DNA from: Ginglymostoma cirratum
Taxonomy: Eukaryota
Direction: 5' to 3'
Assembly (NCBI GenBank): GCA_024137785.1
Contig: JAHRHZ010000029.1
Coordinates: 27,803,793-27,867,619 of the forward strand
Length of the DNA stretch: 63,827 nt
The notes beneath the pieces are model-generated. The model saw only the letters and a program-made list of their open reading frames with translations. It was not told where the DNA came from and did no database searches. Both the position numbers and the translations under genes were made by a program. Below are positions 1 through 63,827 of this stretch, in pieces (positions within the stretch are counted from its first letter, which is position 1; each line of letters opens with the position of its first letter).

Positions 1-2341
1 CCCCCTCCTCCTCCTTCAACTGCAGGATGAATTCTATCAATTCCCATAGTATGTCATACTGCAAGAGAACAGAGCTCACTAAAATGGAGACTATGAGCTT
101 TATATCATTTGGTCACATGCCATGGTATGGTGATCACATCATGAGCATGATCCTTAAAGGAACATTGCATAATTGCTGTGAGATCTAATAAGCCATGAAG
201 TAGTTTTGAAGTATAGTTACCGTTGTCTCATAGGAAACGATCAGGATATTTTGTGGAGGTGTCAATTAATAGTTTCAACCTTGAATACAATGAAATCCAT
301 GAATGCTTCACACTGTCTGATCACTCTGCTGTCAAGTGATTTAAAACATTTTATTATACAAAGGTGCTATCTGAATGCAAGTTGTTATTGGCATTAGGAG
401 TAAAGTTGGTAATATTCAGGAATTAGATGGAAGAAAGTAGAAAAGAAGCCTTTTTTTCAAGTTGATTAAGATGTTTCATTGGTATATGCAGTGAAATTGC
501 TCTATTTTATATGATTTTAATATGGAGACAGTGGTGTAAATTTAATGTCACTTAACTAGTAATCCAGAGGTCTAGGCTAATCCTTTGGTCCATTCTAAAC
601 CTTTAGGAACATGGTAGCTGGTGGAATTTGTATTTGATCAATAAACCTGGAGCTTTGACACTGTTGTTAAAACCCCATGTGGTTCATTCACGTTTTGAAG
701 GAATGACAGCTACCACCCATACTTGGTCTGGTGTAGATATTTTTAATCAACCTGTTCACAGACATGTTATGACAAACGTCTGGGGCAGGTGGGACTTGAA
801 CTCAGACCTTTTGTCTCTGGCCTGGCGTAAATATTATCCAACTAAAATGCTCAGAGATAATAATCCATACCTCTGGAGCAGATGGAACATGGGTCTCCTA
901 GCTGACAGTTAAAGACACTACCACTGCACCACGGAAACCCTTATTTTTAATCAACCTTCTTGGACATGTTATGATACACCTGTAATGCTGGTGTGACTTG
1001 AACCTAGGCCTTCTAGCCATGAGGTGTGGCCACTACCACTATGCCACTGGACCTCCTGGTCTGGTATACACTTGACTGTAGTAGCAACAGCAATGTTGTT
1101 GACTCTTAACTGCCAGTTAGGGATGGGTAACAAATGCTGGTCCAACCAGTGATGCCTGCATCTCATGAAAGAATAGAAGAAACTAAATCTGAGGCACAAG
1201 ATAAAATATTTAAGCACAGAGCGGTTCAATGACTTGCTTGTGAAGGAGTTGTTAAAACAGTCCAACAGCACAGCCTCCTAGCGAAAGTCAGTCATTACAT
1301 TCTTGAGGTTTTGGTGATAATGAAGTCTGGAGCGAGGCACTCTTGGTGGCATGGCATGGGCTGGGAAGCCCGGAGCGGGACTCTGGCAGCGGCATGCTGT
1401 AGCAGCAGAGACAGAAAAGTTGGACTCTGTTTAATTTTTTTTATTCTAAATGAATGTGAATGGCCCCTGTGTATGGCAACAGTACACACTTTATATTTGA
1501 GAATATGTGACAATAAAGGAAATTCTGTTCTATTCTATTCTAATCGCATCACTTTTTTAAAAATTGAAGTCTACTTTTTAAAAATTTAAATCCGCACCGA
1601 ATCATGCGTATCACTAGGTAAAATAATAAGTCACAAGCACTGCCCACGAGGGCCACTGCAACAATAATGAGAATAGGGGAGGGTGGGAAGACAGGGAAGA
1701 AACTAAATTGAAATGGAGTTGGAGGGGGAAATAATGGACACCAGCCCCCAAGGTGTGCACCTTCTGCTAAATGCACCCATATGCTTCCTCTTCAAGAGCA
1801 CCTGGGCATGACCATTGCATAACCATGTGCAAAATGACATGGAGAGAACTAATTTGTCTTTGTGCCAGGTGTAGTTTGTTGTCATAAGTATAAGTACAGG
1901 CAGCAGGCCGCACAGTTCCAACTCTGGTGGGAAAAAGGTGCAAAGTCTAGGCAGGGGGTAACGTGTTATTTGTTCACTAAACCAAATGCCCCAAGGAGTT
2001 TTTGGATTTATTTTCATATCATTTGTTAAATGACGATTACAAAGCCTGTCAAAGTTTGTTTGCAAATGACTTGTGGCACTAATTTTCACTTGTGCCATCT
2101 TTGCTGTTTGGCTTAATGAGCTAACTTCTCCAAGATTATGCTTGCACCAGAGCCTCAAGCACTTAATTTTCTGAAGGATGATTTTATTTTTGTACACAAC
2201 ATGGGATTATGCTGCTGACAAGGATGAACATCATTTGCACACAATTTTGTCCATTGCCCAAATGACTGACTGTTGACAACAAATCAGCTGCTGCTGTTTG
2301 CCAGTTATAATGGGTGACCTCAGGTGGTCTACAAGCTTACA

Positions 2342-2957
2342 GAGTCATAGAGTCGTATAGCACAGAAACAGACCCTTCAGTCCAACCAGCCCATGCTGGC
2401 CATAATCCCAAACCTAATTAGTCCCATGTGCCTGAACTTGACCCATATCCCTCTAAACATTTCTTATTCATGTACTTATTCGAATGTCTTTTAAACTTTG
2501 TAACTGTACCCCGATCCATCACTTCCTTGGGAAGTTTATTGCACACATGAACCACTCTCTGTGTAAGAAAAAAGGTTGCCCCCATGACTTCTTAAAATTT
2601 TTCTCCTCTCACCTTAAAAATATGCCACCTGGTCTTGAAATCCCCCACTTTGGAGAAAAGACACCTGTCATTCACCTTATCTATTCCCCTCATAATTTTA
2701 TGAACCTCTACAAGGTCACCCATCAATCTCCTAAACTCCAGTGGAAAAATCCCAGCCTATCCAGCCACTCCTTACAACTCAAACCCTGCATTCCTGGCAA
2801 CATCCTGGTTAATCTTTTCTAAACCCTCTCCAGCTTAATACTATCCTACCTAAATCAGTGCGACCAAAACTGGGCACAGTACTCTAGAAGAGGCCTCACC
2901 AATGTCCTGTACAACTTCCAGAGGATGTTGCAACTCATATACTTAAAGGTCTGAGCA
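2342..2957 (-). mobile_element. CR1-clade LINE 3' fragment
   Basis: Reverse complement of the RT C-terminal region (VRPLLEYCAQFWS) plus the tandem 3' tail (agagtcatag)n. Confidence 0.85.
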
Positions 2958-3526
2958 AGACAGTTCCTAAGAATTTTTTTTGTGTATTTTTTTGATTAAT
3001 GTTATGATATTATGCAAAATTGGTTGGCTGGTAAGTGCTACTTATGCATTTTTGGTATTTTTTGCTTTCATTGTTATCTTGCTATATTATTTGTTCCTGC
3101 ATATCGTGATTGCAGGAAGCAGCCAATTGTCACACCCTTCCACACCACTTAAGGATAATATAAACACATATCATGCAGGTATTAAATGCTATGTGTTTTG
3201 AAAGAGAAATTCCTTCTTCTACATTCCCTGTGGAAAGGAGGCGTCAGCTGGACACACTGCCAGCTCACACACCAAATATTTGCCTTCCCTCCGGTGCAAA
3301 TTGCCATAGATGACACCCATGTACACACCATGACCATATATACAAAATGTGATAAGCATTCGCATGGGTACTGGCCACAGAAATGTTATCATGGCAGAGA
3401 GTGGTTTCTGAGAGATGGTCAGAAAACCATCAATAATGAACAGACTATGGTTGCAACATCTTTGGAAGGATTGGAAACTCTGGAAAATGAGCGGTGAGAG
3501 ATGAGGGCTAGCCATACTGCTGCCAA

Positions 3527-4835
3527 GTGTATAGGAAATAAGAGTAGGAGTTGGCCATTCAACCCTCAAGTCTGCTCCACCATTCAATAAGATAATGACT
3601 GGTTTTTCACTTCAACACCACTCTCCCATCACTTCCATATATCTTTGTGTTCCCTCTGTGCTCAAAAATATATTGATCTCAATATTGAAAGCACTTATCA
3701 AATAACCATCCACAAATGTCTAGGGTGGAGATTTCCAAGGATTCACGACCCTTTGAATGAAGAATTTTATTCTCATTTCAGGAAACTGTGGGCAATATTT
3801 AATGCCCTACTACATGGTGAGTTTGGTGGTGATGTGGCATTCAATCAGGCAGGAGAGTGGCAGACAGGGTTCCTACTATCATCCCATCTCTATTCCATTT
3901 AAGTCCATAGGATGAAAGCCAATGGATGGTCTTCCTGCCTTGCTGTTATTTGAAGCCCTTGTGAGTAATTACCATCCACCAAAGGACTTCATCCCTGTAC
4001 TACTTGTATTCATACAACAGAGTACAGGGGATGTACCAAATGGGAAGTCCAAAAAGCATACCCTGTCTGTGTTGATTGTGGACTTCCAAGGAAGTCCCTT
4101 ATTCAAAAGTACTCATTGGATGCAGGGGCCCAGCATTGGGAAGGAGTTGGGCCAACTGAGAGCCACCGCACTTCCTGTCCACGATCTCCCCTCTGATGAT
4201 CATTCAGCTGCATCTGGTTCACTGCAATCATAATCCTCTGGTGAGTGCCATGCCAATAGCAGCCACCTCCACTGAGCTGAATGATGAAGAACTGCCTTTC
4301 AATGGGTGAGTCTTTCACTCCCGGGATTCTTGATCCTAGGGCGGGCCCACTTCTACCAGGTTAAGTGCCTAATTGGCATTTACTTCACCAGGCATTCCCG
4401 AAAGGTGGTGAGGTGGAGTGATCAAGACCCCTATGGCCCCGTGTTTCAAACTCCTCAGCCAGGGGTTATGACTTCTCAGCTTCTACAATCTCAGTACCTT
4501 CTAAGATATTTCCTCTTATTTCAATAAGAGCAAAACCCATTTTCCTCAACTCCAAAGAATGCAGTTCAGTTCTACTCTTTTCATAAAACATCCCAGGAAT
4601 CAATCTAGTGAACCTTTGTTACATGCCTAGTAAGGCAGGTATGTTCATCCTTAGGAAGGAAACCAGAAATGTACACAATATTCCAGGTACTGTCCAACCA
4701 AAACACTACTTAATTACAACAGGGCTTGCAATGAAAGTTAGTACACTATTTGCCTTTCTAATTGCTTGCTGCACCTGCATGTTAACTTTGTGATTTGTGC
4801 AAGGACATAAAAGTCCCTCTGAATTCTGGACTTTC
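3527..4835 (-). mobile_element. Old CR1 3' fragment interrupted by a ~700 bp insertion (3780-4490)
   Basis: ORF track shows CR1-like GGADLRVEWPTP and VQQAIRKANSVLTFIA. Confidence 0.6.
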
Positions 4836-4951
4836 CCATCTTGTCCAGAAGAAGTAAGTGCAGTAGTAAAGAGCAGACTTATCACTACCTTTAACATTAG
4901 CAAGCTTTCTTCTTCATTTGCAAGCAAATGCAAGGACTTGGCTAATTGCTG

Positions 4952-5955
4952 TGTTATGACCAATCCCTTGGTGAAGTTCCCCAAGTTAATACAGTTCCAG
5001 ATAGGATATTCCCAAATAGTGAAACTCCTGGGTGAGGAAGGATGAACTGGCTCCCTTTCTTTATTCCGCCACCCCTTGGCTGGTCACAATGAGATTTATT
5101 TTAAAAAGGATCCCTTCCCTTGGGGATGCCTTTTTACCACACCAAATTAATGTTTAAAAGGAATTTTACGTTTGCATTTATTGATTTTAAATTTTTAAAA
5201 GGAGCCAATTTAACCAGGCTTTTTTGAGTTTATTTGTTACTAAACGCAAGAAGAAATAATAATGCAACACATATGCACACAGATTACAAATGAGAGAGAA
5301 AGCAAAAAATGATAAAAATTAAAGAAGACATACAGATCAGTCTCTGAGTTCCTTGGACAATCGATGATGGATGTGCAACTGTTACATTGTGTAATATCAG
5401 GAGCACTGATTTTGGTAGGTGAGCAGGTGATTTTGAGATGCTTGGTATTGCAGCTTATCTGAAAGGCCTTGGTCCTGTTTCCTTTAAGCTGTAGTTTTCT
5501 TTGCTTTCTGGCTTTATCAGAATTTTTTTTTATCTGCAGCACAGAAATGACTAGGAGTTTTCTCAGCTGTGACCCTCATCATACACCTTCATCTACAAGC
5601 ACACACAGACCAGGGTTGAAACTGGCTTTTCACCCTCTTTCTTGTAAATTCTTAAAACGGAAAACAGAAACATGTATGTCACCCAGACTGCTCTTCTTTC
5701 CTGTTCACAGCCTGAGCTCAGAGGATTAGAGTTTAGTTTGTAGTACATTTCTCCCTTTTGAAGCTTCTTTGTCACTCATAAGGCTTGAGATTCCAGGGTC
5801 TCTCTGTAGGCTGAAGGTGATTCACACAGGATTGAAATATTTTGTTCACAACTTACATTCTTGTCATTTTTTGTACATATATAGTCTTAAAGAATCATAA
5901 TTAAAAGTACAGTGTGACTCTAGGTGATCTATGGTTATGATCTGTGTTCATGACA
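4952..5955 (-). mobile_element. Probable solo LTR
   Basis: Termini TGTTATGA / TCATGACA form a short inverted repeat; no TSD recognised. Confidence 0.4.
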
Positions 5956-7691
5956 TCAATCAACAAGTCCCTGCACTGCAGTTCTCACCCATTTTTTAAT
6001 TGGACGATTATCTTCAAGCTCGAAGTATGCTAACTACCTTTGAGAGTCATCCTACAAGTGTTCAACTACTCGGTGTTGTTCCCATATTTCCTTTGAGGGA
6101 GACTGGTTATATATGGTGCCTTTTTGACAACACCTCCATCATACAATCACTTACTCCCTCACTCTCACACTCACCCTCTATCTCTCTCTCTCAGTCTCCG
6201 TAAAAGCATTTTAATTCTAGACCCTTAGCTAAATCTTCTAGCCAAGCTTTTCCTGCACTTACAGGCACGTCAGTTGAAGAGACAAATGGGTTCTCATCGG
6301 AAGACTGAGCCAGACCAGTTCATTGCTGCAGACAGAGCTGTTCTGCACATTGCCTCACTCATTCTCATTTTTGTTCATTATTAGAAAATTGGGCCATTGT
6401 GTTCTTCTGCAAAAATGCTCCAAAGCCTGTCTCTTTGAAATTAATTTATCCAACAGACCTTGGCTTCAGCTGAAAACTGTTGGAGAGTAACAGAACACAC
6501 AGCGACTGCCTTCTGATGTTTGAGGCAATCGTTCTTAATTAGAGGTACCAGTATTATCACAGCATTGTCTGACACCTTATTGGTGTAACAAGATACATTC
6601 ATTTATTGCAGATTACAGGTTGCTGACTATTAGAGGATTGTCTTTCACCTCTGAGGGCTAGATTTGGAGTCCAGCTCTGCTGAAGTAATGATGAATGGCT
6701 TCCTTGACATCTGTATATCTAAAAGAAGAGATTACTTAAAGTAATCATGCAATGTGTACTCTGTTAACAAAAATGTGGAATTAATTTTTCAGATGGTAGT
6801 TCTCAGCAAAGCCCCATGGAGCATTAGCTGTAAGTCAAAAACCAAGTGGGACATGGTGCTTGCAGAAGAACTGAAATGGCTATGAATCAAAACTCATATC
6901 AACAATACTGTCCAGCCAAATAATACAAGTGGGGAAAAAAATTGGTTACGGTCCATTGTTGGTCTGGAAATCAATGGAGTGATTGCTCCACACACCCAAC
7001 GGAATATACAAAAGCCAGCTTGGTCATGTGCCTTACTTGATTAAAATTGGCAAGTTGCTTGCATTACTTCCACTGTACATTGGCAGCTCGCCCAATTGGG
7101 GATAATGAAATCTGGTGTCACTAGTGCTGGCACCTCTCAAAGGGAGGTGCATTTTGACTGCATTCAGTTGAATTGCAGTTGCACAATGTGGCGATCAGAG
7201 ATAAAACAGCAAGCTCATCCAGCACTGCTCTGAAGGTATTGTTGGACGACGTCAGCAGAGGAGGGAGATCACTTTTCCATACGTCAGCAAAAGGATGTCT
7301 AAGAAAACTTTGCAGCACCAGTAAGCAGAGGTGGCAAAGCGTGCCAAGGCAAGAAGCATTGTCCCTGAGAATTTTGCAGCAATACAGGAAGAATGTAGAG
7401 ACCTGGCAAAGCACGCTATGATAAGATTTCATCTCCCATTACTTTTCTACAAAACTGTGCACCAATTGGAGCCTCGACATTCAAAGCACATTACTCCCTC
7501 TTACGCTTCACTTTCCTCCAATTAAGTTTAGGTTTGTATTTATCTAGATTCGACTGCACTTAGTTGGATCATTGGAGAGACTTGCTCTTTCAAATTCTGA
7601 ACCAAATTTCACAGCATTTGAATTTGAAACTCATCCAGAGCTTTCAGAGGGAAAGATCTCTCTTCTTGAGAGTTAAATTTTCCTAATATGT

Positions 7692-7905
7692 AACAAAAAT
7701 ACTACAGATGATTGAAATCTCAAACAAACACAGAAAATGCTGGAGAAACTCAGCAGGACTGACAGCATCAGTGGAGAGAGAAAACGAGTTCATAGTTTAA
7801 GTCTAATGTGTCCCAAAGATATTTCAGACTCAAAACGTCAAATCTGTTTCTCTGTTCACAGATGCTTCCGGTCCTGTTAAGTTTCTCCAGCATTATGTGT
7901 GTGTG
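7692..7905. mobile_element. Degenerate fold-back mini-PLE (family B-like)
   Basis: aatgctggagaaactcagcaggactgacagcatcagtggagagag is inverted relative to ctctgttcacagatgcttccggtcctgttaagtttctccagcatt. Confidence 0.7.
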
Positions 7906-8630
7906 TTTTCATATTTTCCTTCATTTATTGTGATTACCAGGATGATTAACTGCAGTATTCAGGCAAACTACGAAGAGCTTGTAATATATTCATAGTATTT
8001 GAAACCAAAGCTTTGTCAATTGCAAAACTCACAAGCATTTTGGAGAGAGGAGCATTGAACCAAAACCTACCTTTACGTGAACTATGGATGGTTACGCAAG
8101 CAAGTTTTGCTAAAACAAAGTACTTTAGTCACAAAGCTGTCTGCACTTGAAACTAAGGGAAAAATGACTTGCGGCATAAACTGGCCAAAAAGCAGTGATG
8201 CATCACAAAATGGCCATGAGGATTGTAAAGATACGAAAGAGATTCTATCAACTCACCAATCTAGGCTCCATCCAATAACATAGGTTGAAGTTGAAAGAAA
8301 AGTTAAGATAGCCTGGATAAAGATGCACTATTAGGGTACAGCTTGCACAGGAAAATGGATAGTGCCAAAGACAATGCCAGCTGGAGCAACAACTTTAGAT
8401 AATATAATCACTAGCTTCTTTGTCTCTCTTACTGGTCTTCATTTACATTTACGTCACAAGTTAAATTTTACTGATGTTAAACTTTGCGACTGGAATACCT
8501 TGTGTTTTTTTTGTACTATTTCATTAAATGTATATTGCAATGAAAATACCAGTTGGAACTTAAATAGTACACACAGCAGAGGAATATTGAAGGGGCCAGA
8601 CGGAGCTGCATTGGTGGTCATCCACATAGA

Positions 8631-9230
8631 TGTATGACAATATGTGCCTTTAAGAGGGATTTGTCCTTCCTCGTTCTCTTTAAGGGGGTGTGTTGTAAAT
8701 CTGGTGTTGAGGTGTCTGCTCCACAGAAAGCAGAGTAAGTAGTTCTGGGTTTCTTTTAAATTAGACAAAAGAAGCATGAGAGGGTGGGGTCAGGCTTACA
8801 CAGACCCAAGGTTTATAGTTTTTGCTTTCAGTTGTTGAAGTTGGGATTTTTGGAGTTGAAGCTGCTAGATTTATTCTGTTGGTGTTCTTTCTTCTGGACT
8901 GGAGAAGATAGCAAGTGAGAGAAATCTGTTTTGCTGAATTTGCCTTGGCCAAACGTGTGTTTATGGGATGCTGCTATATTGGAAAAGCTGATTAGTAGTT
9001 AAATAATATATTATTTTAAGTACTTTTAAAGAGTTAAAGTTGTACTAATTTTTTTTTGTTTGTATATTAACCGTGGAGTTAAGAATGAAGTGTGTTTTGC
9101 TTCAAGCCTTGTAACTTAATCAATCAAATCACATCTGGAACACAGTACCTTACACTTGCCTTTAAATAAAAGTTAGGGTTTAGGCTATCTCCTTGATATG
9201 TTTTGTGGGGGTTTGGTCTGGTCCATAACA
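8631..9230 (+). mobile_element. Probable solo LTR
   Basis: TGTATGAC...CATAACA termini with AATAAA near the 3' end. Similar TG..CA-bounded blocks lie at 4952-5955 (-) and ~55010-55970 (+). Confidence 0.5.
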
Positions 9231-10489
9231 GATGTGACGAACATAGAGTAAAATAACGTAGGGGTCTTAAAAGTCAAGCATCAAGTCAATATTCTCCAGT
9301 GTACATTTCAATGTTTGGAAAAGAAGCAGAGTTCATTGAGTATGTAAGTTAATGGCTGTTGATATTTTGAGAAAACAACAATGCAATGTTTGTTCACTGT
9401 AACTGGGAATAATTTGCTAAACATAAAAGCACAGGAGAGACAGGCTGTACCTAAACCAAAAAGGAAGAGAGTAATATTGAGACAACAACTGAGCATCATT
9501 TGAATTAATCAGATGGTAGTGAGGTCTGAGAGGAAGCAGTATCCCAGACAGGTCTGAACATGCAATAGAAGGCAGTAGCCATATGAGTATTTTCACAGTA
9601 CTTCTGAGACATAAGGAGGACTTGGAAAATAACAAAAGGTAGGCAGTGAGGACTGTGAGAGGAGGGAAAATACATATTGAGATGAGTATGTATATAAATT
9701 AATGTTTGTAGAATTAGGACATGATTTTGGAGGAAGGATGTTATGTCATAAAAATAACAGAAGTATGTTGTAAAGGCATTAGAAATGTGGTTAACTCCAA
9801 ATGGGAATGCATAGCCTATTTAGGGTGTAGGGTGTTCAAATGACCCACTCTGGATAGTTAATAAGGTATGAATATAAAATAATGTTAGATGTATGCTCTA
9901 CTGCTCAAGAAGGAAAGTGGTTCATGATATAAAGAATTGAAAGAATATGAGAGAACAAAATATATATTTTAATATGCATCTTTGATCAACCTAATATGAA
10001 TTGAGTAAACCCAAGTAATTTGCTGTCAGTACTGTTAAAGATAATGACTGATTGCTTCATGGTGCAGCATGTTGGAGAAGACAATCGTGCTCTTCTTATT
10101 TTCTGCACCGTGTTGAGGTTGTTTTCAAAGTGGAACGGAGGATGATTCTTTTCAACCTGATTGGCTGGATTTTCCCAGTTGAACTACAAGCCCAATGGTC
10201 TCAATTTCAGGTCAGGAACTAAGTGGCAATGGCAAGATGTTACTCCTGATCTTCCCAGAGAAAATGAATTAAGAATCAGGGATGTGTGGAATATTGTTGT
10301 TCAAGTCCTGCTTAGGACTCCTACCACATGTCTTTTCACAGTACATTGACTGCATTAATGTCATTTCCTACTCTAGTCCTGAAATGGAATATCTAATCAA
10401 ATACTCTTCCAATATCCATGTTTTTCTCGCTTTTACATGGTCCATCTCTTTCTTTTTTCATCCCTTGCTCGTTTTTTTCTGCATCTATT

Positions 10490-10690
10490 TCTAGGGGAAG
10501 GCTATCAACCAATATTCACCATCAGGCACTGACTCTCTCAGTTACCTCGACTGCTCTTCCTCACATCTGCTTCCTTTAAGGACATCATTTCATTGTCCCA
10601 GTTCTGCCATCTGTGTTACAAATGTTCTGATGATACAGTCTTAGATGCCAGATTCCTCTTTCCTCAAGCAAGAATACCCCATTAACATGG
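10490..10690 (+). mobile_element. Old degenerate PLE RT fragment (host of the 10691 insertion; resumes after 10946)
   Basis: Degenerate similarity to the STNIH..TDS.SYLD.SSSH...KD.I..SQF motif of the PLE at 36739-37850. Confidence 0.55.
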
Positions 10691-10930
10691 GATAGTAAGA
10701 ACTGCCGATGCTGGAGTCAGAGATAACACCATGTGGAGCTGAGGAACACAACTGGCCAGGCAGCATCAGAGGAGCAGGAAAGCTGACGTTTCAGGTCGGG
10801 ACCCTTCTTCAGAAATGTTATTGTAGTAACAGAGATTTCTGAAGAAGGGTCCCGACCTGAAACGTCAGCTTTCTGCTCCTCTGATGCTGCTTGGCCTGCT
10901 GTGTTCCTCCAGCTCCACACTGTGTTATCT
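10691..10930. mobile_element. Fold-back mini-PLE (two family-A pLTR arms head to head)
   Basis: Arms 10691-10816 (-) and 10835-10930 (+), each with CTGAAGA...GAAACGTC. Flanks ATACCCCATTAACATGG (10674-10690) and ATGCCCCTTAACATGG (10931-10946). Confidence 0.85.
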
Positions 10931-12350
10931 ATGCCCCTTAACATGGCTGGTCCCCTTTCCTGCATTTCTGCTGTCATTTCTTACTGCATCCCTGATAAGG
11001 TTGTCCTTTGGCCCTCACCTTCTAGCCCACCAGCCTCCTCTGCTTCTTCAGCCTCCTCCAACATGACGCCACTGTTTGTTGTATTCATTTAAGCTCATTT
11101 TAATGTCCAGTAGTTCTGAAAGGAGCTATGTAAGTGCAAGCTTTGTTTTTAACGTGACCTATTATTATCTCCTTTTACATCATTGTGAAGCACCTTCGGA
11201 CATTTCTCCACATGACAGGCTTTATTTTCATGCTAATTATTGTTCCTGTTATTGAAGGGAAACATCTGAGAAATTATCATGTATAATATTAAAATCCATG
11301 TGGAAAAGATAAATCCCGAAAATTAGTTTTGGATAAACTGCCTGTTGGACAGATCAAAGTGACTAAAATACTTCTTGATTTAATAGACCTGGCTGTCAAG
11401 ACTTTCTCAAGCTATGCATCAAAGTGGTTTCCTAATCATTCTTAAGCTTTAAATACCAAGACTGACAGTAACAGTTATTTAGTGCAAAGTTCCTCATGAA
11501 ACCATAAGTATTAAACCTTTGCATTTGCTGACATCTAAGATATTCTGCATTATCCCAGGCTTTTCCGATCAGGTACAAAAAAGAAGCTAACACCTGAAGC
11601 TGATGGTTTCATGGGGCAAAGTGCCATACAGTCTTTGTGGAAGCATTCACTACTAATTTCAGTTCTTACCCTGTTAACCAGTGCCTCTACTCCTGAATGT
11701 GATGCATCAATAATGGACATTTCCTACATTATTTTTATTTTATTTGGCAGGGGATGCTGGAGATTGGCGGGGCATCTGCTTCTCTAGCTTCCTACTAAAC
11801 TCTATATAATAACAGGTACACATTCAGTGGATCTAAACACACCCTCTGACAGAGGGTATAATAAGATATGAGCTGGACACAGGATGGTTATTATTACTCC
11901 TCTTTAAAAAGCATGCCCATGACAAATATAAGAGCCCAGTCACTCCCAAGGTATGCAATGAATAATGGATACTTAAAGTGTTATGCTTTATAAAGCACTC
12001 TTCCCTCAATGTGAGAATTAAAACCTAGCATGCTTATCCTCCAATGTGACCTCAACTTTTAAATTATGAGGATCTCAGTTTCAGTTGATCATTTGTATGT
12101 GATGGATTTTTTTCTAGCAGTGATAAGAATAAGCACCTGACCAAGATTACTTTTGTGACAAGAAATCCGTACTTTTCAAATTTCCTTGAATGTGTTCAAT
12201 AGATTCTGAAAAGATATGTCTGTAGGACATATTCTTACTTTTTTTCACATTGTTATACATGTTGCCCTTTCAACCCCTTTTTATGTCTTATTCTTTTGAA
12301 TTTTTTCTCTTCAAATCACGGTTTACTGGAAGCTACACATCTAATACAGG

Positions 12351-13296
12351 GTTAGTAGGAACTGCTGATGCTGGAGTCTGAGTTAACAAGGTGTGGAGCT
12401 GGATGAACACAGCAGGCTAAGCAGCATCAGCGGAGCAGGAAAGCTGACGTTTTGGGTCAGCACCCTTCTTCAGAAATAGGGAAGGTAAAGGGGGCTCTGA
12501 AATAAATAGAGAGAGGGGAGGTGGTGATAGAAGATGGATAGTGGAGCAGATAGGTGGAGAGAAGACGGACAGGTCAAGGAGGTGGGGATGAAGCTAGTGA
12601 GGGTGAGTGTAGGTAGGGAGTTGGGATGGGGGTTGGTCAGTGAGGAGGGAGGAGCAGATAGGTGGGAGAGAAGACAGGTCATGCAGGCGGGGATGAGGGA
12701 GAGGGCTGGTCTTCAGATGAGTTTGGGGCTGGGGAGATTTTGACGCTCGTAAAGTCCACATTGAGACGATTGGGTTGTAGGATTCCAAGGCGGAATATGA
12801 GGTGCTGTCCCTCCAGTTTTCGGGTGGCATCATTGTGACACTAGAGGAGGCCCAGGATGGACATGTCGTCCAGGGAGTGGGAGGTGTTGTCGTTTGTCGT
12901 GAACCGAGCGTGGGTGCTCCACAAAGCGGTCTCCAAGCCTCCGCTTGATCTCCTAGACAAGGCCACATCGGGAACAGCTTCAAAATCTCCCTACCCCCAA
13001 CCTCATCCCAAGACCAGCCCCGACCTCTCCTCCCCGCTTCCTTGATCTATCCGTCTTGTCTCCCACCTATCCACTGCTCCCACCTCACTAACCAACCCCC
13101 ACCCCCAAGTCCTATCTACACTCACCTTTAATAGCTTCATTCCCCCCTCCTTGACCTGTCTGTCTTCTCTCCACCTATCTGCTCCACTATCCACCTTCTA
13201 TCACCGCCTCCCCCTCTCTCTATTTATCTCAGAGCCCCTTTCCCCTCCCCCATTTCTGAAGAAGGGTCCAGACCCAAAACGCCAGCTTTACTGCTC
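12351..13296. mobile_element. PLE 3' fragment with inverted duplication (family A)
   Basis: 12351-12975 (-) matches the 3' end of the 36348 element; 12976-13296 (+) is an inverted copy of the 3'UTR and pLTR. Flanks CACATCTAATACAGG (12336-12350) and CACATATAACACAGG (13297-13311). Confidence 0.85.
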
Positions 13297-13861
13297 CACA
13301 TATAACACAGGTCCTTGTTCTTTGCGCATAGAAAGAATATGTCCATGCACTGAACCTGTTTCAAGTCAACAAAATTGATGACAGCCAATCTCTGTTTCAT
13401 TTCCTCAGGGCAATGCCCTAACCAATCAGAATCAACCTTCCTGGTTTAAAATTTAGAGATTGACCGTTAACTGTAAGTCATCATTAATTGGTGCATTCGC
13501 CATGGAAACACCAAGAGTGCACATGCCAACCAGTCAGCATTCTCCTCTTAGATAGTATAAACTTTTTCCCCTTACTTTGGTGCTTTTTGTGAATTGCCTT
13601 GAGTATGAGATAGAACACTTTGACAAAGTGTGTTTTTTAGGAACACTCAATTTCTGTACTACCATAAATTTATTTAAATCATATCTAACTAAAACTGCCT
13701 TGAAGAGACATGCCAGAATATGAATGCAAATTGATATCCAGCGATTTAATTGCCATAATAAGCATTAAGTTTATCATTATTGGAGTTATGCCATCACTCA
13801 TAAAATAAATGAAGCTTCCAGTTAGTGTCAGTACTGTATCTTGCACACCATGGCCATACAA

Positions 13862-14210
13862 GGGGAGGCGATGGCCTAATGGTATTATCACTAGACTGTT
13901 AATCCAGAGATCCAGAAAATGTTCTGGGGATCTGGGTTTGAATCCCACCATGGCAAATGGTGGAATTTGAATTCAATTTTTTAAAAATCTGGAATTAAGA
14001 GTCTAATAATGATCATGAAACTATTGTCAATTATCATTAAAACTCATGTGGTTATTTAGTGTCCTTTAGGGAAGGAAACTGTACTTCTTACCTGGTCTGG
14101 CCTATATGTGACTCCAGATCCACCCTTTTAACTGTCCTCTGGGCAATGATGGATGGGCATTAAATGCTGGTCTAGCCATTGGTGCTGTCATCCTGTGAAT
14201 GACTAAAAAG
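13862..14210 (+). mobile_element. tRNA-derived SINE (family also at ~525-740/1070-1180, 32830-33200, 44030-44360, 54490-54800)
   Basis: A box ggcgatggcctaatggta, B box gggtttgaatccc; shared body ggttcactaatgtcctttagggaaggaaa and tail gggcaataaatgctggcc. Confidence 0.8.
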
Positions 14211-14723
14211 AGTATCTGTTTCAACCTCACTGATACCTCCTCTACCCTATGTTGCTAGAAAGTTGCCCTCAACTAATGTGTGTTTTTTGACACCAGTGTC
14301 TTTGGCTACAATGTCAGACAAAATAGAAAGCAGAACATTTCAATGTTTGTAAACACAGAGAAGCAACTCTGGCATTTTTAACAACATAGTAGAGGAAGCT
14401 AATAATCTAACAGCAACTTGTGAGACATGAATCCTCAGTGCTATCAGAACACTCCTTTATATTTTGAGTGTGTTAAGAACATTGAGAAAATGTCACATCT
14501 CCAGTCCATGATGCTTCCATAAGACATTTCCTGTTCTCCATCAAAAACCATGTGTACGGTTAAAACATCACATAGAAATTCCAATTCAACAGCAAGCTGT
14601 GTGGTCCAACCAGTCTACGTCAATGCTAATTCTTCATGCAAGAAGTAGTTCTAATCCCATATCCTATAGTAAATCTTTTCCTCCTTTCTTTAAATTGCCC
14701 CACTTAACATCATTTTCTTTTAA

Positions 14724-15147
14724 GTTAACAAGGTGTGGAGCTGGATGAACACAGCAGGCCAAGCAGCATCATAGGAGCAGGAAAGCTTGACGTTTCGGGC
14801 CTAGACCCTTCATCAGAAATGGGGGAGGGGAAGAGGGTTCTGAAATAAATAGGGAGAGAGGGGGAGGCGGATATAAGGTGGATAGAGGAGAGGATAGGTG
14901 GAGAGGAGGCAGACAAGTCAAAGAGGCGGGGATGTACCCAGTAAAGGTGAGTGTAGGTGAGGGGGTAGGGAGGAGATAGGTCAGTCCAGGGAGGACGGAC
15001 AGGTGAAGGGGGCAGGATGAGGTTAGTAGATAGGAGATGGGGGTGGGGCTTGAGGTAGGAGGAGGGGATAGGTGAGAGGAAGAACAGGTTAGGGAGGCGG
15101 GGACGAGCTGGGCTGGTTTTGGGATGCGGTTGGGGGAGGGGAGATTT
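14724..15147 (-). mobile_element. PLE 3' fragment (family A pLTR plus purine-rich 3'UTR)
   Basis: Near-identical to 36348-36770. Confidence 0.9.
14785..14820 (-). ncRNA. Minimal hammerhead ribozyme motif (family A), intact core
   Basis: Reverse complement: atttCTGATGAagggtctaggcccGAAACGTCaagc. Confidence 0.7.
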
Positions 15148-15825
15148 TGGCCTTCTGGATTCAATACAGAGTTCAACAACTTTAGGATGTGAGCATCCTC
15201 TCTCGTATCCTTGCCACAATCCTGACGTATCAAGCCTTGACACCACATCAGCTGATAACACAAACAACTCGCTGTCAATCACTAATGGTCCCCATCCTTC
15301 ATTTTCCCAGCTGACCTTTACACGTTCCTTTGGCTGCTCAAGTGTTCTCTCTCTGTCTGTCTTCTGTCTCTCTCTGTCTTCTGTCTCTCTCTGTCTTCTG
15401 TCNNNNNNNNNNTCTGTCTTCTGTCTCTCTCTGTNNNNNNNNNNNNNNNNNNNNNNNNNNNNNNNNNNNNNNNNNNNNNNNNNNNNNNNNNNNNNNNNNN
15501 NNNNNNNNNNNNNNNNNNNNNNNNNNNNNNNNNNNNNNNNNNNNNNNNNNNNNNNNNNNNNNNNNNNNNNNNNNNNNNNNNNNNNNNGTATTATTCACTA
15601 CACCACCACCATTCCCCACACCCGCCCACCAACACCACCACCAACCACCCATCTTTAATGTACATAGCAACCTTTTCCTAGCTGCAATCAGTTCTGAAAC
15701 AAGGGTCACTGGATCTGAAACATTAACTCTGCTTTCTCTCCACAGATACTTTCAGACCTACTGAGTTTTTCGAGCAATTTCTGTTTTTGTTTCTGATTTC
15801 TAACATCCGCAGTTCTTTGGTTTTA
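15148..15825 (+). mobile_element. PLE 3' fragment ending in a family-B pLTR; contains TC-rich microsatellite and assembly gaps
   Basis: gttctgaaacaagggtcactggatctgaaacattaactctg...cagttctttgg at 15690-15822; N runs at 15403-15412 and 15435-15587. Confidence 0.6.
15345..15434. repeat. TC-rich tandem repeat (TCTCTCTCTGTCTTCTG-like unit)
   Basis: Seen directly; runs into N gaps. Confidence 0.9.
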
Positions 15826-18269
15826 ATATTTCTTTCTACTTGTACATCCTCCACTGGCCAGCATCATAATGAAAATGTACTGTACCCTCTGCCTTGCCTG
15901 TTCAGTACTCTAACCGTTGTCTTATACCAAGGTTTTGTATCAATTTAGATTTACTTCTTAATTTGTATAGTCTATGCCTGTAATATTCCATGAACATTTT
16001 TATCCATTTGAGATCCTTTAAAGTCTCCACAACACTCCCCCTTTTATTTAAATCTGTCTATATTTCCCTAGTTATTCAATTTGCCACAATGCTGGTGTCA
16101 TCATAGTTCTAATGAAGCCCATCCTATCAGAACAGCTTGCTTCTACCCCTCCATTGGTGTCAGTGCCACATGAACTGAAACCCATTCTTCCCACACTAAT
16201 GTTTGAGCCACTGACTCCCTGGCTTTATTTCCTTCTGTCAGTTTTCCCATGGTTCAGGTAGTCAGGTACTGCTCAACACAGAGTTGGATGCCGCAATACA
16301 AACTTTTGTCGTATGAGACTGAAAGTGCCCACTTTGGTTTAAATGGCAACATATAACTAATTCAGAAGGTATCTGAGCTTTACAAAACTAGTTAAGAGGT
16401 GAGATGACAGGATGGCTCCCCTGTGATGCATTCTACAGCTGAATAGCCTGCCAGGATTCACCCATGTGGTTCTCACATGAAGGCTGTACTTGGGCTGAGT
16501 CAGATGACAGAGGCTGTTGAGGAAGGTGGGATTGGAAGAATAACAAGGATAGAAACTGAGAAAACACTTTGTTTCTAGAAATAAATTGTTAACCAAAATA
16601 ACTGGTTAGTGAATTGGTCCTCTTGCTCTGCAGTGTTAAATGTGAAGGGTATTTTTATGAAGAAGCACATGGCTGCTTGCCTTGTGATTCATTGATTCAA
16701 TAGTAGATCACTTACATGATTGATGACAAAGGGCTTCAGATGATGGTGAAGTAACCGAGCAACCAAAAGGTTACTTGGTATCAAAGGATTTTAAAGGTCT
16801 TGATTTTGTTTAAAAAGAGTATTTGCAACGTGCTGTACCTTTACTCTGGGGAGCCACTCCAGCTGGTTTTGTACTAAACGCCTGCTTATATTTCACTCTC
16901 TTCACAAATGCTCCAGGAGATTGTTTTGACGTTTACAGCATTATAGATCAAGAAAGCCCAAAACAATCCTGTTCGTCGACTTACAATGAACTAACGTAAT
17001 TTCTCAAAATCCAACTTTTGAAGTACTTTCTGCAGTGTTGCTATCTGTTATTGGATTTTTTTTTGTCTATCTTCCCAAAGTAAACATTCTGTATTGATCG
17101 TCACTGTCATGGATCACTTCCCTGATGTTGTCCAGGATGTTTGATGATGAGTTGTTGCATGCACATTGTCATAAGGGAATTAAGTTAATGCTCGACATCT
17201 GGTACGACTCCTCTTCAGGAAACAAAAAATATATAGAAAAGACATTACATTCAGGACATAGGGCCTGGTGCGAGAGAATGGGATTAGTGTAGATAGGATG
17301 GTGCAGGTACAATGGGCCAAAGGGCCTCTTCTGTGCTATATGATGCCTTGACATTTATAACTGGAATATTCAGAACAGAATACTGTTATTGTAGGGGAAA
17401 TCCTCTTTCTTCCTCCTTTCTCTCTGACAATTTCATTCCCTTCTGTGAGCTAATGTGGTAACCACCTGAAGGAGAACAGGTAGTTGAAAATAGATGTGGA
17501 GGACTGGAGTGGGGGTCTGTTGCTGTGGAAAGGAAGGGGAGCAGCATCCTGCCTCCACCATTGTCATCCTCATCCAACCTGTTACACGTTTCCTATTTTT
17601 CTAATTTTCTAATCAACCTGTTCAGAGATGTTGTTACACACGTCTAGAGCAGGTAGGACTTGAAGCCAGGCTTCTGTAGTCGAGGGGCAGAGACATCACC
17701 ACTGCACCACAAGAGGGCCCCCATGCATCTACTTTTTTTAATTTTTCCACCACAAGGAAAACACCCATATGGCCAATTAAACATGAACAAGCAAAGTCTG
17801 TTCAGGGCAATACTGTCATCTGTAACACTTTCCAGACAAACCTACAAATGGACCCACCTGCTCCCAGCAGCTGGCTAATAAGATAATTCAAGATCCATCT
17901 CTCACTTCCATTGTATGATGCCACCTGCAATTTTCAGATACATATTGATTCACAAATTGTAACCACAGCACCTTTTCTGAGCTCCAGTATTGACGTCTGA
18001 GGGGCTATGCTCCACTTTCACAGCACATCCACCACCCCCAAGGGCTAGCTCTGACCCAGCCAGCTGATTAAGTACAGGAGCTGAAAGATTTCCCACTTTT
18101 GCAGCATCCAGAATCTAAAGCATGGTCCCCTCAGCTCACGTATGACATTCAAATTGGCTCCTGCTCTGAAGGGCTGTTTCAATGCTAGCTCCATACAACA
18201 TGCTGCACCAATTTAATATTGCCAGAATGTTGTAAAGGATGCAATAACAGATTCTTAGAAATCGCCAGT

Positions 18270-19505
18270 GGGATCGCTCAAAGTCAACATGGGCGTATTA
18301 AAAGTAAATCTTGTTTGACAAACCTTCTGAAATTTTTAAGGACATAACAGATGGAATAGATGAGAAAGAACCAGTGAATGTGGTGTATTTGGATTTCAGA
18401 AAGTGTTTGAAAATGTCCCATATAGGAGGTTATTGTGTAAAATCAAATCATGTGGAATTAGTGGTAATTTCGTAGAAGGATTGAGAATTGATTAGCAGAC
18501 AGGGAACAGAATAAGAATAAATGGGATGTTGTCAGAGAGGAAGGCAGTGAGAAGTGGGGTACTGTAGGTATCAGTGTTCAGAATGCACCTGTTCTCAGTT
18601 TATCATTAATTTGGATGAGGGAATCAAATGTAATATTTCCATATGCTGCTGACACAAAACTAGGTGGGATTGAGAGTGATGAGGAGAATGTAAAGAGGCT
18701 TCAAGATGATTTAGACAAGTTTACTGAGTGGGCAAATGCATGGCAGATGCGATATAAATGTGTGAAGTTGGCCTCTTCAGGAGGAAAAACAGAATGATAG
18801 ACTATTATTTAAATGGTGTTAGATTGGGAAATGTTTCTGCATGTCTTTTACACTGGTCACTGAAAGCAAGCATGCAGGTACAAAAAACTGTTTGGAAGGT
18901 GTAAGTGGTATGTTGGCCTTCATTGCAAGAGTGTTTGAGTACAGGATCAAGGAAGTCTTACTGCTGCTTTACAGGGCCTTGGTGAGACTGTGTGCAGTTT
19001 TAGTCTCCTTGCTTCGAGAGGATATACTTGCCAAAGAGAGAGTGCAGCTAAGCTTCACCTGATTGATTCCTGGGATGACAGGATTGTCATATAATGAGAG
19101 ATTGGGACAACTGTATTCACTGGGATTTAGAAAAATAAGAGGGTAACTCATTGAAACTTATAAAATTCTGACAGCACTGGATGGATTGCATGCGAAGATG
19201 GTGTTTCCCCTGGCCAGAGAATTCAGAACAAGGGGTCATGGTCTCAGGATGTGCTCAGTAAGTCACTTCAGACACAGATGAGGAAATAATCCTTCACTCA
19301 GAATTCACCTGTGGAATTTTCTACCATAGAAGGGTATGGGGGATAAGTCACTAAATGTATTTAGAAATAAGCAGCTTTCTAGAGCCAAAAGCTGTTAAAA
19401 GGATACAGGAAGAGATGAGAGCATAGGGGGTTGGCCATGATCATATTGAATGGCAGACCAGGCATAATGAGCTGAATGGCCTACTTTTACTCCTATTTTC
19501 AATGT
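18270..19505 (+). mobile_element. CR1-clade LINE RT fragment (degenerate)
   Basis: KSCLTNL, YLDF, AADTKLGG, LQDDLDK..EWANAWQM, LYRALVR motifs. Confidence 0.9.
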
Positions 19506-19559
19506 TTCACAGCTCACAGGTACAGAATTTATAGGCAGAGAGATCATTGCACTTTCCTC

Positions 19560-19680
19560 CATTTCACCTGATGAAGGAGTAGTGCTGTGAAATCTTGTGA
19601 TTTCAAATAAACCTGTTGGACTACAACCTGGTGTCGTGTGACTTCTGACTTTGTCCACCCCAGTCCAACACCAGCACGCC
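19560..19680 (+). mobile_element. PLE pLTR (family C) with decayed hammerhead motif
   Basis: TCAC CTGATGA aggagtagtgctgt GAAA tctt GTGA (stem I TCAC/GTGA), then aataaacctgttggactacaacctggtgtcgtg. A related copy is on the minus strand at about 60345-60430. Confidence 0.6.
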
Positions 19681-19919
19681 CATACACAGTTATATGCATA
19701 GATTATAAATGAGGACACAATCTACCATGTTATGTTTCGAATTTGTGCATCTCCTGCTTAATTCTGATGAGTTTTGAGTTAGGATGTGGGGAGGTGGTGA
19801 CGAAGCTGAGGGAGAATGTGCATAGGCCAGCATTTTTTGTATAGTGCATGGGAGCACAAAAATTCATTTTAAAACAGTTTTGTAGCTGTTTTATTGAAGT
19901 GTCAAGCAGCTGGAAGTCA

Positions 19920-20712
19920 GGGTCTTTGTTACGTACAGAGCGGAAGTAACCTACAAAGCGGCCACCCAGTCTGAGTTTGGTCTCGCCTGTATAAAAGAGA
20001 CCGCATTATGGGCAGTGAATACAGTAAACTAGATTGAAAGAAGTACAAATGAATCACTGTTTCATCCAGAAGGTGTGTTTTGGACTTTGGACGGTGAGGA
20101 GGGAGGAGGCCATTGCAGGTGCAATCAGGGAATGAGGAAGTGTTGGGAGTAATGGAAGGGTGGACAAGGATGTCACAGAGGACATGGTCCCTGTGGAATG
20201 CTGACAGTGGAGGGGACACGAAGATGTGTTTGGTGGTGGTATTGTGCTGGCGGAAACGGAAATTGGGGGAGATAATCCTCTGAATGCGGAGACTGGTGAA
20301 GTGGAAAATGAGGACACGGAGAACCCTATCATCATTCTGGGAAGGATGAGAAGGGGTGAGGGCAGAAGTGCAAGAGTTGGGTTGGATATGGTTGAGGGAA
20401 CCCTACCTCAGTTGCGTCTTTTTGGCTTTGCTCTCAGTAGAGCAGACTCCTTTTCTTCACACCTAAAATGTACATCAGTTTTGCATATCTACCTCTCCTT
20501 TAGCACCATTATCACTGCTTTTGTCTTTTTTCTGGACAATGTCACACTCTGTTCCATTTGCTCCTCCTTAACAGCATAAAACCACCATTTTCCCACTTCT
20601 TTCAGTTCCAAAGAACAGTGATACTGGATTGAAAACATTAACTCTGTTTCTCTCTCTATGAATGCTGTTAGACCTGCTGCATTTCTCCAGCATTTCCTAT
20701 TTTTATTTCGTA
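19920..20712. mobile_element. Degenerate PLE: GIY-YIG region (-) followed by inverted 3'UTR/pLTR (+)
   Basis: ORF track PPLSAFHRDHVLCDILVH matches PPLSAFRSDHSLHDSLVR of the 36739 ORF; family-B-like end at about 20600-20712. Confidence 0.75.
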
Positions 20713-23329
20713 TTTAAATGACTTGACAATTCCTCAAAGCTTCATGAATACTTTTAACAATCCCAGCGAGGTACCTGACCTCTCAGAAAGGGGCACCTTA
20801 CCTCCACAAATAACTTGGCAACTATAAACATTCTCCTCAAAAATCTAAAGCCTACGAGTAATGTTTTGGCAATTCTAGTAACCAAAATCGCATCAGTTTT
20901 AATGCACCTCCACCTTTTAAGTATGTGATTGCCTCTCAGTCAACCACCTATGTGCTAAGTATAGTTTGTCCCATTTCACAATGCCTCCCCTCATTCATCC
21001 TGTAAAAATGCTGGATTTAGGGCTGGACGTCTGGAATTATTCTCTGGTATTAATCTGGGTAAGAAGCAGACCCATTCTGGCTTTACAGAAATTCAGGCCA
21101 GAGTTAACTAATGTTGAATATTACTCTTTTTTATAACTGATAGGGACATTTCAATCTTCTAAGCTTCATCTATTTCAAGTAGTGGGCTGCTAACCTGTTT
21201 ACAGAGCTACCTGAATGTGGCACAACCTTGCACATTAATGAAGCAGCTGAGGTACCCTCTATCACCATGTCTTTCAACTTCTGGCCACCATTTATCAATT
21301 ATGAAGCAGAAAATTATGTTTCTCCATGATTGTACTCATAATGTATTCTAGACAGATAGGAAAGAAAAGGGTGAAGCTTAAAAAATCAAATTTAAGTGTG
21401 ATTCAGATCTTCTATTTTGTAGTCCCAGAGCTTTGAAACCTGCATTAATGAATTGCATTTCTTTTCTCTTTATTGTATGTGCCACTTCCTCCATTTTTTG
21501 CTTTTTCTCCTGCTCTTTCTCACCTTGCACTTTTTTCCTGATGAAAATAATTTTTTTCATAAAGCAGTTCTCTCTGTTCTCTGTCACTTCTCTCAGCCGC
21601 AACTTTAATCGTGCCCATTCTGTGCTATTCCACACGTTGATTGCTCATAGTTTCTGCTGACTTCAGTTTACTTTTTTTTAATCTCTATGCAAACTGCCAC
21701 TTCCAGCAGGCACTTTAATTCTGATGCTGGGATGTGTGACAGTGGCATCCCTCTTTCTTTCTCACTAACCTACCACAAACAAACCTCGTAAGTAGCAGCT
21801 GCAGGAGCATCCAAGCAAAGCAAGTCTTAACCAGAATGAAAGATGTGAAGTTTGCCTCCTTTTACATGGTATTGTTTTGTGTGAAGTGTGGAGTATCATG
21901 ATCTACCCAAGACAGCTGTACATAAATTGCAAAGGTAGGCAAGAAATAAATAAATACCAAATCAGAGCTGAGCATTTGCATTACTCGGTTGTCTGTTGGG
22001 TGTCTATTGTCTATTGGGTGTCTATTGGGTGTCTGTTGAACCATGCAAACCTGAAAAGTGTCAAGGTCAGTCTATTCCCTGTGTTGTGTTATGTGATGTG
22101 AGCTGGGAATGGCACCAGAATGGATTTTACCAATGTCTGGTTCTGAGAACAGAAAATAGGCTAGCAGAAGTGCTCAGGACCAGGAAGACTGCCCGATTCA
22201 GCCCCCAGCTCACTTCGAGATGCTGACTCCAAGTTTCCAGCTGTGACCATCTATCTAATGATAAGCCAAAGGTAAAACATCTAAATTTCCTGCTGTGTTC
22301 AATTCACCCACCATCCGTGTGTTCGTAGGGGGTCCCATTCCACCATCACTTCAATTCCAAAAACTCTTATCCTTGTTTTAAAATTCTTCCATGTCCCTTA
22401 TTGTGTCTGATCTCTGTAACTTCCTCCATACTTACAACCTTCTGAGACCTCTGCTTTCTTCCAGTTGTACCCTCCTGTATCTCTCAATTTTAATGATTCC
22501 ACTGGGCAAACATGCCTCACCTGAAACATCTCTATCCTCCTTTTTAGCGGTTTCTTAAAACCTACATCTGTGGGCAAATTTCTATTCATTTGCAGCAATA
22601 TCCTTTGCTCGCTGTTGCCTCTCAACATTTTTCTGTGCTAAAGAAACTACATTAATGCAAGTTACACATAGCTCAGTATCACACTTCAGTGGCATGTTTG
22701 TTCACTCGTGGGCATCATTGCATCATTGGCTGGCCAGCATTTATTGCCTGTCCTCGTTCTCCTTGAGAAGGTGGTGGTGAGCTGCCTTCTTGAGCCACTG
22801 CAGTCCATGCACTTTCTGTAGGCCTATTAGAGAGGGAATTCCAGGATTCTGGCCCAGACAAAGTTAAGGAATGGCGATGTATTTCCATGTCAGATGGTGA
22901 GTGGCTTGGAGGAGAACTTGATGGCGTTAAACTTATTATTGTCACTTTTCTTCTTCATTTTACTCCTGCGTATTTCTCCCCCAAAGATATTAACTTTCTG
23001 GGATACCAGTCTACAGGCACCAGTTGGCTTACTGCACTTAGCCAGGTGTGAATTATGAGCATAAGAGTCAGCAGGTTATCTAACCATGAAAGTCAACACA
23101 GCTGAATCTCAGCAACTTTCTCCACCAGTGGTATGCACATACTTTGATGGATCATGAAGAGGAGCAGAGAACCTGGATCTTGCTTTTGTCCTAATTAATA
23201 GGTTACAATGCTAATCGTAGTACTTTGCCTGAAAGATCAGAGTTTTACTTTCCTATTCTGCCTGAGGCAGTTTCTCATGTGAGAAATTTGTACCATTAGG
23301 AGTGCTTCCTTTAAAGTTTCTCATCTTTT

Positions 23330-24240
23330 AAAGACTTGAATTTAGATAGCACCTTTCACAATTTCATACTCGACAATGATACACAAGTATTATGTCACAT
23401 AACCAATGAGGGACTTTTGAAGTGTAGGTGCTAATCTAACATAGGAGGCTCGGTGGCCAATTTGTGTACGGTAAGCTCCCCTTATAAGGACTAGATAATC
23501 TGTTTTTTTTGTGATGTTATTTGAGGGCTAACTATTGACTGGGGTATTGAGGAGAACTCCCCTGCCGTTCTTCAAAATTGGTGCCTGGCACCTTTTACAT
23601 CCACTTGAGATGTCATCAGTTTAACGACTCATTTGAAAGAAGGCACCTTGCAATAGTGCAGCTTCCCTCGATTTCGTACTAAAGTTTCAGATTTTAACTT
23701 TTGTGCTGGAGTGGGACTTTTGAGGAGGTCTTGTGGTGGAGTGAGTTGCATCACTGCTTCTATGCCAGAAACTTTGGCTTTGTGTTCCATTTCAGGGCTT
23801 ATGGCCAAGGAGAAAACATTCATAATGCAGATAGATTGAATAACAGCTGTAAATCCTTTGAACAAATGCCAGTGTAATAAGAGTGAGAACAATTCATGGC
23901 CAGCCATGATGGAAAGAAAATTAAAGTTTATACTGTCACTAGTCATCGCTCCAGTCCACAACATGTATATCAAAGTATATGTTGCCACAGCAACTTGGAC
24001 TCCTTGAAGAGTCCAGTGGTTGGATGGCCAGTGTTGATCAAGATTGGTGTCAGCAGTATAGGGGTTTCATCCCCATTCTGGCTGAAGTGGTTTCGAGACC
24101 TGCCTCATTCCCTACCCATGGTCAAGCTCACAGCACTGTGGGTCATACCAGCCTTTCAGCAGAATGTTGAGGAAGAGGTAAGACTTGAAACCACAATCTT
24201 CTGACTCAGAGGTAAGAGGCTACCAACTGAGCCACAATGG
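23330..24240 (-). mobile_element. Deu-domain (SacSINE1/AmnSINE-like) SINE, interrupted at ~23720-24180
   Basis: tgatgttatttgagggctaactattgactgggg...gagaactcccctgccgttcttcaaaat...ttttacatccacttgag; tRNA head ctgactcagaggtaagaggctaccaactgagccac. A second copy lies at 28470-28720. Confidence 0.65.
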
Positions 24241-25454
24241 ACATAGCATTAGCATCAGCATCATAGAATTCTTCTGTGGAGAGGATATGAAATTAATTAA
24301 AAACTGAAGAGGGAAATGTTGGTTTACATCTTTACTAAAAGCTCAATTTAGAACCAGTGCTAATTTATTTTCAGTGAATATAATTGCAGCTTGGAGCACT
24401 TGTTGGTCCATTCTGTGGAATGTGCCAGGTCTGCTACATCTTATCTTCTGCACATATTTGTGTTAGGGGAAGCATGACATCATCTGATAAGCTGTCACAG
24501 TTTAAACAGTGATATCCCTTTTTGCTTCAAGGTTTATAACCTTAACCTTTCATCTTTATTGTTTTGTAATTAATTTAAATTGCAGTTGGAGGTGTTCAAA
24601 GCCAGACTACTGTAGAAAATAGACTTTAATCCTAGTTTCAATCACCATCCAAGAAGTGCAAATAAAATCTTCATTAGCAGATTAATTAAACTGCATAGAT
24701 CTTCAAAAGTAATTAACAAATATTGTATTGCACAAATAGTCAAAAGTATATTCCAGATATTCGGATGATCTCTCTTTGAACATGTTTCAGAGTGTAGTAC
24801 GTGATATAAATGATGTCTTGGAAAAATAACATTTCAAAGAAATGTATTGCATAGAACAAAGCAAAACAATGTCAATTATCAATTATGAGCAGGGAAGGAA
24901 GATCTGGGAAAGTCTGCAGCTTCTTAAATTGATTTATTTATGGAGCAGTAGGGATAGATAGATACTGTTTGAATTTATAAAAGAAACTGTTTGCCAATTC
25001 AAGTGCAATTGTAGCTTATATTAAAGGAACTTTGTGCCCCTGGTTAACAAATAGGTAATAGTAAGGTTGTTCGGCTTTTCTAAAGACTATGGCTTTAATC
25101 TATTCCTGCTCTTAGTCTGGTTGGCTGTGTTTAACACATCGACTTTTACTCCCGTTTTAATATATATAAAAATAATTCAACCATGCTGCCAATTTTCCTT
25201 TCATTTCCAGTGGTACTGCTACAGATATGAGAGTATATCACCAAAGTTGTCTTTATTCAATTGGTGTTTTTACGGTCAATGCAGGAGGAACACTTTGATG
25301 CCAAGTCTTTCTGCACAGAATATCAATCAAGAATGAGAACCTGGCCCAGACTTAAATCTTCTCCTCATTTTAAGGGTGTGCCAAAGCCAATTCTAGCACT
25401 TGTCCCCACACAATCCCAGCTGAACTCTGCCCAGACCTCCTCTGTCTGGCAGTG

Positions 25455-26455
25455 ATGAGGGGGATGCTGCAGGTTTCAGTGCTGGGATATCAGCTGTTCG
25501 CAATATAGATTAACGATTTTGATGAAGGAACTGAATGCCATATCTCCAAATGTGCAGACGACACAAAGCTGGGTGGCAGAGTGTGCTGTGAGGAGAATGC
25601 TGAGAGGCTGCAGGGTGACTTGGACAACTGACTGAGTGGGCAAATACTTGGCAAATGCAGTTAAACATGGATAAATGTAAAGTTATTCACTTTGGTCACA
25701 AAAACAGGCAAATTATTATTTGAATGGTGGCAGTTTAGGAAAAGGTGAGGTACAATGGGACCTGGGTGTCATGGTGGAACAGTCGCTGAAGGTTGGCATG
25801 AAGGTGCTGCAGGCAGTGGGGAAAGCTAATGGTATGATGTCCTTCATAGCGGGAGGATTTGTGTATTAGAGTAAGGATATCCTGCTGCAGTTATACAGGG
25901 TCTTGAGGAAGCCACACCTTGAGTATTGTGTGCAGTTTTGCTCTCATAATCTGAGGAAGGATGTTCTTGCTATTGAGGGAATCCAGTGAAGTTCATCAGA
26001 CTGATTCCCGGTGACATATGAGGAAAGACTTCTTTTCGCTGGAATTTAGAAGAATGAGGGGGTACCTCATAGAAACATACAAAATCCTAATGGGACTGGA
26101 CAGGCTAGATGTGGGAGGAATGTTCCTGATGTTGGGGAGGTCCAGAACATGGCATCATAGTCTAAGAAGAAGGTGTCAGCCATTCAGGACTGAGATGAGG
26201 AAGAATTTCTTCACTCAGAGTTGTGAACCTGTGGAATTCTCTTCCACAGGAAGCTGTTGGGTCCAGTTCATTAGATATATTCAAGAGGGAGCTAGATGTG
26301 ACCCTTCCAGCTAAAGGGATCAAGGGACATGGGGAGAGGGCAGGATTGGGATACTGAGATTTCATGATCAGCCATGATCGTATTCAATGATGGTGCAGCT
26401 TGAAGGGCCAAATGGTCTACTCCTGCGCCTATTTTCTATGTTTCTATGTGTCTAT
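25455..26455 (+). mobile_element. CR1-clade LINE RT and 3' end
   Basis: ADDTKLGG, PHLEYCVQF, LIETYKILMGLDRLD; tail (tttctatg)n. Confidence 0.9.
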
Positions 26456-26695
26456 GTCTGGACCATCTCAGACTCCTTCTGGATAAGCCAGATAAGATTC
26501 TGGGTCCAAAGTCTTTTCCCCTGTGCTTCTGTGTTGAGGGAAGGTGGCACAGAAAATATTGGGATTATTGCTGTATTGTGGGAATGGTACTATGCAGAAG
26601 ACATGGGGCAATAGCCCCAGGTAGATAACTGTTTCCAAGGGCCAGCGTTGGTGAAATTACCTGAATATTTTCATCAATGTTCTAAATTTCTATAA

Positions 26696-26920
26696 GGGCA
26701 AAATACTGCAGATGCTGGAGATCTAATATAAAAACAGAAAGCACTGGATAGACTTAGCAGGTCTGGCAGTATCTGCAGAGAAAGAGTTAACATTTCAAGT
26801 CCAATGACGATGGAGTTCCAAAGAAATGCCATTAGATTCCAAGGTAACTCTGTTTATCTCTCAACAGATGATGGCAGGCCTGCCGAGTCTCTCCAGCGCT
26901 TTCTGTTTTTATCCCAGATT
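26696..26920. mobile_element. Fold-back mini-PLE (family B-like)
   Basis: aatactgcagatgctggagatc...cagcaggtctggcagtatctg...agttaacatttc, then inverted aactctgtttatctctcaacagatgatggcaggcctgccgagtctctccagc. Weak flank repeat ATTTCTA(T/C)AA. Confidence 0.75.
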
Positions 26921-27249
26921 TCTACAATTCTTCGAATGAAGCCACTGTTCTCGTCCACATCAGAAATAGCTAAACAGGCCGCATATCAATGATTCAATTC
27001 CACTATCTTATTTGAAACCTGAAAATGTCTTTTTTAATTTGGCACATTGCTTCAGACAGAATCAAATGAGCTGTGCTCCTGCAGAGAACCTTAATTAAAG
27101 GACCCTATTTAGAATGTAGACATTCTTGTGCAAAGTGCCAGTGATAGATTTGTTAGTAAGAAAAATAAGCAACTATATTTTGGCACAGTGAGCAAGACAT
27201 TTTCCACATTTTAATTGCCTCATTTGCTATTGACTATGAAACCCACACA

Positions 27250-27485
27250 GAGATGAGATGGAACTTTTCCTCTGAGGTTAGTCAATCTGTGGAAACCTTT
27301 ACAGTATATGGCTATAGAAGTTTGAGGCTGAGATAGATGGATTTTTAATCAGTAATTGAATCAAGGGATATTGGATAAGATAAGAAAATGGAGTTGAGCA
27401 TTTCAGATCAGCCATGATATCATTGAATGGCAGACCAGATTCGATGGGCTGAATGCCCAACTTCTCCAGCATCTTATGGTCTTAT
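27250..27485 (+). mobile_element. CR1 3' end fragment
   Basis: gatcagccatgatatcattgaatggcagaccagattcgatgggctgaatg...tcttatggtcttatg. Confidence 0.7.
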
Positions 27486-27969
27486 GTGATTTGTCATTTT
27501 GCAAATTTGATTTCAGGTCTTGAGAGATCATAATTCAGGAAAAGAATAGCATAAAATGTGGGTATTCCTTCCAGTATGATAGTCTGATGTATCTTACCAA
27601 TCTTGTTGAGAGTGGTCCTGGCAGAGATTTAATGGCTGACCCAATTATTACTGATGACTTCAATTGGTATAAATCACAGTTTTCTGAGATGTCAGACACA
27701 ATGATGTTAGGTTAACAGTGAGTCCACTATACAAATAAATGATGTATTACGTATGCAGAACAATGCATCATTTTTTCATTTGTTGGTCTCTTTGTTCAAA
27801 ACACAGTTTTAGTCTGTCTCCAGGCTTGAGTGGATGAAATGTTAATTCTCCCTTGTTTCATTTTTTTAATACTTGATTAAAAATTTTAAAAAGCCAACTG
27901 GTATTACTGTGGTGCTTTTCATGAGCATCAGACATCTCAAAACACTTTACAGCTAGCAAAGTGCTTTTG

Positions 27970-28078
27970 AAACAAACCCAGAAAATGTTGGAGAAACTCA
28001 GCAGGTCTGGCAGCATCTGTGGAGGGAGAAACAGAGTTAACGCTTCAAGTTCTGCATGACTCTGTTACAGAACTGAAA
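27970..28078 (-). mobile_element. Family-B pLTR fragment
   Basis: gaaaatgttggagaaactcagcaggtctggcagcatctgtggagggagaaacagagttaacg. Confidence 0.75.
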
Positions 28079-28100
28079 GGAGCTTTTATATTTTGTTTTA

Positions 28101-28435
28101 GGGTGGCATGGTGGCTCAGTGGTTAGCACTACTGCCTCACAGCGCCAGGGACCCAGATTCACTTGCACCCCAGGCTACTGTCTGTGCGGTGTTTGCACAT
28201 TCTCCCTGTGTCTGTGTAGGTTTCCTCCGGGTGGTCTGGTTTCCAAAGATGTGCAGGATAGGTGGATTGGTCATGCTAAATTGACCATAGTGTCTAGTTT
28301 GTCCCAGCTGGATGAATTAGCCATGGGAAATGCAGAATTACCGGGGCAACATAGGGAGTGCATCTGGATGGGATGCTCTTCGAAGTGTCGGTGGTAGCCT
28401 GAATGGCCTGTTTCCACACTGTAGGGATTCTATGA
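28101..28435 (+). mobile_element. V-SINE (HE1-like) tRNA-derived SINE
   Basis: A box GGTGGCTCAGTGGTTAGCAC and V-domain gtctgtgcggtgtttgcacattctccctgtgtctg...tttcctccggg...ccaaagatgtgcagg...ggattggtcatgctaaattg, with a CR1-like tail. A partial copy lies on the minus strand at the window end (~63780-63827). Confidence 0.85.
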
Positions 28436-30598
28436 ATTCTCTGAACTGTAAGAAGCATAGCAAGTTTCCACAAACAGCAACATGATGACCATATAGCCTG
28501 TTTTTGTGATGTTGATTGAGGGCAAATTTGGCCAGGACAGCAGGGAGAGCTCCCTGTTCTTCGAAACAGTGACATCAAAACTATTGCATCCGTCTCTGTT
28601 TAATATCTCATTGACAGTGTAACACTCCATCAGTACTGCACTTCAGTCAGTCTTGATTTTTGTGTTCTAACTCTGAAGAGGGACTTGAACTCAGAGGCAA
28701 AGGTACTAACCACTGAACCTCCCAAGTAAAGTTGAGAAGTGTCTGTATATCTGAAATGAAAGCCTGAGGATATAATTTAAATATTTATCTTTGCTGCTAA
28801 AATCCACTTCATATTATGTAGGATAAATTAAATTGACACTAAAATTGGAATGTCGGTTAATAAAGGCTACTTTCTGAGAATTGAAATTCCCATGGAGTGT
28901 TTTGGACTTCCACAGAGCTACTGTTACATGCCCATGCTATTTTGCTCACCTTATTTTGAAAAGAAAAATAATTGCTTCATAAGTCAGATTTTAGGGCACT
29001 TCCTGTACAAATTAATTGCTGTCAAGCAGCTCTTTGATAAAAGCAAATGGCAATTCCCCACCTGAGCTGTTTTTGGCTCGTGTCAGCAATACTCAGCATT
29101 GAAGTAACTGTGCTGTCTCCAAGCACTGAGCTGTTTGGGCATGTTGTGTGTCAATTGACAGAAGTGGCAAGAAGTTAGACATTTTTATTTTCATTCTTTC
29201 CAAACTCATTCTCCATTGCCCCAGCCCCCTCTATCCTTTCCTTTTCTCTCCCAAAGGTATTGATTTATGCTGCGATAGACTTGTGCAGACAATTGCAGCT
29301 ACCAAGTAGTTCGCCCAAATGCTTTTATGCGTGAGCCTAAGTAATGTATTTCAGCATGCTGCCGGGCTATGAGAGACATTATACCTGTACTTCATCCTTA
29401 ACCTACCCTCACCTGGGTGTGGATTTTGTCTCGCATGTGAGAATGAGTAGACCTGGACTGAATGTTGTCCGGGGTGATGGTGGCCCCAAAAGGGAGCTGA
29501 AAAGCTGGGGCTAACCCTGCCTCGGTTGTTTCTGCAAGCCCTGAAAATGATTCTGTGACAACCTGTAATTAACTACCTGGCATTAGGTTTCCTCTCCCAA
29601 TAGGATGGCCAGCAGCTGTTCTGTCCTACAGGGCCATAAGGAGCAGGAACTCACTGCCAGGACTGCATCAGCTAGGAGTTATGCAATTACCACCACTCAG
29701 GGATCCAGAGCAGTAGAATCAGAGTTGTTGGAGCCAGTCGAGGAGTGATGGGCAGTGGTTGTTGAGGGCCTGGGCAGGGGTGGTTCCATGGACACAGTGT
29801 TTGCCACTAGGGGTGCTGTGAGTCCCACGGTGTCTGCTCAGGGGGCCTCCATGTCCCGGGCTGGCAGGGAGGTTACCAGTTTCTACCGAGGCTCTCCCCA
29901 TGGAGTAAAGGATCCCCCTGCTACTGGTAGAATGGCAGTGGCAGCAGGACCATTGGACTCTAGAATGGAAGATCCTCTATCTACCTGCCACTGAGAAGTT
30001 TGACATGTCAGCAAAACAATGGGCACCAGCTCCCCGCCAAACATTTCTTTAGAAGTTTCGTCCCCTCTGCCACCCAGCATGCTCCGATAGCTTATGATAC
30101 CCTGGAATGTTTGCTTTGCTGCTGCTTTTGCTTCCTCCTCTTCTTAAGTTGGCCCAATTGTAAGGACCATGACAATTATTTGCCAAACCATGTCAGAATG
30201 CCATGACTTTGTTTACTACAGGTAGGCTGAGTCTACCTCAGCCAGAACAGGAATCGAGTGCCATGCTGCTGGTGTTAATCTAATCCATAATTTAGTAGTC
30301 TCCCCGTCTGAGCTCATCAAATCCAACAAACAGGGAAAGCATAAATGCAGTTTCCTATGTAACAAAATTAGTGACATCATGCACCGTTGCCTCATTAGAA
30401 CCTCTTTCATTTCAAAGTTCAATCTAAAATGTGGTATTGACACCTACTGTAAAATAGTCTGCTTTTAGAAAAAGTAATTTTCAGTGATCAAGCTGCATGT
30501 CATCTTTCAAATTCCTCTTCTGCCAAGGATCCAAATCTCATTGAAAGAACAAGGCATAAAGGCTATAGTTTTGAAATTAATCTCAAACCTTCTGTCTA

Positions 30599-31945
30599 TC
30601 ATAGAGTCATAGAGATGTACAGCATGGAAACAGACCCTTCAGTCCAACTGGTCCATGCTAACCAGATATCATAGATAAATCTGGTCTCATTTGCCAGCAT
30701 TTGGCCATAACAGTCTAAACCCTTCCTATTCATATACCCATCCAGATACCTTTTACATGTTGTAATTGTTTTAGCCTCCGCCACTTCCTCTGGCAGCTCA
30801 TTCCATATACACACCATCCTCTGCATGAAAATGTTGCCCCTTTGGTCCCTTTCAAACCTTTTCCCTCTCACCTTAAACCAATGCCCTCTAGTTTTGGACT
30901 CCCCCCACCCTGGGGAAAAGACCTTGTCTATTTATCCTATCCATGCCCCTCCTGATTTTATAAACCTCTATAAGGCCATCCCTCAGCCTCCGATGCTTCA
31001 GGGAAAATAGTCCCAGCCTATTCAGCCTCTGCCTATAGCTCAAACCCTCCAACCCTGACAACATTCTTGTAAATCTTTTCTGAGCCCTTTCAAGTTTCAC
31101 AATATTCTTCACGCAGTATGCCAAAAGTGGCGTAACAAATGTCCTTTACAGCCGCAACATGACCTTCCAACTCAATGCATTGACCAATAAGGGCAAGCAT
31201 ACCAAAAGCCTTCTTCACTATCCTATCTAACTGCAACTCCACTTTCAAGGAACTATGAACCTGCACTCCAAGGTTTCTTTGTTCAGCAACAGTCCCCAGA
31301 ACCTTACCATTAAGTATATAATTCGTGCAGTGATTTGCCTTTCCAAAATGCAGCATTTATCTAAATTAAACTCCAACTGCCACTCCTCGGCCTATTGGCC
31401 CATCTGATCAAGATCTCGTTGTACTCTAAGGTAACCTTCTTTGCTGTCCACTATGCTTCCAATTTTGGTGTCATCTGCAAACTTACTAACCATACCAGCT
31501 ATGTGCACATACAAAGTATTTTATATACATGAAAAGCAGTGGATCTAGCACCAATCCTTGTGACACACCACTGGTCACTGGCCTCCACCACTAACCTCTG
31601 CCTTCTACCTTCGTACCAGTTCTGTATCCAAATGGCTAGTTCTCCCTGTATTCCATGTGGTCTAAAAACCGAAAGACCAGTGGATGCTGTAAATCAGGAA
31701 CAAAAACAGAAGTTGCTGGAAAAGCTCAGCAGGTCTGGTAGCATCTGTGAAGAAAAAAAAATCAGAGTTAATATTTCAGATCCAGTGACCCTTCCTCAGA
31801 ACTCATTTCTGAGTAAGGGTCACTGGACCCAAAGCGTTAACTCTTATTTTTAATTCACAGATGCTGCCAGCCCTGCTGAGCTTTTCCAGCAACTTTTGTT
31901 TTTGTTCCATGTGATCTAACCTTGCTAACCAGTCTACCACCATAA
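30599..31945 (-). mobile_element. CR1-clade LINE 3' portion (interrupted by mini-PLE at 31666)
   Basis: FADDTKIG, LHFGKAN, LERAQKRFTRMLSGLEGLSYRQRLNRLGLFSL; catagagtcatag tail. Confidence 0.92.
31666..31904. mobile_element. Fold-back mini-PLE (family B) inserted in a CR1 LINE, 15-bp TSD
   Basis: Arms 31666-31803 (-) and about 31807-31904 (+). TSD TTCCATGTG(G/A)TCTAA at 31651-31665 and 31905-31919; CR1 sequence continues across the insertion. Confidence 0.9.
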
Positions 31946-34265
31946 AATACATTGCCTTCCTCTGCACATTTCAACCACCAGTTGATATTTTTACACAGGG
32001 GAGGAAGATTTCCTTTATGTAACTGATTCAACAAAATTATTAACAAGTATGCAAACAATGAATGCTGCTGTAATTCCAGCCTCCAAGGTTGTCTGTAAAC
32101 TGATTACAAAAGTCCTCCACAAAATGTATCTTATTTACACCATTATTGTTACAACATCAATCGGAGTTAACTATTTTCTGATAATCTTGTAAACCTGACA
32201 AAGATAGATCATCAAACATGGATGTTATACCTGCTGTGGTAAACATCCATTGAACTGATAGCATGGTTTATTAAACAGCACTTAGGTGCACACTTTAGGG
32301 TTATCACTTCCTTTTGTTCGCTAGGTTGGGTGCTCAGCTGAGAATGCTCACTGAGGTCACCAGGGTAACAGTTAACAAACTGCTGTTCCTGTGAAGGGAG
32401 GTTTTATTTGTGCAATCGCGCTGCAGGTTACTGCAGCACCAGATTATTTGAGCCACTCTTAGCTATAAAAACAGCATTACATTGCAGACAGCTGCCAGGG
32501 TTTCATTGTCATGCAGAAAGCTGTCTGGAGCCAGATTTCTAGCCATTAGATAAAAAGCATGTGAAGACGCTCGAGAATCTGTTCCCGTCAATCACACCTT
32601 AAACAAAATGACCAGCGAAAGGATCTAGTCATGGTGCTGAAATGCTAAAGTGAAAGCAGTTTAAAATGTCATCTTTCTCCGTGCTAACCCAGACCTAGAG
32701 AAGAAGAAAGATGCACAATTTCATCTTTTCTTGAAATCTAATCTTTTAGAGGAAATGTGCTAATTGACTTGCAATTATATAGCATTTTCATGTCCACTGA
32801 ACATCTCAACACAGTTTATGGCGTCAAAGTGGCAGAGGCATAGCGGTAATGTCACTGGACTAGTAATCTAGCGAGCCAGACTAATGCTCTGCTCATGCCA
32901 GCTGCTGGAATTTAAATTCAATTAATAAATCTGGAATTGCAAACTAGTGTCAGTAATGGTGATCATGACAGCTATCATCAATTGTCCTAAAATCCCATCT
33001 GGTTCACTAATGTCCTTTAGGGAAGGAAATCTGTAGTCCTTGGTCTAGCATAAATATGACTGGAAACCCACAGTAATTTCATTGACTCTTAACTGCCCTC
33101 CAAAAAGCACGAGCTCTGTTCAGGGGCAATTGGGAGCAGACGATAGATGCTGGCCTTGCCAGTGACATCCACCTCCCATGAAAGAATTTAAAAGAAAAAT
33201 TTATGAACTGTTGTAATTTATTGAATGTGTTGTAGTGTGATGAAGAAGAGCTGCACTGTGAGAGGTGCCATCTTTCAGATGCAACTAATAGAATCATAAG
33301 AATTAGACAATACGGAAGAGGATCTTCTGCCCATCGAGTTTGTATGACCTAAAAATACACTACTACCTACACTAGTCCCACTTTCCCACACCAGGCCTAT
33401 AGAATGAGGCCTGACTGTCCATTCAGTCAAATGGCACTGTTTCAAGGCAGAGTAGACAGTTCTCCCCACTGTCCTAACTGATCTTGTATAGTTTAATTCT
33501 GAGGTCGTTGAGTGTGTGTTCTATAAATGTCACTGCTCAAAAGCAAATAAAAACAAAGTGGCACTCTAAATAAATCAGAATTGTGAGACCAAAAGTAAAT
33601 TAAAAATTTCCAAATGCTAGTCCTCTTTAAGAATTGAAATTTTAACTTATTTTGATTCTGCTATAGGATTAACAGGATTCCTGTAGAGAACGGAAGTAAT
33701 CGCTAACGCTAAGAATGAGCAGGGGTTAGATTGTGATCACTACCTGCAAACTCCTTTTCATGTCACACATCCTTCTAATTTGGAACCATATCATCGTTCT
33801 TTCACTGTCACTGGGTCAAAGCCCTGGAACTCCCTCCCTTGCATACTATGGGACCACGCAGACTCTGTGGTTCAAGAAGATGGTGGCAACAGCTCGCCAC
33901 CACTTTATCAAGGAACATTAAGGATGGGCAGTAAATGTTGATCTTTTCACGGCACCCACTTCTAAGAGTAAATAAAAAGCTGATAAAAAAACCTGTTGTA
34001 GATGTAGTTCACATTGCAACCATGCAACAAAACCATAGAGATAATGGAAGTAAAAGATCCTGCACTAGTTCCTCTGATTCCTGTGATTGAGGGTGCTGGG
34101 TATAATGTTATGATTTTTGGGGAGACCATGAATATTTAAAAAGAAATTCAAACTCCCTGTTGTTAACTGAAAATATTGTATCAGAAGGCTTCACATACTA
34201 AACAAAAAATCTACTGTGTAAGAATCAAACAAAGGAAGCACTACTAACCTAACACTGTATTTCAT

Positions 34266-34372
34266 AAGAGATAAAAGATACTGCAGATGCTGGAGAATCC
34301 GAGATAACAAGCATGGGGCTGGATGAACACAGCAGGTCAAGCAGCATCATAGGAGCAGGAAAACTTATGTTT
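34266..34372 (-). mobile_element. Family-A pLTR (subfamily with catggggctgg), running into an assembly gap
   Basis: gagataaaagatactgcagatgctggagaatccgagataacaagcatggggctggatgaacacagcaggtcaagcagcatc. Confidence 0.85.
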
Positions 34373-34772
34373 NNNNNNNNNNNNNNNNNNNNNNNNNNNN
34401 NNNNNNNNNNNNNNNNNNNNNNNNNNNNNNNNNNNNNNNNNNNNNNNNNNNNNNNNNNNNNNNNNNNNNNNNNNNNNNNNNNNNNNNNNNNNNNNNNNNN
34501 NNNNNNNNNNNNNNNNNNNNNNNNNNNNNNNNNNNNNNNNNNNNNNNNNNNNNNNNNNNNNNNNNNNNNNNNNNNNNNNNNNNNNNNNNNNNNNNNNNNN
34601 NNNNNNNNNNNNNNNNNNNNNNNNNNNNNNNNNNNNNNNNNNNNNNNNNNNNNNNNNNNNNNNNNNNNNNNNNNNNNNNNNNNNNNNNNNNNNNNNNNNN
34701 NNNNNNNNNNNNNNNNNNNNNNNNNNNNNNNNNNNNNNNNNNNNNNNNNNNNNNNNNNNNNNNNNNNNNNNN

Positions 34773-34963
34773 GTGTGTGTGTGTGTGGGAGGGGTGGTGT
34801 GTGTGTGTCTGTGTGTGTGAGTGTGAGTGTGTGTGCGTGTGTGTGTGTGTGTGCGCATGCGCGTGCGCGTGCGTGTGTGTGTGTTGAGGAGGTGTGTGTG
34901 TGTGTTGAGGGTGTGTGGGTGTGTCTGTGTGTGTGCGGGGGGAGCGGGTGTGTGTGGGTGTGG

Positions 34964-35003
<40 letters not shown>
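34773..35003. repeat. (GT)n/(GC)n microsatellite next to a 400-nt assembly gap (34373-34772)
   Basis: Seen directly in the sequence. Confidence 0.97.
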
Positions 35004-35008
<5 letters not shown>

Positions 35009-35520
35009 GGTGGTAAAATCTCCTCGTGGGCCAACTCATAGGCCTGGCCACAGTGGCCATGAACAGACCCAGGTTGTGGGCCGTAGAGGGGGTCTTCGTT
35101 AGTGACTATCTGTTCCTCTGCCATGGCTATGTTTATGTCTGGGTGCCCTTGGAGAGGAGGATGCGGTGTGCAACAACACTCTCATTGCGTTTATTTAGAG
35201 ATGGATGGGCGCTGTGGATGTGTGGAGTGCAATGTTTTGTCCCTCCAACTCCATTTTAATTTATTCCCATCCGTCTCTCTCAAACCTACCTGTAATGATC
35301 GGAACCGGGTTGGCTAGGTTGATCTCATTGAGTATGAGTTCCCTGATTGAGGCTTTTAATGTGGCCAATCAGGGAGCTCTGGCTGACAGATAGAAACAGG
35401 AGTCTCAAGGATCCTCCACACTCTAGGGGCTGGCTCTGAGCTGGCTGGTCAGAGCCCATGAACTGAGCACATGTAAATAAAGGGTGACTTGGTGATGGGA
35501 AACTGGCCTTCTGATTTCTG

Positions 35521-35556
35521 ATTTCTGATGAAGGGTCTAGGCCCGAAACGTCAAGT
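35521..35556 (+). ncRNA. Minimal hammerhead ribozyme motif in PLE pLTR (family A), intact core
   Basis: attt CTGATGA a GGGT ctag GCCC GAAAC GTC aag: CUGAUGA core, stem II, GAAA, palindromic ACGT stem III, GUC cleavage triplet. Confidence 0.7.
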
Positions 35557-35606
35557 TTTCCTGCTCCTATGATGCTGCTTGACCTGCTGTGTTCATCCAG
35601 CCCCAC
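35521..35606 (+). mobile_element. Family-A pLTR copy
   Basis: Reverse complement of the 34266 and 35817 copies. Confidence 0.85.
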
Positions 35607-35815
35607 GCCTCTTACACACAGAAATCAGTCTGTTTGCTTTAATGTCTGCTTCTTAGCTGATAGTGTGTTTAACTGTTTTAAATAATCTAAGTAATTATTA
35701 GACATGATCATTAATATGACAGTGGAGGGAGTGTTTGCTGAAGTTGGATGAGGCTCTGACCAAGCAGACTGCTTTGTCCTGGCTGGTGTCGAAACCTGAA
35801 ACCATTCCATTGTAT

Positions 35816-35940
35816 CAGAGATAAAAGGTACTGCAGATGCTGGAGAATCGAGATAACAAGCATGGGGCTGGATGAACACAGCAGGTCAAGCAGCATCATA
35901 GGAGCAGGAAAACTTGACGTTTTGGGCCTAAACCCTTCAT
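35816..35940 (-). mobile_element. Family-A pLTR solo insertion
   Basis: Complete tail end; CATTGTAT repeated at 35808-35815 and 35938-35945. Confidence 0.85.
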
Positions 35941-36404
35941 TGTATTAACTTCTGTAACTTTTCTGCCATTAGCATTTGCTGGAACCTCATCTGATTCAAA
36001 TTTTAATGCCACTACATTGTGAATGCCAGACTCTGGTAGAACTGTGAAAAGCTACTAACTCTTGTGTGCGCACAAGGCTCAGAAATCCCTTCAAGAGGCT
36101 TTGTGATTAAAGCATTAAGATATCAGTAAACCTTTCTAGATCATCTCACAATTTACAGCAATGTACAGCATCCATGAGGATTTCTGCAGCCCTCTAGCCT
36201 TCTGTTCTGATCCTCTGCACCATTATTTCATTCTCCAGGATAAAACAGGCCAGCAAGTGCTTGACAATGCTGAGAGACTTTGACCACACACATTTGAATG
36301 GGAAACCAAAGAAACATAGGCTGTGAGATCATTACTGAAAGGAAAGAGATAACAAGGTGTATAACGAGGAACAAGCAGGCCAAGCAGCATCATAGGAGCA
36401 GGAA

Positions 36405-36440
36405 GGCTGACGTTTCGGGCCTAGACCCTTCTTCAGAAAT
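36405..36440 (-). ncRNA. Minimal hammerhead ribozyme motif in the 3' pLTR of the coding PLE
   Basis: Reverse complement: atttCTGAAGAagggtctaggcccGAAACGTCagcc; same orientation as the PLE ORF. Confidence 0.65.
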
Positions 36441-36738
36441 GGGGGAGGGGAAGGGGGTTCTGAAATAAATAGGGAGAGAGGGGGAGGCGGATAGAGGATG
36501 GATAGAGGAGAGGATAGGTGGAGAGGAGACAGACAAGTCAAAGAGGCGGGGACGGAGCCAGTAAAGGTGAGTGTAGGTGGGGGGGTAGGGAGGAGATAGG
36601 TCAGTCCAGGGAGGACGGACAGGTCAAGAGGGCGGGATGAGGTTAGAAGATAGGAGATGGGGGTGCGGCTTGAGGTGGGAGGAGGGTATAGGTGGGAAGA
36701 AGGACAGGTTAGGGAGGCGGAGACGAGCTGGGCTGGTT

Positions 36739-37850
36739 TTAGGATGCGGTAGGGGGAGGGGAGATTTTGAAGCTTGTGAAGTCCACATTGATACCATTGG
36801 GCTGCAGGGTTCCCAAGCGGAATATGAGTTGCTGTTCCTGCAACCTTCGGGTAGCATCGTTGTGGCACTGCAGGAGGCCCAGGATGGACATGTCGTCTGT
36901 GGAATGGGAGGGGGAGTTGAAATGGTTTGCGACCGGGAGGTGCAGTTGTTTAGTGCAAGCCGAGCTTAGGTGTTCCATAAAGCGAGCCCCAAGCCTCCGC
37001 TTGGTTTCCCCGATGTAGAGGAGGCCACAACGGGAACAGCGGATGCAGTATACCACATTAGCAGATGTGCAGGTGAACATCTGCTTGATGTGGAAAGTCT
37101 TCTTGGGGCCTGGGATGGGGGTGAGGGAGGAGGTGTAGGGGCAGGTGTAGCACTTCCTGCGGTTGCAGGGAAAAGTGCCGGGAGAGGTGGGGCTGGAGGG
37201 GAGTGTGGAGCGGACAAGGGAGTCATGCAAAGAGTGGTCGCTCCGGAAAGCAGATAAGGGTGGGGAGGGAAAAATGTCTTTGGTGGTGGGGTCGGATTGC
37301 AGATGGCAGAAGTGTCGGAAGATGATGCGTTGGATCCGGAGGTTGGTGGGGTGGTATGTGAGGATGAGGGGGATTCTGTTTTGGTTGTTATTACGGGGAC
37401 GGGGTGTGAGGGATGAGTTGCGGGAAATGCGGGAGACATGGTCGAGGGCGTTCTCGACCACTGAAGGGGGGAAGTTGCAGTCCTTGAAAAATGAGGACAT
37501 CTGAGATATACGGGAGTGGAATGTCTCATCCTGGGAGCAGATGCGGCGGAGGCGAAAGAATTGGGAATAGGGGATGGCATTTTTGCAGGAAGGTGGGTGG
37601 GAGGAGGTGTATTCTAGATAGCTGTGGGAGTCGGTGGGCTTGAAATGGATATCAGTTTCTAGGTGGTTACCGGAGATGGAGACAGAGAGGTCCAGGAAGG
37701 AGAGAGCGGTATTAGAGATGGTTCAGGTGAACGTAAGGTTGGGGTGGAAGCTGTTGGTGAATTAGATGAACTGTTCGAGCTCCTCAGAGCACGAGGCGCC
37801 GCCGATACAGTCGTCAATGTAACGGAGGAAGAGGTGGGGTTTAAGGCCAG
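36739..37850 (-). pseudogene. PLE RT C-terminus, Cys linker and GIY-YIG endonuclease (disrupted)
   Basis: LFLRYIDDC (YIDD at 37821-37810), FLDLSV, KPTDSHSYL, SHP..CKNAIPYSQFFRLRRICS, linker CNRRKCYTC, GIY-YIG VVYCIRCSRCGLLYIGETKRRL...HFNSPSH...EQQLIFRLGTLQPNGIN. The RT part has in-frame stops; 36739-37500 is open. Confidence 0.92.
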
Positions 37851-38040
37851 CGTACGTACGAAACGTCAGCCTTCCTGCTCCTCTGATGCTGCTTGGCCTG
37901 CTGTGTTCATCCAACTCTACACCATGTTATCTCAGATTCTCCAGCATCTGCAGTTCCTACTATCACTGAAAGGAAAGACTTTATTTTGCTATGTTCTGTT
38001 TCAGTTGTGTGGTGAAGGATTTATCTTGGCATTTGACTTC

Positions 38041-38355
38041 AGTCATAGACATACATAGCACGGAAACAGGCCCTTTGACTCAACTTGTCTGCCCCAACCA
38101 GGTTTCATGAACTGAACTAGTCCCATTCACCTACATTTAAGCACATATGCCTTTAAACCTTTCCTATCCATGTACCTGTGAAAACGTCTTTTAAATGTTG
38201 TAATTGCACCCGCCTCTACCATATCCTCTGGCAGCTCCTTCCATCTACACACCACCCTGTGTGTGAAAACGTTGATGCTCAGGTCTGTTTTAAACTTTTC
38301 CCCTCTCACCTTGAACATATGCTCCTCTAGTTTTGGGCACTAGGGAAAAGACCTA
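38041..38355 (-). mobile_element. CR1 3' end
   Basis: FKVRGEKFKTD...FTHRVVCRWKELP. Confidence 0.85.
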
Positions 38356-39689
38356 GAAATGGGTCATCACTCCTATTCTTCAGAATTATTGGAAAGGAAG
38401 ACAAAAATCACATCTCTCACCACAACAGCTGTCTTTTCTCCAATGACAGTCAGAGACAACTCATGGGAGATAACAGTTCAGTTTGTAGTGCATTTTCCCC
38501 TATTAACTCCATCCCTTCCACACTTCTTTCACTTGCAATGTTTCAGAAAGCTGTCACATTCTTTCAGACAACGCAGACGAGCTTGTCCAGAAGACAGCAA
38601 ACATTCTAATAGTTGAATAACACTCCATTAACCGTGGACGCTTTGTGCAGGGTCTACGGACACAAGCAGGCAAAAGGAGGACAAGTTGACTGTTAATGCC
38701 ACTTCACTTCATGATTAATATTCAATCAGGTGGCATCCTCTTCTGTTTATTTTGTGATGCTTGAAGTGGGGCTTAACTGACAAATTACTCAATTGTACTC
38801 AATGGATCACCATAACCCACACTGTCAGGAAATTACAATGTGAGTAAGACTGGATACATGCAACGTACTGACAGTGCTTAGTGTGTGTGCCAGGGAAATG
38901 GGAATAAATTAATAACGGCCAAAGATTTTTTTGTCACTTTTATTCCTGGCATGTGAGCAGCACAGTGATAGAGACCAGCATTGTTTGCCTCCTTTGCCGT
39001 TGAGTAGGTGGTGGAGAAGCAGGTAGCAGTGTCTTGTTCTGCCCGTTTCAGAGGACATATAAGAGTCAAGCAGATTGCTGAGGGTACGAAGTCTCACCGA
39101 GGTCAGTCCAGGTAAGGGTGGGATACTAACCGGCCTTTCCATTGATTTCCATTGTGATGTCACTGGGAGTTGCCAAGCAGAATGCTGTCAATCAGCCAAC
39201 CACGCGCCCAGTTAACTGCGAGATAATTCGATGGGTCCATTCTGTCAGCAGAAAGCTTCTTGTTGCAGTAACAGTGCTGGTTGTAGACTGGGTGTCCTTC
39301 ACACATTCTGACTATTTTATATTTTGATGGATGGTAAGTCACAGAAGGTGCTCCTCTCAATGCCTCATGTACCCTAAGCACTGATTAACCTGAACTTATA
39401 TTAACCACTCCGTCACTGCCACAGGATTAAATCCTGAACCTTCCTTCATAACAACCCTGTTAGCAATAAGAGCCTTCGATTTTGTCAACCATTGAGGGAC
39501 TGTGGAATATGGTCCTCAAATTCAGCTGCCCACAGAAATTCTTACCATTCTTTGCCTGCTTCACAATGACACCAAGCTGTGATCTTCACCAACGGATCTA
39601 CCACAGACCTAAAACAAGTGCAAACTGGAGAAAAGCAGGACTGCATCATCACATAAACAGTCTTCTCTATCTTGCTTGCTGCAACGCTG

Positions 39690-40795
39690 CACCCCATCTC
39701 CATGAAGCTCTCCATTAGAGTGGAGCTAACCTACAGAACGAGCAGGAAATTTTTCAACCTTTGACACCTCCAGGCTAGAATCAAGAGCCACTGCAGCTTC
39801 AGTCATTGAGCTGCGGTACACAGAAAACACCTACACATACGCACACTCGGAAGTCAAGCTACAAACCATCACTGATGCATTTACCAAGGTCTATGAGAAA
39901 ATGGGCCTCAGACTAAACATCTGGAAAAGGTTCTCTATCAACCCACTCCTGCCACACAACATTGCCTCCTGACCATCAAAGTCCACAGCGAACCCCTGGA
40001 GAACAACAATCATTTGTCATACCAGGAAGCCTCCTCTCGATGTGAACAAACATTAATGATGAATTTGACATTGACTTCAATGCAACAGTGCAGCCTTTGG
40101 ACACTTGAACAGAGTGTTCAAAGTTTGAAACCTCAAACCGAGCGCCAAGCTGCTGGTCTGCAGAGCAGCTGTGGCCACCACCTTCCCGTAAGCATAAGGA
40201 ACGTGGACCATGTACAGCAGACACCTCAAATCCCTGGAGAGTTATCACCAACACTGCCTTCACGTTATCCTGTAAATCCACTGGCAGGATAGGTGTACCA
40301 ATGTGATGGTCCTCTCCCAGCTAATGTTCCCAGTACTGAGGGACTGGTCACGTACAGCCAGCTGTGATGGGCGGGCTACATTGTCTGCATTGCCCAACAC
40401 AAGACTCCGTAAAGGAGTGTTTTGCAATGTTAAGTGACTACTTAGGAGGGCAGAGGAAATGCTACAAACATGCCCTGTCAGCCTCCCTAAACAAATATGG
40501 CATCCCCACCGAATTTTAGGAATCACTTTACTCTAGAATGCACAAACTGGAGAAGAAGCATCCACGAAGGCTCCAACCACTTTGAGCGTCCCTGAGTTTT
40601 TTACTTGGAGACCCAGTGGAAGCAGCAGAAACCACGCAGAATCCAGAGTATCCCACCTCAAACATCACCTGCCCCAACTGGGGCAAAGTCTGTAGCTCCC
40701 GGATTTGACAATTCAGCCACTGCAGAATTTGTCCCCCCGCCCGAGAGTGGAAGCAAGTCATTCTTGACCCTGAAAGACTGCCAAAGAAAATAATG
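39690..40795 (+). mobile_element. RTE-clade LINE 3' fragment (degenerate RT)
   Basis: Frameshifted motifs FNL.HLQARIK, ELRYT(ADD), YEKMGLRLNIWK, TWTMYSRHLKSLESYHQHCL..IL.IHWQDR, QL.WAG(H)IV, and a C-terminal CPNWGKVC Zn-finger relic typical of RTE elements. Confidence 0.75.
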
Positions 40796-41352
40796 AAAAG
40801 GAATTGGCATATGCACAGGCATTCTGTGTTAAAGCTGCAGTGGACGCCAACAAAGAATGCCTCAGCAAATCTTGTTGTGTTGCTAAAGAGGTGTGCATTC
40901 TGTTGCAGTATTTACTTAAGCAATAAATATCCACATGGGACTAAACAACAAACGGTTGGCCAAATGCTTTTCTTGAATTTTGTCCCTTTGATTTATGTTG
41001 ATTTATTGATGGAAATTTGCACACTTCCGTGTTCAGTTCTTAATGGTAGAGGGGATTGAATTCATCCAAATACCTTATCTTTGGCAAGCTGCAAAAAACC
41101 TCACCATAACAAGAGTGTCTTCCTCCATTACTGATCCCAGGGTATGAGCGGAAAACTACCTGCAAGCAACAATGGGCACTTGTTGAGTGACTTTGAGTAA
41201 TGCTGTGTTCTGGATCATGACCATTTTCATTTGAATGTAATTATTAAACATAGAACCCATGTTCTAATCAGCTGTTCCTCTGGATGATATACAATCCATC
41301 TAAGCAGTACTTTGATGGATGGATGCTTGTTTAACCAATTGCCCTGAATTAA

Positions 41353-41701
41353 AAAAAAAACCAAAGAACTGCAGATGCTGGAAATCAGAAACAAAAAACA
41401 GAAATTGCTGTAAAAACTCAGCAGGCCTGGCAGCATCTGTGGAGAGAAAGCAGAATTAACATTTTGGGTCCCCACACAGCAGGCCTTGTTATCACACGGA
41501 CTGCTACCACAAACTGTCAGCTGCTAATGGAGTCTATGAATGGATACTATTCATTCACCAGGGCTGACCTTTACTCATTCCTTTGTCCGCCTGACTGTTT
41601 TTCTCCCCTGTGCTCTATCGCTACTGTTTTACTTGTTTACTCTTCCCCCCATGCCCAACTCCTTACCCCACCTCACCTTCAGCATTTATACCAACCTGTT
41701 T
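41353..41701. mobile_element. Family-B pLTR (-) plus inverted PLE 3'UTR fragment, 14-bp TSD
   Basis: TTGCCCTGAATTAA at 41339-41352 and 41702-41715. Another pLTR fragment at about 41788-41882 has a CTGACGA...GAAA motif on the minus strand. Confidence 0.8.
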
Positions 41702-43337
41702 TTGCCCTGAATTAACTTCATTTTGTAGGTAACGAGACATGCTTGAAATTGTTTGACATTTTGATACCTCTGCCGAGTCAACTGGGTTAAAACAAGAATT
41801 ACTGGAAACACTCAGCAGGTCAAGTAGGGCCTGTGGAGAGAGGAAACAGCTAATATTTCAAATTGGTGACCTCTCGTCAGCTCACTGGGAAATTTGGGCA
41901 ATTATTGCCGAACATTTCAGCTGGAACCTGGGGTTGACTTGGTGTTCCTGATCTTTGACCATTGCAACTTTTATTCAAGTATAACATGGGATAACCCCAA
42001 AGCTTATATTTTGGATGGGTCTTGGACAGTGTACGTGACCTGCCTTCACTCCTGGAGGAGTCACAACATTTTTCTGCCTTTAAAGCTTCAGTTGTCTATT
42101 TTTGGTTGAGAGGGATGCTGGTACTTACTTTGGCAATGCACTGTTACATTCTCATTGTGGTTTGCCTTGTGCAGTTTACACAACATATCTGTTTCTAAAG
42201 TCCCAAAATCAGACTTTGAGCTCAATACCACATGCAGTGGATCCCGAATCGGAGTTGTCTGACACAGTAAGCCACATACCAGCACAAACTGGCAGTGGAC
42301 TTGTAAGTTAAATTCCTTCTTTACTCCCATTTTTGCCCTCCCATCTCAAAGAGTAGTGCAAACTGATACAAAACTACTTTTAAAAAGTATATCTCTGGAG
42401 CAGTCCAACAATATAAATTGAGCACGTGCCCTCAAACTCAATGGCTTGTATGAAAGCTAGATTCTGGGCTGTCTCTCAAGAGAAATAAGATATGAGACTC
42501 TGCTGGCTAATGTAATATAAAGCAGGATTTCATGTTGAGGCCATATTTCCACCGAGAAATGCAATTTAAAAAGAGGCAGCATGACTTTGCAAACCACAGC
42601 ATCACATCTAACACCTGCGACACTGGAGCTCTTAAATCAGAAACGTTTTGATCTGGTAGCTTTCTCACATACACATAGTGAGCACTCTCCTCTTATGTTA
42701 GGGGCATGTAGGCATGTCATTAAGACTCAGCTGCTGCTATAAACACTTGGCTGCTTTCATCTTACCATGCTGTTACGCATTGGCTATTGTGAATGCTGCT
42801 GGGAACTATTTTTATTCACAGTGTTTTACTGTCAGTTCCCAGTGCACATTTGTCACAGTTGTGCAATTGTACACCTCCAGTGTCTGCCTCTCCACAACCA
42901 AATTGAACTACTTCTGAGTCTTTATGGATTCTGACTCTTGGGCATTTGAGAGCAGTATATTAAAAGGTGACATCGACATTGCTTGAGTAAATATAAAAGC
43001 AGAGTGACCAATGCTGGAGGCCATCAAAACAAGACACAGTAGCAGCGCACGGGGGGAGTGATGTCATCATGTACATGGTAATGTCATTGTGTTTGGAGGT
43101 GCAGTACTATTTCAGAGGCAGCTGCTTGGGTGTGGGAGTCTACAAAAGCAAACCTGTATCGTGGTCACCATTGTATTGAGACTGTTGGAGCGAGCAAAAG
43201 AGATAAGACTGGCTTCATGCTGATGCCTTCATAAGAATATATGCTGGAGATCACAGTATTGGTTATGAAGCTATCCAATATCAGACAGTGGGCAGCCCAT
43301 TCAAAAACTAGACTATCCAGTTCAAAATCAGACATCA

Positions 43338-43535
43338 TATGTGGAATGAACGTCCTGAGGAAGTAGTGGATGTGGTCACAGATACAGCGCTTAAAAGATA
43401 CTTAGATAAGTGCTTGAATAGGAAAGGTTTGGAGGGATATGGGCCAGTGGGACTAGTTTTGTTTGGGATTATGTTCAGCATCGACTGGTTGGACCGCAGG
43501 GTCTGTTTCCGTATTTATGATTCGATGACTCTGTG
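43338..43535 (+). mobile_element. CR1 3' end
   Basis: WNERPEEVVD...FKRYLDKCLNRKGLEGYG-like. Confidence 0.8.
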
Positions 43536-44528
43536 AGAAACCCCAAAATACAAGCACTTCAATGTTAAAATGTTTAGTTTCAGTTAAGGGGCCTTGTCTT
43601 TTTACATACAGTCTGAATCTCTGTCATCATGCTAGACTTCTCCTGCAGATTGCTCTGTTGGTGTAAAATGTACAGGACCAATTCCCCGTGATTACGTTAT
43701 GACAGGTGACAGTATCTATGGTTCTGTCAAGCTAAGAGAGCTGGACATATTCCAGGTTTCTGTGCAAGCCGGTTTGGAAGCATTCCCAGGTTACTCCTGG
43801 AAGTCTGACCAAAAGCCATGTCCGCTGACAGCAAACATGCCCCTCTTTGGTGTTGGACAGTTGTGTGAAATGTGTGTTTCCATTGTAGGTCTCAATCAAT
43901 TAACTTTGAACTCCAACCTCATTGCTTCCTGCAAAGAGATATTTCGTGTGCTTATGAGCGCTCTGACTTTTTGCATACTGAATTGTTGAACTTACCCATC
44001 CTAGACCATATTGCCCAAATGTTATAATGAGGACGGCAATGGTGTTGTAATAGTATGCAACAAGTAAGCCAGAACCTCAGGCAAATTTTTCTGGGGCCAT
44101 GAATTCAAATTTCACCATTGAATAAAAATATGAAATGAAAAGCTGGTCTAGTGGCAACCACATAACCACTGTCGATTGTCATAAAAACCTGTATGGTTCA
44201 CTAATGCTCTTTAGGGAAAGAAGTGTGCTGTCTTTACCCGGTGCCGTCTAATGTGACCCCAGGTATCCAAAAATGTGGTTGACTCTTAACTGCCCTCTGG
44301 ACAATAAGGGATGGGCAATAAATGCTTGCTTAACCAATGGCTTCCACATCCCATGGACAAAATGTTTTAAAAATTAAATAATTTGGGGATTTACCTTAAT
44401 TCAAAGAACCAACAATTTTAAATGTACTTTGCATGATGTATTTGAATGCATGTCAAATCTACGTCTAATGAAATGTTCACTCTCCCCATGCAGTCTTGAC
44501 AAGTATCGTTTTTCATTCTTCTTGTCAG

Positions 44529-44617
44529 GTGAGTTCAAATGAGAAACACGCAGAAAGCGTTAAAAGCAAAGGACACATTCTCATTGAAACCCTTCAAAGG
44601 CTGGCTCAAGCTGCCAG
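44529..44617 (+). CDS. ULK4: ULK4 penultimate coding exon (89 nt, phase 0 to phase 2)
   Basis: Polypyrimidine tract plus AG (tttttcattcttcttgtcag) ends at 44528; GT donor (gtgaga) at 44618. Translation VSSNEKHAESVKSKGHILIETLQRLAQAA-AG resembles the human ULK4 C-terminal segment ITSNEKHLESLKNAGSLLRALERLAPGSG (recalled). It splices in frame to 52284. Confidence 0.88.
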
Positions 44618-45604
44618 GTGAGAACTCTACAGCCTTAAAGGAATTTCCAAGCCTTTGAATATGTATCCATATATTTTATATATATATATCAGATATATAC
44701 CACAGACATATCGGGTTACAATGCTTTGCAACTGGCATAAGACTGCACTTGAATCAGCCTTTGAAAGCCTCCAGCTTCTTCCTGAGATTGACTTTGATCA
44801 ATTGTTAGTGTAAGCTGGAGCTAGGTTGCATGATGAAAGATTCCGAAAGTTGCTGCTTTCATTTACAGCCAGTTATGAGCTTAATGTCTGCTTCATTTGA
44901 GCTTAGCTTTTTACATCCCAAAAGGAATCGTAAGTTTTTCAAGTGCATGAAAATAACTTTCAAGCCACAAAGTATGTTCTTGGCATAATTATTCCTGACA
45001 AGCAGAAATCCAATGAATTTCCAGTTTCACTTCAAACAACTGCACAGAAGGAGGATAGGAAAACGTAAAATTGAATTAGACTAATGTCAACTCATCTGCT
45101 GTTTAATGGATGTTCCACAGCACTTGTTTTAATTTTAGATGAGAGCCTTCATTGGCAAATGTGTAGGTCTTCTCTGTCAATGGCCAAGGCAAATATGAAG
45201 ATATTAATCTCTAGAGATAAAACAAGCTTTTTGTGGATATTGTGATCTTCTATTGGATTAGGTGCTTCCTGTTCTTCCACCAGTTGCATACTGTTTGTGT
45301 CTGCATGATTGTGGTAGGGTCTTATTTTGCAACGCAAATCCTAGGACCCACTGTTCTGCAGCATTGTGGACAGAATACACAGTTGCTGTAGGATGTTTCT
45401 CCACCCTAAGAATCAGCCTCCTAAAGACCCCTAGTGACAAGAAAGATTTGAGATGTAATTGAAGAAGCATCTTTGTTGTCCTCTAAGTTGGTGGCATTGC
45501 TTCACCACAAAAAGCAGTTTTATATTTAACACTTGTTAATTTCAAACTGAGAAGACTGGTGCTCAGCAATTTTCACCGGTTATCTTTGGTTCTCTTATTC
45601 TAGC

Positions 45605-46050
45605 AGTAACACCAACAACTTATATTTATCAAGCATTATCAACCTAGTATAATGTTCTCTGGTTCTTCACAAGAAGTTTAGCAAACAGATTTTTGACACC
45701 AAGTCATATAAAGGGATATTGGGAGAAATGACTAAAAGCTTAGCTAACAATTTAGGATTTAAGGCACATCTTAAAAAGGAAGGAAAGAAAGACATAGTGT
45801 TTTAGGGTGGAAGTTCCAGAGCTTATCATGGCAGCTGAAAGCACATCTGCCAATGGTGGAACGATTGAAATAGTGGATTTTCAAGAGACCCAAATTGGAG
45901 ATGATGTAAGGATCACCAAGAGGTTGAGGATTGGAGGATGTTACAGAGATGGAGAGTTGTGAAACCATAGAGGGATTCGAGAAAAGATAATCAATGTAAA
46001 ATTGAATTGAAGCATTACCAGTTTTGGGGCCAATGTAGTTCAGTTAACAC
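45605..46050 (-). mobile_element. L2-like LINE 3' fragment
   Basis: caacaacttatatttatcaagc...ttccagagctt...cagctgaaagcac, similar to 22330-22660 (+). Confidence 0.55.
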
Positions 46051-46839
46051 TTAGCTCATGACTCTATGATTATGACTGTATAAAATGCTATAATTGAAAT
46101 TTGCTCAGACTAAGAGCATTGTAATTCATAGTCTGGTATCACAATGCATTTAGCTTCAATTTAGCTTCAATTATCCTACTACAACCACGTTTATTTCGGT
46201 TTTAGTAAGGTGTTTAACCAGGTCTTCCTATACTTCCTATACTTATCTGCACAAGAGATAAAATATTTCGAAACTTACACTTAAATACATTATTCAGTTG
46301 AAAATAGAGTGCAGAGGTGACACAGTGAAGGGACAACATATGGTTCCACAGGAAATGTAGAGAACAGATGAACCTTCTCTTTATTTTGAGGACTATTTTC
46401 ATGAGCTGTAGAGTGGAGTTATATCATGGAACCATTCAGTACAATGGTGGTTTCCATAGAGAAACCAAGCCATTCAGATTAATATGCCCCCTTTCATCTG
46501 CGATAGGATACCGTTCCACTTTACTCTCTGATACCTTGTCCAACCAGTTAGGAGTGTTACCAGCCATTGAACCATGGAGGAGATCACAAACTGTACCCAA
46601 TTCTGTTCCCCCAGTCAAGTGGACAGAACTTGAAATGGATAGAAACTCGTTCAGATGTATTTTCTCCCTTCCATCACAGTGTGTAGATTCATTTTTCATT
46701 TACTGCTCCTGATCCATTGATAAGTACATCTCTGCTTCCTTCAACAAACCTCAGAAAAGAATTGTTATTCTGCTGTACTGAACACTAATGACTTGTGATC
46801 ATATTTAGCCAATATTTCATAGTCATTGTCATGGGATGT

Positions 46840-47410
46840 GCAGGACATTGGCTAGGCCACTTTTGGAATACTGCGTGCAGTTCTTGTCTCCCTGCTATAG
46901 GAAGGATGTTGTGAAACTTGTAAGGGTTCAGAAAAGATTTACAAGGATGTTGCCGGGGTTCGAGGGTTTGAGCTATAGGGAGAGGCTGAATAGACTGGGG
47001 GTATTTTCCCTGAAGGGTCAGAGGCTGAGGGGTGACCTTATAGAGATTTATAAAATCGTGAGGGGCATGGATAGGGTAAATAGACAAGGACTTTTCCCCA
47101 GGATGGGGGAGTCCAAAACTAGAGGGCATAGGTTTAAGGTGAGAGGGGAAAGATTTAGAATGGACCTAATGGGCAACATTTTCACACAGAGGGTGGTGCG
47201 CGTATGGAATGAGCTGCCAAAGGAAGTGGAGGAGGCTGGTACAATTACAACATTTAAAAGGCACCTGGATGGGTATATGAATAGGAAGGTTTAGAGGGAT
47301 ATGGGCTAAATGCTGGCAAATGGGCCAAGATTAATTTAGGACTTCTGGTCAGCATGGACGAGTTGGACCGAAGGGTCTGTTTCCGCACCGCGCTGTTAAG
47401 CTCTATGACG
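46840..47410 (+). mobile_element. CR1-clade LINE 3' end, relatively young
   Basis: Open 152-aa ORF RPLLEYCVQFLSPCYRKDVVKL...FTQRVVRVWNELP...FKRHLD. Confidence 0.92.
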
Positions 47411-47864
47411 TTAAATGAAAACCCATGAGCCCAATTTGCCTGCTGGACATACTGTTTTTGAGTTCACTACTTGCAAGCAGCTCAGACACACAGCATTGCA
47501 ATCTCCATCTTGTATACAACACCTCACCTGGAATAGAGATTGAAATCCAAATTAGCACAATACCATCCAAATGAACCAACCAAGGAGTCCCGAATTGCTG
47601 TGACTACATACTCATCTGTATACATTTGTATGGAATTATCTAGTTGAGGCTTTAGTATCTTTCCATTTCATGATTGTATAGGAATTTTTCCTGTTCTTGC
47701 CACCTGCTATTAAATGTCTGTTGGAAGGATTTACAAGTTCATACTGAAGCTGATTTACAAGTTACAAAAATAAAAAAAAACTGCAAATGCTGGAAATCTG
47801 AAAGAAAGTAAGAAATTGCTAAAGAACCTTGCCAATTCTGGCAGTATCTGTGGAGAGAAATCAG

Positions 47865-47902
47865 AGTTAACGTTTCAGGTCCAGTGACCCTTCTTCAGAA
47901 CT
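47865..47902 (-). ncRNA. Minimal hammerhead ribozyme motif (family B), intact
   Basis: Reverse complement: AGTT CTGAAGA a GGGTC actg GACCT GAAAC GTT AACT. Stem I AGTT/AACT, stem II, palindromic AACGTT, GUU triplet. Confidence 0.7.
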
Positions 47903-47921
47903 GATGGCAGGTATGAAAAAG

Positions 47922-48115
47922 AGATAATAGGAACTGCATATGCTGGAGAATCCGAGATAACAAGGTGTAGAGCTGGATGAACACAGCAGGCCAAGCAGCA
48001 TCATAGGAGCAGGAAAGCCTAAGGGTCTAGGCCCGAAACGTCAAGCTTTCCTACTCCTATGATGCTGCTTGGCCTGTTGTGTTCATCCAGCTCAACACCT
48101 TGTTATCTCTTATAT
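47922..48115. mobile_element. Nested fold-back family-A mini-PLE, 14-bp TSD
   Basis: Inner TSD CAGGTATGAAAAAG at 47908-47921 and 48116-48129; arms about 47922-48018 (-) and 48021-48109 (+). Confidence 0.9.
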
Positions 48116-48594
48116 CAGGTATGAAAAAGTTGGTTTTTATGCAGAAGTTAGGATGGGAGGAGAGGGAGCAAGTGATTTTCAGAACAGCCTTCAGAACTGA
48201 AGAAGGGTCATTGGACCCAAAATGTTGACTCTGCTTTCCCTTCACAGATGCTGCCAGATCTCCTAAGGTTCTCCAGCAATTTCTATTTTTGTTTCTGATT
48301 TACAAGTTGATGCTCAAATTGTTTGATTCAGTTATGAAGGCCCCTTCCATAGCATTCAAGACCTGGAATAGACTCAAATCCTAGCTTCTGGATCAGAGGT
48401 AGGGATGCTACCACTGGGCAACTGCTGCTGTGGATATATAATATTATACAGTACAGTGTGAAGCTAGTGACTGCTCAGCCACTGTAAATACATGACTTAC
48501 CATGTTGTTTCTTTGCTCCAACATTATGTAGTGTCTCAGATAGTCCCTGAAGTACTTTAAGAGGTCTGACAGAGCCCAGAAAGGTTCCTTAAGA

Positions 48595-51010
48595 ACATAG
48601 GACTAAGAGTATGCCAATCAGCTGTTTGAGCTACTCCACCATTATGGATCTTTACATGGCGAACTACCTCAATACTACCTTACTGTACTATCGCCATATC
48701 CTTTGTTGTCATTTTTAACTAGAAATCTATCAATCTGTGTCTCAAATTTACTCTATGATTGAACTTCCACAGACTTCTGGGGTAGGGAATTTCAAAAATT
48801 CACCACCTTGAAACAAGCCCAGAAAACCCTGGATGTCTAGGAATTTTCTGGACAGGATAAGAAAGAAAATAAAGACTTATAGCAGGTGTGAAGGGAGCGA
48901 ATCAACGGAGGTCCTATTGGAGAATAAAAATTGCATGGGGCATCTTATGGAAGCAACTTAAGAACTTAAGGAATATAAGAAAGCAATTAGGAGAGAAAAT
49001 GCATGCATGAAGAAACACTGAAGGGTAAAATTAGGAAAAATCCCAAACAGGGGCAGGATTTATAAAATTAAAGAGGGCTATGCATAGTGTTGTAGAACCA
49101 AGACTTAGATGTTCACGTACATAATTCTTTGAAGTTTACATCACATATGGATTGAGTGGTTAAGAAGGCATTTAGCCCACTTGCTTTCATTGCTCAGACC
49201 TTTGAGTAAAGGAGTTGAGACGTAATGTTGAAGTTGTACAAGACATTGGTGAGGCCTCTTCTGGAGTACTGTGTACAATTCTGGTCACCCTGTTGTAGGA
49301 AATTATTAAGTTGGAGAGGGTTCAGAAGTGATTTGCCAGGATGTTGCCAGGAATGGAGGGTTCGAGTTATAAGGAGAGGCTGGATAGGCTGGGACATTTT
49401 TCACTGGACCGTAGGAGATTGAGGAGTGACCTTATAGAGGCTTATAAAATCATGACGGGTATAGATAAGGTGATTGGCAGGTGTCTTTTCCCCAGGCTGG
49501 GGAGCATATTTTTAAGGCAAGAGGAGAAAGATTCAATAAAGACACGAGGGGCAATTTTTTTCCACAGAATGGTTCTTGTGTGCAGTGAACTTTCAGAAGA
49601 AGTGGTGGATGCAGGTACAGTTACAACATATAAAAGACATTAAGAATAAGAAATGTTTGGAGGGATTTGGGCCAAGTGCACGTATGTGGGAGTAATTTAG
49701 TTTGGGATTATGGTTGGCATGGACTGGTTAGACCAAAGGGTCTGTTTCATGCTGTATGACTCCATGACTCTAGATTGTCTACGTATATTAAGGGGAAGAG
49801 GATAACCAGGGAAAGAATAGGGCCCATTAGCAGCCAAGGGAGGAATCTGTACATAGAGCTGGAGGACGTTGGCAGGGTGTTAAATGACTACTGCACTTCT
49901 GCCTTCACTCGGGAGAAGTGTAATATAATTACAGAATTTGGGAACACGGACTGTGAGGCTCTTCAGCACTTTGATATAGGGAGTGAGTAAGCACTGGAGG
50001 TTTTGGCACACTTAAAAAAGTGGACATGGCCCCTTGTCCACAGATCCCTGAAGTTGGCAGGAGAAATGAAATAGGATAGTTAAGAAGACATATGGAACAT
50101 TTGCCTTTAGCGGCCATGGCATGAATTATAAGAGCAGGTAAGTTATGTGGAAGTTGTACAAAGCTTTGGTTTGGCCACAGATGGATACTGTGTGCAGTTC
50201 TGGTCACTACACGATAGGAAGGATGTGATTGCACTGGAGAATGTGCAGAGGAGTTTCACCAGAATGTCACCTAGATTGGAGCATTTTAGTTACGCAAAGA
50301 GGCTGGATAGGCTTGGGTTGTTTTCTTTAGAGCAGATAAGGCTAAAGGGGCATCTGTATAAGATTATGAAGGGCACGGACAAGGTAAATAGGAAGCAGCT
50401 GTTCCCCTTATTTGAAGGGACAATAACAAGGGGGCACAATTTTAAAGTGAAGAGCAAGAGATTTACAGGGGATTTGAGGAAAATATTCTTCATCCAGCAG
50501 ATAGTGAGAATGTGGAAAACATTGCCTGGAAGGGTAGTTGAGGCAGAAAACCTCACACCTTTAAAAAGTATTTAGGTGAGCACTTGAAATATTATAACAT
50601 TCAAGTGCTGAAAAGTGAGATTAGTGTAGATAGGTGGGCCAAATGGCCTGATTTGTGCTGTATGACTGTGTGATTCTGAATGAAGAAATTCCTGTTCATC
50701 CCAGATCTAAATAGCTTGCCTTTCAATCTAAGACTGTGTCCCTGGTCCTAGCCACCCCCATCTAGTCTGGTAAACATCCACTGTACTCACTCTGTGGCAA
50801 GTATATTTGTTTTAGATAAAGAGACAGAGATTGCATGCAGTATACCAGGTACATCGCACCAACGTTCTATACTGTTAAAAGATGTATTTGCTCCTGTACT
50901 CAAAGCCTGTTGCAATAAAAGCCAGCATACCGTTCACCTTCCTGATTGCCTGCTGCAGTTGCATGTTAGTTTTCAGTGACTTATGAATTAGTGACTTTAT
51001 TTGTGCAGCA
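48595..51010. mobile_element. CR1 cluster: two + strand fragments (~48850-49772, ~49775-50678) inside an older - strand CR1
   Basis: LYKTLVRPLLEYCVQFWSP, YIKGKRITRERIGP and YCVQFWSLHDRKDV on +; LQQAIRKVNGMLAFIA on -. Confidence 0.85.
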
Positions 51011-51599
51011 TGCCTGTTTTGCCCTCTTGCACAGATCAGTGTAAAGTTACCTGTTTTAAAAATAAATGTTCCTGAAAGCAACTGCGTTACAAAGATGGAT
51101 AATTTACAATGGGATATAATGTATTTGTTTAATTGATTTAACTTTTCAGGTCTTATAAATTATTTTCATGATCCTTCTAGTGGCGCTAAATGCATTTCTC
51201 AGAATAGTAGTGAGCCAGGAAGATCCACAGTTGTGAGTTAGCTGTCAAAGTGCCACTAGTGGCCGGGAAATTGGTCAAAAAGGTCCTTTAGCATTCTAGA
51301 GAAAGCACAGAGGAAGTTCTTATTACCAGTGGATATACAACAGTCCTTACCAGAAAATTCCCCTCAGTGGATCATCAGGCAAGAACAAGTTGACATTGGT
51401 TGTGATTTACTCACAGTTGAATGGCCTATCAATATTCATTTGCTGGGCCTGCAAATGCCGAATGGTAAATGGACAGGTCCAGTGATGGATTTCAGCATCC
51501 ACAGTGTAAAAGATAGTAAGAGCTTGAAGAGAGGAACTAAGGAGATAGCACTTCAGAATTGATGTTTAAGTCTCAATCTTAATAGCTCATAAGAAAATA

Positions 51600-52170
51600 G
51601 CCATTTGGTAAAATTTGATTGATTACCCACGTCAACTCCACCTTCCCACACTCTCTCCCACCCTTTAATATCTATCAATCTGTCACCCATAGATCTAAAC
51701 TCCGCAGCCAGGGAGAACAACATTTCAGCGTCTACCTGCTGAGCCCCTTAAAAAACTTCAACGTTTCAAGGAGATTATCTTGGATTGTTATAAATTCCAG
51801 AGAATGTCAACTCAATTCTTTCCTTCTAGTACAGATCCCTCCTCTCAGGGACCAGGCTAGTGAATCTTTGTCAACTCTTTTCAAGTATACTCCAGGTGTG
51901 GTTTCACCATGGCCCTGTACTGTTAGAGCAAGACTTCATTTCAATACTATTTGCTTTCCTAATTGCTTGCTATACCTGTATTTTAACTTTGTGATTTGTG
52001 TTCAAGAACATACAACGTAGCTCAATCTCACAATTTTAAAAAGTTTAGCTTTTCTACTTTTCCTTCAAAGTGGATAACTTCTCCACACTATATTCATTCT
52101 GCCTTATACTTGCCAATAACTTAATTTGTAAATATTCCTTTAAGCCTCTCTGTGCTATCACCACAACTTA
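51600..52170 (-). mobile_element. Old degenerate CR1 fragment
   Basis: tactccaggtgtggtttcaccatggccctgtac (reverse complement of YRAMVKPHLEY); tttgctttcctaattgcttg. Confidence 0.6.
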
Positions 52171-52283
52171 CAACAGAATTACTTAATTTTTCTGTGCAGT
52201 TATCTGAACCTGATTGAATTCTGACGAAAGGGCTATATAGAGTCTTTTTTGGTTATTTATAGTATTTTTTCTGTATCTTCCAG

Positions 52284-52347
52284 GTCCCATGCTGATATTG
52301 CCATTGGATCTTTGGCCTCTGAAATCCTGAAAATCACTGAGCAGTGA
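52284..52347 (+). CDS. ULK4: ULK4 terminal coding exon
   Basis: Acceptor ttttttctgtatcttccag ends at 52283. The first G completes AGG (R), then SHADIAIGSLASEILKITEQ* (TGA 52345-52347), like the human ULK4 end SFADSAVAPLALEILQAVGH*. The tail-to-tail position next to CTNNB1 matches human synteny. Confidence 0.88.
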
Positions 52348-52846
52348 ACAGGAGGTAACAGTAAAGCTCCCAGTAACATATTGTCACTTGGGGCTGAAGA
52401 CGAATTGACCTTGTCCATTGGTCTCCATGTTGGCTGGTCTTCTTTGAGCAAAAGAAAGGCTTGATTTGATACAAAAGCAATTCCTTCAAAACATTGCTGC
52501 AAAATTGGGAAGAAAGAAACAGTGATGAAAATCACTTTAAAAGGTCATTACTTAGCAACAGGTAAAAAGATGTTTTTGACCATCTTTAATATGATATGAA
52601 GTCTTAGTACAAATGATAAAAGTCAGTGTTTTCCATATGTTTCTTAATAGATTTCTGATTTTCTGAGACTGTACTTCGAAAGAATTTCCATTCCAGTAGT
52701 GTATTTATCTGATAACTTATGACACTTTGGACTTGTTTTTTTTTCTCTTATGAGTTGATATAAGATCCCTAATATTCAAATGTGTAGAAAAATATTTTTC
52801 TTCACTGTATTCCATAAACAGTCTCGAGTTAATATCTGTAAGATAC

Positions 52847-52852
52847 AATAAA
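52847..52852 (+). terminator. ULK4: Candidate ULK4 polyadenylation signal AATAAA
   Basis: First AATAAA I found after the stop codon, about 500 nt downstream; another lies near 53113. There is no transcript evidence to choose between them. Confidence 0.4.
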
Positions 52853-55659
52853 ATTATTTTTTAAGATAACCATAATAGCTTTCTGAGTTTCATACTGCTC
52901 TGCAGTGAAAATGTTTTAAAAATACTGTGTCCTCTTAACCAGATATTTTGTTGCTGACAATTTCAAGAAATCCTCTGCTTGGTCCATGGAGCAGCGATAT
53001 TTTTGAAGTCTTCAACTGGTGTTGTATCAGTGAAACAACAGTAATAATTACACAGAAAATTTGTGCTTCGGAGACATTGTCATTGTATCTTACGCTATTG
53101 AAACTCTGTTAAAATAAAAGGGTAGAACCTTTACTTATGCTTTGCCCACTTGCCTGGTGAGATATTGAGTGTATGGAAACAGGCTGATCTGGAGTTTATG
53201 ATTTTTCTGTGGCAGGTGGATACCATTATTGTTCTCAAAAGCTATTATTGTGCAGTGGAATTTAACCATGGCAATCTCTCTACCAGTCAGAGTCCATCTG
53301 CCAACCCGTAGCACTCTCCTCTCATGTCACATAGACATTGATCTTCCCCTTGAATTCGTATTCTTGTGAAAAGTTCTGTTGATTATAAATGGAAAGCTTC
53401 GACAAAATGTGCCTTTTCCAGTCACACTCAACTTCTGTACCAAATAGCTATAATCTTAAAATGTACAAAAGATCATTTTCTTAATCATTCATATTTTACA
53501 TTGCTTAGCTAGCTGCTATAACATGAAGGCAAGATATTTTAGGGTGTCTGGTTAATCTGGAATTCTGACACTTCAGAATTCTAAAAAAGGAAGAAAATTG
53601 GCAAGAAAAGTGCATATGTCTGCCTGTCTTTCTTTTCCTACCCTCATTCTCAGATTGTTCAATTATTTCGTAATTGATTAGTCTTTAACCCTATGCTACT
53701 TCATTATACAGTTGGCATCAATTTGCTGCAGTCCATCTGCTGTTTTGGATCAGTCACTGGATTGACCTATATTGCAGCAACAGACTCACTTTTAGACAAA
53801 TTGAACACTAAGCTTTGATTAATTAAGTTTCCTCACAGAAGTAAGCAAGTCAAATTATGAAACAGAATGAAGGGAGAATTTGAACTCGTGAATCAGCAGA
53901 CTGAATGACAGCAAGATAATGGTGTAGGAAGCACAGTGCAGTTGATGTGAAGTGTTGTGCTGATGCTGTTTGAGGAGTTTCATCTAAATTGAGAGTAGTT
54001 GCTGAAAGTATAATTTGTGGAAACTCAGGATATTGCAGCAGATTAATATATGGTAGATAGAGCCCTTAGGGAGTGAGAGTGCAGAAGTTTACCACATAAG
54101 ATTATTTTTCTGAAAATTAATAGGCAAGATATACTAAATAGGGCTGTTGAAAGGAGTAGAGAGTGTGCATCATCTTTTTGAACATTAATTGTGTTTACTA
54201 TTTAGACATAACATTGCCCAATTCCACCCCAGCTTAAGCTCATCTGAAACCTTCAATCATGCCTCTGTTGAGACTTGATTTCTGCAAGTCTGCCAGGTGA
54301 AGCTGTGGGAGTAGCTAGTCTGCCAGGCAAGACTGGTGGCGAAAGCAAAAATCATTCAGGCAAGGCTGGGAATTGAGCAGAAAATGGGATAAGCCAATAA
54401 GGGGAACCTAGAACTAGGGAGCATTTTCTAAAAAATAAACTCAGACTTTTCAGAAGTTAAATTAGGAAATACATGGGGTAACTAAAGGGAAGACAGTGGT
54501 GTAATGATAATAGAACAAAGAACAGTACGGCACAAGCACAGGCCCTTCAGCCCTCCAAGCCTGTGCCAACAATTTTCCCTTCCGTACAAAAACTGTCTTC
54601 ACTTACAGGATCCGCATCCTTTTATTTCCTTCCTATTCATGTGTTCATCCAGGTACTTCTTGAATGCTGCTACTGTGTCTGCTTGCACCACCTCCTCTGG
54701 CAGTGGGTTCAAGCACAATGTTACATAATGTCACTGGACTAGTAATTCAGTGGCCCAGGCTCTAGGGACCTGAGTTCAAATCTCATCAAAGTGGCAGCAG
54801 CATGTTTAGAGTCCTTGCTTTTGCGTGTGTCCTTTTTTTAAAAAAAAGCTGCTGTTGCAAAACCAAAAAATTAAGGTTTTCGTTGTGTGTTGTGGCTTTA
54901 AGTTCAATGCTGTGTTGATAATTGAGAATATTGATGAATTCTTCCATGCAAATCCGAATATCCCATACATCAACACAAATATAGAAAATAATGTCACTAC
55001 GTGACTGTATCACCTAATAAAGAAATCAGTGAGAATGTCCCCAATAAAACAATAGGTAGCCTCATGAAAATTTTCTCTTCTGGTATAATATATGATGATG
55101 ATTTCTTTTAAAACAAAATGTGAAAGACTATGTGGAGAGTAATGGGATTTTGTTGGCATTGAGACAATTTTACCAGTGAACAAAATAAACAGTTGTGCAC
55201 ACGGTTTGCCATTTAAACGGTCAGGGGTTCATTAGACGAAATACCCATAGCATGAAAAATAGCTTTAGAATCAGTTTTGACAGTTTAGCAGGGTACTTGG
55301 CTAAAGCTGAATATTTAAAGCAGTTGCTCCTGAGAAAGGGAGAAGACAGTTTAGAATTGTTAAGAGCAAGATTGTTCCAGTGTAAAAGTTTAGTAAACGT
55401 TCCAGACCAGAAATGTTTGGTTAAAATCCTAAAAGGGTTATTTGAAGGTAAGAAAATTTACGCTCAGTTGTATAAATGCTTCAACAAGTGAGTGTTAGAT
55501 TCTCAAGACTGAGAGTTGAAACTTAAGCCATATACGGGTGATAAAGAAGGGAATTCTGTCTGTCTTGAGTTTATAAAGGGGTTCTTTTGGGTTTAATGGG
55601 ATTATATTTTTATAATTTGTTTCAAAATCTTTAGAGGTGTGTTTTAGATATAAATAAAG

Positions 55660-55782
55660 TAGTTCTGAAGGGTCTCCTTCAGAAGTGAAGTCTTCAGAAC
55701 TACACCCGAAACGTTGACTCTGCTTTTTCTCCACAGATGCTGCCAAACCTGCTGAGTTTCTACAGTAATTTCTGTTTTTACT
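55660..55782 (+). mobile_element. Rearranged family-B pLTR
   Basis: cccgaaacgttgactctgctttttctccacagatgctgccaaacctgctgagtttc. Confidence 0.7.
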
Positions 55783-56894
55783 GTATGTAAACAGTCAGTC
55801 AATTCTATTTTATCATCACTAATTTATGTTTTATTGCTAAAATCAAATCGCAGTGTGCTTATGTTTCAGTGAGACCACCTTGTTAAAATGAAAAATATGA
55901 TCTATCAAGCCACATTTCAGACTGGGGTCTAACTTGTCAAGTAATAATATCAGCTGGGATCATTATACTGGTCAAAGAGCTTCCTTAGACTCTGGGGAAG
56001 GTCACTACAAGACTGCAATGTAAAAGCAATGTTCTTGGAGTGTAAGATCGAGCTGAGACTTTAATCTTCAACAACAAAGTTTGGGCTACACTTTTGTCAT
56101 CACCTTTGCCCCCAGAGAAACTTTCGAGCGGCAGCTTTAGCTTGTTAAATGTACTTCTGCTAGCCTGCAGTGTTGATACCGGTTATTTATATTCCACTGT
56201 TGCTGTTGAAATTGAGACTGCTGTGAATGAAAGTACTATTGTGAAGATGTGTTAAGATATAAGTGGGGTGATAAATATCTGCCTTTATCGTACAAGCATG
56301 AAAATCTTGGAAGAAAATGTTGTATGTGACCTTCCAATGGTTGGTAATGGAACCAGAGGTGCACACATGCATTTCTAATAGGAAGTGTGTCGGATTCTGT
56401 CTTGATAAAGGTTTACAAATGCGTACTTAACCATGCTAAGTTGACAGATTACCTGATCAGGCAGCTTGCAAGGCAGGTTTTATGCCACCATTGCCCTTCT
56501 TGCACACCATTCTCTAGCCTGAGCCTGTGCACTATCTCACAAGAGCTGATCACAATGCTAAATGGCATGAAGAAGCCCATCCTTCTTTACCAGTGCTACT
56601 TAAAGAGATCAACAATTATCTACACGTTGGTTGCTGGATTATTTCTTCTGACTGTATGGTGTATTTTATAAACTTTTGCATTTCCTATTCTTGCCTGAAG
56701 TTTCAGTAATTTACAGGGTTCTGACTGGTATTTCAGTCCTTCTTCATTGATTTAAAAGCTTGTGCTGGAACAGATTGTTTTCTGACATGGGTGGCCTGGT
56801 ATGTCTTCTTCTTGGTATTGAACACCGTGGAAGAATGATGAGAGGGCACACAGGGCAGGACAAGCTACTAGGAGGGAAAGGAGGACTTTTCAGC

Positions 56895-57350
56895 TGGGTT
56901 AGGAGGGCATATCCACCAAGGATCTATAGGGAGCAATACCCTTACCTCAGTTTCAATGAGCTGAGATGTCTTCACTTTATTGAACAGGCCATGTTTGAAA
57001 TCTGCCAATTGGTGCAGTTACAACTGCAGCCTCAGCTGTTAAGGTGACAAGCCTTTGCTTTTATACTGCTTTTCTGCTTCTTTCCAGGCTGTTTCAGGAA
57101 CTGTCACCAACATCTTGCAGTTTGCTGTATACTGCTGTATAAGTGAGGTCATTGAGTCTCTCAACACAGGGAGATGGCTTCATCTCATTCCTTCTAGCCA
57201 GAGGTGAGCAGTGGAGCAAGCACAAGTCTTTACACAGACTGCAGCCTCACACATGAGCTGGAGTGCCATTGAATGCACATGCTTTGCATGAATTCAGCCA
57301 TCTTCACTATCTGTGGGGGATTTCGTTCAATCCATATATTATTTGGATGT
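56895..57350 (+). mobile_element. PIF/Harbinger transposase relic
   Basis: YPPRIYREQYPYLSFNE..LHF...EICQLVQLQLQP, then frameshifted VKVT..L.FY..ASFQA and GF.SI-like segments resembling the HARBI1-type N-terminus. Confidence 0.5.
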
Positions 57351-58719
57351 GACCACAGGCCATGGAGGGAACTGTCCATTATCCAGACACTAGTCAGGAT
57401 TCCCTCATAGTGTTGCAAGTCAAATATTACTGCATGGCTGCTTAGCAACAACGTTATCCACTCATGACTCCCCATTGGAACCTACACACACAAGCATAGC
57501 AGGTCTATATTGAGGGCCATGTTGCCATAGGGAATACCACACCTTCAGCATCCTTGAATAACATTTCTGCTGCTTGCACCACTTTGGAGGAAGCTTACAG
57601 GACTCTGGGTTGGGTAACAGGTGCAGTCGTTTGCTGCGAGCTGTTCAAACTGGTCACTGAGGACAATTATCTTTGTCACTATGTAAACAGCAAGAAGCTA
57701 AGGTAGATTCTCTCTAGGCTGTGCATGATCAAACAATTAATAGCGATATCATTAACCTCAGCTGCACCTTCCCACTTGCCAACAGCCCACACTCCTTACC
57801 TTTCCTCTGTCATTAACATTGCATTGCCCCGTCCTGATGACACAAAAATAAAATTGACCACAACATGCATGTTCCAATCTAAAATATATTAATTCAACTG
57901 TACGCCTGCATTCTTAGCACAGTCCATCCTAGCTTGATCTCATTTTGATGTCTGAGATTTGCATGACGTTTGGGTGAAAATGTGGGGGTACATGAATCTT
58001 CTTAATAAGACCATTTCTAGGGAATAATAGCAAATTTAAGAAGGGAGATAAATTACTGGCCCCTGGATTGTTGATGGTAATTGGATAATTTTCCAGAAAG
58101 GCAAATGATCATTGGTTTCAGTAATTGGCTCAAGATGGACTGTAAAGGAAAACTAGTGTTTGGCAATAACTGGAAAATATTTTCTAAGGAGGAACAATTT
58201 TTAGAGGGCCAGATTCATCAGAAAAGGCTGGAGACTAGGAGACTGGTTCAGAAAGTAGATGGTGCCTTTGTGAAGTATTTAAACTAATTGGAATCAGAAA
58301 TGCCCTAATATGTATTTATTCTGGCACCAGGGAACATATGACAACTTTTATTAGTCACTATTTAATACATTTAAATGACAGAAATCAAATTAGTTTACAT
58401 GTGAGGAAGAACCAAATAAACCATTCAGGAAATTCCTAAAAACGTTTTTACATGAATTCTACAGAAGAATTTAAGATAAAGTACCGGAATTACATATGTG
58501 TTTCAAGAAAGTTCAGACATAAATGCTATTTCTGAATCCCTTTTCAAGAATGGCATTGGAGCAGAAAAGGTTTGACAGGATTCAGTAAAAAGTTGTTGGG
58601 ATATCTGTATGTATGGGAGCAAGAATATTGATCAAACAGAGAGAGCTGAAATAGCTAAGGAGCAATTGAAGAAGTTCAAGGCCATTTGGCCCATTAGGGG
58701 AGAAAGAGTGTATGAGGGA

Positions 58720-59530
58720 GAGAACCTTTCCGAGTGCATGTAAATCCTATCCCTCAGAATCCTCTCCAACAACTTACCCACCATTGACGTGAAGCTCACT
58801 GGTCTGTAGTTTCCTGGCTTTTCCTTACAGCCTTTCATAAATAATAGCACCACATTAGCCAACCTCCAATCTTCTGGCACCTCACCTGTGGCTGTTGATG
58901 ATACAGATATCTCAGCAAGGAGCCCAACAATCTCTTCCTTGGCTTCCCACAAACGTTCTGGGAAACACCTGGTCAGATCTTGGGGATTTATCTACCTTTG
59001 TATGTTTAAGACCTTTTGTACCTCCACTTCTGTAATATAAATGCCTTTTGAGTCATCAATATTTATTTCGCAAAGTACCCTAGCTTCCATGTCCTTCTCC
59101 ACAATAAAGACTGATAGGAGATTTAATGTGTTTAGTATCTCACCCATCTCCTGTATTTCCACACATAGATGGCCACGTTGATCTTTAAGGGGCCGGATTC
59201 TCTCACTAGTTACTCCTTTGCACATAACGTACTTTGGAATCTCTTTGCAATTCTCCTCAACTCTATTTGCCAAAGCTATCTCATGTCTCCTTTTTGCCCT
59301 CCTGAATTTCCTTCTTTAGTAATACGCCTGCTGCCCTTTTATACTCTAGGGATTCATTCGATCCCAGGTCTCCACACCTGATATATGCCTGTTTCATGAC
59401 CAGAGTCTCAATTTCTGTAGTCATCCAGCATTCCCTACACCTACCAGCCTCATCCTTTGCACTAACAGGAACATGCTATCTCAGAACTCTCTCTACTTCA
59501 TTTTTAAGGGCCTACCATTTCCCAGCCATT
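58720..59530 (-). mobile_element. CR1 ORF2 internal fragment
   Basis: TGEVPEDWRLANVVLLFMKGCKEKPGNYRPVSFTSMVGKLLERILRDRI. Confidence 0.92.
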
Positions 59531-59589
59531 GCTGAACTGTCAAGAGAGCATTATCCTGAGCTCAAGGTGAACCCCTTATTTTTATAAAA

Positions 59590-60330
59590 ATCATTAGATG
59601 TGGGAACTCTGACTATACCAGCATTTATTGTACATCCCCAAATACCCTTGAGACACTGGTGGTGAACCACCTCCTCGAATCACAACAATCCAAGTATGGT
59701 AGGTACATCCACAATGCTGTTGAGGGAATTCCAGATTTTTGATCCAGTGAGTGTTAAGGAATGCTAATATATTGCCAAGTCAGGATTGTGGGGGTCTTGG
59801 AGGGGAACGTGCAAGTGGTGGTGTTCCCACACATCTGTGATTCTAAGTAGGGCAGGCCAGGTTGGGAAAGTGCTTTCCGAAAAACCACGGACAACTTGTG
59901 GCTGCACTATCTACAAGGTATATTGCAACTAGACCTTGATGGTGGAGGAAGTGAATGTTGAATGTGGATGGGATGCCAATTAAGCAGACTGCTTTACGCT
60001 GCTTGGTGTCAAACTTCTTGAAGCAGAACCAATCTGGACAAGTGGAGATTATTGCATCATAGTCTTTTGTAGTTTTCTGACAGGCTTGGAGGTATTACTC
60101 ACAACAGGATTCCCAGCCTCTGCACTGCTGTTATAGTCACAGTATTAATGATTGGTCCAGTTCAGTTTCTGATCAATGGTCAGCCTAGAATACTGATTGT
60201 GGGCTTTCAGTGATAGTAATGCCATCGAAAAGCTAGGATTCATTTTTGTTAAGAGTTTAATCATTACTTGTCACTTGCCTACCAACCCAAGTCAGTGTTT
60301 AGATCTTAATATATTTGGACACAGACTGCT
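59590..60330 (-). mobile_element. LINE 3' fragment sharing its tail with the local tRNA-SINE family
   Basis: ccagcatttattg...ccttgaga...ggtggtga...gagggaattccag, also at 22705-22930 (-) and 33730-33980 (+). Confidence 0.6.
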
Positions 60331-61559
60331 TTATCAGCCTGTGGAGGTGCTGATGTTGGTCTGAGGTGGACAAGGTCAGATATCACGACACCAGGTTATA
60401 GCCCAACAGGTTTATTTGAAAACAGAAGTTTCTTTAGGTGTCGATTAGATAAGGATGTATTAAACAAACCCAAGATGCTGTTAAATCTTTAACAGGTTTC
60501 AATTGATTAATATGTATATGTAAATACCCAAACTTCTTTCAAGGCACTATCCTGAGAGAACTAAAGGTTTTTTCTTTACACTGATGAGGTAACATTTTAG
60601 GTCAAACAATGCACGTTACGTGAGAGACCTTGTTTAGAATCAGTTTGTGTTTTGCATTGGAGATAGACTGGCTTTATTTCTAAAGTAGGAATTTATAAAA
60701 TGCCACTGACTAACTGTCTATAAGTTGCACTTTTTGAACAAAACAGAATGCATCTCCAAATACAAGTTCACCCCACAAATTTACATGTTTGTACCTATGT
60801 GTGTGAGAGCAAGTGTACAAAGGGACAGCAAGCGAGCATGCTCGAGGGAGAAAGTTTGGCATTTGTTGCATGTCCATTATCAGAGGAGTCCTGATTAGTA
60901 TTGAACATGTGGAGCCACTGAAAACTCCCATCTCTAACCTTACAAAGGGAAGGTCATTGATGAGAGAGCTGAAGGTGATTGAGTGTAGGACACTACCAAG
61001 GTCGAGGGGGCTTATGGTGTCACACCCACCTCAGGCCCAGCTAGTGACACCTACGTCGTGTATGAATAAAACTATGCAGCAGTCACTCCTACGGATTCTG
61101 GCTTGAACAGATGCATCTGACAGATAGGTCACTGAAAACCTAGCCCAGTGAATGCTCAGACCAACTACAGCATCCAAACAGAAGTCATCAAATACTACAC
61201 TAAGATATACAGCCTGCACAGCTACATGCTGACATTCAGAAAATTTACAGTATAGTTGATATTAAGGTGTTTGCAATTTTTGTTTTAAAGAGCTTTAATT
61301 ACCAATTCTGTTCAAAGAAAAAGTATCAGTGTGAACTTAATATGTAAGAATATTGGCCACATCACATATTCAGTGCCCCTTTAAGTGGGGTGACTGTATA
61401 AGATTGTGTACGAATGAAGCATCCTATAGAAAGATTATGGGAATTTTCAACCTGTTTTATTCAATCAACTTATACATATTTGAAATTACCTAAGAGGAGT
61501 CAATTCCTTAAGCGATATATAAACTTAATATTGGTGCTCTAGTAAGTCAGTCACACACA

Positions 61560-62346
61560 AAAAATGAAATAAGTCCAGTTTAATTCTGTTTCTACAACCG
61601 CATATATCCATTAAGCATCTGCATTGCAGGATACAATAGCTTTTTTTGGGGGGAGGGGATTTAAAAGAGGGATGGAGGAGTGTCCTCTCATTAAACTATT
61701 ACAACCATTGCAGAAAAGACAGTTCTATTTAGCCTTCCCAAAAATTCCCAGGATGAAGCAATATAGATCAAACACATTTCATTTCACCTGCTTGCGTTTC
61801 TCAGCGTATTAAAAGTAACTGCAAGTGGACTTTCATCTAATTTCACATTTTTTTATACAAAAGCTACACAGTGTTACACTTCAGAATACAATTAAATCTA
61901 TTATGAATTGGTGCTCTACACAATTACTTCAGTTATTAAAAATCGAGAACGGCTATAACATTGCCACTATAACTTAATGCTACGATACTATGTTAAAGGA
62001 ATATCATTTACTGTTCTATTCTACTTCAAAGCAAGCTACGTCAGTACCGTTACAGAAATTTTTAAAAAAATAATAAAAAAGTTAACAGGCAAGGCTAGAG
62101 TTTTTAATAAGTTCCATCTCTTGATCCATCTTGAACGTTCTTCAAAAGTAGGCAGTCATTTTCAAATTCATTCCCTCCATTACTCCTCGACCAACGGACC
62201 AGAACAAAAAGTTTACTTTGATTGTTCCCACAGGAAACTCAGCTTTTTGTTAGTGTCAGGCACTTTCTGAGAAACTAGCCCACCCCTCGAGCCCTCTCAG
62301 CAATTCTACAGGCCAATCACAATGCAAGTTCATTCAGACAGTACAA
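61560..62346 (-). promoter_or_regulatory. CTNNB1: CTNNB1 terminal 3'UTR exon, highly conserved
   Basis: Minus-strand block GAACTTGCATTGTGATTGGCCTGTAGAATTGCTGAGAGGGCTCGAGGGGTGGGCT...CTCAGAAAGTGCCTGACAC...AAGTAAACTTTTTGTTCTGGTCC is nearly identical to the human CTNNB1 3'UTR as I recall it. The rest is AU-rich. Confidence 0.85.
61579..61584 (-). terminator. CTNNB1: CTNNB1 polyadenylation signal ATTAAA
   Basis: Minus strand ATGCGGTTGTAGAAACAGAATTAAAC followed by U/GU-rich TTTTTGTGTGTGACT; the context resembles the human 3' end. A further AATAAA lies at 61461-61456. Confidence 0.65.
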
Positions 62347-62498
62347 CTGCAGAAAAGAAAAGAAAAAAAACTTACTTAACTATAAAGCAAAAGTAAAATG
62401 ATTAAAACGCCATTTAAAAAATTTGACCACAAGTACAAGTGGAAATTGCAATGGTCGCAAGTTAGCTAACAATTCATCCTTCTAAATGATGTTCATAC
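62347..62498 (-). other. CTNNB1: Intron within the CTNNB1 3'UTR (donor 18 nt after stop; proximal acceptor)
   Basis: Minus strand reads TAA ATAGAATCTGCATAATAG|GTATGA (GT at 62498-62497) and TTTTTTTCTTTTCTTTTCTGCAG|TTGTAC (exon resumes 62346). A second acceptor GGTCGAG|GAGTAA resumes at 62185. Confidence 0.75.
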
Positions 62499-62516
62499 CT
62501 ATTATGCAGATTCTAT

Positions 62517-62725
62517 TTACAAGTCTGTATCAAACCAGGCCAGCTGATTACTGTCACCTGGGGGAAGCCCATCCATCAAGTCCTGGGCATGTCCAAGGTC
62601 TGGCAGCCCATCAACTGGGTACTCTGCACCAGGGTGGTGACCACCCATATCATGCTCCATCATCGGATCAATACCCATGGTGTCTTGTCCATATCCGCCT
62701 GGATGGTAAGAGCGAAAGCTAGGAT
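62517..62725 (-). CDS. CTNNB1: Beta-catenin last coding exon (209 nt, phase 1 start)
   Basis: Translates to (D)[68 protein letters not shown], the beta-catenin C-terminus with the DTDL PDZ-binding motif. The acceptor TAG is at 62728-62726 on the minus strand. Confidence 0.98.
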
Positions 62726-63827
62726 CTATATTCACAGAATAATGGCAGGACAAGCAAAAAGGGAAATGGGTTAAGTGTTTGGAGGGTTCAGGAAAGAACA
62801 ATAGAAAGTGGAATAAAATGAAAACAAATGACAGGCATTAAAACAGCATCAAAAAAGTGAGAACATATCCATATTCTCCAGCTTTTAGCAGCTGTGCCAA
62901 GTGAAAAAGCATTAAAGGCCGAGGCTACATTCATTACTCAACAATTACTGCATTGTTCAAATAAAACAGCCCTTTCTTTTCTGAAGAGGCTGCAAAGGCA
63001 TAAGGCACAATATTGTCAGCAGCATACCAGTGATGAAATAAACTATACAAGCCATATTCAAGGGAGGCAGGCAAGGTAAATTATTCAAAGACCAAGAATT
63101 GCTCTTACAAATAAGTATGAAAACTTGTGCTAATCACAAGGACTGGTAAAGTCACATCCTTAGTTCAAGTCAGGAACTTGATGTAACCTTTTAGTCAATT
63201 TTGAAACCATTCAAGCACCAGACATTTCAGATATACTGGATTTAGGAACCCATATTTTTGGAGACAAAGACTTCATACCAGCATACTAAATTACTCAATT
63301 TATATTATACAATGAGATAATCTGTCCCCCAATTTTTGCTTTAACATTAGCGCTCTAGTTTTTCTCTTCATTTGTCTCCTTTAATTGCCAGCTAGATTAA
63401 CTGTTCAGTTTCTGTAGGTCATGGTTTTAAAAAGGTTTTCCTTTGATAGAGTGCCCCACAACATTCCTCCATTTGGCTCTCATCTCCCACAATTTTGTAG
63501 ATTAAAAGGGTAATGCCACAGCCTACTGGAATCATGGATCACAAATCACCTGGAATCTGGTAACACTAACACATGGACTTGGCTATAATTACTTAAGAGT
63601 TAGAGTAACCTTAAAAGAAACACTTGTATTATTCAAGCAAAGCCAAAATACTTGAACAGATAGTCAACGATAAAAATTCAGTTCAAACTCTCCAGTGTGG
63701 AATGAGGTAATTAAACCCATCAAGTTTCTACCAACCATCCAAACAGCTTGCCACCCAGACTCAACCTCCACCCTTTCCCATTAGCCCGCATTTACCATGG
63801 CTAATCCACCTACTCTGCACATCCCTG

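Follow-up and report, generated by a model that had tools for sequence, protein, structure and literature searches.

What are the non-coding hairpins scattered among the repeats of the Ginglymostoma cirratum genome, mobile elements in their own right or by-products of the integration of larger ones? The question is raised by a hairpin at positions 31666-31904 of a 63,827-nt stretch of contig JAHRHZ010000029.1 (henceforth the window). An earlier note on this DNA had described it and several others as mini-Penelope elements, each composed of two head-to-head terminal repeats (pLTRs) of a PLE with their hammerheads, and had offered two readings: a self-propagating MITE- or retrozyme-like class, or truncation products of a fold-back integration mechanism.

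The segment 31666-31904 is an imperfect palindrome of two inverted pLTR arms of one repeat family (family A), and its DNA fold reaches -84.2 kcal/mol (z -16.4), a value equalled by 0 of 200 shuffles. The two copies of its target-site duplication (TSD) are identical at 14 of 15 bp (p 0.0006; all TSDs were scored against 5000 pairs of random positions, and since boundaries were chosen after viewing the sequence, these p values are optimistic). Upon in-script excision of the insert and one TSD copy, an open frame ran through the junction and was followed by an RT-like FADD motif. The split LINE is presumably CR1-like; its 35-aa piece at the site had no match in Pfam. The TSD and the restored frame indicate that the insert entered an older LINE as one event, and the claim that the hairpin was inserted as a unit is thus borne out. 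The inner end of the tailed arm is the A four bases 5' of hammerhead C3, and its intact core comprises CUGANGA, a 5-bp stem II, GAAA and a 2-bp palindromic helix III. The untemplated base at the centre is a G in the sense of the tailed arm, the second arm begins at 31805 (with one mismatch) or 31807, and the outer end of that arm shares a 4-nt microhomology with the TSD start.

The same plan recurs throughout the window, which contains nine two-armed PLE insertions of two related repeat families, A and B (Table 1), each consisting of one tailed and one tailless arm whose 5' ends face each other. Inverted arms are present at all six places named earlier (7692, 10691, 26696, 31666, 47764, and 47922), and the tail of ~30-35 nt, described before as lying on one side only, does so in all nine. 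The insertions at 12347-13297, 36344-37966, and 41352-41701 come in addition to the minis named before. With the geometry unchanged, the arms grade in length from ~90 nt up to 1.5 kb, and since the longer insertions (arms of up to 630, 1500, and 230 nt) share the plan, the minis are the short end of a series.

Table 1. Two-armed PLE insertions in the window and components of the palindrome at 31666-31904 (p values: TSD scores)
Feature	Position	Strand	Remarks
Old family-A mini, two arms 74% alike	7692..7916		TSD weak, 8 bp (p 0.03)
Family-B mini, both hammerhead cores intact	10691..10930		TSD ~16 bp, degenerate (p 0.002)
Family-B two-armed insertion, arms ~630 + ~320 nt	12347..13297		TSD 15 bp (13/15; p 0.001)
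Old family-A mini	26696..26922		TSD weak, 9/10 bp (p 0.05)
LINE fragment hosting the insertion	31330..31945	-	Frame open across empty site
TSD, left copy, 15 bp	31651..31665	+	Direct-repeat comparison
Family-A pLTR arm with tail	31666..31803	-	Tail ~31666-31696
Intact minimal hammerhead core	31770..31799	-	Strict motif scan
Centre junction	31804..31806		One base without template in family sequence, then second arm
Tailless family-A arm, hammerhead core decayed	31807..31904	+	Arm alignment
TSD, right copy, 15 bp	31905..31919	+	Direct-repeat comparison
Family-B insertion, 1.5-kb tailless arm	36344..37966	-	Exact 14-bp TSD (p 0.0004)
Family-A insertion, arms non-overlapping	41352..41701		Exact 14-bp TSD (14/14; p 0.0004)
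Outer family-A two-armed element	47764..48294		Exact 14-bp TSD (14/14; p 0.0004)
Family-B mini nested in 47764..48294	47922..48115		Exact 14-bp TSD (14/14; p 0.0004)

Strong TSDs (p ≤0.002) surround seven of the nine insertions. The length of 14-16 bp proposed for the named ones stands for 31666, 10691, 47764, and 47922, and fails for the two weak cases, 7692 and 26696. Individual junctions vary: the centre carries a ~17-nt quasi-palindromic filler at 10691, a 3-nt microhomology at 12347, and a palindromic filler at 36344, and the tailless end of 47764 shows a 7-nt microhomology. In the 36344 insertion, a tailed arm of 110 nt on the plus strand opposes a tailless arm that encodes an RT thumb, a CX4CXXC linker and GIY-YIG and is cut at the YIDD motif. 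In that at 41352 a short tailed arm (-) is followed by a 230-nt stretch of element body (+) whose end lies upstream of the hammerhead; this second arm aligns to the family-A body with a score of 92 (null maximum 61). The tailed arm at 47922 stops ≤2 nt from the predicted ribozyme cleavage site. This nested mini sits just upstream of the hammerhead of its family-A host element, and the anole PLE enzyme reportedly cuts close to the junction between its own ORF and pLTR.

The PLE, pLTR and hammerhead identity of the arms holds, as does the finding that two families share one architecture. The family-B repeat is contiguous with an ORF remnant (36742-37722) encoding an RT thumb, the CX4CXXC linker and a GIY-YIG domain, the last detected by Pfam at E 1.5e-4 and 22.4 bits, just below the 22.6 cut-off. 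This remnant has 72 longer relatives (576-1097 aa) at E≤1e-20, most with an RT domain (PF00078), and among the named relatives the highest identity, 65-68%, is to Chiloscyllium punctatum. Family B therefore displays the terminal repeat joined to an ORF with RT and C-terminal GIY-YIG that defines EN+ PLEs, along with a pLTR minimal hammerhead (by motif, with cleavage predicted) and the combination of a one-end tail (9/9), an inverted truncated copy and a TSD (strong in 7/9) seen across the insertions. The CX2-5CxxC linker between RT and EN, a mark of the Neptune clade and also a Nematis feature, is present in translation. As the available portion of PMC8557442 assigns a CX4CXXC-type linker before GIY-YIG to Neptune and Nematis and not to Penelope/Poseidon, family B probably belongs with Neptune or Nematis. 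Family A is tied to a PLE ORF less firmly, through the likeness of its pLTR and an ORF remnant close by, at 19.9-20.4 kb (-); this remnant and another at 10279-10566 (+) are decayed PLE ORFs. The 36.3-38.0 kb element had been put forward as the supplier of the mobilising protein; most of its RT core is absent, and because it is cut just upstream of YIDD and has in-frame stops there, it is not the source.

A strict scan for minimal hammerheads returned 8 matches in the window and 0 in 30 Markov controls. The description of the minis as two hammerhead arms is right for 10691, the only place with an intact core on both strands. It is half right for 31666, where the left arm alone is intact, and does not apply to 7692, 26696, and 47922, whose tailed arms end inside or after the ribozyme and lack its 5' half, CUGANGA box included. 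An Rfam scan of the window found no hammerhead and gave 9 weak sub-threshold matches (miRNA, snoRNA, lncRNA), five of them to miRNA families and located on the palindromes. Of six single arms folded as RNA, one (12349, z -2.36) beat its shuffles, and a conserved tail stem was not supported.

A master palindrome that copies itself predicts junctions shared between copies and separate lineages of left and right arms. Neither was seen: all nine centre junctions differ, with none common to two of the four family-A or of the two family-B minis, and arms pair by locus rather than by side. Comparison of overlapping arms, available at four loci in each family, gave a within-locus identity of 0.79 for family A (between loci, 0.70 same-side and 0.70 cross-side) and 0.91 for family B (0.87 and 0.87), and the true pairing of arms ranks first of 24 in each family and first of 576 combined; gene conversion or age differences could also be the source of the within-locus similarity. 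A self-propagating class is thus not supported, within the power of a window that excludes up to three equal masters per family, that is, a few dominant ones; with 10 masters, all-different junctions would have a probability of 0.45. The shared internal structure and junction expected of a MITE- or SINE-like family were likewise not found, with the same bearing on few masters only. MITEs are short, non-coding, hairpin-forming elements with a TSD. In place of their symmetric TIRs and short fixed TSD, the insertions here have a one-sided tail, a variable second end and a variable TSD of 14-16 bp, and they differ further in having no common internal sequence and an origin by RT. Non-LTR retrozymes contain at least two hammerheads in direct tandem on one strand, and here the arms are inverted; since the hammerheads lie on opposite strands and face apart, a retrozyme cycle is unlikely.

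It is improbable, then, that a few palindromic masters are transcribed and reinserted whole by the PLE protein in the manner of a SINE or MITE. The similar size of the minis (190-240 bp) would fit this route, as would their retention of the tail region, where the anole enzyme starts (PMC11167929), and the ability of pLTRs to act in trans stated in the available part of PMC3846280, and 5' truncation of such an RNA would also yield variable tailless ends with microhomology. Against the route speak the private junctions, same-side identity that equals cross-side identity (although gene conversion could blur side lineages) and the RNA itself, which when read through a mini is predicted to form one long hairpin and hence a poor template. 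Less credible still is that the arms were inserted independently, or that the palindromes result from later recombination or repair involving adjacent copies: the window has many solo arms, PLEs do nest (47922 within 47764) and the arm at 14723 adjoins family-A body sequence with no significant TSD (p 0.096), but a single TSD encloses the pair in 7/9 (p≤0.002), exactly one tail is present per pair in 9/9 and the LINE frame is restored at 31666. We conclude that the palindromes are best read as dead, one-off products of PLE integration. The alternative held out earlier, truncation products formed at integration, is supported by the unique junctions and the pairing of arms by locus; a new mobile-element class is not supported on present evidence.

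How might integration yield a palindrome? Counted from hammerhead C3, the tailless ends are spread over about -20 to +105, in contrast to the tailed ends, which are nearly fixed, to within a few nt. At the tailless end, 2-7 nt are shared with the start of the insertion's own TSD: at least 2 nt in 6/9 and at least 4 nt in 4/9 (scored by eye, small n), with 0-1 nt in the other 3/9. In 5/9 it is the tailless arm that extends further in the 5' direction, by an extra 1.4 kb at 36344 and without any overlap between the arms at 41352. We regard it as probable, with clear reservations, that both target ends prime reverse transcription and that the two cDNAs are end-joined in a twin-priming-like reaction, the source PLE residing elsewhere in the genome. 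On this view, an autonomous PLE with an endonuclease (for family B, of Neptune or Nematis type) would create each palindrome in a single event at the site where it now stands, and the product would be dead on arrival. The GIY-YIG nuclease would make a staggered cut leaving 14-16-nt 3' overhangs, the later TSD. One overhang would prime at the fixed end of the RNA tail and the other, with the help of microhomology, at an internal position that varies and in most cases lies 20-40 nt further upstream. The cDNAs would then grow toward each other and be joined through short microhomology or filler, and the minis would be the common short outcome because cDNA synthesis halts in or just 5' of the hammerhead, where inner ends cluster (see below).

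Priming from both target ends accounts for all nine insertions, a sample that comes from one window and includes two weak TSDs. It agrees with the behaviour of the purified anole PLE protein, predicted to be dimeric, which cleaves both strands and extends each of them, using two internal start sites that flank the tail (PMC11167929, an in vitro study of 2024 in which the later PLE integration steps are unvalidated). L1 twin priming gives non-overlapping arms, as at 41352, and the part of PMC11702581 available reports twin-primed L1 insertions with TSDs of 12-18 bp, microhomology of ≥2 bp in 71% and duplications of 1-10 bp. The arm overlap here, ~60-100 nt in most two-armed insertions, far exceeds the latter, so double priming must assume two RNAs, two pLTRs of a tandem RNA, or strand displacement.

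The main competitor, which we consider rather unlikely, is a fold-back of the cDNA, in which a single priming at the tail is followed by the nascent strand snapping back at or near the hammerhead and copying itself to the other target end; a variant, self-priming on antisense RNA, was proposed by Arkhipova et al. 2013, to judge from the accessible text of PMC3846280, which interprets junction palindromes in this way. Palindromic or templated centre fillers at 10691, 36344, 47764, and 55704 speak for it, as do private substitutions common to both arms of a locus. Its geometry fits 10691, 12347, 31666, and 47764, and these four of the nine are explained equally well by fold-back and by double priming. 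A simple fold-back cannot, however, give a tailless arm with sequence that the tailed arm lacks, and is contradicted in the remaining 5/9; the fold-back integration suggested earlier therefore survives for four insertions and fails, in its simple form, for five. Were the fold-back to begin with the tailless arm instead, the tail would be unaccounted for in all nine. A later deletion at the palindrome centre could mimic the five asymmetric cases, but this rescue needs a one-sided deletion every time.

The inner ends of the arms bear on where cDNA synthesis stops under double priming. In a set of 25 arms (breakpoints by eye, three positions approximate), 17 inner ends lie within -14..+30 relative to C3, nine lie within -5..0 and none from +31 to the detection limit, a clustering with p<1e-4 in a constant-hazard simulation, the hotspot test being post hoc. 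Left out of it are 34264, interrupted by an N gap, 41789, whose decay is too advanced, and both arms assigned to a third family; a search of the window for shorter tail-bearing fragments found none. The arms are not randomly truncated; they end at a hotspot in or just before the hammerhead. The stop falls inside the ribozyme in 6 of 11 tailed arms vs 1 of 14 other arms (Fisher p 0.02, post hoc). The sharpest peak is the A at -4, also the first base of helix I, which in families A and B fits the initiator consensus YYANWYY (chance 0.012 per position). An extra G, where the family has C, precedes this A in 4 of the 5 arms that start exactly at -4 (p 0.018, post hoc, one possibly due to slippage). 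In L1 insertions an untemplated G marks capped RNA 5' ends, as stated in the available text of PMC4859970 and PMC11702581. Hotspot and extra G together suggest run-off at a capped RNA 5' end, and run-off is also the simplest account of the stop four bases before C3, one that we hold tentatively, at somewhat less than even confidence. At the 5' end of the solo arm near 35505-35527 a 7-nt unit is present in two to three copies, resembling slippage at a template end, and at 55655-55781 an arm is preceded by templated insertions, several short repeats of the initial ~12 nt of the hammerhead that occur in both orientations; these short repeats of the first arm bases suggest a template end. In D. 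virilis, where the end of an intron adjoins the ribozyme, the start site is ~120 nt upstream of that end, so a start at the hammerhead would not be universal. A splice acceptor behind the hotspot was rejected, as an AG at -4/-3 exists in family A and is absent in family B and cannot explain both.

These stops could fit into a larger scheme, which we find doubtful as a whole: reverse transcription would start internally, at the tail of the 5' pLTR, and run off the capped RNA 5' end at -4, so that one target end or both would carry a 'strong-stop' cDNA of constant length (~130 nt); its transfer to a 3' pLTR would build the direct pLTR of full copies, and failure on both ends would give a mini palindrome. 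If so, 31666 would consist of two run-off cDNAs with a single cap-derived base at their joint, and shark genomes would hold a very large fossil record of a missing PLE integration intermediate. A pLTR plus tail serving as the ORF N-terminus had no match in five named relatives, at least two of which seem to start downstream of the true start, so the step with the 5' pLTR as template is not supported by that comparison. [quoted passage not shown]

The feature is genuine and lies within the known architecture of PLE insertions; what merits pursuit is the hotspot together with the pattern of junctions. An inverted 5'-truncated copy with a 30-40-bp tail at one end and a TSD is the published PLE plan in the available text of PMC3846280 and PMC8557442. 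The accessible parts of these two and of PMC2377424 describe for EN+ PLEs, as found here, head-to-head inverted pLTRs with the tail at one end and a TSD round the unit, junction palindromes and strong 5' truncation. In contrast to what these parts describe, both arms here can be too short for any ORF, inner ends cluster at the hammerhead and TSDs are 14-16 bp, compared with 8-10 bp in Adineta PLEs. Dual minimal hammerheads on opposite strands, 100-700 bp apart, are reported for Schistosoma mansoni in the available part of PMC4209133, which ties dispersed motifs to truncated PLEs; they match the spacing class and strand arrangement seen here, and our analysis covers TSDs, tails and junctions, which that part does not treat. 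L1 twin priming or 5' inversion, as far as described in the accessible text of PMC11702581 and PMC4859970, shares a discrete TSD, one fixed priming end, an end-joined centre, the extra G at RNA 5' ends and, possibly, microhomology at the second junction. It differs in that the present system has another enzyme, no poly(A), an internal start at the tail and, as a rule, an arm overlap of 60-100 nt, which makes the product palindromic. Non-LTR retrozymes are also non-coding, pLTR-derived and equipped with a type I hammerhead; in them, two or more ribozymes sit on the same strand within repeats in direct tandem (bioRxiv 10.64898/2026.07.22.740005, available portion), whereas the arms here are inverted and each strand has a single ribozyme. 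We dropped a connection to Eulor/UCON repeats, as the accessible part of PMC5753468 gives only UCON13 as Penelope and has no passage on palindromes. Our search of the main texts of non-subscription papers found no description of ORF-less double-pLTR palindromes as a family, of PLE twin priming, of a hotspot at the hammerhead or of the junction pattern of PLE palindromes.

These junctions bear on how PLEs build direct and inverted repeats. If the palindromes are double-primed, they reveal priming sites, the nick stagger (14-16 nt) and stop sites, and the shark genome probably holds very many of them, material for telling twin priming, fold-back and antisense self-priming apart. Annotation can mistake such copies for MITEs or microRNA hairpins, and if transcribed they could give dsRNA.

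Arms without a recognisable partner number at least nine (14723, 15673, 20596, 27968, 34264, 35521, 35814, 41789, and 55704). The solo tailed arm at 35799-35945 (35814) has its own TSD (p 0.002), so single-arm insertions also occur; it is the only solo arm tested that has one, none being found for 27968, 55704, 20596, 35521, 41789, and 14723. The joining of 34264 and 35521 into one element was rejected, with no TSD (p 0.78). At 14723-15826 a family-B tailless arm stands head to head with a family-A tailed arm, both breaking near the ORF end, a candidate two-family chimera (TSD p 0.096, arms of unequal age). A third repeat family with a hammerhead-like start occurs as solo, non-palindromic arms at 19560-19690 (+) and 60342-60431 (-). 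Assembly gaps adjoin microsatellites at 15403-15587 and 34373-34772, one of which the 34264 arm enters. The palindromes lie downstream of an open frame at 62517-62837 (-), which we take to resemble the last exon of beta-catenin.

Follow-up and report, generated by a model that had tools for sequence, protein, structure and literature searches.

Minimal hammerhead ribozymes (HHRs) have been known from Penelope-like elements (PLEs) since 2014, with thousands of examples in the genomes of fish, coelacanth and frog (Cervera & de la Pena 2014, PMC4209133). For one of them, activity is described there as absent in the monomer and low in the dimer, and a review (PMC6765202), citing Lunse et al., says likewise; cutting, 3' of N17, is described only for dimers, which the palindrome of stem III holds together. 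The D. virilis HHR, which has a helix I of 2 bp, cleaved weakly in an extended version (PMC4209133). In the lizard Anolis carolinensis, the HHR of a Poseidon element overlaps the start codon and has been assayed for activity (Frangieh et al. 2024, PMC11167929). According to that account, it cuts only with the PLE protein, insertion in vitro proceeds without cutting, RNA reads ending at the cut were not seen, and reverse transcription begins at two internal sites, which define the tail. Insertions of EN+ PLEs are described as having 5' truncation, an inverted 5' copy and an optional tail of 30-40 bp (Craig 2021). Non-LTR retrozymes (PMC7229834; bioRxiv 10.64898/2026.07.22.740005), which also carry a type I HHR of PLE origin, form tandem monomers with canonical HHRs and circular RNA, and one chondrichthyan is reported to have PLE-derived retrozymes (bioRxiv 10.64898/2026.07.22.740005). 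Cartilaginous fish are absent from Table S1 and Fig. S3 of PMC4209133, and our literature search found no relevant paper on PLE hammerheads of sharks.

Here we describe HHR motifs in a stretch of 63,827 nucleotides from Ginglymostoma cirratum (contig JAHRHZ010000029.1), referred to below as the window. They share with the metazoan PLE motifs the CUGANGA-H core, the extra base, the G10.1-C11.1 pair and a palindromic 15.2-16.2 centre with no helix III, as well as the location in pseudo-LTRs (pLTRs) and the occurrence of many solo copies and opposite-strand pairs; one group, family A, differs in having a weaker stem I than most published examples and a nearly self-complementary stem II. The Acropora digitifera Neptune HHR has the same stem I 3' arm and the same 4-bp/4-nt stem II as family A, but the family A 5' arm no longer makes three Watson-Crick pairs. 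The Anolis Poseidon element, of a different PLE clade, likewise has a tail with two end classes and copies spanning the cut site, whereas the window is without an ORF start. Short-stem-III dimer hammerheads (Lunse et al., PMC5785218, as cited in PMC6765202) also have a palindromic minimal stem III and an association with PLEs.

Hammerhead motifs in the window

We scanned the window with a descriptor of the minimal type-I hammerhead that is based on Cervera & de la Pena 2014 and asks for a palindromic centre and a stem I of at least 2 bp. It returned seven motifs, against none in each of 150 dinucleotide shuffles, and four motifs when stem I was set to at least 3 bp; an exact core pattern matched six times, against none in 100 shuffles. 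Since the copies in the window are repeats, these counts represent about two to three independent lineages, not seven. A model built partly from the window copies gave 15 matches at E<0.01, so that the decayed copies listed in the initial annotation are present but do not exhaust the set. The Rfam search yielded six matches at E<=1 in the window, with no hammerhead family among them; all are microRNA or snoRNA hairpin look-alikes, mostly on inverted pairs. Scans for the motif and the protein in viral and prokaryote collections gave no match, and a tRNA scan found none.

The motif at 35521 is a member of family A with an intact core. Its stem I 5' arm occupies 35520-35524 and is followed by the core CTGATGA (35525-35531), an extra A (35532), a stem II of 4 bp with a 4-nt loop (35533-35544) and GAAA (35545-35548), the last A of which opens the palindrome ACGT (35548-35551); C17 is at 35552, and cleavage is predicted 3' of it. 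Stem I comprises five pairs here, two of them G-U, and four Watson-Crick pairs at 47865c. At 10835, 10781c and 36405c it is reduced to 2 bp and at 14785c to 3 bp, and in most family A copies this 2-3-bp stem contains a mismatch.

Across 19 aligned rows the core positions are invariant, partly through the choice of rows, and the extra nucleotide between 9 and 10.1 is A in all 19, the rows having been picked from descriptor matches. The G10.1-C11.1 pair is G-C in 14 rows and G-U in five, the G-U forms fitting CpG decay. These observations bear out most of what had been proposed from the DNA alone: the named motifs sit at the positions given, they carry all four hallmarks of the 2014 PLE form, and the extra A after A9 is constant. 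The palindromic stem III, which had been ascribed to all families, is found in 18 of the 19 rows, the exception being the family C copy with its non-palindromic centre.

Most copies are damaged. G12 has been lost at 12473c, 13256, 35943c, 31809 and 48197, and changes gather at two CpG sites; the C/T variation before GAAA and the CA, TG and TA forms of the palindrome would accordingly represent CpG decay. We considered the change of the palindrome from CG to TA at 31799c as a compensatory one; CpG decay explains it equally well, and it is not counted as support. The family is very repetitive, with matches in 87,615 contigs from one public run.

The host element

The hammerhead of the 3' pLTR on the minus strand follows the stop of a 5'-truncated PLE ORF at a distance of about 300 nt (Table 1), placing the motif between ORF and tail. 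The open frame within this ORF encodes 327 aa (36739-37722); above 37722 the RT part is interrupted by stops, and it abuts the inverted 5'-truncated pLTR. The GIY-YIG match in Pfam (E 1.5e-4, 22.4 bits) is slightly below the cut-off of 22.6. The 327-aa frame has 72 longer relatives, most of them with RT annotated and some with GIY-YIG too; the two of highest identity are from Chiloscyllium punctatum (68% over 52% of the query, 65% over 40%). A CX2-5CxxC linker is given for Neptune and Nematis (Craig 2021), and this linker, together with the HHR match to the Acropora digitifera Neptune, suggests that the element belongs to Neptune. Other PLE remnants are found at 19823-20402c, 12724-12979c and 10276-10566. 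The insertion anatomy is that of EN+ PLEs, as 5' truncation, inverted 5' copies and the optional tail are all present in the window. The pLTR location is direct for family A and follows for family B from homology and an inverted junction. We read the motifs as PLE minimal hammerheads of the dimer type, as had been claimed, because of the adjoining RT/GIY-YIG ORF, the covariation in related Neptune loci and the fit to the 2014 descriptor.

LINE-like fragments, CR1-type by eye, are scattered through the window (2336-2958, 18543-19329, 25448-26249, 30602-31110, 38041-38336, 43335-43537, 46809-47385, 49190-50575 and 58632-58991), of which only 58632-58991c has a Pfam RVT_1 match (E 0.0013). A dispersed repeat family of about 170 nt occurs at 13949-14182, 32894-33061 and 44164-44340.

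Families and insertions

Table 1. HHR motifs, pLTR copies and the PLE ORF in the window (c in a position, or a minus sign, denotes the reverse strand; a point, a feature on both)
Feature	Position	Strand	Basis or remark
Family A minimal HHR of the AAG subtype with intact core; cleavage predicted 3' of C35552	35520..35557	+	descriptor; 51.4 bits against a model of which it is a member
Solo pLTR-end copy, HHR and tail, 5' end at stem I foot	35521..35618	+	profile and pairwise alignment
Minimal HHR, family A, 3' pLTR of PLE; stem I only 2 bp	36404..36440	-	descriptor
Tail downstream of HHR, short class	36346..36403	-	
Pyrimidine-rich 3' UTR, ORF stop to HHR	36441..36738	-	
5'-truncated Neptune-type PLE ORF: RT end, Cys linker CX4CX2C, GIY-YIG endonuclease	36739..37869	-	
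Inverted pLTR, 5'-truncated, beginning inside HHR, long tail	37858..37969	+	
Family A 3' UTR, intact HHR (14785-14820) and tail	14723..15149	-	
Head-to-head family A pair, HHRs 10781-10816c and 10835-10870	10689..10930	.	
Inverted family A pair around GIY-YIG remnant (12724-12979c)	12347..13298	.	both HHRs G12 to A
Family A copy truncated within core, G12 to A	35814..35940	-	
Family A tail entering assembly gap	34264..34373	-	
Palindromic family A insertion, junction inside HHR, nested in family B element	47921..48115	.	
Best-formed family B minimal HHR, with U17, a stem I of 4 bp and a stem II of 5 bp	47865..47902	-	
Two decayed family B copies (31765c, 31807), head to head	31665..31910	.	
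Decayed family B copy	15689..15824	+	
Family B copy, decayed, paired in inverted orientation with 47898c	48192..48305	+	
Decayed family B copy, inverted beside PLE ORF remnant (19823-20402c)	20603..20718	+	
Decayed B-related copy, different HHR variant	41789..41881	-	
Family C: decayed HHR (19564-19599) and unrelated tail	19564..19699	+	
Second family C copy, without HHR	60333..60431	-	

The initial annotation distinguished at least three pLTR families with different stems. These families are not all separate: profiles of A and B match each other's copies, one A copy can be aligned with one B copy through both motif and tail, and the two families share stem II arms and differ in loop length. 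The shared arms and the alignment indicate that A and B are relatives, not independent inventions, so the proposed difference in stem II between families holds for C only. Family C shares just the core with A in pairwise alignment and is represented by a single decayed HHR copy; this motif (19564) fails the descriptor through a G-G mismatch in stem II and its non-palindromic stem III centre. Its stem I arms are found in published PLE HHRs, for instance that of Petromyzon Poseidon (Cervera & de la Pena 2014, PMC4209133), and a PLE origin of family C is plausible from this likeness. A PLE profile search found no PLE ORF adjoining family C in the window, and the repeat upstream of it at 18543-19329, considered as its ORF, translates by eye as a CR1-type LINE remnant, gave no PLE-profile match and was set aside. 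The B-related copy at 41789-41881, absent from the initial annotation, may be listed as a fourth, decayed variant, with a stem I 3' arm that resembles the coral Neptune motif.

Several insertions have a complex structure. The nested insertion at 47921-48115 is flanked by a 13-bp duplication (47908-47920 and 48116-48128) in the UTR of the family B element, and a duplication of similar length flanks the head-to-head pair at 10689-10930, in which an 18-nt filler separates the two feet and a G-U pair closes stem II. Three family A copies with common private changes lie around a (GT)n array and a 400-N gap at 34264-35940; this cluster is possibly one complex insertion or a local duplication. The copy at 35521 has a 10-nt inverted repeat on either side.

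Covariation in related loci

From metagenome contigs we took 80 loci of related elements, including Neptune loci of marine animals; 50 of the 80 have enough sequence. The exact core occurs downstream of the ORF in 22 of the 50, and with at most two mismatches in 37 by eye, five more matches being spurious and eight loci having no match; the strict descriptor is matched in 11 of 38. Many of the 50 belong to one coral-type family, hence they are not independent. The motif of the commonest relative (e.g. L010) is identical to that of the Acropora digitifera Neptune HHR in Fig. S3 of Cervera & de la Pena 2014.

When each motif type is represented by a single row (ten rows, four from the window and six from the loci), stems I and II covary across lineages, with a score of 0.817 against 0.278 +/- 0.051 in shuffled alignments and at most 0.164 in slid registers of the same set. 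Seven of the nine pairs have changed on both sides, and both inner pairs of stem I form in all ten rows, with three and five pair types. A 19-row set scores 0.775 against 0.276 shuffled, and the eight window motifs alone 0.540 against 0.290. The rows were chosen via a pairing descriptor, which favours high covariation, and the shuffle control ignores the relatedness of copies. Within the window, six of nine double changes appear, on our reading of the alignment, to come from the single decayed C copy and one from CpG decay. The earlier proposal that the stems differ and still pair thus stands across the related Neptune loci, and in the window alone depends mostly on one C copy. What truly supports covariation is the spread of pair types over distant lineages.

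Two of the related loci are worth describing separately. L023 (400-3700) contains what appears to be a full-length Neptune-like element whose direct pLTRs lie at a distance of 3066 nt; the open frame of this element crosses the 5' hammerhead, and an ATG lies just past the cut site. L013 (120-165) has, upstream of the ORF, a minimal HHR with a GC palindrome and a long loop II, which probably derives from another element.

Predicted folding and catalysis

For four family A copies the predicted active-dimer fold has energies of -8.7, -3.5, -1.9 and +3.9 kcal/mol, and for family B -12.1 kcal/mol, while the best competing cofolds of the same five copies reach -21.8 to -33.8 kcal/mol, in models without terms for tertiary contacts, Mg2+ or protein. 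The predictions prefer other folds to the active dimer. With 40 nt of upstream sequence and the tail added, the probability of stem II falls to at most 0.01. In the CTAG-loop subtype, stem II (35533-35544, 14797-14808c, 36417-36428c) comes close to self-complementarity, and two RNAs can pair through it in a 12-bp duplex that is predicted to outcompete the active fold. An upstream anti-hammerhead hairpin was considered as a selected feature and rejected, as pairing between core and upstream sequence beats shuffled upstream sequence in only one of 12 motifs (0.05 level).

The family A motif could accordingly be a catalytically dead relic, or a structural signal for protein binding, RNA dimerisation or the cDNA end. 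The short stem I, with its mismatch in most copies, and the intermolecular stem II duplex predicted for the CTAG subtype would both fit such a state, and of the 11 family A 5' ends that can be resolved, none lies at the scissile bond. The lack of such ends is in line with Frangieh et al. 2024 (PMC11167929), where insertion in vitro is described as not requiring cleavage, and the site as lacking RNA ends. The same study reports, however, that the lizard HHR cleaves when the protein is supplied; an equally short helix I in D. virilis supported weak cleavage when extended, and the core is invariant in our 19 rows, partly through row selection. We consider such a relic or structural signal unlikely, and the strongest of the alternatives.

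Copy ends

We numbered the ends of copies from C3 as 0, which puts the cut at +28; 3' ends are lower bounds from pairwise homology. The 3' ends of family A fall at +92 to +98 (five copies) and +122 to +132 (six copies), with one at +49, giving two end classes about 35 nt apart that match the optional 30-40-bp tail; inverted pairs have the long tail on one arm and not on the other. Three of the 11 family A 5' ends are at -5, four at +2 to +22 and four far upstream. Starts 2-6 nt before the core account for three of these 11 (including 35521, 10816 and 10835), about five of 14 B-type copies by eye, and three of 11 extra copies in invertebrate Neptune loci (the inverted copies of L007, L047 and L053). 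Head-to-head inverted pairs joined at or inside the hammerhead occur at 7700-7914, 10689-10930, 26699-26929, 31665-31910, 47921-48115 and 55666-55780. These pairs form long hairpins, three of which give spurious microRNA-precursor matches in Rfam.

We also compared public contigs of two organisms with positions 36330-36800 of the window. Among the best 12 of 710 loose-end rows, those with most support and unrelated flanking sequence (agreement about 0.35) comprise 109, 385, 165 and 119 contigs of run X2 at 36438-36441 and 77 and 27 contigs of run X14 at 36439-36440, totalling 778 and 104; these positions correspond to -2 to -5, in the stem I 5' arm. Two features account for the cut-site rows among the same 12, namely the additional A of the AAG subtype and the divergence of the 36404-36440 copy. 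Summed depth of X2 over the motif rises from about 6.5 to 10-14 million, in a saturated set where depth is not copy number, and shows no such rise in X14. A run recorded as RNA (X19) gave one contig, ending short of the HHR, run X22 gave three partial reads, and the RNA status of X14 is a guess.

Candidate causes of this pile-up are run-off at a transcript start, RT dropping off the template after the folded or protein-bound motif, microhomology to AT-rich target sites, or a short non-autonomous master. An initiator-like YYANWYY is present at -4 in all five A and B copies tested and at -7 in C. It is absent near the stem I foot in five of six invertebrate motifs, so we dropped it as a general cause and keep it as a lead; the transcript start of the D. 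virilis element is given as about 125 nt upstream. An intron end at helix I, as in D. virilis, is unsupported, with YAG at -2 in B and -23 in A, and none of the 15 joints listed, of 22, has intron ends. The largely open-access literature that we searched held no description of a pile-up of copy 5' ends at the stem I foot. Perhaps the 5' foot of the motif, rather than its cut, sets the copy starts, as a template 5' end and/or a dimerisation signal, with catalysis secondary; we regard this as distinctly doubtful. If true, a dimerisation signal handing two uncut RNAs to a dimeric RT/endonuclease would explain the inverted insertions of PLEs.

That the short copies are non-LTR retrozymes spreading via circular RNA is very improbable. 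Retrozymes derive from PLE pLTRs and are known in one chondrichthyan; none of their tandem monomers, canonical HHRs or circular RNA is seen in the window, where there is no tandem array with an HHR unit, the motif is minimal, and the copies, solo or inverted, have PLE tails rather than cut sites at their ends. Domestication as host regulatory ribozymes, which the small number of copies with an intact core might suggest, is more improbable still: the family is highly repetitive, most copies are decayed, and within inverted pairs the motif would be locked up in long hairpins. A chance likeness between a repeat and the hammerhead core, for which the lack of an Rfam hammerhead match could be cited, is refuted by the covariation across lineages, besides the null counts of zero and the fixed place downstream of the ORF across lineages.

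A proposed conditional switch in the source element

We favour, with a probability of roughly 0.88, the reading that the motifs are minimal type-I HHRs in the pLTRs of Neptune-type PLEs, acting as a conditional switch in source elements, and that the window copies are mostly inert. In source elements the motif would be a conditional, probably protein-assisted processing switch, and new copies would be made from uncut RNA by reverse transcription that begins within the tail, at 65-105 nt downstream from the cut. Those in the window would then be mostly dead insertions, decaying at CpG sites and having no function of their own.

With the window, a class described in 2014 gains Neptune examples of shark type. 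Copy ends can be counted in a family of such very high copy number, and the accumulation of 5' ends at the stem I foot, with none at the cut, offers a cheap handle on the role of PLE hammerheads.
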